From NCBI GenBank assembly GCA_039545335.1, contig BCIN01000004.1, positions 1,230,925 through 1,294,924 on the forward strand: a stretch of DNA of 64,000 nucleotides, read 5' to 3'. Positions 1 through 64,000 of this stretch are shown piece by piece (the first letter of the stretch is position 1; every line of letters begins with the position of its first letter). A program made the translations under genes and the position numbers. The DNA comes from Kondoa subrosea. Taxonomy: Eukaryota. The notes under the pieces were generated by a model. The model saw only the letters and a list, made by a program, of their open reading frames with translations. It made no database searches and had not been told where the DNA came from.

Positions 1-2372
1 CGGTAGTCTCATATCGTCAAATCCTCTTTCCCCTAATATAAGTCCGCCAGGATCAGCTAATGCACATTTTCCAAAACCTCATCTATCTTTCAAACGGAGC
101 TTCTCATCTGATAGTGCACCTCCAGTGGACAGAAGACAATATGATACAGAAGAGCCAGATGAGCAAATGAACTTCGTTGCTACAGAACTTCAAGGGCTAT
201 GGCGGAATACTGAAAGTGATTTCGACTTGACTGTATTCTTCTACTCTGGAAATTGCATCTCTACAACATCGTCTGCATGCCATGAGCTCCCAGCCGAAAA
301 CCTTGCCAACAACCAAGTTGCGCTCGAAGATCCATTTGTTCCTAAGCACGCTTTAGTCGGATCGGATCGAGCCAGTCAGGGATCACTCATCAGCTGGGGT
401 CGCAATAAAGCTAAAACATCGATATCTCATATACCGAGCAAACCTGCTGGCGAGCTGAAAGAACCAGAGCTTGCACTCTTCCGGCGAACACTCACAATGG
501 CACTCTGCTACCAGCACATAGCTGTAAAGTCGGAAGATGATCTATCTTCTCTGCTATCGCGACTACTTATTTCAAGCCAATTGCGACAAGAATATACTTT
601 AGCCAGTCTCTTGTATCAAGCTTCCGAAACTCTGTCCAGCTTCTCGCAAAATCGACCTCATCTGTTGACTGAAGGTTCATCAGCGGTCGTCTCAGCAATT
701 TTAAAACCTCTTCAGTTGGAGGAAGCAAGTATCCGTAAAACTTTGGATCGCTTGTCTGAAGCGTTCGCCAAATTACGAGCAGAATGTCACCGCCTGCTAC
801 CAATAGCTCGACTCTCTCTGACACGTATGGACAATATGCGAGCTAGAATCTTCTTCCTTCAACAAATCGAACTGGTTTCTTCCTTATCAGAAACTGCAAG
901 TCGAATTGGAAACGATACTCGAACGTATGAAGAACAGCTTATTGCTCACGAGCAATTCAGTTCTTGGGCGAGCGCAAATCAAGTTCACGAATTCATCATT
1001 CCTTTTTCTGCAGCCGAAGCAGGCCAAAATGAAAGCCAATACCTTGAAATACTGCAGCATGTGGACAGAACGGCCAGCAGGATGTCAGAGGTAGAGAGTC
1101 TGGCGAACTTCTACAAAAGAGAAACGCCGCAACTTCGGCAATTCGCTCGAGCCTTTTTGCGCGAAGAAAAAGAGCGACCTGTTTCTATGTCAATCAGTCC
1201 CAATCCAATGACTTTCATAGCAAATTCGTCGCAGCTCGTTGTCGACCGCTTTGGTCAGCTGTTACCTAAACTGTCAAATACAGAAAGCATCGAAACGGAC
1301 GCGAAATTGGAAGAACCTTATACTTTCCTACCTTTTGGGGCTGCGCCTTCGTCTTTCGCTCAGTACACTGAGAAGTCCACCAATTCTTCCGCTGCAATCG
1401 ATACATGGATGCTGAAGCAACAGCTTCGACTCTCTGGCTATCTCTTGAGTTATTTGCACTCCTCGAGCCTTCTCAGTTTCGACGCAATTGGATCTGATGC
1501 TTGGTTTGAATCATACTCTTCAACCAACAAGTCGTTATCGTCGTCTTTACAGACCATCACGCCATTGTCGACTACTTTTCTCCGTCGATTTGCATTACAT
1601 CCAAATCCAACTGTCAAATTCATCGCTCTATTTGATCTTGAGCAGGTTCTAGTTGGCGTCTTAGCAAGTTCCGCTTCCTCTAGCAAGTCTCGTAAGGCAG
1701 AGAAACCCCCTGGCTATTTTAGAAAACTATCAATCAGTTTGAATCGTCGCACTACTACACTTGACGATTCTGGGCCAACCTCACCCACCAGACGAGGTCG
1801 TCACTCATCCCCAGGTGACAATGCAAGTACAATCACATCGGAACCGTCAGAGCTTCCGCTTCCACTCCCATCAGCTGGACTTCATCCTTTCCTCATACCA
1901 GCTCTGTCTACGCCGCCTTTACGAACATCAGATTCGTCGGAACCGCTCTCTACAGATGCTCTGCTGAATAATCTAGAACCCATCATCTTGAATGTACGAG
2001 CACCGCATCTCTTTGCCGCGTTACAAGCGGTTGCTGTTCTCGTGCCGAGTTCCGTGCTGGATATGCGGGAAGATGCAAAGGTAAGCCAATTATTAGTAAT
2101 TCCTACATACGGTCTGATGAGATGAGATTAGGCCTTTTGGGATGTCGCTTTGGCAAGTCTATCGCTCAAGGCGGAATTCGTGGCCGAAATGGTCACCACT
2201 TCCTTGGATCTACTACCACGTGGACTAGAGCAAGAGCGAGATGCTGCAAAGCGGTTGCTTACTATAGGTCGGTCTGTGTGTTCTTGGCGTCTGTTGATCC
2301 AGCTGAAAAGGGTTACTAGCTGCTCGAGAAGGCAACGAACAAGCTATCATGATCTTACCATCACTATCGTAA
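1..2372 (+). CDS. Large endosomal-sorting-type protein with probable C-terminal VPS9-like region (5' end outside window)
   Basis: 666-aa ORF 125-2125 continues through GT-AG introns (~2081-2131, ~2268-2320) to ...DAKAFWDVALASLSL...TIAAREGNEQAIMILPSLS* (TAA 2370-2372). The family guess comes from the helical 'STDALL..PHLF..LQ..A..VP..AFW' segment only. Confidence 0.45.
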
Positions 2373-3121
2373 TCTACATATCTACTGAACTACATCCCTT
2401 GTCCATTTCTCCGTTGGCTATACCTTTCATTGGCATCAACATCAAGCTTTCTTTTAACATCATCTGTTTTCGGCATTCTCAACAATACAACATTAAGATA
2501 TTTTACTTGTATACCCTCTCACGCTCGGTCTCCTAATTGATGATTATACTATTTTCTCGACCCAGAGCTCCAGATCAACCCTAAGACAAGTATCACATCA
2601 ATCCGCTTTATATCGCATAGGTACGTACTGATGGCAACACTATACTATTTCAAGCCCGACTTTAATGATAGATACATCCTCTACTCTTGTGGCCCTTTGG
2701 TCGCAATCAGTCCATTTTTACCCAATTACTTCCGCGCGCTGACAAGCAAACGTCTCGAGAAGATTACACTTGTGCATTCGTGGCTTATTGGCTCGAGAGA
2801 AGAGAGAGATTGAGCAGCATGCAGGAGCTTTGTCAAGTCTTAGCTAAACATTCGCGCTTATGTTGCGTAGTACTCTGATTCATAATGGAGTGATTCTCGC
2901 CTATTCTTAGTATTCTACGCGTCCAGACCCGTATGTTCTTAGGAGATTTCGCGTCAACTATCATGCCGTTATCAAGTGAACCTTGTTAGTCGCGGCCACG
3001 CTAGCGAATTGGATGTGAGGTCAATTTTGTATTTACGTAACACCCTATTTCGGTCAGCCTCTTCCCGACTCTCTCTCTCTCTCTCTTTCCTGCACAACGA
3101 ACATCGCAACGAAACAACAAC

Positions 3122-4431
3122 ATGTCTTACAACCAAGATTCCTCTGACTACTCGGTTCGTTATTGTGCTAAGCACTGAAAGCGGGGCACATTGCTTATCT
3201 CGTGCGAGCAGAGCAGCGCAGGCAACTATAACGATAATGACAACAGCCGCTCTGGAATGAACACTAGGTGAGTCCTTCCAAGGCAAAGCTAAGTGACAAC
3301 AAACGTATTGATTATGTGATAGTGATTCTTACGGATCTGGAAATGCTGGAAACGACTCTTATTCGTCTGGTGATCGCTCTGGCTTAGGTGGAGACGATTA
3401 TGGTTCATCTCGCTCAGGCAGAGATGCAGGTAAGCATATTTCATATTTCATGTCTCCGACTGAGCTTATGTAATGCACGCGTACAAGGTATGAGCGGTGG
3501 TGCTCTCTCTGGTGGTCAATTTGGCTCGTCCAACTCTGACTCGTATGATAAGTGAGTTGTTCTCCACTCGCTGTTCACAACCTTCAAGCTTAAGCTGTAA
3601 ATCAGCTCCAACTCGAGCTACGGCAATTCACGAGATGGTGGAATGACCAACACTGCTTCTGACTCAACATACGGCTCAGGCAATAACAACACTTCATCTT
3701 ATGGTGATAATAACACTTCATCTTATGGTGATAGCAACACTTCATCTTACGGAGGCAACAATACCTCATCATACGGAAACGACAACACAACCTCCTCTAC
3801 GGGCACCTATGGACAAGGAAACGATTCGACTGGATTGGGTTCCTCTGGCGGAAACGACTACACCAGAAGTTCTGATGTGGGCAATTCTGATTCGACTCGT
3901 CAAGCCTATGGTGCTTCTTCGACTGATCGCGAAACACCTTACGGAGGTGAGTCTATATGCTTCTATTCTGTGCGAGGTGGATTACTGATTGGTCTGTTCG
4001 AAGCTGGGGCTGGATATTCAATGGGCAGAGGTGAAGAACTCGGACAAGATCGCACCACTTCTTCCTACAATGACTCATCAAACACTGGATCTTCCTACAA
4101 TGACTCAAACACTGGATCTTCCTACAACGATTCAAACACTGGATCTTCCTACAATGACTCGAACAATGGAGCATCCAGCTACAATGACTCAAACACTGGA
4201 TCGGGTTACAACGATTCCGATTCTAGTTCTGGCTACAACAATTCAAACTCTGGATCGGGCAAAGCTGGATTCGGTGACAAGCTCAAGGGTACTTTTGAAT
4301 CTCTTCAAGGAAAGGTTAGTAACATTTCATTCTGCGACCTTTTGGCTTTGGTTGATTATCGATGATAGATGAAGAAGGACGATGACATGATTCAAAGAGG
4401 AGAAGCCAGGAAAGCTGGTAACCTCAACTAA
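3122..4431 (+). CDS. Gly/Ser/Asn/Asp-rich hydrophilin (LEA/dehydrin-like) with CsbD-like C-terminus
   Basis: ATG 3122, several short introns, low-complexity SSYG/SSYND repeats, ends GFGDKLKGTFESLQGK|MKKDDDMIQRGEARKAGNLN* (TAA 4429-4431), resembling the CsbD/YjbJ stress motif. Confidence 0.65.
4058..4255 (+). repeat. Coding tandem repeat, ~27-30 nt unit (NTGSSYNDS)
   Basis: About six imperfect copies of aacactggatcttcctacaatgactca. A second SSYG(D/G)NNT repeat lies at ~3685-3790. Confidence 0.85.
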
Positions 4432-4709
4432 GCGGTGGTAAATTTTCGGTTTCCCTAAATCTGAAAGGTTGTATGATAACTGGTGGTGACTTATGAAACA
4501 CGGGCAATATACATCTTGTGGTCTCTTCTCTCTCCTCTCTTAACATACTAAGCTTTCGGCTTTAGTGAGGCGGCGCTAACACCGCCAAGCTGGGATTGCT
4601 TTCGAATCTCTTCTTTCTTTCCTTCTTGTTGCCTGCTATTAGTACTTTATCCCCCTTCTTCGCTTGTTCCAAAACAGTATCGGCAGTTATTCTATCGTCC
4701 TGATCTACT

Positions 4710-5237
4710 ATGACTTATGAATTCCACTTTGTCGAGCTCGACAACAATCCATTCCCAGGCCAAAAACAGATCTATGTACATTGGAAGTACACGCTGGGTC
4801 AATGCGTACGAGAAGCTTTAGACAACTCAACGCCCTTGAAATGGACTCGTTTGAAACCTGCCGTGGATCCTTCCGAAAGGTTAACGATAGATGCAACGCA
4901 TGAACCATTCCTAACTCCAGAATTCAAGGAAGGTATGCTCATAATGACATTGAATGGTTGGGTAGTTGCGTACGCTATAATCGAAGGCAAGCATGACAAA
5001 AAGGGAGTTTTCTTACACCTTGCGGCTTTATACGTTCATCCCTCTCAGCAAAAGCGAGGTCATGGTACAGCCCTGACGGAGAAATTGATGCAAGCTGTTC
5101 GAAATTTGGGACATCATCAACGAGTGACCTTGTTGTATGCTGATGAAGCATCCAGAAAGTATTGGGAAGAGAAGCATGGATTCCGGAGAGTAACTCACGG
5201 AGGCAATGTATACACGCATGAGCGACATATAGTATAG
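4710..5237 (+). CDS. GNAT-family N-acetyltransferase, intronless
   Basis: 175-aa ORF with acetyl-CoA-binding motif A (LAALYVHPSQQKRGHGTAL) and motif B-like ASRKYWEEKHGF. Confidence 0.8.
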   Translation: MTYEFHFVELDNNPFPGQKQIYVHWKYTLGQCVREALDNSTPLKWTRLKPAVDPSERLTIDATHEPFLTPEFKEGMLIMTLNGWVVAYAIIEGKHDKKGVFLHLAALYVHPSQQKRGHGTALTEKLMQAVRNLGHHQRVTLLYADEASRKYWEEKHGFRRVTHGGNVYTHERHIV

Positions 5238-5382
5238 GAAATGCATCTTGTATTGTAACAGACGACAAGGACGAAGATTCCTCAGATCCTCGAAGGATTC
5301 ATTCAGCGAAGACTGTTCATCTATCCCAGAAAAGGAGAAGAGAGACTCGGGATTGCGTGCATACTTTGCTTCAAAGAGCAGG

Positions 5383-6290
5383 CTAAGATGACAAAGACAT
5401 GGAGTCTGGAAACCAAAGACAAAGCAATTTTAATTCGGAGAGCGAGATGAAGTGAATGGCCACCCAAACGACAGCAGGAGTAATCAACTCACGAAGTCTA
5501 ACAGTTAGCGTTGAACTGGACAGCGCATAGTCATCTTGGGCTTGCTTTACCATGCATGAAATTACTGGATCAAAGTCTTGCTTCTGACGAGTACCTACCC
5601 GCGCTGATGCAGGCCATCTACAAGTCAGATAATACTGCTCAGCGAATTGTCTTCGCTTCATATCGAATATTGGTTCTGAGCAGAAAGAGCAAGGAAAAGT
5701 TGCCAGAGATCTTGATAGTTCGGGCAACATTATCTTGCTTCTGCCCTTCGCTTGCTACTGCTGAACGAGTCCAAATGCGCGGTAGTATCATCAAGAAAGC
5801 TACTGCCATTGGGTTCAAAAGGCGAATACCTTGAAAGAATGAAGAACACGCTCATACTTTGATACAACGGATTGACTGCTTTCGCTTCTTTATTCGATTG
5901 TCCCACGACTCAAAAGATCGAGTACGATGTAGAAGAGCCGCAACAAACTATTCCTCTAGTCCGTATTTGTGACACCCCGTCAAACAGGAATCTGCATTGG
6001 CTTGTAAACATCCCTGCTTTCAAAGTTGGGCTGCAGCTGTTCTTTGGTCGAGTATATGGCTTCCGTAGTCACGAAAATCAATTCAAGCCTGGCTTTTGGC
6101 CCTTTGTCGAAGTCTCTATCTCGCTTGCGTGTTGCTGGATTTCCTATGCTTCCTGATACTCCGGGATATTGCAAATAAATCAAGCGTATCTATGCCACTT
6201 CGTCCTTACCTTCGAGCTCATCCGATGGCGATGCAGTATTTCATTGGCTGTTCTTCCCTATCCGATCTTACTTTCGGGATTTGCATAACC
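5383..6290 (-). CDS. Hypothetical multi-exon protein
   Basis: Consecutive minus-strand open segments (5980-6183, 5383-5730). No recognisable motif, boundaries unresolved. Confidence 0.2.
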
Positions 6291-6568
6291 ATAAGTTGGC
6301 TTCAAGATGCTGTTCATTTGGCTTGTATACCTTTGGCCTAGCCTGTATCTTGCCTCAATATGTCACTCACTTGACATATCATACGCACGGATTTACAGGT
6401 CATGCGCGGTCTTTAATCCGGTCTGTGTAATCTTAGGAGCTAAGCCTAATGCGAAGGCCGTGAATCTTTGCTATAAAACTTGCTGAGCGCTCTCTTCTCT
6501 TCTCTTTCCAAAGCCATTGCGCTCCATTCGATCTTTCTTTGCGACCTCTTACAAACGACAAAAACAAC

Positions 6569-7197
6569 ATGAATGTCATTCCTGGGGCAGAGCAACTCAC
6601 GGATTTATAGAGAAGCGCTCATACGCAAGCAATACATGCATACTATCTACACTGCCCAGGCTCTTCACAGGGCCACTCCGAGCAGGAACACGCGCAGGCT
6701 CAAGGCATATATAATAGCGTTTATCACCAGCACTATCCTGATGAGGGTCCTGACAAACCGCCCGAAGTGCCCAAGGGATACGCCAAATACCATCCTGCTG
6801 CCGCATATCCTCATGTGGCATTGAGATCCAGCGGTGCCTCGTCTGTCAGATCAGTCGCGCAGATTTTTTCTCCTGATGCAGCGATAGTGAGTAGACTGAC
6901 TCCTGAAAATGCAATTCTAATGATCATACTATCTCTTCAGCAAGCGCGATATGCTCCTGGCATTGGTAAAAAGCCTGCAGCTTTCCAGAAGAACGCTCGT
7001 TCCGATGAATCCCAATACACAACTGAAGGCGTAGTCAGTCGGCCGCTTACCGCAAACATGGTAAGCACAGTTTGAGAGATGTCAGAACATTATTCTCAGA
7101 TTACCTCAAACAGGCCGTCGATATGAAAGTACGAGTTGATAAGGATAAAGATGGTCAAGTGAAACGAAAGGAGTTCAGGAGGACCCATGAAACTTGA
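6569..7197 (+). CDS. Hypothetical small protein
   Basis: Open frame ...HYPDEGPDKPPEVPKGY... joined by plausible introns (~6887-6940, ~7061-7113) to AVDMKVRVDKDKDGQVKRKEFRRTHET*. TATA-like tataaaa at ~6472. Start uncertain. Confidence 0.35.
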
Positions 7198-7776
7198 TAG
7201 AGCTCGTTTTCCGTTCACTCGATGTAAAGGACATTCTCTTAAGTTATCTCATTTTGTAACATCACCATGCAATTCCATTTATAACCTTTGTACTTTTCTC
7301 TCGCTTTCTTGACTTGACTTGACCAAGGTTATGTTCCGGATGGCGAGACGAGAAATGAAAATCACGTAGCAGCGCTAGAACTTCTGCAATACTTTCATCT
7401 GGCATGGCGTTGACCTGTGCTTGCCTTCCTATAGCAGAACCGAATTCTGCGTGCATTTGCCTCGTATATCAAAGCGGAAGGCTCACTCGATGTCTGTTGT
7501 CCAAACGCTTTTGGCCGGAAGAGCATTCAGGGAAGTTGCGAAAGGGATGACAGAAATCACAGAAGCCATGGGAACACAGCGAAGCAGACAAAATGAGAAG
7601 AACGCGGTAGAAACAGAAGGTGACAAAACGGATATTACTCAGAGCAGGGTAAGGAGAGAGGACAACCAGGTTTGGGTTGCTCTTTTGGTTGGCTCCATTT
7701 TCTTGTACACAAATCTTTGTTTTTGCCTTTTTTTTGCTTTTCCCTTCCACTTCCTCTTCCCGCGTGTATTTCATCT

Positions 7777-8953
<1,177 letters not shown>

Positions 8954-9059
8954 TTTGAGGGAATTTGTTGAAATGATGGTTGAAGGTTAACTTGTGTTGG
9001 CCATATAATCTTCTTTCCTATTACTCTTTACAGTTCTCCCCCTTCTAAGCATTTACAAA

Positions 9060-9919
9060 ATGGCTGATCATAATGTGCGCTACTACGGCCGGGCCTTTAC
9101 AACGTTGCAATTCAACTGACTTGAGATTTTGCACTAAACAGGACAATGAGATTCTCGATGATGATGGACGTAACAACATGGATGAATTCGCAGAAGAATC
9201 TTACACTGAAGAAGATATTGAGAAGATGAAATTAAGAGTAGCTGAAATGGAAGCTGAAGCTGAAACTTTGAGACGAATGCAAGCTGGTTTGGATTCTGCT
9301 TCTGGTGGTCCTTCTCCTTCTGTTGCTAGTGGTAGTACACAAGAGAATGGTACTGGTACTGGAGCAGAGGGTAGTAGTAATGGAGGGAAGGTTGAAGAGG
9401 AAGATAGTGCAGAAGTGGATGCTAGGAGTATTTATGTTGGTAATGTTCGTATTCCATCTCGTTTTTGGCGAATATAGAGTTTCTGATATCCTGCGTACAG
9501 GTCGATTATGGAGCTACACCAGAAGAAGTTCAAACTCATTTCCATTCTTGCGGTTCGATAAACCGAGTAACCATTTTATGTGATAAATGGACCCAACAAC
9601 CAAAAGGGTTCGTTCCTCATTTCCTCCCTCTCTCCTTCACCCTTCATGATTACTCTCTATTCGTAGATACGCATACGTTGAATTCGCTGCATCAGATTCT
9701 TTACCTGCTGCACTAGCACTCAACGAATCCTTATTCAGAGGAAGACAGTTATCAGTCGTTGCGAAAAGGACAAACATACCTGGTTTCAACAGAGGAAGAG
9801 GTGGAAGAGGAAGAGGTACTTACAGAGGTGGTTATCAAAGAGGTGGCTATAGTCCTTATGGTCCACCTAGAGGAAGAGGAGCAAGGAGTCGTGGAAGAGG
9901 GAGAGGTGGCTGGTATTAG
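9060..9919 (+). CDS. PAB2: Nuclear poly(A)-binding protein (PABPN1/Pab2)
   Basis: Coiled coil [34 protein letters not shown]...KG|YAYVEF, KRTNIPG, then RGG-rich tail. Confidence 0.93.
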
Positions 9920-10251
9920 ATTATAGGTATCTAGAAGGTGGAGAAGAATGGTCATGTATAGAGCACAAAAACTCGTAAGAACTTCCGAAAAGGCAATCCT
10001 CATTCAAGAGGAAAACATGTATAATTTGCCAGGCTGCGCTTCTTCTCTTCTTCTTCTTCTCTTCCTATCTGGCTTCTGTATCTATCCTCTGCCGAGCTAT
10101 GTGTGTTCCCGTCGCTCTTCTACTGCATTTAGCTTTAGCTTTAAATTTCCGTCTCATCTAATCAGACAAGTGGGAAGGAAGAAGAACATAATTGCATGCT
10201 ATACAACTCTAGCGATAGGAAGAAAGCTTCGAGTACAAGTAAGGTGGTCCT

Positions 10252-12281
10252 TTAATAGCCGTTTGGGTGCCACCCATGAACAGGATTAGCAGCTCGCGCA
10301 CTAAAGTGGTTGCTTGGAGGGATATTGTTGGCTGGAGGTGCAGGAGCAGGGATAAATCCATGCTGACGGTAATCGTAGGAAGATTTGTAGTAGGCAGGAG
10401 ATTGTGGAGGACGGACATATCTCGCTTGCTCTTGTTCGTTGGAAGAAGTACCTGGGAAGCGGGGCGAGTTTGAAGACGGCTGCGGTGGTGAGTGTTGAAA
10501 GCCAGGCTTAGCAGCATAGCCAGACGTGTTGCCGGTTGGTACACGAGTGCTCATTTTGGCGAAATGAGCATTCATGTTGTACTCGCTTTGAAGCTTAGCG
10601 GTGTAGCCTGTTACGGGAGATATCAAAAACAAGTCGATTGTGACAGCACAAGGTGTAGCTTACGGCTGATCTGGTTCTGGGTGTTTTCTAATGCTAAAAT
10701 CTATTGCAACTTGTCAGCAAGTACACTTTGGCAAGCTGGTAGACACACATGTTTCCACATATGTTGGTGCTAGTAGAAGGAAACGATCAGACACTAGACA
10801 TCTCTAGCAAAGCTTAATTTGCCAACCTCGATGAACCAATGGAGCTTTTCTGGCAATTGCATGGCTTCTATTGATAATTGCGCCGCGAGGTCATTGAAAG
10901 TATGATACGCGGTAGCTCCGTTACCGCAATAGAGGAGCGTCTTGTTAATCGATTCAATGATTACCGGCGCCTGTTTTCAAGTCAGGTGTATGATCGCCAA
11001 ATCAGGATTTAACTCACTCTATTCGGATCAAGCACTTCTTGCTCGGCACACCATGATTTGAACTTGTAAGGTTTATACAAGTCACACTTGATGATCTGGC
11101 TAATATTGAGCATGGGTCCAATCTAAAGCCCAGATCGGTCATCCTGCCAAATATGGTCTGTCTCGGCAAAGAAAGCTCACAATCGTAGCGTAGAAGCTCT
11201 GAAGTCCAAATAGATGTTAACCGAGCTGGCGCATACGTATGAAGGGTGCGTACAGCCATAAGATCTGCCAACTTGCGATGACCTTGAAGCTCCCTGAGAT
11301 ACGATTTCTCCGCTTCCACCAGATCTGCCAATCTGATCAATCCATATTTATACTGAGAATTCTGTGCAGCCAGAACGAGATCCATCAGTGGACGATCGCT
11401 ATTAAACTTGGATTTGCTAACCTTGTGTATCAGATTGACTTCGGCTTCTACATAGCTCTCTGGTGGCTTCATCTTCCATGCTGCGACCCTGATCAGACTA
11501 ATTGGATTGAGACGATGCATGTAGTAGATGAGTCTGCAAGCGTTGGCTCCCTTAGTAGCAATTTCAGTCATTGGATGAATCAAGCGCACGGATGCCTACA
11601 TCTCGCGTCCAATATGATTCGATGGAGAATTTCGGCTTGGCGATATACTTTTGCAGGTATAATCCGAGTTGCTTCTTGTGCTCGTCAATTAATGTTCCAT
11701 CCCATTTGAATTTAGTCCCAACCAGCTCGACCTGAAAGGTAAGTGGTCAGACAATGCTTCGAATGCTGGAAAAGACATATACTTGTTCGGCCCACCCGCT
11801 AGGCTCTATTTTCTCCTTGCCAAACCATTTTTTTCGCTCATCCTTTCGGAAAAAGATATGAGAAAAGTCTGTGAGATGCTGAGCAAGTTCCCATTGCTCA
11901 GTCTGTGGGGCAAGAGTATGAGTTTGCGTACTTTTATACCAGGGCTGGAGCCTTACTGCTCTCCAGAATGTGCTGTCGGTCTCAAAGGAGGATTAGAATC
12001 AGATTCAGCGCAGGTATTCGTAGCTACGCTTACCTCAGGAAATTCCTTGATGAGCTTCGATTTTACAGCCATATCGTACAATTCACCGTAAAGCGTGGTC
12101 AGACCCGGAAGCTGTGCTTTGGAGTCAGATTCACTGTCTGCGAAGTTGAACTGTATGGATACATATAGCATGTAAGCGAGCATCTACTGCAATGGAGACG
12201 AAAGGGACCTTTTGCAGATTAGCTTCGGCTCGGAAGAGTACTTCATCTCTCTCGTCTTCTCTTACGTTTGGGTATTGCATC
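10252..12281 (-). CDS. Hypothetical multi-exon protein(s)
   Basis: Chain of minus-strand open segments (11953-12183, 11014-11589, 10252-10632) with splice-like sites. No recognisable family; may be more than one gene. Confidence 0.3.
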
Positions 12282-12668
12282 AGTAGAGATAGATGAACGG
12301 GAAGTCTCAAGCGCAAATCGAGAGTAGAAAAGAGTAGTTTGGAACAGACGAGGAGCAGCAGAAGAGGCAATTGAGTTGACTAGGACTGATCAGAAGATTC
12401 GGAAATCTTCTGACTTCTTCCGAGGATCGCTTTTTGGCATCACGGATGAGGTAGCAGGCAGATCAACGTCTGAAGATTACTAGACCGAAAAGCTCCATGG
12501 ATTTTGGTCTTGCGAAAGGCCAAAAGAGATCTGACGAAGAACAAAGGATCTTTTACTAGCACCGAGCTTGATGAATCTCGGTCGATTTTACAGACACCCT
12601 TCCAATAAATATAGGAAACGTTGTACAACAAGCGGCTTCTGAACTTCCTCATATTACAATTTCGGTCT

Positions 12669-13760
12669 TTACTGAGCTTTCTTTCTTGGTTTCTTGCTTG
12701 ACGTGGCTGGTATTTCGACAGCGACATTATCTTCTTTCATTGGTGTAGCTTTAGCTTGAGCAGCAGCAGTAGTAGATCTAGTAGCTCTTCTCTCAATTTG
12801 AGGTTTCGTAGGTTCAGGTGAAGGGAGAGATATAGTTGAAGATTGTTTGATTGATGATGAGGGATTGATCTTCAATGGTGAATCTATTGTTGCAGTAGGG
12901 GTAGAAGGAGTAGATTGTTTGCGAGGAGATTTCCTAGGTGAAGAAGGTGCTGATTTAGGTTTAGTTGGAGAAGATCGCTTGGCTTTGATTGGAGCTGGCT
13001 CGACTCCATTATCTGTTGAATAGTCTAGCTCGATAGTCGACGAGCGTTCGGCAAGATACTGCGATAACGATCAGCATCCAGAATTAAGATGAGAGCCGTG
13101 ACTGACTTGGAAAGCTTGTAAGCTGACTATTCCCGTCAAAGCAACTGATATTAGTAGATGAGCTACAGCCAGATCGCGCAGAAGGTCGAGACTGTGATGA
13201 GAGCTTGGTATCGTGGCTTGTAGTTCGAGTGATTCTGCATTCGTCTTTAGCTTCAAACCTTATAGATCACAGTAAACGCTCACTGTCTTGCAGTGTAGTT
13301 GCCCATGTACCCAATGCAGCGAGGTAAAGTACTATAAACCCAAAGCCATCAGCCTGATCCCGTTCTTTCGTGCGCATGAACAGACCCAAACTTGCTCCAT
13401 CGAACAAGAGATTACTTGTAGACCCAGATAATATCTTGCTAAGTAGTATGGCCACTGCGAAAGTGCCTAGCCCGAAGTTGAGCCATTCAAGAGATTGAGG
13501 TGCAGTAAGTCTTTGACTGTAGAATCGCTCGGCAGCTGCTTGCGCTCCAGCTTGAATTGGTCTAGACCACAAGATTCCATGATCCGCTATCCAGTAGCCT
13601 GCTCTAGCCAATCAGAGGAATGCCAGAATGCCAGAGGTTTGTTATGCGGATTTACCAAATGAGTTTCTAGCTCCCTCTCGGATCAGTCTCGCCCTGTTAC
13701 CTCTGCATTGTAAGCTCACCCAAGCAAAACAGCCGTAGGTACAATGGTCAACAGGGACAT
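12669..13760 (-). CDS. SHR3: Shr3-family ER chaperone for amino-acid permeases
   Basis: Spliced product MSLLTIVPTAVLLG|NSF|GYWIADHGILW..., signature SNLLFDGASL|VLYL, LAVAHLLISVALTGIVSLQA, four hydrophobic segments, basic tail ending KKAQ*. Confidence 0.85.
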
Positions 13761-13843
13761 GGCTGTAAATTGTCAACAAATGACCAAATATGGTCAATTC
13801 ATGCTCTGCAATGCTAATGTACAATCCCGAAACGAACGTAGGC

Positions 13844-16031
13844 TTATGCGAAGTAGAACATCGAGTCTGAATTAGGAGGTGATAAGCTAAGCACAGATAG
13901 CACAAAAGAAATTGCTCACTCTTCTTCTTAGCTTGAACTTCTTGGATTCCGCTGTAACGACCTTAAGCACGATGTCAAAGCAAGATAAGTAGTAGTACCA
14001 TACGTAATGAAATGCTCGTGTTGAATGACACTTGCTCCTTCTCGTAAAGCAACCATGCCAGCTTCTACAGCAACCTGAGACATTCTGATCAGATTATGCT
14101 TCGACGCAGCAACACCTTAGCTTACCGCTTTCAGTTGGGCGCTGAGATGGTCGTTAGTATACCAATTGCACGTTTAAGGAGCTTTGACGTACCAGTTAAA
14201 TTCACTAGAAGCAGAAAATATCAGTATTCAATCACCTAGAACGACAGATCAAAGGGAAAACTTACTCTGTCGATCGCGCCAGCTCCTCATAATTGATCAA
14301 CTTCGAGCAATTCATTTTCCTCGCAGAAATTTCCAACACTTTCGCTCGACCAGTTTCATCAGGTAGAGGGAATTCGATTTTCCGGTCCAATCTTCCCGAT
14401 CTCAACAGCGCAGGGTCGAGAATATCTATTCTATTCGTAGCAGCAATGACCTATTTCACAGTCCGATCCATGCTCAGCACCCATAAAGAAAGAAACAGGA
14501 GGACTAACCTTAATTCGATCATCCGAACCAAACCCATCTAACTGATTCAACAACTCCAACATAGTTCTCTGAACTTCTCGATCCCCTGATTTCTCACTAT
14601 CGAATCGTTTGGTTCCAATAGCATCCAATTCATCAATAAAAATAATCGCTGGTGATTTCTCTTTCGCTAATTCGAAAGCATCTCGAACTAATTTCGCTCC
14701 ATCCCCAATGAACATCTGGCATTGTCATCAGTTATGAGTAGGTACTTGAAGGGGGAAACGTACTTGAACAAGAGATGGACCTGCTAATTTGAGGAAACAG
14801 GCATCCGTTTGAGCAGCACAAGCTCGAGCTAGCAAAGTTTTTCCAGTGCCTGTGCGTAACACAACAGAACTGTAAGTACACAATGTACAATAACAATACC
14901 TGCATGACGCACCAGGAGGGCCATACATGAGAACACCTTTTGGCGGTTTGATGCCCAGATTCTTGAATTTATCCGCATGTTTCATTGGCAAGACTATAGC
15001 TTCAACCAATTCCTCAATCTGTTTATCCAGACCACCAATATCATTGTAACTTTCTTTTGGTTTCTCATCCACTTCCATAGCTTTCACTCTAGAATCATAT
15101 TCTGAAGGTAAAGTATCCAAAACGAGGTAAGAATCTTTTTGAACGCCAACCAAATCTGAAGGTTTTAATTTTTCAGCAGGAACCAAACCAATCAAAGGTA
15201 AGAAGATGGTTTGTCGAGTTGAAGTTTTGATTACTGCACATTTTCCTTTTCTTGCTAAATCTAAATCCATACTTCCTCCTTGTTGTTTGTTTTCTTCTGA
15301 AATTATTCCTTCTGCGTTGGCTGCATCTGCATCTGGATCTACATCGAGAAGTTCTACGATATGGGAAACGAGGTAAGGGAGTTGTTTGTTTTGTCGAATC
15401 TTGTCTTCGTTGTCTGTGATTTTCAATTTCATTTCCTATTTTGTTTTCCGCCGATTGAGTTGATATCGTCGTGATGAAGGGTCAAAAGAAGCTGACCTTT
15501 TCATCATGCCGTAATCGTCCAAGTTCAGATCGCATCATCTGTTGCAAGTATTGAGAGAAATACTAGAAGATAGGAAGGGTAAGACATACCTTGATCTCGT
15601 TCTCTACTAGTCTAGAGAATAGCAACACAATATGATCAGATTTCGTTCAAGCGATAATCAAAGATCAAAGAAGCTGCGCGCCCAAACATAGAACACTCAA
15701 GTGAATACACTCGAGATGTACGTATAATACGAGGCATAGAGTAGATCACGAGACAGACGAAGGGAGAAGGGGAACCAACCTCGCTCGAGTATGCAATCTG
15801 CGCTCGCGCAGTCAGCTCTGCGCATACTTAGGAGCGAACATGCTAAGCTCACTCTTCAGGTGTTGCACTCAGGACATCTTCAGGTATCTCAGGTTCCTCT
15901 GGTTTCTTTGGTTCGTCACTGGATTTCATTTCCACATCTCCATCCGCGTTTGAAGCTGCTGTTGCTGCACTTGGCACATCTTTCTCTGGTTGTCCAGCTG
16001 ACGTAGAAGGGGTATTAGGAGTGTCTGACAT
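13844..16031 (-). CDS. RPT5: 26S proteasome AAA-ATPase subunit Rpt5 (PSMC3)
   Basis: [22 protein letters not shown], Walker [39 protein letters not shown]. Last exon KKKNSMFYFA* (stop 13844-13846). Confidence 0.97.
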
Positions 16032-16389
16032 GCTTCAGGGGAGTGAGAAGAGGGATGAGACTGCCTGAACAGCGAAATCGCCAGAGTGAGAGAGTATGTG
16101 AAATGTCAAACTATCACAAGATTTCCGCTGACGAGTCTTGTCCGTTTCTAGAAGCTGCTCTCCCTTTCAACTTCAACCAGCTCAAAGCCACTTGCTCCCC
16201 TCTTTTGCGCTTGCTACATTCTATTCATACAAACAAACCAGGTAAGGCTCAGTTCCCCGATTTCGCTCAGCCTCTCTTGTCTTGTTATCGATGATTCATA
16301 CACGAACGAACCGCTTCGCCTCCTTTGTTCAAAACCTCGCACATAACAGTATAGACAGCTTATCAAATCTCTCCCTAACAGTATCAAAC

Positions 16390-16783
16390 ATGGCCCCAAA
16401 GAAACGTTGCCAATTCTGGATCGATTCACTTACTCGTTGTGATTGTGCCGCTTTATCTAGTAAGTTGTTGCCTCAATCTGTTGTATTGTTCCAAGAGCTT
16501 GAATGTGAAATGTACAGTGATTGGGTTATGTAATGATTGCGATAAACGATATTGTTCACAACATCGGATACCGGAAACACAGTCAGTCTTCCACAATCAA
16601 CACAAGAGTTCAAGCAATGCTGATGAGTGTCATGATAGTGAATGTTCGAAGTTGGATGAAACAAAGAAGAAGGCATTCGAAGAGAATAAAGAGCAATTAG
16701 AAAGGGAAGCCAAAGAAGCGAGGGCGAACTTACATAGTAAGTTGCATCCTTTCAGAAGAGAATCAGAACTAATGAGTACATGA
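16390..16783 (+). CDS. AN1-type zinc-finger protein (Tmc1/Cuz1/ZFAND-like)
   Basis: Spliced MAPKKRCQF...RCDCAALS|VIGLCNDCDKRYCSQHRIPETH|ECSKL fits the AN1 C-C-CxxC-FC-HR-H-C pattern. Confidence 0.85.
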
Positions 16784-17610
16784 TAGATGTGGCTTTCTGA
16801 TTTCAAGATTTCGAAACACACACCTTTCGTTTACCAAGTGTACAATTCAAACATTTTAATTGTAGTAATGACTCAAGCATTAAAAACAAAGCATTGGCAT
16901 ATTTCTCAGATTGTTTCTACTGCGCCGCGATATCATCTTCTCCTACTTCTTCTTCTTCCTCTTCTTGCTTCATTCTGTTTTGGCTTCATTTCCTTTTCGA
17001 GACCGTATCACGACATTTCTGACACCTGCAGCTCAGTAAGCAGCAGTGTTTGTTGAGAATCATTCAACCGATGTCTAATTCCTTGATCATATGGATAACG
17101 TCATGCGCCTGTCTCTTGCAGATCCATTCCAGTTGGGTCTGCTGAGTAAAATCTTGAGTGTCAATGCCAAGAGAATCCGGGTATATTGGACGTTTGTTAG
17201 GCTTGCATGTTCAGTTTGGGATTTCTGTATCAAAGCAAATTGTCGATGACAGTGTTCTGTAGACTCAAGCACCTTTACCCTGGAAAAACACAAATCGTCT
17301 TGTGTATTACTTGCAAAGTGAAGGAGATGGAACGAATTGCAGGAAAGTGATGTGCGATCAAGAGTGAAGATAGAAGGGGGAGAAGAAAGCAAGAAGAGAG
17401 GTACAGAAGGGGAATAACAAATCTCAGGGAGAGCAAGTCCAAAGAAAAACTAATTCAAGACGGTAAACACTTTCACAACCAATAGTAGTGCGTTTCTGCT
17501 CAAACTGGTGGATTGGACGGACCCTTTGAAGGATACGGAATCAACGATTGAATTGGATCTGAAGATAAGAGCATATCATGTTTGTTCGATCTATAAAGAG
17601 CCCTCCCAAT

Positions 17611-19750
17611 TTAGTAAGGATAGTCTATGGGCTTCGGCGTCTCCGGAAACAGTGAGAAAACTGATTCGACAGCTTCTTGCCGTTCTCGTTCGATGGTCTC
17701 CGCTCTTCGGGCAGACCTTGCCTTTCAAGAATATTTAGTACATCGATAGCATACTTCTTCCGAGAGAACATGCCTTGATATCTACCTTGAAAGGATGCCG
17801 CCTGGCGACATTACCCTTCGTGAACTGGTCTAGACCGACTTCGACAGGTCGAGGCTTGCCTGTTGCTGGATCAATAGGCGATGAAAAGTCGAAAGCCCAT
17901 AACATTTTGGCCATGATCAAGAAGAGATTCCGTTCGGCCAAATGAATGCCTATCACAAAATTCAACTTGCTTTGACAGCTCAATCAGAGTAATTCACCTG
18001 GACATATTCGGCGACTGTCATCCAATTTGCTCAGTAAGGCAAAGAAACAGAAACAATCATGCTTACCCCGCGCCGAACGCATGATGATCTCTTTGAGACG
18101 GATCCGAAGAGTTTGCATAGTCTGAGGAAAGCAAAGGATAGGATTGGTAACGAGTCGGATTGAATTCTTCCGCCTGTGCTAAACATCAGTGTGATCTCGC
18201 TTGGAGGCCAGGGCTACCGACATCTTCACCCCATTTGTCCGAATCACTGTTAAGACCCCATGTGTTCAAGATGACCATTGACCCCTTCGGCATAAAATAG
18301 CCTTCGTAAACGTCATCTGGTCACATCATCACGATAAGTCATAATCTGAAGATGTTGTAAATGGACTAGCCTTGATCAAGACAGTGGGCCACACCGACCG
18401 GAAGAACAGGCCTCCATCTCAGTACCTCCTTCTGAATCTGTCGAACGAGTGGCAGTTCCTCAAAGTCTTCCCGTGTTGGAGACCGATCTTCTCCGACCAC
18501 TCTGTCGATTTGCTCTTGAGCGCGTTTCTGAAATTCCGGCTTATAGATCATAGCTAGAACGAAAGCGATAGTTGAGCCAGCGGAAGTATCGGTACCTCCT
18601 TCCATCACTGTGGAACGCGAAATAAGCAACTGGTGCGGGCGATAACGAATGCCTTACAAACTCCAAGCATGAAGGCAACTTGATGATCAGTTAGACCTAG
18701 ACTCTCTTGCTGAGGTATAACAGTCTCGGCTAAGCAAGTGCGTCGATCGCCATCAGCATGTCGATCTTTGACCTCTAAAAGACGTGTATGAGACACAATA
18801 GCCTCTTGTATAGATAGAGCGTAACAGACGTTGATAAAGACCACCATAGAGTGAATTCATCATCAATCGAAGATCACCTGCCCATCTCTTCCAGGGAGCC
18901 AAGAAGGAGGGGAGATATCTGGTGACATATCATCAGACCTCTTTCACTCTTAATAAAAGGCGGCAAGACCGATTGGAGGAAAGGGAACGCATCAATTGGA
19001 GGTGTAGCACCAACTTCAAGGATACAACCCCATTCGTCCATAGCTTTGTGAATGCCTTAGACGGCCCAGTGTTGATAGGTAGGACCTCGAGTACCGTACA
19101 GAAGAGTAGTAATGATACTAGTCGACACTCTTTTCGAATGATTGTACCATTCTTGTGGTTTACGCAGACAGTCATAGACAAGTTCAATAGCTTCGGCGTT
19201 TTGTACAGTGAGATGTTCCTTCCTGCACTTCTCTGCGCTGAAAAAGGAGTGCATGATCTTGCGGACTTTCTGCCAATCTTTTCCATAGGGCATGAAGAGA
19301 GGATGATCATTATCTGCTATAATGCCTTGAACGATATGAGAGGGAGGCCGAGAAGAATAGATAGAGCTGCGTTTATCGATGAGATCTCGTACGGCCTTTG
19401 CCGATTGGAGAATGATGAGACTTCAGAACAAAATAAGCCATTGATTTCGGACCTCGAGAGAATGCTCACTTGCTGGGACCAAGTTTCAAGCTCATCACTG
19501 GTCCATACTGCTTTCTCCAGTCTTTCCAAAGAGTATATGCTCCGGTCTATACATAATTCAGCTATAAGAACCGGCTTGGGAAAAGAATCAGGTTGCTCAC
19601 CTTTGGGATCTGATGCAGGTTACCAACTAGCCATCGCGTTGGCGGACCAGGAGCCATGGAAGGAGCTCGCTGACCGATTCGGGCACCAACATAGTAGACG
19701 AACGAAGCAAGAATGACAATAATCGAACCGATCAAAGGGAGCGCAGACAT
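17611..19750 (-). CDS. Cytochrome P450 (fungal CYP64-like/OrdA-like clan)
   Basis: N-terminal TM + APGPP, I-helix EGGTDTS, K-helix EVLR, PTR (PER) motif, heme loop AFGAG|RRICPG|IHLAE. The last intron appears to be GC-AG. Confidence 0.95.
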
Positions 19751-19958
19751 GACTTCTATACGTGGCACAGCGTCGCTGTGATAGCACACACGAGAAAGTG
19801 CGCTCACGACTCATAAGTAAAACGGGCTGATAGAAGATTGCCGAAGTTGCCTTCGGCAATTCGAATTTGGATGCATATCAATACGAAGCGGGGAAAAGGT
19901 CAGGATAACAAGTAGTGAAGGACACAGCAACAAGGCAGCGCGGGGAAAGAAAACCAGT

Positions 19959-21969
19959 ATGACTTGGAAGGACGTCGCTCAAGACAAGAAACGACAGCAG
20001 ACAGAAAGCATTCCCCAGGAATGGCGGATCCCTCAAGCTCATTTGGATGCCTGCGGAAACAATGTCATCGAATTCCCTCGCAGTAGTGGTCTTTTGACCG
20101 CGCGAGAATTGGAAATTACTGTGAGTCAATTTGTGGAGAAGGGTATGCAAAGCTGAAGATCTTAGTGCAGGAGACTCAATGCGAGGCACTTATAGACAAA
20201 TTGCAAAGCGGAGACTGGTCTTCACTGGAAGTCACGTCTGCATTCTGTCATCGAGCTGCAATCGCCCAACAACTGGTCAACTGCCTTACTGAAATCGACT
20301 TTGAAGAAGCTTTGAAAACAGCTCGACTACTAGATGAGCAGCTCAAGAAAACTGGAGTGCCATCTGGCCCCCTTCGTACGGCGCTCGTATCCGATTCGCA
20401 TGTATCTGTATTAATCAGGTGTCTCGCAGATGGCCTGCCAGTATCAGTCAAAGATTCTTTCATTGTCAAAGGGATGGATTCTACAGTAGGCTTTATATAT
20501 TGGGCGAAGGCGCCTGTGCAAGACTCGGAAAGCGAGAGTGTGCTGTAAGTTCTGCAAAGATTGCGGGTTTACGATGTTGAGTCAGGGTTTTCGACTACAG
20601 GATCAAGCTACTACGGAGAGCTGGCGCGGTAATCTACGTGAAGACCAATATCCCAGCTTCAATGATGCACATTGAATCGTACAATAATGTTTGGGGCCGA
20701 GTATTAAACCCGCACAATCGTCAGCTTTCGCCTGGTGGATCAACTGGAGGCGGAGGAGCGCTTGTTGCGATGAAAGGATCCCCCTTGGATATTGGATCTG
20801 ATATTGGGTATGCCAGCTTTATCATAGTGGGTTCTCCTTGTCTAATGTGCTTCTTGGCAGCGGATCGTAAGTCAAGCAGAAACAGAGCGCACGGAAGAGA
20901 ACTGATAATACTTTACAGTATCCGCATTCCAGCTGCATTCTGCTCCATTTTCGGCCTGAAACCTTCTCAAGGTCGCTTCCCAACCTATGGCACTCGTTCT
21001 GGTTTAGCTGGTCAGGAAGCAGTTCTCAGCACTAATGGTCCGATGACGAATTCACTCGATTCTCTTACTTCTTATGCAAAAGCAATTGTCAGTATGGAAC
21101 CCTGGAGATACGATAATCGATGTCTTCCTATTCCCTGGAGATCAATTTCTTTACCTAAAGTGTTATGCTTTGCTATACTATATGATGATGGAGTCGTCAA
21201 GCCTTTTCCACCCCTCACTAGGGCATTGAAAGAAGTGGCTGCGAAACTCAAAGCTGCTGGACATCAAGTCGTCGAGTGGGATCCTGAAGATCTCCATGAG
21301 CAAGGTACACGTCTTCTACACAAGCTATTTGAAGCGGATGGCGGTCAAACGATAAGGAGTCATTTCGATGCTTCAGATGAACCTTGGCCTGCTGGTTTAC
21401 GTATTTATGAAGACTTATCAAAAGACCCAAAGAATGAGCTGGTAAGTAATCGACAGATTGGGCTGAGCTTATATCTAATAGTTTCTCGATAGGGAGTATC
21501 GCAGTACTTTAAATTGCAAGCTGAACGATCAGCTTTTGTACAACACTACTACGCAAAGCTGGAAGCATCGGTTGCTCTGAGTGAAGTGAGTCACTCACGT
21601 TTGTCCGTCTGAGGGTGCAATTGATCGCCGCTCTGAAAGACTGATCGGCCAATAGATGCCATCATCTCTCCCTCCTCAGCAATGACTGCCTGTCGACATG
21701 ATACCTATAAGCACTGGGGCTATACAGGCGTCTTCAATGTCCTCGACTTCTCGGCAGTCAGCTTTCCTGTCACGCGCGTCGACAAAGACGTCGATATGGT
21801 AGACAAGGCCTATCAGCCTCGAAGCGAATTAGATCGACAGGTATGGGCAGAGTACGATCCAGAAGTCTATGACGGTGCTCCAGTCGGATTGCAAGTGGTA
21901 TGCAGGCGCTTGGAAGAGGAGAAGGTATTGGCCGTAGCGGAAGTGATCGAAGATGTATGTTCACCATAG
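19959..21969 (+). CDS. Amidase-signature enzyme, fungal acetamidase (AmdS/Amd2)-like
   Basis: QQLVNCLTEI, GLPVSVKD (catalytic K), PGGSTGG, IGSDIG|GS|IRIPAAF, C-terminal GAPVGLQVVCRRLEEEKVL. Confidence 0.95.
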
Positions 21970-22010
21970 GAACACAATGTCATTGAACAGTCTGTCCATC
22001 AACTATTCGA

Positions 22011-22214
22011 TTATTTTTCGTACACAAACGTGTTGATAAGTGTCCCGATTCCCTCGAACCAAACGTGCATGGTTTGCCCATCTTGAATCGCCCTTTGCGG
22101 TTTTCGAGCCCAAAGAATACCAGCAGGTGTGCCCACGAGAATGATGGACCCAGCTTCTAATGTGGAGCCTTGACTCAGCCATTCGATAGTTTTCTAATGT
22201 CAAATATCATGTTA
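22011..22214 (-). pseudogene. Truncated, frameshifted relic of a fumarylacetoacetate-hydrolase (FAH/FAHD2) family gene
   Basis: Minus strand reads NMIFDIRK/(1-nt frameshift in an A-run)/TIEWLSQGSTLEAGSIILVGTPAGILWARKPQRAIQDGQTMHVWFEGIGTLINTFVYEK*, the typical FAH C-terminus (MIF..SQG.TL..G..I.TGTP.G..GIGTL.N). No room upstream for the rest of the gene. Confidence 0.8.
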
Positions 22215-22560
22215 CTGCACCACATGACGAGCGAAATTAATCTGAAGTTGAAAGGGAAATTGAGCAGAAGAAGCGGATCACCGTAAATTCTACAAACAAG
22301 AAGCCAGAAGAGCCTATCGAGAGGTTTGAGAAGGGAGAATCTGAAGAGAGCATTTTTCGACGGCCTGCCAGCGGAGCTCGTTTCCCAGAATCAGTACCAA
22401 TTCCTTTTCGATCGACTTCTTCTGCTATATAGGATCAAACGTAGCATTGTATCGATGTGTACAGTGAAGATCTATCATTGAGCTTTTATACGGAAACCGG
22501 CGCATCGATATGCCTGTATTGCTGCCAGCGCTGGTGACACTTCGCGCTTGTTTATCAACG

Positions 22561-24262
22561 ATGACAGACCCAGCCAAGCTTCATCTGCTGTCCTGCGTCC
22601 AAGCTTTACAATTGATTCGTGAAGATCAGTGAGTTGTTTTGACACTTTCTCCAGAAGCAATGACTCAAGGCAGAGCATCGTAAGACTCAAGGTAGAAGAG
22701 TATGCGCGAGCTCTTCTGCTCAGAATTAAGGAGCGAGACCCTGTTGTACACGCCTGGTGTTATCTGGATGAAGACTTGGTGCTCCAATCTGCAAGAGCAC
22801 TTGATGCAATTCCAAAGGAGCGAAGGAAACCTCTTCATGGCCTGCCTATCGGTATCAAGGATGTCATGCTGACTGCTGGTATGGGTCTTCCACATCACTG
22901 TTCGTCACAAAGAAACTGAACTTGGGATGGAAGACATGCCAACTGTCTACAACTCACCTCTTTACAAGGATGCTAAGCCTGCAATAGACGCTGCGCCTGT
23001 TGAAGCTCTGCGAAGTCAAGGAGCCCTTATCTTCGGAAAGCTAGCTACAACAGAGGTATGCTACGAGTACGACCTGCCAAGTCGAGCTGATGATCTTATA
23101 GTTCGCTGGCGTCTATCAAGGAGGTCCATGTACAAATGGTGATTCTCCTTCATCTTCTTCTGGATCTTTCTGACTTCTCACCCGACAGCGCATAACCCAT
23201 TGCGAACACCAGGCGGTTCTTCAAGCGGTTCAGCTGCTGCAGTTGCGGACTTTCAAATTCCAGTGGTAAGTACTCTGTCCTGTCATCTGCTCCTTAGCTA
23301 AGTCTCGCAGGCCGTAGGAACTCAGACTGTAGGCAGCATTGGCCGACCAGCGTCCTTCAATGGCGTCTTTGGCTTCAAGCCTACTCATAACGCTATATCT
23401 CGTGAAGGAGTAAGCTATCTCCATATTTCAGCACTGTAACTGACTGAATCGATCGCAGCTGAAATTCTACAGCACTACTCTAGACACTTTTGGTATCTTT
23501 ACTCGAACAGCAGAAGATCTCTCACTTTTCTCTTCTACTTTTCGTCTAAATGATGTTGAACCTGTCATCGTACCTGTTAATCTCAAAGGAGCAAAGATCG
23601 CTTTCTTGAAAACTTTCGTCTGGCCTAAAGCAGAACAAGATACTATCAATGCTTTCAACAACGCTAAAACATTACTTGCTGATACTGGCGCATTCATAAC
23701 TGATCTGGAACTTCCATCTGAATTCTCTAAACTTGAAGCATGGCATAAAACAATTCATTCAGGAGAAGGTCGAATTCACTTTCTATCGCAATACTTACTC
23801 AACAAAGAACTGCTTCATCCTGATTTGGTAGCTGTGGTAGAAGATGAACGACCGTCAAAGAGAGAAATCATGGATGCTTTAGATGGAAGTGCTGCCTTGA
23901 GACCGATTTGGGATAAGATTGCAAGTGAATATGATGTTATTGTTACACCTAGCGTAATAGGAGAAGCTCCTCTTGGTCTGCATTCTACTGGATCTGGTGT
24001 AAGCTCAGTGTATCACTCCGATTTACGGAGCTGAACTTTCGACTAGTGTTTCAACCTGATGTGGACGTTATTGTGAGTAACGGCACATCACTACTGTCGT
24101 TCTCATTTCAGAACTAGACATGCACCGACTATCAATATCCCTCACTTCAAAGGCTCGAATAATATGCCCATTGGACTGACGCTCGTTTCAGCTCGGTATA
24201 CTGACTGTCAATTATTAGAGGTCGCAAAAGCCGTAGATCGGGCTTTCGGGTCCTCAGTATAG
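22561..24262 (+). CDS. Amidase-signature enzyme (GatA-like general amidase)
   Basis: PLHGLPIGIKD, GKLATTE|F, RTPGGSSSGSAAAVA, GTQTVGSIGRPASFNG, MPIGLTLV. Confidence 0.93.
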
Positions 24263-24572
24263 ATGAGCCGGTGATTGTTCTGTATTTGGCTTGGTTCAAT
24301 GCATTTCGTTTCACAATAGTTACGCAATCTTACGGATAAATGGAATGGAGATTGTTGTGTGGCTCTTGTACGGTCAGGAAACTGGCAGCGGTTCAAATGT
24401 GTAACGTACATGGAAACCTTTACGTATTGATAGTAACGGAAACTGTATTTAGTTCAGTGATAGGTGTACATAGCAAAATGATACAACAGTGTGCAAAGTA
24501 CACCAAAAGAAACATCTGTTCACATCACGCCAACAATTCTGGAAAACAATGGGATTTCATAACAAGATCTTC

Positions 24573-25254
24573 CTAAACTTGTTGATTCTTCCGGTTCCAC
24601 GTCTCATAGATATTCCTAAACAATATTAGATCGAGCGACAACAATTCCGTACGTGATATTGCTGGAGGGATATAACTTGAATGGCCAGAAGTTATTCGTA
24701 GGTTCTCGAGGAATTGTACTACAGATTTGAAAGCTAGCAAGAACACATAGCAGTTATTCGACGATACTGCAACTCGAAAAGATAGTGCAAGGAATCGGTT
24801 TGAGAAGAGCTTTAACCTGCTTGATCTGGACCGGAACAAACAGCGCCGGAATGGAACAGATCCGAGTTCTATTTGAATACTGAAGGCAGCTCTAGAGAAT
24901 CGTAGTCGGCGTAGCAATAAGACGGTTTGAATGCCATCTTCTCCTTCTAGTAAAGGGCAGACGATTAATACAGCCCCGTCGCAAATCGCATACGAGAACT
25001 TGAGGAATTCGAAGTCCATCTCTTCTCCTTCACGCGTGCCTGATTCACAAGGACTGTGGGTATGGTCAGAGATGTATAGCCTGACTGCAGAGGCAAGAGT
25101 GAAGGGTTCTTGGAAAACAAAAGGCTCTCCCCTTCGAAAGTTCGACGGCAACTTCCACTAAGTCTACTTCTTTCTATGATGATGAGGCGCTGCCTGTGAC
25201 TACTTGATCATACTCATCGAACTTGAATCCGTTCATTGATTTCAGTTGTCCCAT
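24573..25254 (-). CDS. Hypothetical protein
   Basis: 192-aa open frame 24573-25151 with a possible upstream exon from an ATG at ~25254. No motif recognised. Confidence 0.25.
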
Positions 25255-25818
25255 GTTATGTTTTGCGGAATTTCTGATCTGGTCGAAATTTATTCTCCCT
25301 CTTCAGCTGTGGTCGTTGCTGGGGAGCAGCATCTCTCAGAGCAGATCCGCGGCTCAGGAGGCGCGATGTTCAAAGGCTGTGCGTTTCTGCTGAACTTCTG
25401 CTGAGACCTTGCCGCCTTATAGCTGTCACGGTGTTTAGAGTATGATTACTCTCATTACCCGAGACCGTTTACGCCAATATTTGAAATAAGGAGCTCTCAA
25501 AGAAGAGGAACTGTCCCTTTGTCTTCAAGAAGTTCTCGAAACTCATCTCGATTGAGATTTCGTTCTCTTTTCTTCTCTTTCCCTCATTGTCTCTCTACCT
25601 GTTACTTCTCCTCCTTCTTCCTCCACGCGCAGTCTTTCATAATCGTCCCGGAGATATTGGACCAAAGCCGCTGACAGTAAGCCTTTGGCTATCATATATT
25701 GATGTTGCTCAGTTCTTCCAAAGGATTGATCATACTCCCTCTCTCTTGCTTTTTACCTCCAATACCAGCTCGTCCTTTTCGTTTCCAGCTCAATTCCCCA
25801 GAGTCTTGTATCATTGCT

Positions 25819-27997
25819 ATGCAGCCAGACTATCCCAATACCGCAGAAGGAGCCATGCAATGGGCGAAAGACAACGACCCGGGAAAATTGGGAGACAGAG
25901 AGCAATTCTGGAAGGACTTTCAAAAGAGACTTCGCAATGCAGGTCATCAAGCAGGCGCCGAACTGAAGAAAGCAAAGGTGGGTTCTATCACTTTTAATAA
26001 GGCGCACGATGGACGTCTCTAATAAATTACTGTTTGATAGAAATACTATTGGAATTGCCAAAACGCCTATCAGAAGCAGCAACTTCATGACTTGTCCCCT
26101 TATGCTATCAGCCCGGTAGCAGCAGCTATGAGCTGGGCCAAACGGCAGGACATCTATGGGCCCAGCTTTTACAAAGTTGAAGAGAAATTCTGGATAACAT
26201 TCATGGAGAAACTCAATGGCAATGGCGAAGGCTTCCAGTATGATCTGCTACAAGCAAAGGTAAGTCTTGCCCTCGTCGTACCACATTCGCTCGAAATCGA
26301 TATCACACGGCGATGGCAGTCACTCTTCTATCGTGAGAAGGAGAAGTTTGATCCGCAGGCTGCGCGTCCGACCGGAGAGAGCAGTAATAGGACAGTACCT
26401 CAAGACACAATCCATGCTGTATGTGCAGCTATCGTCACTCTATGCTCTACTTATAAGCGTTCCGATTGGTCTTTAGCCTGCCGGGAACTTACGCCCGACT
26501 GCAACTTCCTACACACAGCCAGCATTCGATGGTTCTGTGCATACTGTAGGTGTAGCTGTCACAGTCAATACTACCGTTCGCTCAAAGGCCGATCTTCAGC
26601 CTTTTGAGCTCACCCACCCACCTGCAAGTCCCTACGGATATGTAAATACTTATGGTCCTCAAGGCTCAGTGCAAGTCGTATGTGTATTTATCATGATACT
26701 CCCGTTCACTCAAAGGCCGATTTCCAGCCTGTTGAGCTCACACAACCACACGCGAGTTCCTATGGACATGGTTCCTATGGGCATACAGTCCCTCACGGTC
26801 CTCATGACCCAATGTACGCTGTACGTGTCTTTATCCTGATTTCGCGCTCCACTTATAAGCGTCCGACCCGGTCTTTTAGCATGCTGGCAATGTAAATCCA
26901 CCTACAGGACAACATGTCGGTCCCGCGTTGCCAGTCACTCCCTGTCACTATTCCGGAAGTCATTTGCTGGCTCATCAATTTCAGGACGCTCTGCGTACTT
27001 TGATACGCATAAATAGAGTGCGTCCCAATGTTGAATTGTATACTACTTAGATTCTGAGTATTAACTACGTAGGCGAATCTTGATGACGCCAAGATTGTGC
27101 AAACCGTCCATGACTTAGCCAGAACCTATCGTGTCACCAATGCCACCTTGCACGGTTCCCAAGTATTTCACTTTACAGAGGCAGACTTGCAGGTGATTTC
27201 GATCTTTATTCCACATTTCCAGGAGCTGAATCGGCGCAGGCATATGGTGCTCATCCAGAGCAGTACCATGATGTCCCGCTCGTCCCGCACTATCCCGTCA
27301 CCAACGAACAAGTCAATGGTGACGTTCACTTCACTGGTAGCTTTGCAAGTGCTCAAGATCACTTTCACTACGAAAGAGCCTATTTGACAGCGGCAGTAGC
27401 AAAATCTATCCAAGATGGCAAACATGTAGGCTGGGCTTATTATATCAATGGTTTCACTAAAATATGTGCTACAGCCTGGTCATATGAGTCAAGACGAGGC
27501 TCACAATTTCTTGCAGCCGCATCTTGACCATATTAAGGAAGTAGCCGGTAACTGTCAGATAAGCAATGAATGGGACAACGGACAGATAGCCTTCAAGCAC
27601 CCAGCTATGATCAAAGACTGGCCACATGACAGACTGGCATACGTTCGCAAACTCATTCCTCAGGAAGTTTGGGGATCTTATACAAATTCCATCAATCCTA
27701 ATCGGAACATGCCCATCCCAGGAACTCAGGTTGGCCATCAATCGACTGCAGCACCAACGTCATCTGACTTTTCAGCAAGCTCATGCACATGTTCCAACAC
27801 CTGCCAATGTCGGCAGAACAGCTGGACCGGCTTCTCCTGTACCGAGACAAGTGTTGAACACTTCTGCTGCTCACAACAATCCTACCCCTTTGGCAAAAGC
27901 GCATCCGGCTCCTGCTGGCAATACTTCGGCCACTGGCTCGTCTGAGAACACCAATGGAAGAGTCCTTCGTAGTGGCAGACGGCTACAAGGCAATTGA
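25819..27997 (+). CDS. Orphan multi-exon protein with internal duplications
   Basis: Exons at 25819-25977, ~26041-26259 and ~26320 onward. Two related N-terminal modules; ends VLRSGRRLQGN*. Middle exons uncertain. Confidence 0.5.
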
Positions 27998-28763
27998 TCG
28001 CTAGAGAGTACACACCTTTTCACTTTTGTATAGCTATGCAATCCACTCCATGTAGATCTCTTATCATTTCCTGCTTGTAATGATTGGCTCGAGCGGCACT
28101 TTAGGTGTTTCAAGCTTTGACTCTCAATCACGTACCGCGATTTTCAGCCAGATGACGAGCAATCAGCCTCCTAGATCATCTAGAGAAGAGTACGCTGTCG
28201 AATTAGCGTCAAGTTGTAGCTCTTGAGCCTGCTTTCAGTGTGATGCAATTCTTATTTGATTCTCTTCCAACCTCAAGCAGCTCAGCAACCTCACCATCGA
28301 GCCTCAACAAGCTTCCCAGCTACTATTCAATGCAGAGGAAGCTCACCCTGTTTTGTATTCCTTTGAAAGTATCATGCAATGTAGCGCACCAATTACTTTG
28401 CGCAACAACACATCACTGAATTGCACACATGGGAAGATCCGCACACACAAGAGACATGAATAGAAGGGACTGAATCAACGGAGACAAAAGGCAATTGCAA
28501 CTGTGCAATAGTGATTTGGTAGATGAATACAGGCGTTTGGAAGATCGGGTAAAGCAGAAACCCAGTGTCCACAAGACTAGCGGTAAGCGCAAAGGAGAAG
28601 CGAAAAGAGAGAGACTATGCCAAGATGTTCCAACAAGGGTTAAAAGGAAGGTAGATCTGGCTCGGGATGCGTCAAATTGCCGAAAAGATGGAGTGCTGTC
28701 CTTGATCCCAATGCTGTCCTATTTGTACATATGATACACAAGTCGTTTTGCTCTTGATCTAAT

Positions 28764-29342
28764 CTAGAAACCTCTTGGATTGATACGCAACTCTTTCGAA
28801 TCAGCTTTCGTGAAATGTGGAATCTAAGAAATTCAACAAGCTCAGTATTCCAGGAAACGCAAGAAGAAGATCAAGGCTACATACTTTATGTATCGACTTT
28901 CTATGCCCTTTTGCTGTTCTCGAGAAAGTAGTGTATTTATCTTTTGACAACATTTGAGCTTCAGTCGGTAAAGCCAATGCTTGATCCTGGAAACGGACAT
29001 CAGTGACGATATTCACTTAAAGCCTGATTGAGAATAGAGAAAACATACTAGAGCTGCACATTGAACACCAGAAGCTTTGATAGTTTGAATGACTGAGTCG
29101 ACCGCTTTGAGCCTATCCCTAACTCTAGCTTTCCTATTGGCTGACATCCTGTTCTCATTCATCAACGAACGATCCAGGTAATGGATGGGTGAAGCAATTA
29201 CCTCCCTGAAATGAAGAGATCAGTCTTAATAAAATCTCAAGACAATCGCGATATAACACATACAAGGATCTTTCCAAAGCAGACCACTCCTACTTAAAGG
29301 CGATACAGCGAATCTACATATCGCAGTAGCATTGAATGACAT
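28764..29342 (-). CDS. MRPL31: Mitochondrial ribosomal protein mL60 (MrpL31)
   Basis: SGLLWKDPW|R|MSANRKARVRDRLKAVDSVI...PTEAQMLSKDKYTTFSRTAKGHRKSIHK|IPHFTK...NPRGF* matches the MrpL31 pattern. Confidence 0.9.
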
Positions 29343-29468
29343 TTTCTCGCTCTGGCTGTTTGTTTCCAAAATGTGTGTGCTTTGTTCCCAAACAGTCGAC
29401 GGTGGATTATACCAAAGGAGATGATATGACCCAAATTATATAATCCGCGAGGTTGAGGCAGCCTAGCC

Positions 29469-32400
29469 ATGGACGGGCAACAGAAATCCAAGAGTAGCAA
29501 GAAACTCATACGCAATGGAATCAAGAAACTCTTACATTCACGTCAACAGCGTAAACAAGTTAGTAGAGCTGCTGCTGCTACGTCTATCGGCACACCATCA
29601 CCATCACAAGCTTCTTCAGTCTCACCAAATCCTGTATTGTTATCGCATTCAACTGGGTCTGAACTTGATCATGGAATACAAGCTTCGACCTTGAGGAATG
29701 AGACTCCTTTGGATCTCATTACAGTCGTTAGGCCATTCATAAAATGTAGGATAGTAACATGGAACAGTTCGTCCCAATCCCATTCACTGCATCCATTATA
29801 ACACACAAAAGCTGAACTTTGAGGGTTTTGATTTGTGAATAGTGCATTCTATGCTACCTACTGGTGATCTAACTGAATTATTGGGTGCAATACCTGAATC
29901 CCTCTACTCCCCTACCACTTCTGCATTAAAAGAAGATGGGATTCCTCAATTACCATTAGATGAAGAACATCCTTATCATTTAGTAGTAGTCGGTTAGTTC
30001 CCTTCTTTGCATCAATATAATTATTGTTGACATGTGTTGATGATGGAAAAATAGGCGGTCAAGAATGTCCTAATGCTCCTTTGTTACACGATTGGACTCA
30101 TGCTCAAAGTTGGACCGATATGTTGGAAGAATGGTTATGTAGAGGTGGTGGTGCTGTTACTGCTGGAAAAAGGAAAGCAAATCAAGGAGTAGGAGATACG
30201 GAAAGTTTGTTACAAACTACTGAAGAAGATGAAGATGGTCAAGAAGATGAGGACGAGGAAGAAATTAGATCAAGAGATTTGGGTCATCTTGACAATACAC
30301 CTATTATTTCGAAAAGGAAAGAAGAGGTTGTTGAGTTGACAGATAAAATCGATAAACGTTCTTCAAAAGATACAATTCTAAGCAAAAGTTCAACAATGGA
30401 AGAAGAACAGAAACATGTTATCGGTCCTTATGTTCTTATAGCAAAAGAAAGGTTGATGGGCATTTATTGCTCAGTCTTCGTCTTGAAGTCTTGTCGACAT
30501 TTAGTTGAAGGCGTATCGAAATCCAAAGTGACGGCTGGCTTGTTGAATGGTAGAGTTGGGAATAAAGGTTGTGTTGGCATCTCGCTCAAGTTTGACAAGT
30601 TTCGCATCCTATTCATTTCTGCTCATTTGGCTGCTCAGTAAGTCCGCTTTTCTTTGGCTAATAGAATCACAAACCAATGATAGCACAGTCAAAATGCTGT
30701 TGCTGTTCGCAAAGCCAATGTTGACAAGATCAAAGAAGAATTGGAGGTCGATACCTTCTTAGAAGATGAAGGAGATCAGCGGACGCCCACAGCAGCTGAT
30801 ACGCGCGAATCGAACCCAATATCTTCAATCGATGTGACGGACAAATTCGACTACACATTCTTCTTTGGAGTGAGTCTCTTCTTATTGTCCGCGGGCATTG
30901 GTGCTAACGCCGAATACAGGATCTCAATTATAGGTTAGACATCTCTCGAATGCATGCAGATTGGCTTCTTCAAACCAAAAAGTAAGCTCTCTATAGGTCA
31001 AACGATCGATTTTCAGGCTCAAGTTTCCACCTTAGCTATTCCACCGCTCTAGGTTTTGATCAGCTCACTCAATTGCTCAAATCCCGCAGCAGCTGCTTTC
31101 GCGGTTTCGTTGAAGCGCCAATCCTCTTCGGTCCAACATACAAATATGATCTGCTCACCTTCAAGTCTCGTCGCAAGACCCGTTCGCTGACTATTCAGAC
31201 CAATCTCAATATCACTGGTAATGGTCCTACTCAAACAATACAAGATGATGCTGCTTCGATTGCTTCGACCGTAGCAACCCTTTCGGCTGAAGATACTGGA
31301 GCACCACCTTCCAAGCAGATTACACCACCTGAAGATCATCTTGCTTCTTCTCCTTCATCTGCTACTTCTGGTTTCTCTTCTCCTCCAGATGTAGATGAAA
31401 CGCTCAAGATTCCTGCCGCAATACAAAAAGCCAAAGTAAAATTTCTCACTAGTCGATCTAAATCAACCATCAACATTCTAGAAACTTTAGCTTTACCTAC
31501 TTCAAGCAAATCACCAATAGAACAACCTACTTCTCCTACTATGCCTAATTCTCCTGGTGGACCATTAGAGAGGAAAGCTTCTTTTGCTGCTCAATTACTA
31601 CGAAGACCGACCTTGAAATCATCCAATTCTGAATCCATCTTACCCAAAGAAGCAAAGGACCCATGTTTTGATACTAGCTCAAAACAACGGGTGCAATCTT
31701 ATACTGATCGAATACTCTATAAGACGACACTCTTCACTTCTCCTCCATCTGGACCCGTTCGGAGAACATCTGGTTTCCTAGAAAGTCTCATGTCCAGAAC
31801 CAAATCGCATTCGCCAAGTGGTTCGGTCGTTTCTACACCTAGATTAGAAAAGAGACAGCATAGAATCAGCTTCGATTCTGGTATTGGACCACAATCAAGG
31901 GAAGGACTTATGCGAAGACAGTCGTCCAATTCTAGAGTGAGATTGCTTGTCCATGAGTAACAACGTCTAGCTTATCTCATATTGCAGCCTTCTTCGCGGC
32001 GCAATTCGGTCGTTGAAGAAACTACAATACCTCTTTCTCGAGCGGATACGGTACCTGTACCACCTTCAGCTATAAGAAGACCTTCTTTACCACATCATGA
32101 ATCCGATCCTAAATTACTATTACGACATGCTACGGAAAATGGTTCTCATCACCATGCTCCAGACCATAGCAGTTTCTTACCTGATCTAGCTCGAACCATC
32201 ACGAGATGGAAGTTTCCACATACGAAAACTCTACCTACTTCCTTGACACAAGAAGATCATCAAGCTCATCAACATGATCGAGCGAGAAGTTGGTGGCAGA
32301 TTTTACATTTACCTTCTTTGTTCACTACTTTAGATGATCACCCAATTCGAGAACTGCAAGTAGAAATACCGAAACCTGTCGCGCAGAAACGCTTTATCGG

Positions 32401-32601
32401 ACCAGTCAGAGGTCAAATTGAACCTTTACTATACAACAGCGTGGATGATCTTCGGAAGATGCAAGCGTGTGTTCTTTCCCTTCAGCCAAGACATCTCAGA
32501 CTGATGAGATTTCTTCTTTTGACAGTACATCGGATCATCGACCTGTCAAAGCTGTTTTCGCTCTCGGAGCATCAACCGATGACCTGGATCTAGCAAACTA
32601 A
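29469..32601 (+). CDS. Inositol polyphosphate 5-phosphatase (Inp54/INPP5-like)
   Basis: IVTWN, VGGQEC, GNKGCVG, FISAHLAA, FFFG|DLNYR, FGPTYKY, SYTDRILY, SDHRPV catalytic motifs. Confidence 0.93.
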
Positions 32602-32774
32602 TCTTTTCTTCTCTTATTTTCGCATGCACGGGTTTGTGGATAGAAAGGACCTTTCACTTTAGAGTTGTAATCGTCTAGTGTAAGATACCCCCTTCGTTTT
32701 CGTCACGATTATTTGCATTTAATATTTAACGACTTCTATCCTGTTACAAGTGATTGGCAATGGTTTGTAACTTG

Positions 32775-35178
32775 TTAGCTGTCGCCGGAGGGAATCTGAG
32801 AGCGCAGCCAATCAACTTCAGTAGGGAATCCTTGAATAGCTTCAAAGAGATCTAACCTGAAATCCCCTAGATATTCAGCAAACCCTCGCAGAACGTCCGA
32901 AGTCCCTTGTCTAAGTGCTAAAGACAGGAATGAGGTCGTCGGGACGACCGAAACAAGGTAGGGGACGAACCAGTAACTAAAGGCTGCACATCGCTCTTTA
33001 CGAGTTTTTGCAGATCTTCTGTCTTTGATTGCATATCGCTCATTTCTGCCATATAGGCTTCAAGAGCAGACAGCATCGTCATAAACGCTTCCATAATCTT
33101 TGGTAATTCTTTCTGGACCAGACCATATTGATCTTCCGCTAACGAATGACATAAAAGGTCGGATAATGCTGCAGATACCAAAGAGTATCAGCTTGTACTT
33201 TGCGACAAGAGATGAGATCAAAACACGGACCTTGAACAGCCCACACATCGATTTCTAGATCAGGTATCGTTCTTCGCACCAAGGTCGATAAAAGGGGTTC
33301 AGTGAGGTAAGAAAGGTATCTCGATTGCTGTACTTGCGCTTTGAGCTTATCAGGCAGCCGAGGTAAGATTACTTCATTGACAACGCGCTCGACGATAGGT
33401 TTGGCATTTATATCTGGTATAGCTGAAGGAATGGGTTGCTTTGACAGAACAGGTGCTTGAGATTGGGAACCCTGACTCCCGCCACCACCGGTACTCGATG
33501 GAGGTACGGAATTGGAACGAAAGATACTAGGTACTGGAGAAGACTGCTGTTGCTGTTGCTGTTGTTGTTGTTGTTGTTGCTGATCTGGTGCTTGAGCCGC
33601 TGCTATCCTACTTCTAGGTTGGGGATCTTGAGGAGTTAAAGCGTACTTGTCAAGGAAAGATGGTTTGGCAGGTTTGACAATACTTCCTTGCGCTATACTG
33701 ATTTGAGGTAATTTCTGTCTTTGCAAACCATTATTGGAATTTGAGGTAGTAGCATTGCTTTGAGGTAGTTTCATTTGACCACGACCTTGAATGAGTCGAT
33801 AAGATCGACCAAGCTTTAGCAGGCAGGTTCGAGAAATGCTTTCGAATGCATGAGGTGTAGCTCGAATATCGTTAAAGATATTCTTTCTTCTGTCCGAGTC
33901 AAAATGAGCGATGTGAGCTAATTCAAGGTACGCCATATGCTGCTTATGACGATCTGTTGATGATAAGCCTTGCAGAAGACTTGTATTGGCTTGAGGTGCA
34001 AGATGAGAAATGATCATAGGCTGGCACATTCATCAGTTCACGTAAAGCGCGCGAGTGACAAAATCATACCTGAGTACAATAAACATCAAATAAGACATTT
34101 ACCAGATCCCAGCTCAATCCCAAAAAGATAGTCATGACAGCGGTGCGAAGAAGAACAGAAAAGGAGATTCCCCAGTGTCGATAAATGCCAGCGAAGTAAG
34201 GCCTAACTTACTCATTAGCGCTGCATTGATCATGTATGGGTAGATGCTGACCTCAAGAAAGTTCTATAGACCAATGCCCTCAGAATTGGACCTTTGAGTG
34301 ATAGCCAAGCTACAGGGAAAGCGAGGTTGCAAGCAAGGAGTAAAGGAACTGTTCTTTCGCTTGATCTTTGCTTCCATGCTTTGAAAACTCGCAAATCCAA
34401 GCTTGTGACTTGGGTTCCAGTAGGAAAGCGCAAAGCTGCTGTTGAATAAAAGGTCTCTTGTGCAGCATATACAATGGAGAAGGTAAAACTGGCCATGGAT
34501 AGATAGACTAGGCGCGAATTGAGTTGCCAAACTTTGCGTCTACGGTGTCACGGTGAGCGTTATATATTGGTATAAAACGATGTAAATTACCCAGAGGAAA
34601 GCGTTACTTCGTTCAATAGACCGAGACGAGGATCTGGAGATGAGCTGATGGACAATTGCCACCAAGCGAAGAAGAGAACAGCAGAAGAAGCCAAATAAGT
34701 AGCACAAAGAATCCCAGTATATCTTGCTGTTGGCAGACTGCTGAACATTGCGAAGCGCGTCGGAAACATGGGAGGTGCCATTTGTCTTGAAAGAAACGTC
34801 TTCCGTAGAGCTACGATCGGCAGCAGGCCACACAGAGCTACTGCAGCCCAAGCTGGTTTTACGGCCAGAACTTGCAGAAGGAAAGACCAGATTGCTGCAT
34901 CTGACTCTCAGTGAAAGCGAATGGGATTGGAATAGGGCACGCACACGAGTCGAAGATCAAGACAGGATGAAAGGTTACAATGCAGAGGATTGCCCAAACA
35001 AAGATTCCAGCTGCACGACAGAGCATTTGCAGTCTCTGCCGCATACGAACCTGATTGACAACATCTGAGCTATTGTTCTAGCACGTCTAGAGCTCAGAGT
35101 ATTCACGTTGACAGCAGCAGCATAAGAAGTTGTATTATTTGTCGGCGCGCTTGTAAAGCTGAATGAGCCAGAAGACAT
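32775..35178 (-). CDS. NDC1: Transmembrane nucleoporin Ndc1
   Basis: Multi-TM N-terminus, AYLELAHIAHFDSDRRKNIF, C-terminal ALSDLLCHSLAEDQYGLVQKELPKIM. Confidence 0.85.
33544..33582 (-). repeat. CAG/CAA microsatellite encoding polyQ in Ndc1
   Basis: (ctg/ttg)n on + strand, about 13 Gln. Confidence 0.9.
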
Positions 35179-36192
35179 GGCTCAGGTATGATTGCAGTGG
35201 GTTATAAGAGCATTCAGGTATGTTTTCAGGCTGCCTGCTCGTGAAGCTCTTTGGTAAACGAACAGTCGACGTTTGCAGAAAGAGCATTGACTATTATAGG
35301 ATTGCCAAGGCGGACGCATGGGTTACTACGATGCTATTCGCATTGCTTAGACGGATTAATCCGAGAGACTTCTTCCCCTATCAATTTTCACACACAGTTC
35401 TTCAGATTGCTTTCGCTGAAGATGTCAACTTAGCCTGCGAAACCAGCTCTGATTATAACGCTACAGCATACATAAAAGCACTGATTCAGACAGAAGCAGT
35501 GCAAGACTAGAAGCTTAGAGGCAGAGAAATGCCAAACCTGAGCTGCAGCTGGACAATGATGCAACTCCAACATCAACAAGCAGACATGACTTTTGGAAAC
35601 CAAAAGGATATGCCTTTGAGATAGCTTGCTGTTATAGGGCAGTCATGCAATCCGGCGAAGCAATCAAATTAAGCCAGATTTACAGAATGCAGTCTTGGAA
35701 ACACTGATTGCAACAGACTGGCATAAGCAGAAGATTCGACAGACAATCCTCTAGCCCTGAAGCCTGTGATTTGCGCGGCAGAGGACAAGGCATCAACATG
35801 AATAGACCCAGAGAACGTTCCAAAGCAGCAATTGATACTTCAATCAAATGCCAAACGGAAGCAATATCTTCAAATGAACATTAAGAAGTATATCTGAGCA
35901 TACGCTAGCATGATCTCGACCGATAGCAGAAAGTGGCAGGGAGAATAAAGCGAAAACACATTTTTGCGCAGTCTTGGATAGGATTAGGTAAGCATTACCG
36001 TTTGGCTAATGGACATCTCTTTGAAGATGCATTTCTGGCGCAGGCATAGGACAGAAGAGCTGTGCAGATCTTTGGCCGGTAAGAAGGTGGTCGAGACACT
36101 CCAAGGGCGGCATAAGAAAAACTGAATTAGTTTTGTTCCTGGCTGAATGACTTGATGACTTAGAGATCTTGTAAGGCTGTCTTGGACCATCC

Positions 36193-39099
36193 ATGCAGAG
36201 TGTCGTTCAGATTCTGCTTGCAATCGCTTGCTTCCTCTCCATCGCCCTCTTCTTGGCTACACCGCTGTTATCTGCCATGCCTTCAAAAGCTTTTAGCCTT
36301 TCATTAGGTCTGCTAGCTACGCAGGTTTCATCTCAATCAATAGATTGGAATGCAACGCCATTCGTTCCTACCGCTATTCCTCTGGCCGTTCGATCGCCTT
36401 ATCTATCAGCATATCTGCCAGCTGGAGCGGACACGCAACAAGGTGATCTAAGTTCACAATGGGCTGTAGGTTTCGTTGCTATTGTACTAAAGCATCTTCT
36501 GACTAATGCAACAGGCGTTCTGGAATGGCAACTATCGTTGGTCGAATCTTGCAAAAAGGTTGATATGAGCTGAGAGATGTTTTCAAGTGCCTTGGTGCGG
36601 CGGAATCCTCGTCGATGGTTCGCCATACACTTTTATGGGCACTCCAGGCGATTGTATACCCGGGAAAGCAACACAATTATCGATGAATGTAAGCGAATAT
36701 CATTGACCTTTGAACTGCTTGCTTATGAAAACTGCGACAGTTCACTAGCTCTCAATCGATATTCATCATGAAAGCTGGTCCAGTAGATGTGACCTTGGAC
36801 TTCCTTTCGCCGATAACACCGAAAGACTTGATGAGGCAGTCTCTCCGTAACTTCTCATGAGCTTCTGCTCACATTCCAAGCTGAATCTCTGTTCTTTAGC
36901 TTACAGTTACCTTTCGATAAGTGTGGCTGCAAACGATGGTGCAAGTCACGATTGCCAGATCTATTCCGACATTGGAGCGGAATGGGTTTCCGGCGCTGAT
37001 CTGACTCAGAACGTTACATGGAACACAACAACTGCTACTTCTGGACTGATAGTACATCAATTGGAACTGTTGGAAGAATATGATTATGCTGAGATTCAAG
37101 ATTATTCAAGAGATGCGACTGTAGTATATGCAACAAATAGCGTAAGTCTCGCACTTGGCATCTTTGTGTTGCTTATTGTACTTTCAAGTCTGATTCTACT
37201 ACATATCGTACTGGAGGAGCTCGAGCAGTCCGGAACAGTTTCGTAGCAGATGGCAAACTCAGCAATGAGCAAGATACTACTTTCAGGGCCATCAACGAGA
37301 ATGAACCGGTCTTTGCTTTCTCTCGAGATCTAGGACAAGTCTCTTCTACTTCTTCTGAACCAATGCTCTTCGTTATTGGCAACTATCATTCTCCTGCAAT
37401 CAGTTGGACAGCAGTTTCGTCCTCAAACCCAAATCGAGAACTATACTTCATGTCACAGTATCCTTCATTGCAATCGTCCTTAGATTTCTTCTATTCCGAT
37501 TACGCTGAAAGCTCGCAAATCAGTAATTCATTCGATCTAGGTGTGCAAGAGGACGCCATGAGCGCAGCTGGATCGAAGTACGCTGCTATATGCGCACTTG
37601 CCGCAAGACAGATATTTGGAGGAATTGAGATTAGCGTTGGGTCAAATGCTCAAGGTGAATACAACACAAGCGATGTGATGGTTTTCATGAAGGTGACCCT
37701 TCTTTGCTCTGCACTGTTAAAGAGCTGACGGTCGGAGTAGGAAATCGCGACGTCAAATTATATTCAAACTCTAGATGTGATCTATCCATCGATACCGTAA
37801 GCTTTCCCGCTAATGTAGCGCATTCGATTAAATAACCATACACCAGGTTCTTCTTATATTACGACGAGGACTTCCTCCGCTATTTGATAGATCCGCTTCT
37901 ACGATATACAGCAACTGGAGCCTATCCAAACAAATGGGCAGCACATGATCTAGGTGTACGTTCCATTTTCTGATCAGCGTCGGATTGGATCTGACGACGC
38001 GCAGCTCGCTTATCCTAACGCTACCGGTCATTCAGATGGAGATGATGGTCCTTACTATATCGAAGAATCAGGTAATGCGTTGATCATGGTCGCTGCCTAC
38101 GCTCGAGCAAGCGGTGATAATACTCAAATCCAACAATATTATAATGTATTGAAGGGTTGGGCTGATTATTTGGTCACTGATAGCTACTACCCGCGAGAAC
38201 AAGGTGAGAACGTTTGTTAATAGCACGAACTCTGGCTTATACACAGAATGTAGCTTCTACCGATGATTTCCAGGTTCGTAGCTCATTCTACAGGATCATA
38301 ATCTTTGGCTTAATAGATTGAACAGGGCCGCTTGCACAACCAAACCAATCTGGTAGCGAAAGGTACAATGGGCTTGAGGTGCATGTCGGATCTAGCAAGT
38401 CGTGCTGGACAAAGCGCAGATGCTACATACTATCTGGTAAGTCATCTTCTTAGGCCAATATAATGTCAACTGACGTGCTTCCGTAGAACACTGCTCAAAA
38501 TTACAGCAATCACTTGATCGCTAAGGGAATGTCAACTGACGGGTCGCATATTAAGATCTCACTTGATGGAGCTGATGACACCTGGTCGACATTATACAAC
38601 CTTTGGCCTGATATACTGCTCAATTATCAGCTGTTCCCTGCTTCTCTCTACGCAACTCAAGCGGCTTGGTATGGCAGTATGGCTTCGCAATATGGTATTC
38701 CGCTCGATAGTCGAGAAGACACAGTCAAATCAGATTGGGAGCTCGTAACTGCTGCTATCTATGCGACATCGAATACTACAGTCCGAGATCTGTTCATCGA
38801 TGGACTTTATAACTATTTGGCTCTGGGCACAATCGCTCAACCGTTTCCTGATGTACGTCCATCCTGTACTAAATGTGACTGAGCTGATATAGTATTGCAG
38901 AATTACCTCATAAAGTAGGCGTTGTGCTTGAGATGGAGATCCCGCTGATTTGTCTTGTAGCGGAACATCGACAACATTTGTCGCTCGACCCGTGGTTGGT
39001 GCTGTCTTTTCTTTACTGGCGCAAAGGTGAACTTCACATAGACTAGAACTGCGTCTGGGCTCTTGCTGACGAAGTTGTAGTAAAATGCCAAAAGCGTAA
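36193..39099 (+). CDS. Secreted glutaminase A (GtaA; DUF5127/DUF4965/DUF1793 family)
   Basis: Signal peptide, PLAVRSPYLS, MK|EI, AHDLG, EESGNALIM, W.DYL, TDDF, YNLWPD, KSDWE, ARPVVG. Start may be the ATG at 36277. Confidence 0.9.
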
Positions 39100-39319
39100 A
39101 AACTCGTTTTCAATGGACAATTGTCGTTATAGCATAGTATAGACATTTGTATATACTGCATTATTAGAGCCTAGTCACATCCTCTGCCTCTCTCTTTGAG
39201 GACATCCGGTGTTCGGGTATAGCCGCTGTAACGATCCCACACGTCACTACTTCCGAATCAGCCTCTTCTTGGTACAACGAGTTCTCTTAAGTCAAATTAA
39301 ACGAACCAATACTACAAAG

Positions 39320-40219
39320 ATGTCTTCCCTTCTCACCACCTCGTAAGATGCTCCCTCTTTTCAAGAATTTGGACTAACTTATTCGTTGGAATTGGCCAGA
39401 GTTAGCAGGCAAGTGTCCTTTCTGTCTACTTCCGCCTGCCTTGCCTTACATTTGCTAACAGCACTCAAATCAACATCCTTTCTCTAACGAGATTGGCCAT
39501 GTAAGCTTACAATCACGGCTTAAGCAATTCGAGCTAATTCGAAAATGGCAGGGGAACTGCTGGATTCCTGTAAGTTAGGCAACCTGGGCTGTAATCGCTT
39601 AGACTCAAGCACGCGATTCTTTTCAGCGCACCAGGTATGATCTGTCCATGCATAGTATAACACAAGTCTGATGGATCCCGCCTGCAGCTTTCTTAACCCA
39701 GCGATTCTTCGGTTTCTCAAACAGAACCACCGCTGGCTCATCTGCCACTGCTTCAACCACCTCCGTTAAGAGCGGATCATCTGAGGAATTGGTATGATCT
39801 TACGCTATACATGTTGTCGCGAACTTATTGGCGATTTAGACCCTTGCCGTCCGTCTTTTCGCCGTCAGAGATCTCGCTATGGGTCTTTTGCTCCGTGACA
39901 CCAACCCGTTAGTCCTATGCTGCATGTTCTTTGAACTACTCTAAAACCTTTGCAGAATGGTTGTTGAGCGCATTGTTCAAATGACCGCTCTTAACGGTCT
40001 TTTCGATATCGCTGCCTGCGTTTTCGGTTTCGTTGAAGGCAACCTTTCACGCGAAGTTGTATGTCATAGTTCTCCCATTGCTGGCTCTGGCTGAGCTCGA
40101 GAATAGGCTTTGGCTGTCGGTGGATTCGCTTCCGTTTCCTCCCTCTTCTCCTAGTACGTTTATTGCTACTACACTCTGCCTTTGGCTGACTTGCCCTTCT
40201 TAGCTACATCCTCCGTTAG
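39320..40219 (+). CDS. Small multi-pass membrane protein (DUF4267-like)
   Basis: Many tiny exons. Spliced segments LAVRLFAVRDLAMGLLL and LFDIAACVFGF resemble the RDLxxG/D motif of small DUF4267-type membrane proteins. Confidence 0.55.
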
Positions 40220-40404
40220 TCTCGCCTTGTCTGGAAACCCCAAGCCCACTGACATTCTCTGCAGAGCGTTAAGTGCACCTTTGGTTCCCTTTTCGGCTGC
40301 AAATGTTGTAATGAATTGAATCGAATCGAGAAATAGCATATTGATCGCACGTAAACTATTTGAAACTATTTGTCCACTCCAATATTCCTCCTCTTCTTCT
40401 GGCC

Positions 40405-40415
40405 TCATTCACTCT

Positions 40416-40506
<91 letters not shown>

Positions 40507-41305
40507 CCCCCCCCCCCCCCCTCCTTTCTTCCCCTTTTTATGCAAACTCATCACTTCCTCCAAACTCTGCAGCTGCTGATCCTGCAATTCCATGAACCCC
40601 AAGTACTCTTGCTAAAACATATCTGTAAAGGCCTGTCTTCCTGGCTACTGAAGGTAGAATGAAGACTTTCATCACACATAAGCTCTACATCTCGTCTCTA
40701 TTGCATTCTGCTCACCGACAGGTTCTTTGATGTAGTAGAACTCTAGGTAAAGCTTGAGTGTGCCGAGATCCATGCTTAGCAGTACTTGTCCAGTTGTAAT
40801 AAGAGGTAAATCCTGCAAAAAGAAATCAGCTTAAAATCGAAAGGCACGACGAATTGACTTGACTGGAAAGTTTGATGGGAGTACACCGTTTTTGTTCGGT
40901 ACTGGTCTGAGCGGCATGAAGCGATAAGCGCTTTCATTCTTTTGACAAGAAGCCAACATCTGAGCGTTATAACTCTACTCGTGGAACGTCAACGTCTGGC
41001 GTCTTACACATCGAATAGCTTTACCTGAGCTTCTCCTACACTCCGAGACCTCGTTAACCTTAATAATTCGTGCTGCAGAGTAAGCTGACTAAGATTCTCA
41101 ATCAGTCCCGCTTGACTCTAACTGCTCGAGCAGCTTACTCTTCTGCAAGCTTTGACAGGTGTTCCAGTATCTTGGTCTGTTTCTTGGACTCCTCAGTCAA
41201 ATCAAGTAAGACCTGATCTTCTGTCGAGACAGCAATTCCATGCTCGATAGCTGTGCTGTTCCAAGTATCGTGCGAATCTGTAGAAGCGGTTGAAGCTCTA
41301 TCCAT
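40405..41305 (-). CDS. Coiled-coil protein with Mug135-like C-terminal region
   Basis: MDRAST... coiled coil, then PLRPVPNKNGVLPSNFP|DLPLITT...LKLYLEFY...RAY|QEYLG. The last exon runs through the G homopolymer. Family assignment by motif recall. Confidence 0.5.
40417..40521 (+). repeat. Poly-C (poly-G on minus) homopolymer, C87-T-C17
   Basis: Directly visible in the sequence. Confidence 0.95.
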
Positions 41306-41620
41306 TGGATCGATCAATACTATGTAGCAAGTAGAGGACGGCTAGAAGAAGAGAGATGAGTGGAATGAATCGAATCTGACAAAGGGATTCGACTTTCGCG
41401 CAATATAGGCTTGTGTTGTGCCAGCCCATGTCGGGCCTATCGTAGTATGGAAAGAAAGTGAAAAGTGTTGTCGCACGCTCTGCAAGATGCGGAAAAGTCT
41501 TTGACCATTGAGAATAATGGCAATCGCTTTTCGTTCGCAAACAGAGCTATGTCTGGCTTGCAGACTATATGAAACTGAAAGAATAACACATCAAGAGTCC
41601 AAAGGACTAGAATCATATGC

Positions 41621-42450
41621 ATGCAGCCTGCAACAGACTCGAAACATGTCAAAGTTTTGGAGGTGAAATTAAGCAACAGAACACTGCATCTGGCGCAGGA
41701 TGACGTGTTAGGCGATACAGGAGGTACTCTATGGCTCTCAGGACAAGTTGTAAGCAGATCTAGACATTCAAGTGGTTTTGATTCAAGCTGTCATTTCAGT
41801 TATCAGCTTGGTTGAGGTATGCGCAAGCCATACCGGCTTCACCTAGGAAGCGCGCGATAGAGCTAGGCAGTAGGTCGGCTGCCTTCTTCTTCTCCTGCAA
41901 AAGCTGAAGAAGAACAGGTGGAATCGGCTTACTAAGCTTGACCTTACAAGCGCTGGGCTTCGATGTTCTAGCAACTGATTCTCCTATCGTCTTTTCCCTC
42001 TTGGAGAAGAATATCGAACAGAATCGGCTTCTCGGTGGTCCCACATTGCAAGCTGAAATCTTAGACTGGTGCAGCGACGACTCGAGCTGGAGCTGGAATC
42101 GTGTTGATCAAGAAGCAACCGAAAGAGACGATATGCCTTTAGGACCACCATTTGATTTGATCGCAACGACGGACACTGTGTATATTGAAAGTCTTTTCCA
42201 GCCGCTATTGAGAACAATTCAAGCATTGGCTTCTCTCGGTACAAAAGCGCCTCAGATCTTACTTGCACTAGAAGAAAGAGACGAGAAGAGTATAGAGAAT
42301 TTCTGGAGAATAAGCGAGACGATGGGATTTAGCAAGAAAGAGATCAAAAAGGCAAAGTTAGCTAAAGCGGTTGATAAGTTCCTAGGATGGAAAAGAGAAG
42401 ACTGGGATGGAGTAAGAGTATATGAGCTATTCATTGATACCTTCGAGTGA
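41621..42450 (+). CDS. Family-16 (METTL21/EFM-type) SAM-dependent protein methyltransferase
   Basis: GDTGGTLWLSG, AIELGS|GIGL (motif I), VLATD, LDW, FDLIATTDTVY (DxxY). Confidence 0.9.
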
Positions 42451-42537
42451 TTTACCAGGGTATACAAATGCATGTACAAATAAAGTGAAAGACCATAAAA
42501 TGCTGGTAATCATGCGAAGTAACGAAGCATCTCGTTA

Positions 42538-43169
42538 TCAATCAAGGTGTGCCCAATGTCCCGGCTGCATGTTCATCAACACCAGATCACGGACTGTACG
42601 ACAAGCCAAACGACTCACAACCCTCTGCTGACACTTTGGGCAATCTGACCTGAAACCCATTGAGAACTTCTTCTTGCTTGTTGGATTGACAGACGACATG
42701 TCCGATGATCGTGAATCGTAAAGAAGAAGCTGCTGAGACTGCGACTGATCGATCATAGTAATGTCTTGCTGAGCAGGTTGACAGATCTGTTGCTCCTGCT
42801 GCTGACCGAGCTCGAGTGAAGTTCCAATGGGTGAATTGTGATGACTAGCGAGCTGCAGAGCACTCAAGCCATTGAGATCTGCCGTCTGAGGTGAATAAGT
42901 TTGAGGCGACAGAACGAAGTGCGTAGGCTGCCATGAATCAACGGCAGAGAACTGCTGAGTGGACTGGAAGGTCAAGATGGGACGTTTCTGAACAGTTCTT
43001 GAGCTTCTCAGCTCCTCAAACCAGCATGGTTGGGCGATAGGGAACTCACAGCAAGTCGAAATTCATTGATCTCGTCCAGCGAGTCCCTTCTTCGCTTGCT
43101 GCCCTTGCTACCCTGAGAACTGGCTGTTGGCTCCCTCAATTGAAAAGCTGGAGGACCATCAATGTCCAT
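42538..43169 (-). CDS. Small fungal protein with C-terminal MGxRxDCxKC...GHxxH motif, copy A
   Basis: MDIDGPPAF...KRRRDSLDE|KRP...FSMGFRSDCPKCQQRV|PGHWAHLD*. Intact, two introns. Confidence 0.8.
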
Positions 43170-43401
43170 GCTTGCTCTTGCTCTTACTTCATAGTTTGCG
43201 GAAAATCACAGTATTTGTGATTCGCAAAGTGCCGAAGAAGTCTCGACGTCACTCGCGCGCGAAGAAAAGATATGTGACAACAGCAGCCTCTATTCGAATG
43301 CAACGAGAACGTGAAAAAAGCAAATCTACAAGACACAAATTAATAACCCTAAGAAAAAGCAGGCCCAATGAAAGCAGTCAGTCGAATCGAGAAAGATGAG
43401 T

Positions 43402-43850
43402 TTAGAGCTCTTCATCAGTGAAGACTTCTTCTCCTCTCTTTCGTCTGGCCATTCGGTCCTTCTTTGCTTTCCTCGCTTCAGATGAAGTGACTGTGCACGA
43501 TCGAGCATCAAATCAGATCGATGTTCTTCTATCGCACGAGAAAGGAATACTCACGCTTCTTGGCCTTCTTCGTGGCTTCGATCTTGTTGCCCATAGCATC
43601 AAATTTGTCTTCTTCTTCATCTTTGCCCTTGTCAATTCGTGCACCTGTTCCTTGACCTTCGACCCAGTTGTGTCCTGAAGCGACAAGGTGTCCATCTTTC
43701 ATAGCCCAGGTTTCTTGGCAGATGGATTCAGAGAACTCTTGGTTGTGGGTGATGACCAGAACACCTCCTTCGAAGGATTTGAGTGCTTCAATCAGAGCTG
43801 CCAAAGATTCACGGTCCAGGTAATTTGTCGGTTCATCGAGGATGACAACC
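43402..43850 (-). pseudogene. Promoterless duplicate of the eEF3 3' end (part of the penultimate exon, the last intron and the last exon)
   Basis: Encodes [15 protein letters not shown]...[34 protein letters not shown], protein-identical to the main gene's end. No 5' part. Confidence 0.92.
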
Positions 43851-44482
43851 GTGAGGGCGACACCTAATTAGACTCGTCTTTGGCCTTCTTCGAGATGTTT
43901 GCTCCTTCCTTCATGATCTTCTTCCGCACTGAAATGACATCGATACTTGGAAGAGGTGAAGAAGCAGTAGGAGTTTCTTCAACATCATCAAACAATGCTG
44001 AAATAATGCGTTGTCGGATCAGTCTGTCCTAGATGTAAGGTTGCACTGCCGCATGTGAAGATGCTACATGCACCGCGTACGGATCTAGCAAAATGAGGTC
44101 GGAAGCTCTGGTTATGCACATAGGATGCGGTGTACGACGATCTGCAATGCTACTGACGCGATCCGCAGAGCGGTGACGCTTGCCACACTTGGGCTGAGCG
44201 AAGTTCTCCCGAGGTGAGATCAACTTGAAAAAAAAAAGAGAAATTTTTTCTCTTCCAACAACCTCTGTGCTTCCAGCACCCTAGACACATCCAAGCTCAC
44301 ACAGCATACCCTTTAAGAGAGATACTCCTTAGAGGTCAGCTCCTCTCTCGCGGGCTTGTGCCCTGGCCTGTTGCACGTTTCAAACATTTCTCATTCCTTC
44401 CTTTTCTGTCGTCTAGGCTGTTTTTACTAGAGATTGAATATATACACACACAAACAAACTAGATTTTTAGATTTCATACATC

Positions 44483-47400
44483 ATGTGAGTTGCTCTGCTT
44501 GGTTGGGCTGAGAGGCGCCACTTAAATGTGCAATCACCAGGTCTCCTGCACCTAAAGCAAACGTCGCTGCCTCTACTCCAGTCAAGCTCGATCCTTCAGC
44601 TATCAAGGATTCGCATGCAGCCGAAGCAGCAGCTGTAGATGGATCAAAGGATGAAGCCAAGATTGATATCAGCACACTTTTCACTGCCACTGATAAGATG
44701 GCTCGTGAGACTGCCGCTGAAGAACTTGTTAACCTTCTCAAGGTATGTTGCATATACATCCCTTTTTCGTCTCACATACTCATTCAAACGTCAGATCGAA
44801 GGCCCAAACGCATTCACTCGTCTCGGTCTATCAGACGCGATACAGAAGGGTCTCAACGACAAGAAGAACGTCCCAGCTCGTGAAGGTGCTTGCACTCTTA
44901 TTCAAATACTCTGCGAACAAGGTGTTGGCCATGCCGCCGAACCTTTCGTCTTCGAAAAAATCCTGCATCTTCTTGTTTCTGAAACTTTCGCCGATAAAAT
45001 CACTGGTGTCCGCCAAGCGGCTGTTGACGCCGTCCTTGCTTTGGTCAAAGTCATGACCTCATGGGCAGTACCTCTTCTTCTGCCAATCATTCTTGATCAA
45101 GTTCACAACGCCGGCAAATGGCAAGTGAAGATCGGTGGATTGGCAGTTCTTGATGAGCTCATCAAGAGCGCACCTGAACAAATCGCTTCCGCTATGCCCA
45201 ACATTATCCCGGTATTGGCGGATGTCATTCACGACACCAAGACAGATGTGAAGAAGGCTGCCCGTGCTACCCTCACCAACTCAACTGCCTTGATCTCCAA
45301 CAAGGATATTGAGAAGTTCATTCCAGCTCTTGTAAGCATCTCATCTGCATTCGCTGTACTTGACTTCCTTACCACTCTTCGCAGATTCAATGTCTGATCA
45401 AGCCAGAGGAAGAAGTACCAAAAACCATTCAGCTACTCGCTGCAACCACTTTCGTTTCTGAAGTCGACTCTCCTACTCTTGCCCTCATGGCACCTCTTCT
45501 TGCCCGTGGTCTCAATGAGCGTCTTACCGCTACTCGCCGAAAGTTGGCTGTTATCATTGTATGTTGCACTCTTCTGCTCCCGTCGAGTTCTGCTCATGCT
45601 TTCCTCAGGACAACATGACCAAGCTTGTCGACAATGAACACACTGTCCGACCTTTCGTACCTAAACTTCTGCCCGGTCTTATGAAGCTTGAAGACCAAGT
45701 CGCTGACCCTGAAGCCCGTTCAGTCGTCGCCCGCGCTATCAAGACTCTTCGTGAAACCGCAAAGGTCGAAGGTGATGGCAGCAACATGCCAGCTCCCCGT
45801 GTCGAAGACCCAGCAGAGTGCGCTAAGCACCTCATCGCTGCTGTCAAGAAGCAATTCCCTTCCACCGGTCTATCCGAGACCTCTCCACTCGTTATTTATA
45901 TTGCCCAGCTAGCCGCTAACCTATGCAACGCTCGTAACTACGAGCTTTCTGAATGGGAATCAGCTCTCGTTCGCTACGTTTCACTCGGTGTTGCGCAAGA
46001 TGCTTCCAAAGCTCAACCAATTGTCAAAGACACTCTTGAAGCCTGCGCCAAGGAAGTCGGTGAAGCTGTCGAAACCCTTGATGATGAAGAAGAGGGCGAA
46101 GATCTTTGCAACTGCACTTTCTCCCTCGCTTATGGTGCTAAGATCCTTCTCAATACTGCTACTCTTCGATTGAAGCGTGGTCACCGATATGGTCTGTGTG
46201 GTAGAAACGGTTCAGGTCAGTATTATTACTCCGATTGTATAACGCCTTTCTCATATTAATCTTTCAGGCAAATCTACCCTGATGAGAGCCATCCACAATG
46301 GTCAGGTCGAAGGTTTCCCTTCGCCCGACGAAGTCCGAACTTTCTATGTCGAGCACGGTATGTCTTGCTAGCACTGCTCTAAATTCGATGTTCACTCTTG
46401 CTTGTAGATATTGATGGTTCTGAAGCTGAAATTCCTATCGCTACCTGGATTCTTCAGGATGAGCGAATTCAAGCACCAGAATCCGAAGTCCGCGAGACTC
46501 TGGCGAAAGTCGGTTTCTCTGAAGCTAGGCAAGGAGACCCAATCGGTGGTCTGTCCGGTGGATGGAAAATGAAGTTGGCTTTGGCCCGTGCTATGTTGTT
46601 CAAGGCCGATATTCTGCTTTTGGACGAGCCAACTAACGTGAGCAATACTACTTGCGTCCTGTTCTTTCATCTGACAGCCGTTCTAGCATTTGGATGTTCT
46701 CAACGTCGCGTGGTTGATTGACTACCTCAAGTCGTAAGTCTACAACTCAGCTTGATATGAGAGTATTGCTCACGGCGCATTTCAGCCTTACTACCTGCAC
46801 CAGTATCATCGTATCGCACGACTCTGGTTTCCTCAACACTACCGTTACCGATATTCTCCACCTTAACCGCTTCAAGATCAAGAGGTATCGCGGTAACCTC
46901 GAAGCTTTCGTCAAGGCTGTGCCAGAAGCCAAAGCTTACTACGAACTCAACCCTGCTGAAGAATACCAATTCAAGCTTCCTAACCCTCCTCTTCTTGACG
47001 GTGTCAAAACCAAGGAGAAGAGTATCATGAAGATGCGTCACGTCAATTTCCAGTACCCAACGAGCAAAGTTCAACAGCTTTATGACATTACCCTTCAGTC
47101 AGTGTTCACTCTTCCGTAATTCGAGGTGTTCATAATAAGTATCTACAGAGTCTCTCTTTCATCCCGTGTCGCTGTTCTCGGACCTAACGGTTCAGGCAAA
47201 TCTACTCTTGTCAAGCTTTTGGTCGGTGAGACCGAGCCAAACATGGGTGGTGAAGTCTGGAAACATCCTAACTTGGTCATTGGTTACGTCGCCCAGCATG
47301 CTTTCCACCACATCGAGTAAGTCTGCCTTCATTGATAGTTTGAAGTCTAGCTCATTTGTTTCTGCAGTAACCATCTCGATAGCACTCCTCTTGAATACCT

Positions 47401-48410
47401 TCTCCAGCGATACCAGACCGGTGAAGATATCGAGGAATTGAGCAAAGCCAACAGACAGATTTCAGCTGAAGAAGAAAAGATCATGAAGGAAGGAGCCAAC
47501 ATCGTCATTGAAGGCCAGAAGCGAGTTATCGACGAAGTCCTTGCCCGTAAGAAGCTCAAGCAGTCTTACGAATACGAAGTCTCTTTCAAGGCTATGTCTT
47601 CATCTGAAAACAGTAAGCACTTCCTGCTATGCGATTGATATTCGGCTAAAGTCATGGCGTAGTCTGGCTTCCAAGAGACGAGCTGATCAAGCGCGGTTTC
47701 GAAAAGAAGATCATTGCTCTTGACACAAAGGAAGCTCAACGTCTTGGTCTGATGCGACCTTTGGTACGAAAGGAAGTCGAACAGCACTTCAACGACTTCG
47801 GTCTTGAGTCTGAGTTCGTAACGCACAACACCATGCGTGGTCTTTCAGGAGGTCAGAAGGTGAAGGTTGTGTAAGTCGCTATTCATCGATTTCAGCAAGA
47901 TTTCCGACTGATCAATTTTTCTTGTCTTTAGTCTGGGAGCTGCTACATGGCGTCGCCCTCACGTTGTCATTCTCGATGAACCGACAAATTACCTGGACCG
48001 TGAATCTTTGGCAGCTCTGATTGAAGCACTCAAATCCTTCGAAGGAGGTGTTCTGGTCATCACCCACAACCAAGAGTTCTCTGAATCCATCTGCCAAGAA
48101 ACCTGGGCTATGAAAGATGGACACCTTGTCGCTTCAGGACACAACTGGGTCGAAGGTCAAGGAACAGGTGCACGAATTGACAAGGGCAAAGATGAAGAAG
48201 AAGACAAATTTGATGCTATGGGCAACAAGATCGAAGCCACGAAGAAGGCCAAGAAGCGTGAGTATTCCTTTCTCGTGCGATAGAAGAACATCGATCTGAT
48301 TTGATGCTCGATCGTGCACAGTCACTTCATCTGAAGCGAGGAAAGCAAAGAAGGACCGAATGGCCAGAAGAAAGAGAGGAGAAGAAGTCTTCACTGATGA
48401 AGAACTTTAA
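44483..48410 (+). CDS. YEF3: Translation elongation factor eEF3
   Basis: ATG-only first coding exon, HEAT region ([20 protein letters not shown]), [18 protein letters not shown], two ABC cassettes ([34 protein letters not shown]), chromodomain [11 protein letters not shown], basic/acidic tail. Confidence 0.97.
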
Positions 48411-49365
48411 ACTCCTCTTTCTCGATTCGACTGACTGCTTTCATTGGGCTTGCTTTTGTTAGGGTTATTAATTTGTGTCTTGTAGATTTGCTTTTTCCAC
48501 GTTCTCGTTGCATTCGAATAGAGGCTGCTGTTGTCACATATCTTTTCTTCGCGCTCGAGCGACAGCGAGACTTCTTTGGCACTTTGCAAATCACAAATAA
48601 CGTAATTTTCCGCAAACTATGAAGTGAGAGCAAGAGCAAGCATGGACATTGATGGTCCTCCAGCTTTTCGATTGAGGGAGTCGACAGCCAGTCCTCAGAG
48701 TAGCAAGGGCAGCAAGCGAAGAAGGGACTCGCTGGACGAGATCAATGAATTTCGACTTGCTGTGAGTTTCCCATCACCCAAGCATGCTGGTTTGAGGAGC
48801 TGAGAAGCTCAGGATCTGTTCAGAAACGTCCTATCTTGACCTTTCAATCCACTCAGCAATTCTCTTCTGCTAATCCATGGCAGCCTTCGCACTTCGTTCT
48901 GTCGCCTCAAACTTATTCACCTCAAACGGCGGACCTCAATGGTCTGAGTGCTCTGCAGCTCGCTAGTCATCACAATTCTCCTATTGAAACTTCACTCGAG
49001 CTCGGTCAGCAGGAGGAGCAACAGATCTCTCAACCTGTCCAGCAAGACATTACTATGGATGATCAGCCGCAGTCGCAGCAGCTTCTTCTTTACGAGTCGC
49101 TATCATCGAACATGTCGTCTGTTAATCCAACAAGCAAGAAGAAGTTCTCAATGGGTTTCAGGTCAGATTGCCCAAAGTGTCAGCAGAGGGTTGTGAGTCG
49201 TTTGGCTTGTCTTACAGTCCGTGATCTGGTGTTGATGAACATGCAGCCGGGACATTGGGCACATCTTGATTGAGGTCAAGATGCTTCGTTACTTCGCATG
49301 ATCACCAGCATTTTATGGTCTTTCACTTTATTAGTACATGCATTTGTATACCGCGGTAATCACTA
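47951..49365 (+). repeat. Right arm of ~1.4-kb inverted repeat (partner 42446-43860)
   Basis: Contains the eEF3 3' end, the intergenic region and the small CxxC gene with its 3' UTR. Confidence 0.97.
48642..49273 (+). CDS. Small fungal protein with C-terminal MGxRxDCxKC...GHxxH motif, copy B
   Basis: Same exon structure as copy A. Several amino-acid differences in the middle region, identical C-terminal motif. Confidence 0.8.
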
Positions 49366-49838
49366 TCATCTCTCTGAGCATTCAATGGCCTCACGTGCCC
49401 ACATCATGTTCATTTTCTCTTTCTTGCTGTATCCTCTCCTTGCGCGCGTAAGATATCGTTCAAATGCGCAAATCTTGTTAGTCTCTCACAAGAGCCAGTC
49501 TGGATCTGCTTGTCGGAGATGGGCATGATGACTCGCCGGTTGGGGCATTGACAATGTTTTAGCAGCGCAAAGTAGTCACTTTGTGGGTTCAATCATTTTC
49601 TATATCACAAGTTGCGTGGAGATCGCTAAGGCAAGTCCGAGCTGTGTTCTCTACTAGTACTCGATACGACAAGCGTCATTTCACTTGGCAATGCCGACTT
49701 GCCCGCCTTTCATCGCCGATTAAGGTTTCCGGCACAAGAGCGGGAATGAGGTAATGTCAATCTTCGTAATCGACAATTGCGCTTTGATCGAAAATTTTCG
49801 AGTCTTGTTCTCACCAACGACAGCCTCACTACGTAGCT

Positions 49839-52800
49839 ATGCCTCACAATCGTGTTTCCAAGCACGACAATTACACAGATGGCAACCACGGAGGAAGGGA
49901 TTGGCTCGCGGATTCATTCGTTAGTTCCACTTTCGGCTTTAATCAGGGACTTCGCTCATGCTCTATAAACATAGGTTGGACAAGTCATCTACCGTACCTT
50001 CAAGCCCAAATGGTATCCGTAAGCTCTTGCGCTTTCCTTTCACTCGAAATCGGCTAAGTTGAAATCTCAACAAAACAGAGAAGAGCAAGAAGGTTTCGTG
50101 ATACCTGAGCGATACAGAAAGGCTACCGAGAACGAGAAGAATAAACCTCAAAGAACTGAGTCGCACAACTCAGCGGAAACTCTAGTCGAGCAGAACAATG
50201 GACAGAATGATGACGCGCAAAACCGCGATGAAGAACGGAGTTCGGACATCGAAAACCAAGGTCAGCAGAAGAAGAGTAAAGACGGTAAAGAAGAGAAAAA
50301 GGAAGAGAAGAAGCCTGAAGACGATCCCAACGTTGTCACTTGGTATTCTGATCATGAGTAAGCATAAAGTGCTATTATTTTGTTTCATGCTCATCTATTA
50401 CTTCAGCGCGGCGAACCCTCAGAATTGGAGTCTTCTGAAGAAATGTGTAATCAGTTAGTGCTCAATACCTCGCAAAGCCGTGCACTAATGCTCGCGCTTT
50501 AGCTGGTCAACTCTGTCTCTTGACTTTCAGTATCTATAGTACGGCTAATACCCCTTTATCTCGATACCTTTCTTACACATTTTTTCAGTCGGATCTGCCA
50601 TCTACTCGCCTGGTTATGCATCTCTCGAACGAGAATTCGGCATTTCCTCTACTTTGGCAACTCTCGGTCTTACACTTTTCGTCAGTAAGTAAATCCAGTT
50701 CTTTACGATTGGCCTTCACTGATTGTATGATATAGTTGGATATGCCATCGGCCCGTATGTCGCTGCTATGCGTGCAAGGTCGATGAAATGACTAATTTGA
50801 GTGTAGTCTGTTTCTTGCCGCACCTTCTGAAATTCCTCAAGTTGGTCGAAACCCGATTTACATCATTACTCTATTCCTTTTCGTCATCCTCCAGATTCCT
50901 TCCGCATTAGCAACCAACTTTGCTGGTCTTTTGGTCCTTCGTTTCCTTGCTGGTTTCATTGGATCGCCGGTGCTAGCGACAGGTGGTGCTTCTCTTTCTG
51001 ATGTTTTCCCTCCAAAGACAAGACCATACGCGATCGGTATCTGGGGTCTTTCTGCAATTCAAGGACCTGTTCTAGGTTCGTTGCTCTTTAATTAGCTAGT
51101 GAAAATTGCTTATCAATTCATTAGGTCCTTTGCTTGGTGGCTTCGCCATTCAAGCTAAGGGTTGGCGATGGGTGAGCAGTTGAGCATTTCCGCTTTGAAC
51201 GCAACTTAACCGGTTCCTTAGGCTTTCTGGATTCTGCTCTGTAAGCAAAACTGAATAGTTAGTGAAGATCGCGCTAACTCAATTTCAAGGGTTGGACGGC
51301 GCGTGCCTCATCGCTTTGATGTTCACCATGCCTGAAACTTCAAGTGCTAACATCCTGACTCGAAGAGCTCAACGTCTGCGCAAATTGACCGGAAATGACA
51401 AACTTAGAAGTCAAGCTGAAATCGACGGCGCGAAAATGAAGCCAAAGGACATGGTCTACATGTCTTTGGTTAGACCCTTTGTATTGATATTCACAGGCAA
51501 GTCGCTTCCCTTTCAGTAGCAACTCCATTCGCTCATGTTTACGCTTCTTGACTGCCACAGAACCTATTTGTCTTGCTCTGCATCTTTACATGTTCGTATT
51601 CTCCCCTTCCTCATCTGTCTAAAGCTGACCGTTCAAATTAGTGGTCTTGTTTACTCTATTCTATACGCTTTCATTGAAAGTTTCTCTTTGGTGTAAGCTC
51701 AACAGAGCACGTCGCGTTCCCTGTCTCACTTCGTTCTAGCTTCACCGAAATGTATGGGTTCAACCTTGGTAAGCTAATTTTTATTTCTGCGCAAAATCCG
51801 TACTTATTCTACTTGCAGGTGAAAACGGTCTGAGTTATAGTAAATTTCTTGCCATTCCATAGCGGAATGCAAGCTAATCCGTTCTGCAGTGGGACTTTTC
51901 GTTGGTGCAATCTTTGCAGTGCGTACTTTTCCAATGCCTTCTGAGACGGGTCTGACCTTTGTGACCATTTTAGTATGCTGGTTTCTGCATCTACAACTAC
52001 AAAGTCACGATTCCCCAATTCAGAGATGGTGGAGGTGATATTGCTCCTGAAGAACGTCTGCCAATCGCTATTGTTGGATCAATCTTCCTGCCTATCTGTG
52101 TAAGCCCTGTGCCACTCTGCGGTTACATGTATGCTTATTTTTCGAGCTAGCTCTTCTGGTTCGGTATGTCTTCCTTGGCAACTCATCGCTTTCCTTGACT
52201 TACAGACTGTTCTGTAGGCTGGACAGCTAACCCTTCTATCCACTGGATTGTACCTTTGATCGGAACTGCCTTCTTCTCGTAAGTTGGCGTTCTTCGCTAT
52301 AGCCACACAAGGCTGATTCCTTTTGGCTAGACCCGGCGCCTTCTTGCTTTTCCAATCTGTACTTAACTAGTAGGTGTATCTATACGATCTCGTAAGCTCT
52401 GGCTTATTGTTTCCAGTCTTGGCGATGCATACCCTACCGATGCAGCTGCTGTTTGTATGTTATGCCGCCCACACTCTGTTGCTTTTACTGACAAAAGTAT
52501 AGATGCCGGTAACGATTTCGTCAGATCTTGCATGGGTGGTGTATTCCCAATCTTCTCCATTGCCCTTTTCCGCAACCTTGGACATGGAGGTATGTTTTAT
52601 TTTCGTGACCTACAGAGTAGAATCTGACCCTTTGTGTAGTCGCCTGGGGTTCTACTCTACTCGGCTGCCTCACTCTTCTCTTTGTCCCTATCCCAATCGT
52701 GAGCCGACTTGATTCATTGTAGTGCTTTGGCTCATTTGTCATTCTTCAGCTGCTTTACAAGTTTGGTCGCAAGTTGCGCATGCGCAGCAAGAAGTGAGGA

Positions 52801-52860
52801 TCTTTTCGTCGGTTGACTGCTCTTACTGACGTATTTTACAGCGCTCGACACGACATCTAA
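49839..52860 (+). CDS. MFS drug:H+ antiporter, DHA1 family (Flr1/Tpo1/Caf5-like)
   Basis: DPNVVTW...NPQNWS, SEIPQVGRNP, LRFLAGFIGSP, MPETS, PEERL, GNDFVRS. About 20 exons. Confidence 0.9.
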
Positions 52861-53101
52861 AGGCAAAACTGAATTAATCGCCTCGTTCCTCTCAATGTCA
52901 AATACTGTACAAAGGCACACTTTTAGACGATCACTCTCTCACTGTACATAGCTTAAATAACACAATTATATATAATAGTAATGCTCTAGAATTTCAACCC
53001 ACGGACTTTCGCGACGTCACTGCCTCTTCTCTTACCAACCAGTCCTTTGGACATAGCTTACATCTCACTCGCCCTCGCCAACAGTCAAAACCTCGCCCAA
53101 T

Positions 53102-54114
53102 ATGGCTCTCTATATGATGGTACGCCTGTCTGCTCGGAAACGTCGCGCAAAAGTCTTTGGATGCTAACATTTGGGGTATCTAGATTGTCTTCAATCTCCT
53201 TATCCTGGAGAGTGCGTGCTCTTCTATCTCAACATATCACATGGAGGTGCTGATGCGTTGCGCTGTTCCAGTGATTCTGTTCTGCAGCTTCATCGTTTGT
53301 TTCCTGCTCCTGAAGTCGGAGGGTCCTGGCTAATCAGTCGCGAACTTCTATAGGTCCCTATGCCTTTTGCTATGAGAAGGCGAATGTTCAAATTCATGTA
53401 TGTCTCCTCTTGACCTATTGGATTGCGCTTTGACACGTAAAGCTTTCAATAGCTCCGAGAGTCCTACAGTGCGCAGCACAATGCTTTTCGGGTGTACAAG
53501 TGTGCTCATTGAATGAAAATAGATCGCTCGTCTGCAATATGGGTTGAAGATAATGTTCTTATTCGTCGGTGTACTCTTTGTCGGTTAGTCGTCTTGCCAT
53601 GCATTACTTTCTCTTTGATAGCCCATTGTCACAATACAGACGCTCTTCAACATATGATCAAAGTTCAACGCGAAGGTCAACTAGCTCGGGAGACTGGTAA
53701 CAGAATGGAAGTTCGCGCGGAAACAGATTGGCGAAGCAGGAAATTCCTCAGCGAACGCAACATGTACCTCACTGGATCTACTCTCTTCTTGTCACTTATC
53801 TTGACGCGGCAAGTTCCTATACTTGGGTGGGAAAGTTTGAGGATTGAAAGCTTATAACTTTCATTCAGTACTTATTATCTCATTCTCGAGTTGATCAAGG
53901 TAATCACACTATTCCGACTTTCTGGTCTAGAGCTAAAGAAGTTGATTGCCAGGCCCAAGAAGATGTCGAAAGCATTCGCAAACAATCTGGCGCTACTGGA
54001 AGATCCGACGCCGTCCTAGAAAAGAAGCTCAAGGCTTTGCAAGCGGATTACGATGCATTGGCCGCCAAACAAGGAAATGGTGTACAGTCTGCTGCTGTCA
54101 AGAAGGACATTTGA
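53102..54114 (+). CDS. BAP29/BAP31 (Yet-like) ER membrane protein
   Basis: KFLSERNMYLTGSTLFLSLIL signature, coiled coil, C-terminal KKDI* ER-retrieval signal. Confidence 0.92.
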
Positions 54115-54474
54115 GGCTGTGCTGAGAGTACGAGAAGCGAGGTATATGAAGAAGAAGAGCTATGCAATACATTACTAGAGTATCGACACTCTGTATTTGA
54201 ACATTAAGTTGGAGTGGATCCTTATCCTGCTTATCCTGCTTAAGTAAGTAGGCTTCTGCTCTGCCCCGCTTCCGTCGCTTTTTAGTGTTTCTGCCTTTAC
54301 CCCGTTGATGTTTTAAAATTGCTGTGTTATTGCTTCTTGTCTTGTCGTTTTGTCTTTGTGCTGTGTCTGGACGTCTGTCTGATTGGCGTCTGTCAGACTG
54401 TTTGCCAGGCTGTGCAAATAGCAGTCCCAACTCATTTCACTCCAAAGGTTTTCTTGATCTTGCTCAGAGAAAAG

Positions 54475-56153
54475 ATGGATAGCTTGACCATTCGCTATGT
54501 TGAAGACGCCGACGAAGAAGCGGTTGATGAGATTTATGACGAGTGTTTAGCAGCACGACCGGATTCAAAAGGCTTCTTTGAAGTACAATTGTACCAGGCC
54601 TTGGTCCCGGAGACGCAAGCTGTTCTGAAGAGCAGCGGTTGGCCTATTCTGGTTGCCCTACGCGAAGGCTCAATAGTGGGTTTTGGAACCCTCATGGGGC
54701 AAGACTTTTGGTACCCGACTCGTGAGAACCCTCAGTAAGCTCTTCCATGGTACAAGAGGTCGAGGCTCATCGTCAAGTAAGCGTTGCGGAGATCATAGTT
54801 ATGGTCAAACCAGCGGTACACCGGCAGGCGGTTGCCAGTCGACTTTGGAAAGCTCTGATGGAAGACCCTCTCACTAGAGCCAAGCAGCTTCACGTCATAT
54901 ATGGTACGTCTGATAAGGCTTTTCTCTGCAATGCCACTGACTATTGTATTATTAGCGAGAACGCCTATGACCAATGGTATGGCGATAGTCCTCCTTCGAT
55001 AGGTATTTGAGCTAACCTCAATATTACTGTGCACAGTGGCTTCGATCAATGCCTGTCTCAAGGCTCGATTTCGCGGCGTCGGACAACTCTCATCATCTTA
55101 CCTCTTCAAAGACAAAGTCTTCGACATGTTATACTTTGAGAAGACTGTTGGTGTTGGTCTATCTCCCTTTGGTATCCACCACGTTGCTAAAAGTAGCTCT
55201 AGCCTAGGCCCGGTGTTAGCGAGCGAGGATGGCCCAGACCCTTTCCTGGCGGTCTTGCTTTTGAGAAGATCCTGTCCAAGATCGATGCGGGCACCTTGGA
55301 GTACAGCATTGACGCTGAAGCATCCTCACGCGTGCTGAGTCATTATCTGGTATGGCCTGGATACTGCAAGCCCCATCTCTCTTATTTCAATTCAGATTGC
55401 TCAAACTCTATGGCCTCCTCGGATGGTCGCGAATTCACTCAAGGAATGGCAAATTCTACGCACTCGCATGATAGACAACAAATCACTCCAACTCGTGATA
55501 CGCGATCCTCAATCCAATGAATACGTTGGTCGTGCCGGATTCAGGCGCTGGCACTATCTACCTTACGTCGAGAGAACGGTATTGTGAGCTTGCTTCTTGA
55601 GTCTTCCATCGTGATATTCTGTCTGAAGCAATCTGCCTAATAGATTCGGTCTGTTTTTCATGGAAATTCCAGAGCAGATCAAAACAGCAAGTGTGGTCAG
55701 CAAAGTCTGGTCCATGCTCTTGGAAGCAAACGAGCAATTGCGTGACTTGAGATTCAGTCAAGTGTTCAGTGAGCTTGACTCAGCTATTGAAAAGAAGACA
55801 GGACTGATTGCCTTAGCCATCATTCCGATGGAAGATTTGGTCCTACGTCGCATTCTCGAAGATGAGCTCGGCTTCACTAGAGCCTTTACTGAGGCGAGTA
55901 GCCCCAGCGTATGCTTGCAAGAGCTTACAGACGCGAAACGCACAAACAGACAGGTCAGTATATCAAGTTTGGTCAATTTCATTCCACCATTGCACACCAG
56001 AAATTCCTGGGCACCGCCCGTATGTCACGCGAAGAGCTGAAGCGCTTCCACCGCGCCTCCGTCGGGTTGCCGACCTTCGACTGGGACGAATACTTCCGCT
56101 CAGCTGAAACCGAATCATGGAAGCAATGGTTGCTAGGCAAGCTGAAATTGTGA
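54475..56153 (+). CDS. Protein with divergent N-terminal GNAT (Pat/YncA-like) domain and unknown C-terminal region
   Basis: LTIRYVEDADEEAVDEIY, WPILVA...IVGFG, IMVKPAVHRQAVASRL, ASINAC..ARFRGVG...FKDKVFDMLYFEK follow the phosphinothricin-acetyltransferase-type pattern. The 3' part is uncertain. Confidence 0.6.
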
Positions 56154-56543
56154 TGATCCAGTCATGTTGTAGTATGATGGCTACGGCTCTTCGGGTTCTG
56201 TTCGAGTATTGTGATTGCTGTATTGTGCTTGAGTGTTAGCTTTCGAGACCACGGGAAAAGCTGCCAGTGAATGCACAAGCTAGAGAGAGAGAGAGTTTTG
56301 TGGTACAGACATTAGGCAGAGCAGGACACGAGATGGACCGGGATAAGTGACAACACGCGGCGGAAACATGTAGAGACAATACGGAGCTGATCTGAGAGTC
56401 TTTCGGACGGATCAAAGCAGCATGACAGAGAGCTTCGAGTTCAGCAATCGCTTATCACGCCCCTACAATAGCAGACATAATTTCGCAGAGGCAAACTCGA
56501 AGAGTGCCAACAAATTTGTTTTTTCAGATACAGCCAGAGCGAT

Positions 56544-59258
56544 ATGGCTAGTAGAAAGGCTCCTGTACGTGTTCTCTTCGTAAAGTATCACAGGCTCCTT
56601 AAGTCGAGCGTAACAGCTTGGAATCGAAGATATTCTCAAGAAACGAAAAGAAGACCAGGATGCGGCAGCAAAGGTGAGCAGATGTCTGGTTTCAAATGAT
56701 GATACTTAAGGACCTGTAACAGCCAATGTTCCTGTCGAAGAAGGACAGAGCTACTCAAGCATTGGCTAAACGACAGTCTGAGATAGAAAGGCAACGAAAC
56801 AAAGAAGCTGAAGCCGCTCAATCGAGGCTAGAGTTGCAGTATCAGCTGCGAGCGAACTCTAGCATTGCACCTCCTTCTTCTTCTTCTGTTAACGAGACTC
56901 CCTTTCGTTCTGCACTGTCTTCCTCTCAGTCTTCTCAATCTCGCAATGATTCTGGCAACCGACACGAGCTGCCAAATAACACACCTACTGGGCCTCGAGC
57001 TCAACGGAACGGTAACAACAGGACAAGCAATGATTCGCCTTCTTACCCTGCTCCTCCTTTGCCTTATGATATGCCACCACCTCCTCCTCCCCCAATGAAA
57101 GATCTTCCACCACCTCCACCAGTCGATATATCCTCAGCGATGAGCAAGAAACGATCACTAAACGAATACGAAGCACCTTCAGAATTGATCTCCTCTCAAT
57201 ATTCCATGCCAGTAGTGGATGATCTGCTTCTCAAAACTCGGTATTTGGGTGCTAACAACGATAAGAAACGGAAAGTCAGGAAACAATCGGATAAGAAGTT
57301 TGTTTTCGATTGGGATAAAACAGACGATACGGGTGCAACTGAATTTGATCCTCTTTACAAATCTGGCATTGAAGGAAGACAAGGAGTTGCTCCTGGTCAG
57401 CTGTATGGAAGAGGAAGGATAGCCGGGTTTGAGGTCAATACCGAGCAAGAAGACTATTATGGAAAGAATGGAATGCAAGTGGATGAGAAAGTTAAAGTTG
57501 AAGAAGGTGAAATGGTTCTTGCTGGTCCTTCTTTAGCAGCAGCAAGAGCAAGTCACAAGCGAGGTGCTCTGGACGACAGACATTGGTCTGATAAACCTTT
57601 GCAAGACATGAAGGAAAGAGATTGGCGAATTTTCAGGGAAGATTTCTCTATTGCTGCAAGAGGTGGTCAAATCCCTCATCCTTTGCGATCATGGAAAGAA
57701 TCTGCTATTCCGCCGCAAATCCTGGAAGTTATTGATTCGGTTGGCTACAAAGATCCAAGTCCGATTCAACGACAAGCTATTCCTATCGGATTGCAGAATC
57801 GAGATTTGATAGGTATAGCAGAAACAGGTTCGCACTTTCATTTGATGCATTACTTTGACAAGCTGATTGTGATATGAACAGGGTCTGGTAAAACTGCTTC
57901 TTTCCTGATACCCATGCTGGATTATATCGGTCGCCTGCCTCCAATGACGGACGAAAACAGTCATCTTGGACCATATGCTCTTATTATGGCACCCACACGT
58001 GAACTAGCTCAACAGATTGAATCGGAAACAGCCAAATTTGCAGCTACTTTAGGTTATCGGTCCGTATCCATTGTCGGTGGTAAATCCATCGAAGAACAGC
58101 AGCAACAACTTGAAAACGGTTGTGAAATCATCATTGCTACTGTTGGTCGATTGAAGGATATTATCGAAAGACATATCCTCGTTCTTGGTCAATGTACTTA
58201 TGTTATCATGGATGAAGCGGATCGAATGGTCGATTTGGGATTCGAAGCCGATATCAACTTCATCTTAGATGCGCTACCTTTGAGCAACCTCAAACCTGAT
58301 ACTGATGAAGCTGAGAATGGCGCAGCTATGACTCAGCCTATAGTCGGGCCAGATGGAAAAGAGACGCTGTACAGACAGACGGTATGCACACTCTCGCAAA
58401 GAGTACGACCTGATAGCTGACAAGTCTTGACAGGTCATGTTTTCTGCTACTATGCCTCCAGCTGTTGAACGTCTAGCAAGGAAATATATGCGTCGACCAG
58501 CGGTAGTTACCATTGGTGTAGCAGGTCAAGCGGTCGATACAGTCGAACAGAAAGTCGAATTCATTGGCAGTGATGATAAGAAGAAACAACGTCTTATCGA
58601 AATCCTCAATACTGAAATGTTTGCTCCGCCCATCATTGTATTCGTCAACCAGAAGAGAACGGCAGATCAACTGGCGAAGGATGTCAATCGTGCCAGAGTA
58701 AGCCTATGAGCTTATTTCATGCTATGTAGCGGAGCTGAGCATGCGATAATAGTGGCGAGCGACTACTTTACATTCGGACAAGAATCAAGAACAAAGAGAA
58801 GCAGCCTTGGCCAGTCTACGAAGCGGCGAATCAGATGTGTTGGTCGCTACGGATTTGGCTGGTCGTGGTATCGATGTGCCGGACGTTTCGCTCGTTGTCA
58901 ACTATCAAATGGCGAAGGATATTGAATCCTATGTTCATCGTATTGGTGCGTTGCTGAGATTCTGGAATTGACGACGACGTTAATGCTGTGATACAGGTCG
59001 TACGGGTCGTGCGGGCAAACAAGGAACTGCAATCACCTTCTTACATAATGAATTGGATGCGGATACAATGTATGATCTCAAGCAAGAGATAATGTACGTG
59101 CTTGTCATCTTCCTTGATGAATTGCAGCTTATTACGACTACAGGAAATCCAAGATCAGCAAAGCTCCTACTGAACTTATTCGACATCCAGCTGCGGCTTC
59201 GAAGATGTCAAGGGAGATGCGAAAGCAATTGGCTGAGAACGAAGGGGCAGAAGTATGA
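56544..59258 (+). CDS. PRP28: DEAD-box splicing helicase Prp28 (DDX23)
   Basis: [62 protein letters not shown]. Confidence 0.97.
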
Positions 59259-59418
59259 TACTCTTTGCTGTAGCCATCTACAGCCATGGAAGCATTTTCG
59301 CGTGTGCGATCCATGATAGGATTCCGAACTTGCACTCTGTCGACCGTTACATATCCGCTTAACTAAGACTTTGTAGCAAGCACGCTCGTTTAGTGTCAGA
59401 GTAGAATTTAAGGGCAGC

Positions 59419-60413
59419 ATGTCTGGAATCTGCAAAGCTCGTTTGGGAGAAGAAAGAAAACAATGGCGAAAGGTGAATCTACTCGAAATGTGCAGCAAGA
59501 CCAGCTGGCTGATCTGGCTGAGTCATAGGATCATCCATATGTATGCTCTGATCCTATCTCGGTACTCAGAAGCCTGAGGTATTGGCAAATAGGGCTTTTA
59601 CGCGAAACCTCAGAAGGATGGAGACTCGCTCAATCTACTGGTATGGGATGTAGGAATACCAGGCAAAGAAGGTGTAAGTCCCAGCGATCGATGAATGCCT
59701 GCTTGAAGCTGAATCTGCCGTCACAGACTCCCTGGGAGAATGGTGTGTACAAAGTTCAAATGCAATTCCCTGAAGGTATGCTATCTTCTATTGCTTGTAG
59801 GTTATACTGATAGCATTGCTAGATTATCCATCGAAGCCGCCGAAGTGTAAGCCTCTATGTTCGATTGCGATCTCGGGTGTTCTCTGACTCGCGTTCAAGG
59901 CAAATTCGTCCCTCCTCGTAAGCCAGACTTTCGCGTCTCGATATTTGCTGATTGAAAGGGTAGTCTATCATCCTAATGTCTACCCGTCCGGCACTATCTG
60001 TCTAAGTATCTTGAACGAAGAAAAGAGTTGGAAACCAGCTATCACGCTCAAACAGGTAAGCAGGATATCCGGTCTGATCGCACAAGCGTTGGCTGATGTA
60101 TGACTGCAGATTGTTCTGGGAATACAGGATCTGCTCAACAACCCAAACGCCGATGACCCGTATGTCTTTCTTTATACTAGTTTCTCCTTTGCTGACGTTC
60201 GTGAAACCTAAGAGCACAAACAGAAGCATACACTTTGTTCAAGTACGTTGACTACAGTATACCTCTGCAATCACTGATCTGCTTGTCGTCGCAGAAAGGA
60301 CAAAGACGCCTACGAGTGAGTTCTGTTCCTTCTGATGATGGAAGACATGCTGATGATACGTAAATAGACGCAAGATCAGACAAGTCGCTCGAGAGAACGC
60401 CAAGGGCAATTGA
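59419..60413 (+). CDS. UBC9: SUMO-conjugating enzyme Ubc9
   Basis: [44 protein letters not shown], about 12 very short exons. Confidence 0.97.
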
Positions 60414-60707
60414 GTAGCTCTGAGCATTGTATTTCGCTTTCATTTTCCTTATGAGTTTTGTAATGGTTGTTCGCCTTTCAGCCTGCAGCTACACCTGTCA
60501 CTCGTATGGCTTCCTTCCTTCTGCTGTTGTGGCTCGTCTTCGAGTCAGATTTGCCCAATGCTTGTTACTGCTCATGAGCTCTCATACGCAAGTTGGTCTT
60601 TTTTTTCGTGTCTCTTCAACATTCCTTTGCTGTTATCTCTGCGACTCGGCCCGTAAATTGTTCAACGCAGAAGACGCCCATTACATATTTGGCTTGTGCT
60701 CCAGATT

Positions 60708-62296
60708 TCACTGACTCTCTACCGAAAACGATACATCTTCCACCGGCGAATCAGTCAGGGGAAGGAAGAGTATGCTATGTGAGTTTAATCTCGTATTTGA
60801 GAAGCAAGAAGCAGAACGACAAGGTTGTAGAGGAACGACAAAGGCGTAGAGGGGGATAAGTAGAAGTTTCGACAAGCTCATAAGCGAAGCCGTTTCTGTT
60901 GAATAGCAGGACGGAAAAAACATTGCGCGGTCTGTTGTTCCCGTTTCGGTATATGTTCTAGATTGTCCATTGCATGTATGCAGACTAATGACTATTGTTT
61001 GCAAGAGACGCGATCTACTGGATTCTTTGAAAGAATCCATCGTACACATACCCGTCTTCAACACCAACTCTGGGCACCCATTGCCAATGCCAATCGTAGT
61101 GAGGATGACCTGCATCTGCGTGAAATATTGGACCTACCAATTGACCTTTCTTAGGGCCAGGTTCTTTGAGCTTGAAAGAATCTTTATATCTTCCCTGGTT
61201 ACTTAACACCGAGAACAATGACAGGAGTGGTTTGGTACTGTCTGACTGCCATAATAACCCATAGTGCTCAGCCTGAAAGAACGATATATCAACAGGCAAT
61301 TTTGCTTGTTGATATAGCCTACGGCATCGCCTAAAGCCTTTATCGAGTGCACTTGCGGAGCTTGAAGCACTTTTATAGGATTAACATGCGATCTATCCGG
61401 GTGCTGGTCAGGAAAACGACCTTGAATCGGTGCGGGCGGAAGATGAGGCGGCTCTGCATGAAGGCCAATGGGAACGAAGGCTTCGATATCTTTCTTGTAG
61501 TGGTACTGATATTGCTCGGATACGTTCATTGGACCTCGGAAATAGCTGCCATCAGCATATTCGCCCTCCTTCCAGTCAAAGGCTTGATGTTGAGAAGGGT
61601 TGTTGAGTACTCTCGATGGAGCGACGGCTTTGCTTTCGTTCTGGGCGCCGTGTAAATAATGCCATTCCAGCTTTAGCTTTGCAGCCTATACAAGAAGAGC
61701 TTTATTGTGGTACGAACATAATTTTGGCTCGACGTACAGCTTCATAGGCCTTCTTCCTTGACTTCGGGACATCAGCTGGCTGTAGATGTGCTACAGGTCG
61801 TAGGTTCATTGCACCATGATCGACCTGACCGAAGGTTCAGCGCGGTTCAATGTTGGGGAATAAATAAGTACCAGCGTGTGTGTAAAGCAAGGCTTGACGA
61901 AGCACTGTATGACAGATTATCAGTCAGCACAGTCCATATTGCTGCATCCAATCGTACCGTGTTCTCGATTAGGTCCCCGTTTACTGGTCGAAACCAGTCC
62001 GTTCCCGCACCATGACCCTTGTACGCATTGTGCATGGAGCCGCGCGATACGCATGATTGACAGAAACGTATGTCTTGCGTAGTGGTTAGGTCTACGAAAG
62101 TGCCTCGGATTCGTGCGCGCCATTTATCGGCGTCTTCAGCTCTTTCCTTTATGTTGTACAGCCACTCTCCAACATATCTACTAGGATACTGTCATCGCGT
62201 ATTAACAGCGTGTACTTTCTTAAGGCTTGGACTCACAGGTGACGCCTGACAATAATCCAAGAGAGGGTGTTCCGCTGTCGCGGGTTGGGCTGACAT
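60708..62296 (-). CDS. Hypothetical multi-exon protein
   Basis: Series of minus-strand open segments (61847-62035, 61203-61529, 61015-61299) with splice-like junctions. No family recognised; ends uncertain. Confidence 0.3.
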
Positions 62297-63257
62297 GACG
62301 GGCAAATGGGAATTCTGCGAGAGTAAAAGCTGATAAAGATAGTCGAGGACAGTTGTGATCTCGAGAGCAAGTAGTAAGCAGGAGAAAAATCGCCTAGGGT
62401 TCAATAAGCAGAGATGAAAACTTCTTGAATGGTTGAAAAGACAAGATGAGGTCAATCGAAGCCGACTATAGACGACGGGAAGATAGAGTACTGGCGACTG
62501 TGATATGAGATGAGGAACAGTACAGAAAGATGGTTTGGGAGAAGAAGAGAACCAGAAATCTATCGAGCTTTTTATGGGCGAAGCAGGCGATGCAGCGAAG
62601 GAGGCTTCGATTGCACGAACGCCAATAACTAATCGAAGCGCTCGCTCATGGACAGGCAGATCCAACTATCAGCAGATGCATTCCTTAGATATCGACTTGA
62701 CCAGAAAGACTTGAACAAAAGCAAAGATCGGAAGATCAAAGCGAGCGATACCTTCGATTGAGGTCATAGTATAACCATAGGGTGTGAGCTGCAGTTCTAT
62801 ATCAATTGGTGAGCAAAGTCTCTCCAGATGAACTCGGTCCACAATGCAGATCTTCAGCGCCTCCAGTACAGCCAACAAACAAACTGGGTTGAACGACGAG
62901 GAAAAGAGATAGATAGAAAGACTCTGGAACGAGGATACAATGGTCTCAATTGGTGCGAACGCAGACATGCCAGATGCGCGAAGTCACGATAGAATGAGAC
63001 CAGAAAAGGAAACAGGGGTACAACCTGATCTGCAAAGCAAAGCTAGACGAGAGCAGACTATCTCGCCTTACCAATGATCGTTCATGTCAAAGCTTGCGAT
63101 GAATTTCGTTCGAACGACTCCTCGAGATACGGCCAACCTGAAGCGATTCTGTCACGCAGCTAGCCTATTTGCAGCTTGAGCGTAATAAACCATAATCCTG
63201 TCGCTCTTCATTGGCCTTTCCCCGTAGAATCATCCTTGCATACAATTTCAAGAGAAG

Positions 63258-63868
63258 ATGGCAACTATCCCAGCTCGTTTGGCTCGAGTAACGCAGAGCT
63301 CAGGTGTGCTACGACTATAGAAGACCGTCTGGTCCAATCAGCTGATTCGGAAATGTAGGAACCTGGCCAATTGCCAAAGCTCGCTCAAGAGCTCTCTATC
63401 GCTCTTGGTTCCGTTCAGCACCAGAAATCACTATTCTCTACCCTATCAACTTACATCCTTCTAATATCAGAGCCAAAGTCAGACAGCAATTTGAGAGAAA
63501 TGCTAAAATCGATGATTTGGAAACGGTAGATGTGTTGCTGCTGAAAGGCCATCAAGAGTATCAGGAAACAATGAATGCTTGGAAGATGGACTCGTACGTT
63601 CTATCTAGACTCTCAATCTTGCTAAGACTGATATGTTGCATCAATGCGATTAGACATGTTATGCGTTGGTTCGCGGAGGAAGAAGCACCACCAAGGCCTG
63701 TTACTTTCTTAGACAAGGTGAGCGTCTTGAAATCTTTCATCTCAAAAGCACTGCTGAGCCTGTTCATCTAGTTCTACGCCGGCAGAGATGGTGATGAGGT
63801 AAATCTTAACCACTCTTCCTGTCATTCCGCATGCTAATGATTGAAAACAGCTTCTACCAGCACAGTAG
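63258..63868 (+). CDS. NDUFA6: Complex I LYR-family subunit NDUFA6 (B14/NB4M)
   Basis: ALYRSWFRSAPEI, IRAKVRQQFERN, DVLLLKGHQEYQETMNAWK, FLDK|FYAG. Confidence 0.95.
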
Positions 63869-64000
63869 AAAGGATAGACAGAGGATGTGCAGTATCATAA
63901 CATTTTGTATTACAACTTCACTATAAAACAGGCACATTGTTTCCTGCTTCTTGCCTTTGATGTTGTCCTAGTCCAGCTAGTAACCTCATATTCGACACAG

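What the first reader, a model, noticed from the sequence alone, without database searches (positions are those of the whole stretch)
42446..49365. Candidate flip-flop (invertible) eEF3 locus: ~1.4-kb inverted repeats each supply a complete eEF3 C-terminus
Seen: arms 42446-43860 and 47951-49365 are inverted copies enclosing a ~4.1-kb core with the eEF3 promoter and all but the last ~130 codons. Both arms start inside the same eEF3 exon and contain the final intron, the last exon, the 3' UTR and the next gene. A crossover between the arms would invert the core and rebuild a full-length, protein-identical eEF3 on the minus strand. Known: IR-mediated flip-flop inversion with gene fragments in the repeats underlies MAT switching in Ogataea and Komagataella. 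I do not know of one centred on a translation factor. Inference: this is either an orientation-polymorphic locus that swaps which 3' UTR and downstream paralog follow eEF3, or the footprint of an inversion with staggered breaks.
Basis: partly seen in the sequence, partly recalled or inferred. Interest (0 to 1): 0.85.

Follow-up and report, generated by a model that had tools for sequence, protein, structure and literature searches.

The report
Inverted duplication bracketing the eEF3 gene
A fungal translation-factor gene (eEF3) lies between two inverted copies of its own tail plus a small neighbouring gene, a layout that would let the gene flip without breaking, but nothing available shows that it flips.

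Summary
Arms 42447-43864 and 47949-49365 are inverted copies around a 4.1-kb core that holds the eEF3 promoter and the first ~946 of 1078 codons. An in-silico crossover rebuilds an identical eEF3 protein.

The left eEF3 piece is a decaying relic. It has no 5' exons, a frameshift and an Arg-to-Cys change at its inner edge, a ~422-bp internal deletion and a further decayed 64-bp eEF3 remnant. The small downstream gene is intact in both arms (dN/dS 0.28).

A 397-bp tract is identical between the arms while the rest differs by ~8%. That is a signature of ectopic gene conversion.

Re-assembled contigs from the only sample found support all four junctions. Their depths (~1x on the diverged arm parts, ~2x on the shared tract) argue against a join of two haplotypes. 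They cannot resolve the orientation of the core.

No MAT genes, recombinase, silencing context or second orientation were found. The nearest relatives are available only as transcripts.

Best reading: a lineage-specific inverted segmental duplication, possibly an inversion footprint, with gene conversion. It is potentially but rarely invertible and is not a demonstrated switch. It is a new member of a known kind. Interest is about 0.3.

The parts
42447..43864 (-). Left arm of the inverted repeat. On the minus strand it reads eEF3 3' fragment, last intron, last exon, 3'UTR/intergenic region, then the small-gene paralog L.
47949..49365 (+). Right arm of the inverted repeat. It holds the working 3' end of eEF3 from 18 nt into exon 13, the last intron, the last exon, the 3'UTR/intergenic region and the small-gene paralog R.
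47972..48368 (+). 397-bp tract identical to L 43444-43840. It covers eEF3 exon 13, the last intron and the start of the last exon. Inferred gene-conversion tract and the only efficient crossover substrate.
   Evidence: no differences between 47971 and 48369; 0 of 20000 permutations reach a run of 397, the largest permuted run is 209, and the next longest real run is 88. X2 contig 47972-48368 has depth 84.8 against 51.1 for the core.
43444..43840 (-). Left-arm copy of the identical 397-bp tract.
   Evidence: X1 contig 43257-43840 has depth 271 against 142 for the core.
43865..47948 (+). Unique core of 4084 bp: ~620 bp upstream region and promoter of eEF3 plus exons 1-12 and the first 17 nt of exon 13. 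It also holds the relic at its left end.
   Evidence: Logan contig 43811-48001 spans both inner junctions.
44483..48410 (+). eEF3 coding region, 14 exons, 1078 aa. The start codon is split AT|intron 44485-44540|G. Exons: 44483-84, 44541-44742, 44795-45331, 45385-45558, 45609-46215, 46268-46357, 46408-46637, 46687-46733, 46786-47097, 47149-47316, 47368-47612, 47663-47870, 47932-48257, 48322-48410.
   Evidence: Spliced alignment to P0122, corrected. All introns are GT..AG. Pfam EF3 HEAT, 4HB and ABC domains. PDB eEF3A chains match at E 2e-36.
43402..43864 (-). eEF3 pseudogene fragment in the left arm (last ~132 codons, intron and stop). It has no upstream exons. At its inner edge it carries an extra G at 43850 (frameshift) and T at 43862 (CGT to TGT); both are derived relative to three relatives.
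43872..43935 (-). Decayed relic of eEF3 exon 11, homologous to R 47459-47526 (81% identity with 4 indels). About 422 bp of eEF3 that lies between this piece and the arm in the real gene is missing on the left.
   Evidence: blastn E 8e-10. Local alignment score 69 against a maximum of 36 in 200 shuffles. No further extension: score 13 equals the shuffle mean.
48642..49273 (+). Small gene, paralog R, 171 aa after splicing. Exons 48642-48761, 48824-49192, 49247-49273. C-terminal motif FSMGFRSDCPKCQQRVPGHWAHLD.
   Evidence: The second intron is confirmed by the spliced transcript contig L026. Relatives.
42538..43169 (-). Small gene, paralog L. Exons 43169-43050, 42987-42619, 42564-42538. Intact, with 19 aa differences from R.
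   Evidence: dN/dS 0.28; on the L lineage 6 synonymous and 7 nonsynonymous changes; on R 7 and 2.
41938..42450 (+). Last exon of a Methyltransf_16 (lysine methyltransferase) gene, the left flank. Its stop codon (42448-42450) lies inside the last 5-6 nt of arm homology. It is convergent with small gene L, with 87 nt between the two stop codons.
50023..52700 (+). MFS transporter gene, the right flank. The extent is approximate; the Pfam MFS_1 hit is on 50796-51095.

Best explanation
This is a lineage-specific inverted segmental duplication. A block of at least ~1.9 kb exists twice in opposite orientation on either side of the eEF3 promoter and the first ~946 codons. The block holds the 3' part of eEF3, its 3'UTR/intergenic region and a complete small downstream gene.

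The right copy is the working end of eEF3. The eEF3 part of the left copy is a promoter-less, 5'-truncated relic that is decaying: it has a frameshift, an Arg-to-Cys change, a ~422-bp deletion and a remnant with indels. The small gene is kept intact and under purifying selection in both copies, so the retained product of the duplication is a second copy of that small gene together with its upstream region.

Ectopic gene conversion between the arms has made 397 bp of the eEF3 part identical again. That tract makes a crossover possible. A crossover there would invert the 4.1-kb core and rebuild the same eEF3 protein with the other 3'UTR and the other paralog downstream. I take that to be a rare, unregulated by-product (non-allelic homologous recombination) and not a switch.

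Shown here: the anatomy, the relic, selection on the small gene, the statistically exceptional identical tract, the in-silico flip, and the reality of both arms and all four junctions in independent re-assemblies of the reads. Inferred: the origin (an inversion with a staggered break or an inverted local duplication), gene conversion as the cause of the tract, and the rarity of inversion.
For: (1) IR anatomy and gene model.

(2) Relic status of the left eEF3 piece. It has no upstream exons. The extra G at 43850 and the T at 43862 are derived relative to L026, L019 and L045. The 64-nt remnant, 81% identical with indels, is joined 7 nt from the arm, which implies a ~422-bp deletion.

(3) The small gene is intact in both arms: dS 0.17, dN 0.047, dN/dS 0.28, with 19 synonymous and 20 nonsynonymous differences over 125 and 442 sites (the 54-nt second intron was still counted as coding there). 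Polarised with L026, synonymous changes are equal on the two lineages (7 on R, 6 on L) and both copies are constrained.

(4) Conversion tract: 397 identical bp against 8.1% differing columns elsewhere in the arms. 0 of 20000 permutations reach that run length. The tract includes a whole intron, so selection on coding sequence cannot explain it.

(5) The divergence of the remnant (13 of 64) matches synonymous divergence of the small gene (19 of 125, Fisher p 0.41). That is consistent with one old duplication plus a later conversion.

(6) Both arms are real. Contigs cross the outer junctions (40535-42577 and 49234-52000) and both inner junctions (43811-48001). Arm-specific contigs have depth 125-137 against 137-142 for the flanks. 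The shared contig has depth 271 in X1 and 84.8 against 51 in X2.

(7) Nothing nearby suggests a switch. Of the 45 ORFs scanned (37 of the 85 frames of 110 aa or more, 5 shorter variants of such frames and 3 shorter MFS-region frames), the hits are ordinary housekeeping families. There are no other repeats.

(8) The pattern that finds both arms in the window (2 matches) occurs once in each of 58 of 58 relatives' contigs. Nine of those are genomic contigs of 8.5-177 kb with at least 2 kb upstream of eEF3. The doubled tail is therefore not a conserved feature of the group.

(9) Precedent: a 4-kb near-identical IR in S. cerevisiae showed no flip in ~53,800 mitoses and 950 meioses (PMC9731477, section 9). 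A 397-bp tract should flip more rarely still.
Against: (1) Gene conversion between the arms shows that they do recombine. Some such events should resolve as crossovers, so past or polymorphic inversions cannot be excluded.

(2) In the 13 unconverted codons of the eEF3 tail, all 3 of 3 differences between the arms are synonymous (p 0.0076 if both copies were neutral; about 0.04 by my hand calculation if only the left copy is neutral). By outgroup comparison the left tail carries no derived change. This is what one would expect if the left tail has at times served as the coding end. It could also reflect promoter constraint for small gene L, or chance, since n = 3.

(3) The orientation of the core in the assembly is unverified, because no contig bridges the identical tract.

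(4) The 100% identity of the tract could be slightly overstated. The X1 contig 43257-43840 runs through 8 known arm differences, which shows that variant bubbles were popped in that re-assembly.

(5) The nine genomic contigs of relatives are distant (~66-74% nt identity in the eEF3 tail). They say nothing about sister species.
Confidence: 0.65

Rival explanations
1. Spontaneous, recurrent flip/flop polymorphism. Repeated homogenisation of the arms lets the core re-invert on evolutionary timescales, so strains or populations carry either orientation, as at the S. cerevisiae chromosome XIV flip/flop region. Both isomers are viable because the IR holds the eEF3 tail. No regulation is involved.
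For: The identical 397-bp tract inside otherwise ~8% diverged arms shows inter-arm recombination. The in-silico flip gives an identical protein. 3 of 3 tail differences are synonymous and there is no derived change on the left tail. The precedent is described in PMC9731477 (abstract and sections 9-10).
Against: Only a 397-bp patch is homogenised; the rest of the arms and the small-gene paralogs have diverged (dS 0.17). In the yeast case the whole 4-kb IR evolves in concert. No second orientation has been observed and only one sample exists. The tail statistics rest on 3 sites.
Confidence: 0.25
2. Programmed or high-frequency reversible switch. Regulated recombination between the arms alternates which 3'UTR and which small-gene paralog lie downstream of the strongly transcribed eEF3 gene. 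This would change the expression of the two paralogs (19 aa apart) or of eEF3 itself.
For: The architecture is the same as Ogataea FF1 loci, where the IR is part of a housekeeping gene (SLA2) (passages of PMC6692504). The transcript contig L026 joins eEF3 and the small gene in a relative, so the downstream paralog may be co-transcribed or interfered with.
Against: The core holds no cargo other than eEF3. No MAT genes, recombinase or transposase, telomeric or centromere-like sequence were found in 64 kb. The homology usable for exchange is short (397 bp). The left eEF3 piece shows neutral decay at its inner edge. The arrangement is absent from 58 of 58 relatives' contigs.
Confidence: 0.04
3. 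Assembly artefact. The arms are two alleles or a collapsed repeat placed twice, or the core orientation and arm identity were imposed by a short-read assembler.
For: The only runs found are short-read data: a Nextera adaptor appears in loose ends, and contigs break at the arms. Bubble popping is visible in X1. The core orientation is not bridged by any contig.
Against: All four junctions are crossed by contigs rebuilt independently from the reads. Diverged arm contigs have the same depth as the flanks, not half. The shared tract has roughly double depth. No alternative letters or joints were reported. The flanks beyond the arms are unrelated genes, Methyltransf_16 and MFS, which two haplotypes of one locus would not give.
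Confidence: 0.03

Closest known systems
S. cerevisiae chromosome XIV 24-kb flip/flop region (Salzberg et al. 2022, PMC9731477)
   Same: A unique segment bracketed by an IR made of duplicated genes. There is evidence of inter-arm homogenisation. Inversion would be unregulated NAHR and harmless to the genes involved.
   Different: In yeast the IR is 4 kb, almost identical throughout, and conserved across a genus, and both orientations are documented. Here only 397 bp are identical, the rest is ~8% diverged, one arm holds a gene fragment and not only whole genes, the core is a single essential gene, and no second orientation is known.
Flip/flop mating-type switching loci (Ogataea polymorpha FF1, Komagataella phaffii FF2, Ascoidea rubescens; PMC6692504, PMC4238957, PMC5720833)
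   Same: The IR contains part of a housekeeping gene (SLA2 in Ogataea), so that the gene is whole in either orientation. The invertible segment lies between the arms.
   Different: Those loci carry MATa and MATalpha genes at the two ends. One end lies beside a centromere or telomere that silences it, and inversion is induced by starvation. None of these features was found here. This organism is a basidiomycete, not a budding yeast.
Inverted duplications at inversion breakpoints, staggered-break model (Ranz et al. 2007, PMC1885836)
   Same: Inverted duplicates of non-repetitive, genic sequence lie at the two ends of a segment. The size falls within the reported range (up to ~1.9 kb). One copy is degenerating by substitutions and indels.
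   Different: The ancestral single-copy, opposite-orientation state could not be shown because no outgroup genome was available. The segment is very small (4.1 kb). A later gene-conversion tract is superimposed.

Membership tests
Flip/flop mating-type switching locus (Ogataea/Komagataella type) | Inverted repeat pair flanking the invertible segment, built from part of a flanking housekeeping gene | tested here: met
   Arms 42447-43864 and 47949-49365 contain the last ~132 codons of eEF3. The feature is taken from passages of PMC6692504.
Flip/flop mating-type switching locus (Ogataea/Komagataella type) | MAT (a / alpha, or HD / pheromone-receptor) genes at the ends of the invertible segment | tested here: not met
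   The core contains only eEF3. Pfam scans of 45 ORFs across the window (37 of the 85 frames of 110 aa or more, 5 shorter variants of such frames and 3 shorter MFS-region frames) and of the arm ORFs gave no HMG, homeodomain, alpha-box or receptor family. Short or intron-split genes could be missed.
Flip/flop mating-type switching locus (Ogataea/Komagataella type) | One end next to a silencing region (centromere or telomere) | tested here: not met
   No telomere-like or other repeats were found in 64 kb apart from one coding 27-nt array. GC is 42-55% around the locus. The neighbours are housekeeping genes on both sides. Chromatin cannot be read from sequence.
Flip/flop mating-type switching locus (Ogataea/Komagataella type) | Both orientations present, inducible in a clone | not testable with these tools
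   Only two runs of one sample were found, kept as k-mer contigs that cannot bridge 397 identical bp.
Spontaneous IR-mediated inversion polymorphism (S. cerevisiae chr XIV type) | IR arms kept alike by concerted evolution | tested here: inconclusive
   One 397-bp identical tract (0 of 20000 permutations), but the remaining ~1 kb is ~8% diverged and the small-gene paralogs have dS 0.17.
Spontaneous IR-mediated inversion polymorphism (S. cerevisiae chr XIV type) | Both orientations among strains or species | not testable with these tools
   No other strain and no genome of the species or a sister species is held. The closest relative is a transcript contig.
Inversion-breakpoint inverted duplication (staggered breaks) | Inverted duplicates of unique, non-transposon sequence at both ends of the segment, up to ~2 kb, one copy often degenerate | tested here: met
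   The criteria come from passages of PMC1885836.
Inversion-breakpoint inverted duplication (staggered breaks) | An outgroup shows a single copy and the opposite orientation of the segment | not testable with these tools
   The 514 nt at the end of L026, beyond its last match to the window, match neither flank. Records behind the genomic loci are not held.
eEF3 (fungal ABC-F translation elongation factor 3) | N-terminal HEAT repeats, four-helix bundle, two ABC cassettes, basic C-terminal tail; full-length similarity to characterised eEF3 | tested here: met
   Pfam HEAT_EF3_N at 1.7e-42, HEAT_EF3_GNC1 and 4HB. PDB eEF3A chains at E 2e-36. The 1078-aa model is 1054 of 1078 identical to P0123. 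Named eEF3 homologues appear.

The most novel reading that the evidence does not exclude
The locus is a genuine reversible genetic switch in a basidiomycete. Recombination in the homogenised 397-bp tract flips the eEF3 core often enough, or on cue, to alternate which 3'UTR ends the eEF3 mRNA. It would also alternate which of two diverged small-protein paralogs sits directly downstream of one of the most strongly transcribed genes of the cell, with the other paralog sitting beside the eEF3 promoter. That would be a flip/flop switch outside mating type and outside budding yeasts.
Probability: 0.05. Interest if true: 0.75.

Novelty: new member of a known kind. Interest (0 to 1): 0.3.

Why it matters
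If the locus only sits there, it is a clean small example of three known processes in one place: an inverted genic duplication of the kind left by staggered-break inversions, retention of one duplicated gene while the neighbouring gene fragment decays, and patchy gene conversion that keeps part of a pseudogene fragment identical to an essential, highly expressed gene.

It also marks a place where a short-read assembly cannot know the true orientation.

If it does flip, it would extend IR-mediated flip/flop loci to a basidiomycete and to a translation factor. That is cheap to test from existing paired reads or by PCR.

Tried and rejected
**Genome and earlier findings**
- Whole genome of the window: none is held.
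- Earlier findings of the scan: none near the locus and none in relatives.

**Sequencing runs**
- Two rows were listed, from one sample and one study, both kept as Logan contigs. No RNA holder was listed, so expression of left-arm alleles could not be examined.
- Laying the contigs gave no joints and no alternative letters. Nothing bridges the identical tract, so orientation is untested. Bins without cover are not used as evidence.

**The small gene**
- Pfam found nothing for the small protein.
- The word-index search found nothing.
- The Atlas gave only hits under 0.9 to unnamed fungal clusters.
- The PDB profile search gave 0 hits.
- The full HMMER search gave one relative.
- The profile search gave 10 proteins that share only the C-terminal motif. 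Function remains unknown.

**Relatives**
- The metagenome pattern scan gave 58 loci, none from the same species; the best nt identity is 88-89%, in L026.
- tblastn with the small protein, the methyltransferase and MFS pieces against the 58 loci hit only L026, and only with the small protein. The relatives therefore give no flank to polarise the ancestral arrangement.
- Reaching the rest of the long contigs behind the loci was answered 'not held', and I did not pursue it.

**Other checks at the locus**
- Extension of the eEF3 relic beyond 43935: none.
- ORFs in the core's left end: only sub-threshold Pfam hits.
- The bacterial-type promoter/terminator scan is uninformative for a eukaryote.

**Idea rejected**
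- I considered layered conversions of different ages. The remnant's divergence equals synonymous divergence of the small gene, so one duplication plus one conversion suffices.

**Literature**
- The search with 'elongation factor 3', 'inverted repeat', 'inversion', 'gene conversion' and 'fungi' found 121 papers holding at least 4 of the 5 terms. The 10 listed all had 0 occurrences of 'elongation factor 3'. I found no description of such an eEF3 locus, but only that listing was examined.
Full report
**1. The observation**

The repeat finder reports two abutting inverted-repeat pairs, 42452-43357/48454-49359 (906 nt, 93%) and 43355-43849/47963-48457 (495 nt, 99%). They are the only inverted repeats of 80 nt or more in the whole 64-kb window. 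Base-by-base alignment places the arms at L 42447-43864 and R 47949-49365.

**2. What the arms and the core contain**

Pfam and PDB searches identify the plus-strand gene in the core as elongation factor 3. Hits are EF3 HEAT repeats at 1.7e-42, the four-helix bundle, and eEF3A chains at E 2e-36. A spliced alignment to the close relative P0122 gives 14 exons at 44483-48410, all introns GT..AG, and 1078 aa. The model is 1054 of 1078 identical to P0123. The start codon is split by the first intron.

The right arm begins 18 nt into exon 13. It carries the last intron (48258-48321), the last exon, 231 nt of 3'UTR/intergenic DNA and a complete small gene (48642-49273, three exons, 171 aa). About 132 eEF3 codons lie in the arm, and the 4084-bp core holds the upstream region and the rest of the gene.

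The left flank is the last exon of a Methyltransf_16 gene whose stop codon lies in the last 5-6 nt of arm homology. The right flank is an MFS transporter.

The closest named eEF3 homologues over a 209-aa stretch are Microbotryomycetes at 68%. The organism is therefore a basidiomycete, probably of the Pucciniomycotina, without a close named relative in the collections.

**3. The flip on paper**

I exchanged the arms in silico at a point inside their identical tract and read eEF3 from the inverted isomer. The protein is identical. The last intron's splice sites are the same in both arms.

**4. The left eEF3 piece is a decaying relic**

It has no upstream exons. Within 22 nt of its inner edge it carries an extra G (a frameshift) and a CGT-to-TGT change. 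Both are derived relative to three relatives.

Seven bases further in lies a 64-nt remnant (43935-43872). It matches eEF3 exon 11 (47459-47526) at 81% with four indels. The blastn E-value is 8e-10, and the local alignment score is 69 against a maximum of 36 in 200 shuffles. In the real gene, 422 bp separate that piece from the arm. The duplicated block was therefore once at least 1.9 kb long, and the left copy has since lost an internal segment.

No homology extends beyond 43935. No gene is detectable in the rest of the core's left end.

**5. The small gene is kept in both arms**

Both copies are open and have the same splice sites. They differ at 19 residues, with dS 0.17, dN 0.047 and dN/dS 0.28 (the 54-nt second intron was still counted as coding in that call).

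A transcript contig of the closest relative (L026, 88-89% nt identity in the eEF3 tail) carries eEF3 followed by the orthologue of the small gene, with the second intron spliced out. This confirms both the synteny and the gene model.

With L026 as outgroup, synonymous changes are equal on the two lineages (7 on R, 6 on L). Nonsynonymous changes are 2 on R and 7 on L. The copies are therefore equally old, both are constrained, and the left one is constrained more loosely.

The protein has no Pfam family or solved relative. A profile search finds 10 small, otherwise unrelated-looking proteins that share its C-terminal motif.

**6. Evidence that the arms recombine**

Differences between the arms are not evenly spread. 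There are 3 in the first 21 nt at the inner edge, then none for 397 bp (47972-48368, which includes a whole intron), then about 8% out to the outer edge. In 20000 permutations of the differing columns no run reached 397; the maximum was 209. The next longest real run is 88.

The old remnant differs at 13 of 64 aligned bases. That is indistinguishable from synonymous divergence of the small gene (19 of 125, p 0.41). One old duplication followed by a more recent gene-conversion event is enough to explain the pattern.

Identity across an intron in a fragment that is otherwise decaying is not explained by selection on coding sequence.

One caveat applies. One of the two re-assemblies runs through eight known arm differences, so bubble popping occurs in such data and a few hidden differences inside the tract cannot be excluded.

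**7. Is the structure real, and which way round is the core?**

Only two runs of one sample hold the locus, and both are kept as k-mer contigs. Contigs cross both outer junctions (40535-42577, 49234-52000) and both inner junctions (43811-48001).

| Region | Depth, X1 | Depth, X2 |
|---|---|---|
| Arm-specific contigs | 125-137 | not used |
| Flanks | 137-142 | not used |
| Core | 142 | 51 |
| Shared tract | 271 | 84.8 |

No joints or alternative letters were reported. This pattern is consistent with two copies of the shared tract, although contig word depth is not a strict copy-number measure. It argues against two haplotypes stitched together. It cannot show the orientation of the core, because nothing bridges 397 identical bases. 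The orientation in the assembly, and any mixture of orientations, remain untested.

**8. Is it a switch?**

The known flip/flop systems share the architecture. In Ogataea the IR is part of SLA2 (passages of PMC6692504). However, they carry MAT genes at the two ends, have a silencing centromere or telomere beside one end, and are induced by starvation (search listings of PMC4238957 and PMC5720833).

Here the invertible core holds only eEF3. Pfam scans of 45 ORFs across the window found housekeeping families only: GNAT, proteasomal ATPase, amidase, inositol-phosphatase-like, Ndc1, glutaminase, Bap31, a DEAD helicase and LYR. There are no other repeats.

A degenerate pattern for the eEF3 C-terminus finds both arms in the window. 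It finds exactly one site in each of 58 of 58 relatives' contigs, and no contig appears twice. Nine of these are genomic contigs of 8.5-177 kb that reach at least 2 kb upstream of eEF3, by my arithmetic on the coordinates. These relatives are distant, so this shows only that the doubled tail is not an old, conserved feature.

The better analogue is the unregulated flip/flop region of S. cerevisiae chromosome XIV. There a homogenised 4-kb IR causes recurrent re-inversion over evolutionary time, yet no change was seen in ~53,800 mitoses and 950 meioses (PMC9731477, abstract and sections 9-10). With only 397 identical bp, flips here should be rarer still.

**9. Hints in favour of past use of the left tail**

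In the 13 tail codons outside the converted tract, all 3 differences are synonymous. The p-value is 0.0076 if both copies were neutral. It is about 0.04 by my own hand calculation if only the left copy is neutral.

Comparison with L026, L019 and L045 suggests that all three changes arose on the right copy, while the left tail kept the ancestral state. This would fit a left tail that has sometimes been the coding end of eEF3. It would also fit constraint as the upstream region of small gene L, or chance. Three sites cannot carry more weight than that.

**10. Origin**

Two routes fit. The first is an inversion with one staggered break, which leaves inverted duplicates of unique sequence up to ~1.9 kb, often with one degenerating copy (passages of PMC1885836). 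The second is a local inverted duplication of the small gene with its upstream region.

The arm homology runs 5-6 nt into the end of the methyltransferase reading frame. This weakly suggests that the left position of the block is the ancestral one, as the inversion model predicts. No outgroup flank could be recovered to test this.

**11. Verdict**

The most likely reading (0.65) is a lineage-specific inverted segmental duplication or inversion footprint. It has a retained gene pair, a decaying eEF3 fragment and a gene-conversion patch. It is potentially but rarely invertible.

Recurrent spontaneous flipping (0.25) cannot be excluded and is cheap to test. A programmed switch is unlikely (about 0.04-0.05). 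The locus is a new member of a known kind, of modest interest.

Noticed in passing
window 44483-44541: The eEF3 start codon is split by the first intron: AT at 44483-84, a GTGAGT...CAG intron at 44485-44540, then G at 44541. The N-terminus then matches relatives (MSPAPK...).
   Followed up: partly
window 48642-49273 and 42538-43169; L026 519-1089: The duplicated small gene encodes a ~171-aa, mostly low-complexity protein. It ends in a conserved motif, F-S/T-M-G-F/Y/W-R-x-D-C-x-K/Q-C-x-x-R/K-V-P-G-H-x-x-H, shared with 10 small proteins in the collections. It has no Pfam family and no solved relative. The CxxC...PGHxxH pattern looks like a small metal-binding tail (my inference).
   Followed up: partly
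window 41938-42450: The gene next to eEF3 is a Methyltransf_16 lysine methyltransferase. From recall, this family includes enzymes that methylate translation elongation factors. Whether this one acts on eEF3 is unknown. Its stop codon sits at the very edge of the left arm, 87 nt from the stop of the convergent small gene.
   Followed up: no
L026 (4693-nt metatranscriptome contig), positions 1-3367 held: In the closest relative, one transcript contig carries spliced eEF3 followed by the small gene. The small gene's first intron is retained and its second is removed. This suggests read-through or overlapping transcripts between eEF3 and its downstream neighbour.
   Followed up: partly
window 4060-4254: Tandem array of 27-30-nt units (5 overlapping 84-nt copies) inside a long ORF (3601-4362, +). 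It encodes a Ser/Asn/Asp/Tyr-rich repeat. There is no Pfam match.
   Followed up: no
window 20087-24031: Amidase-family (PF01425) matches fall on three frames in this stretch: 20087-20545 and 20581-21489 look like exons of one gene, and 23444-24031, about 2 kb further on, may be a second, tandem amidase paralogue.
   Followed up: no
window 40405-40534: read laying skipped a 130-nt repeat here, and the region 40000-40500 has unusual composition (GC 0.55, GC skew -0.42). It is probably a low-complexity or simple-repeat stretch upstream of the methyltransferase gene.
   Followed up: no
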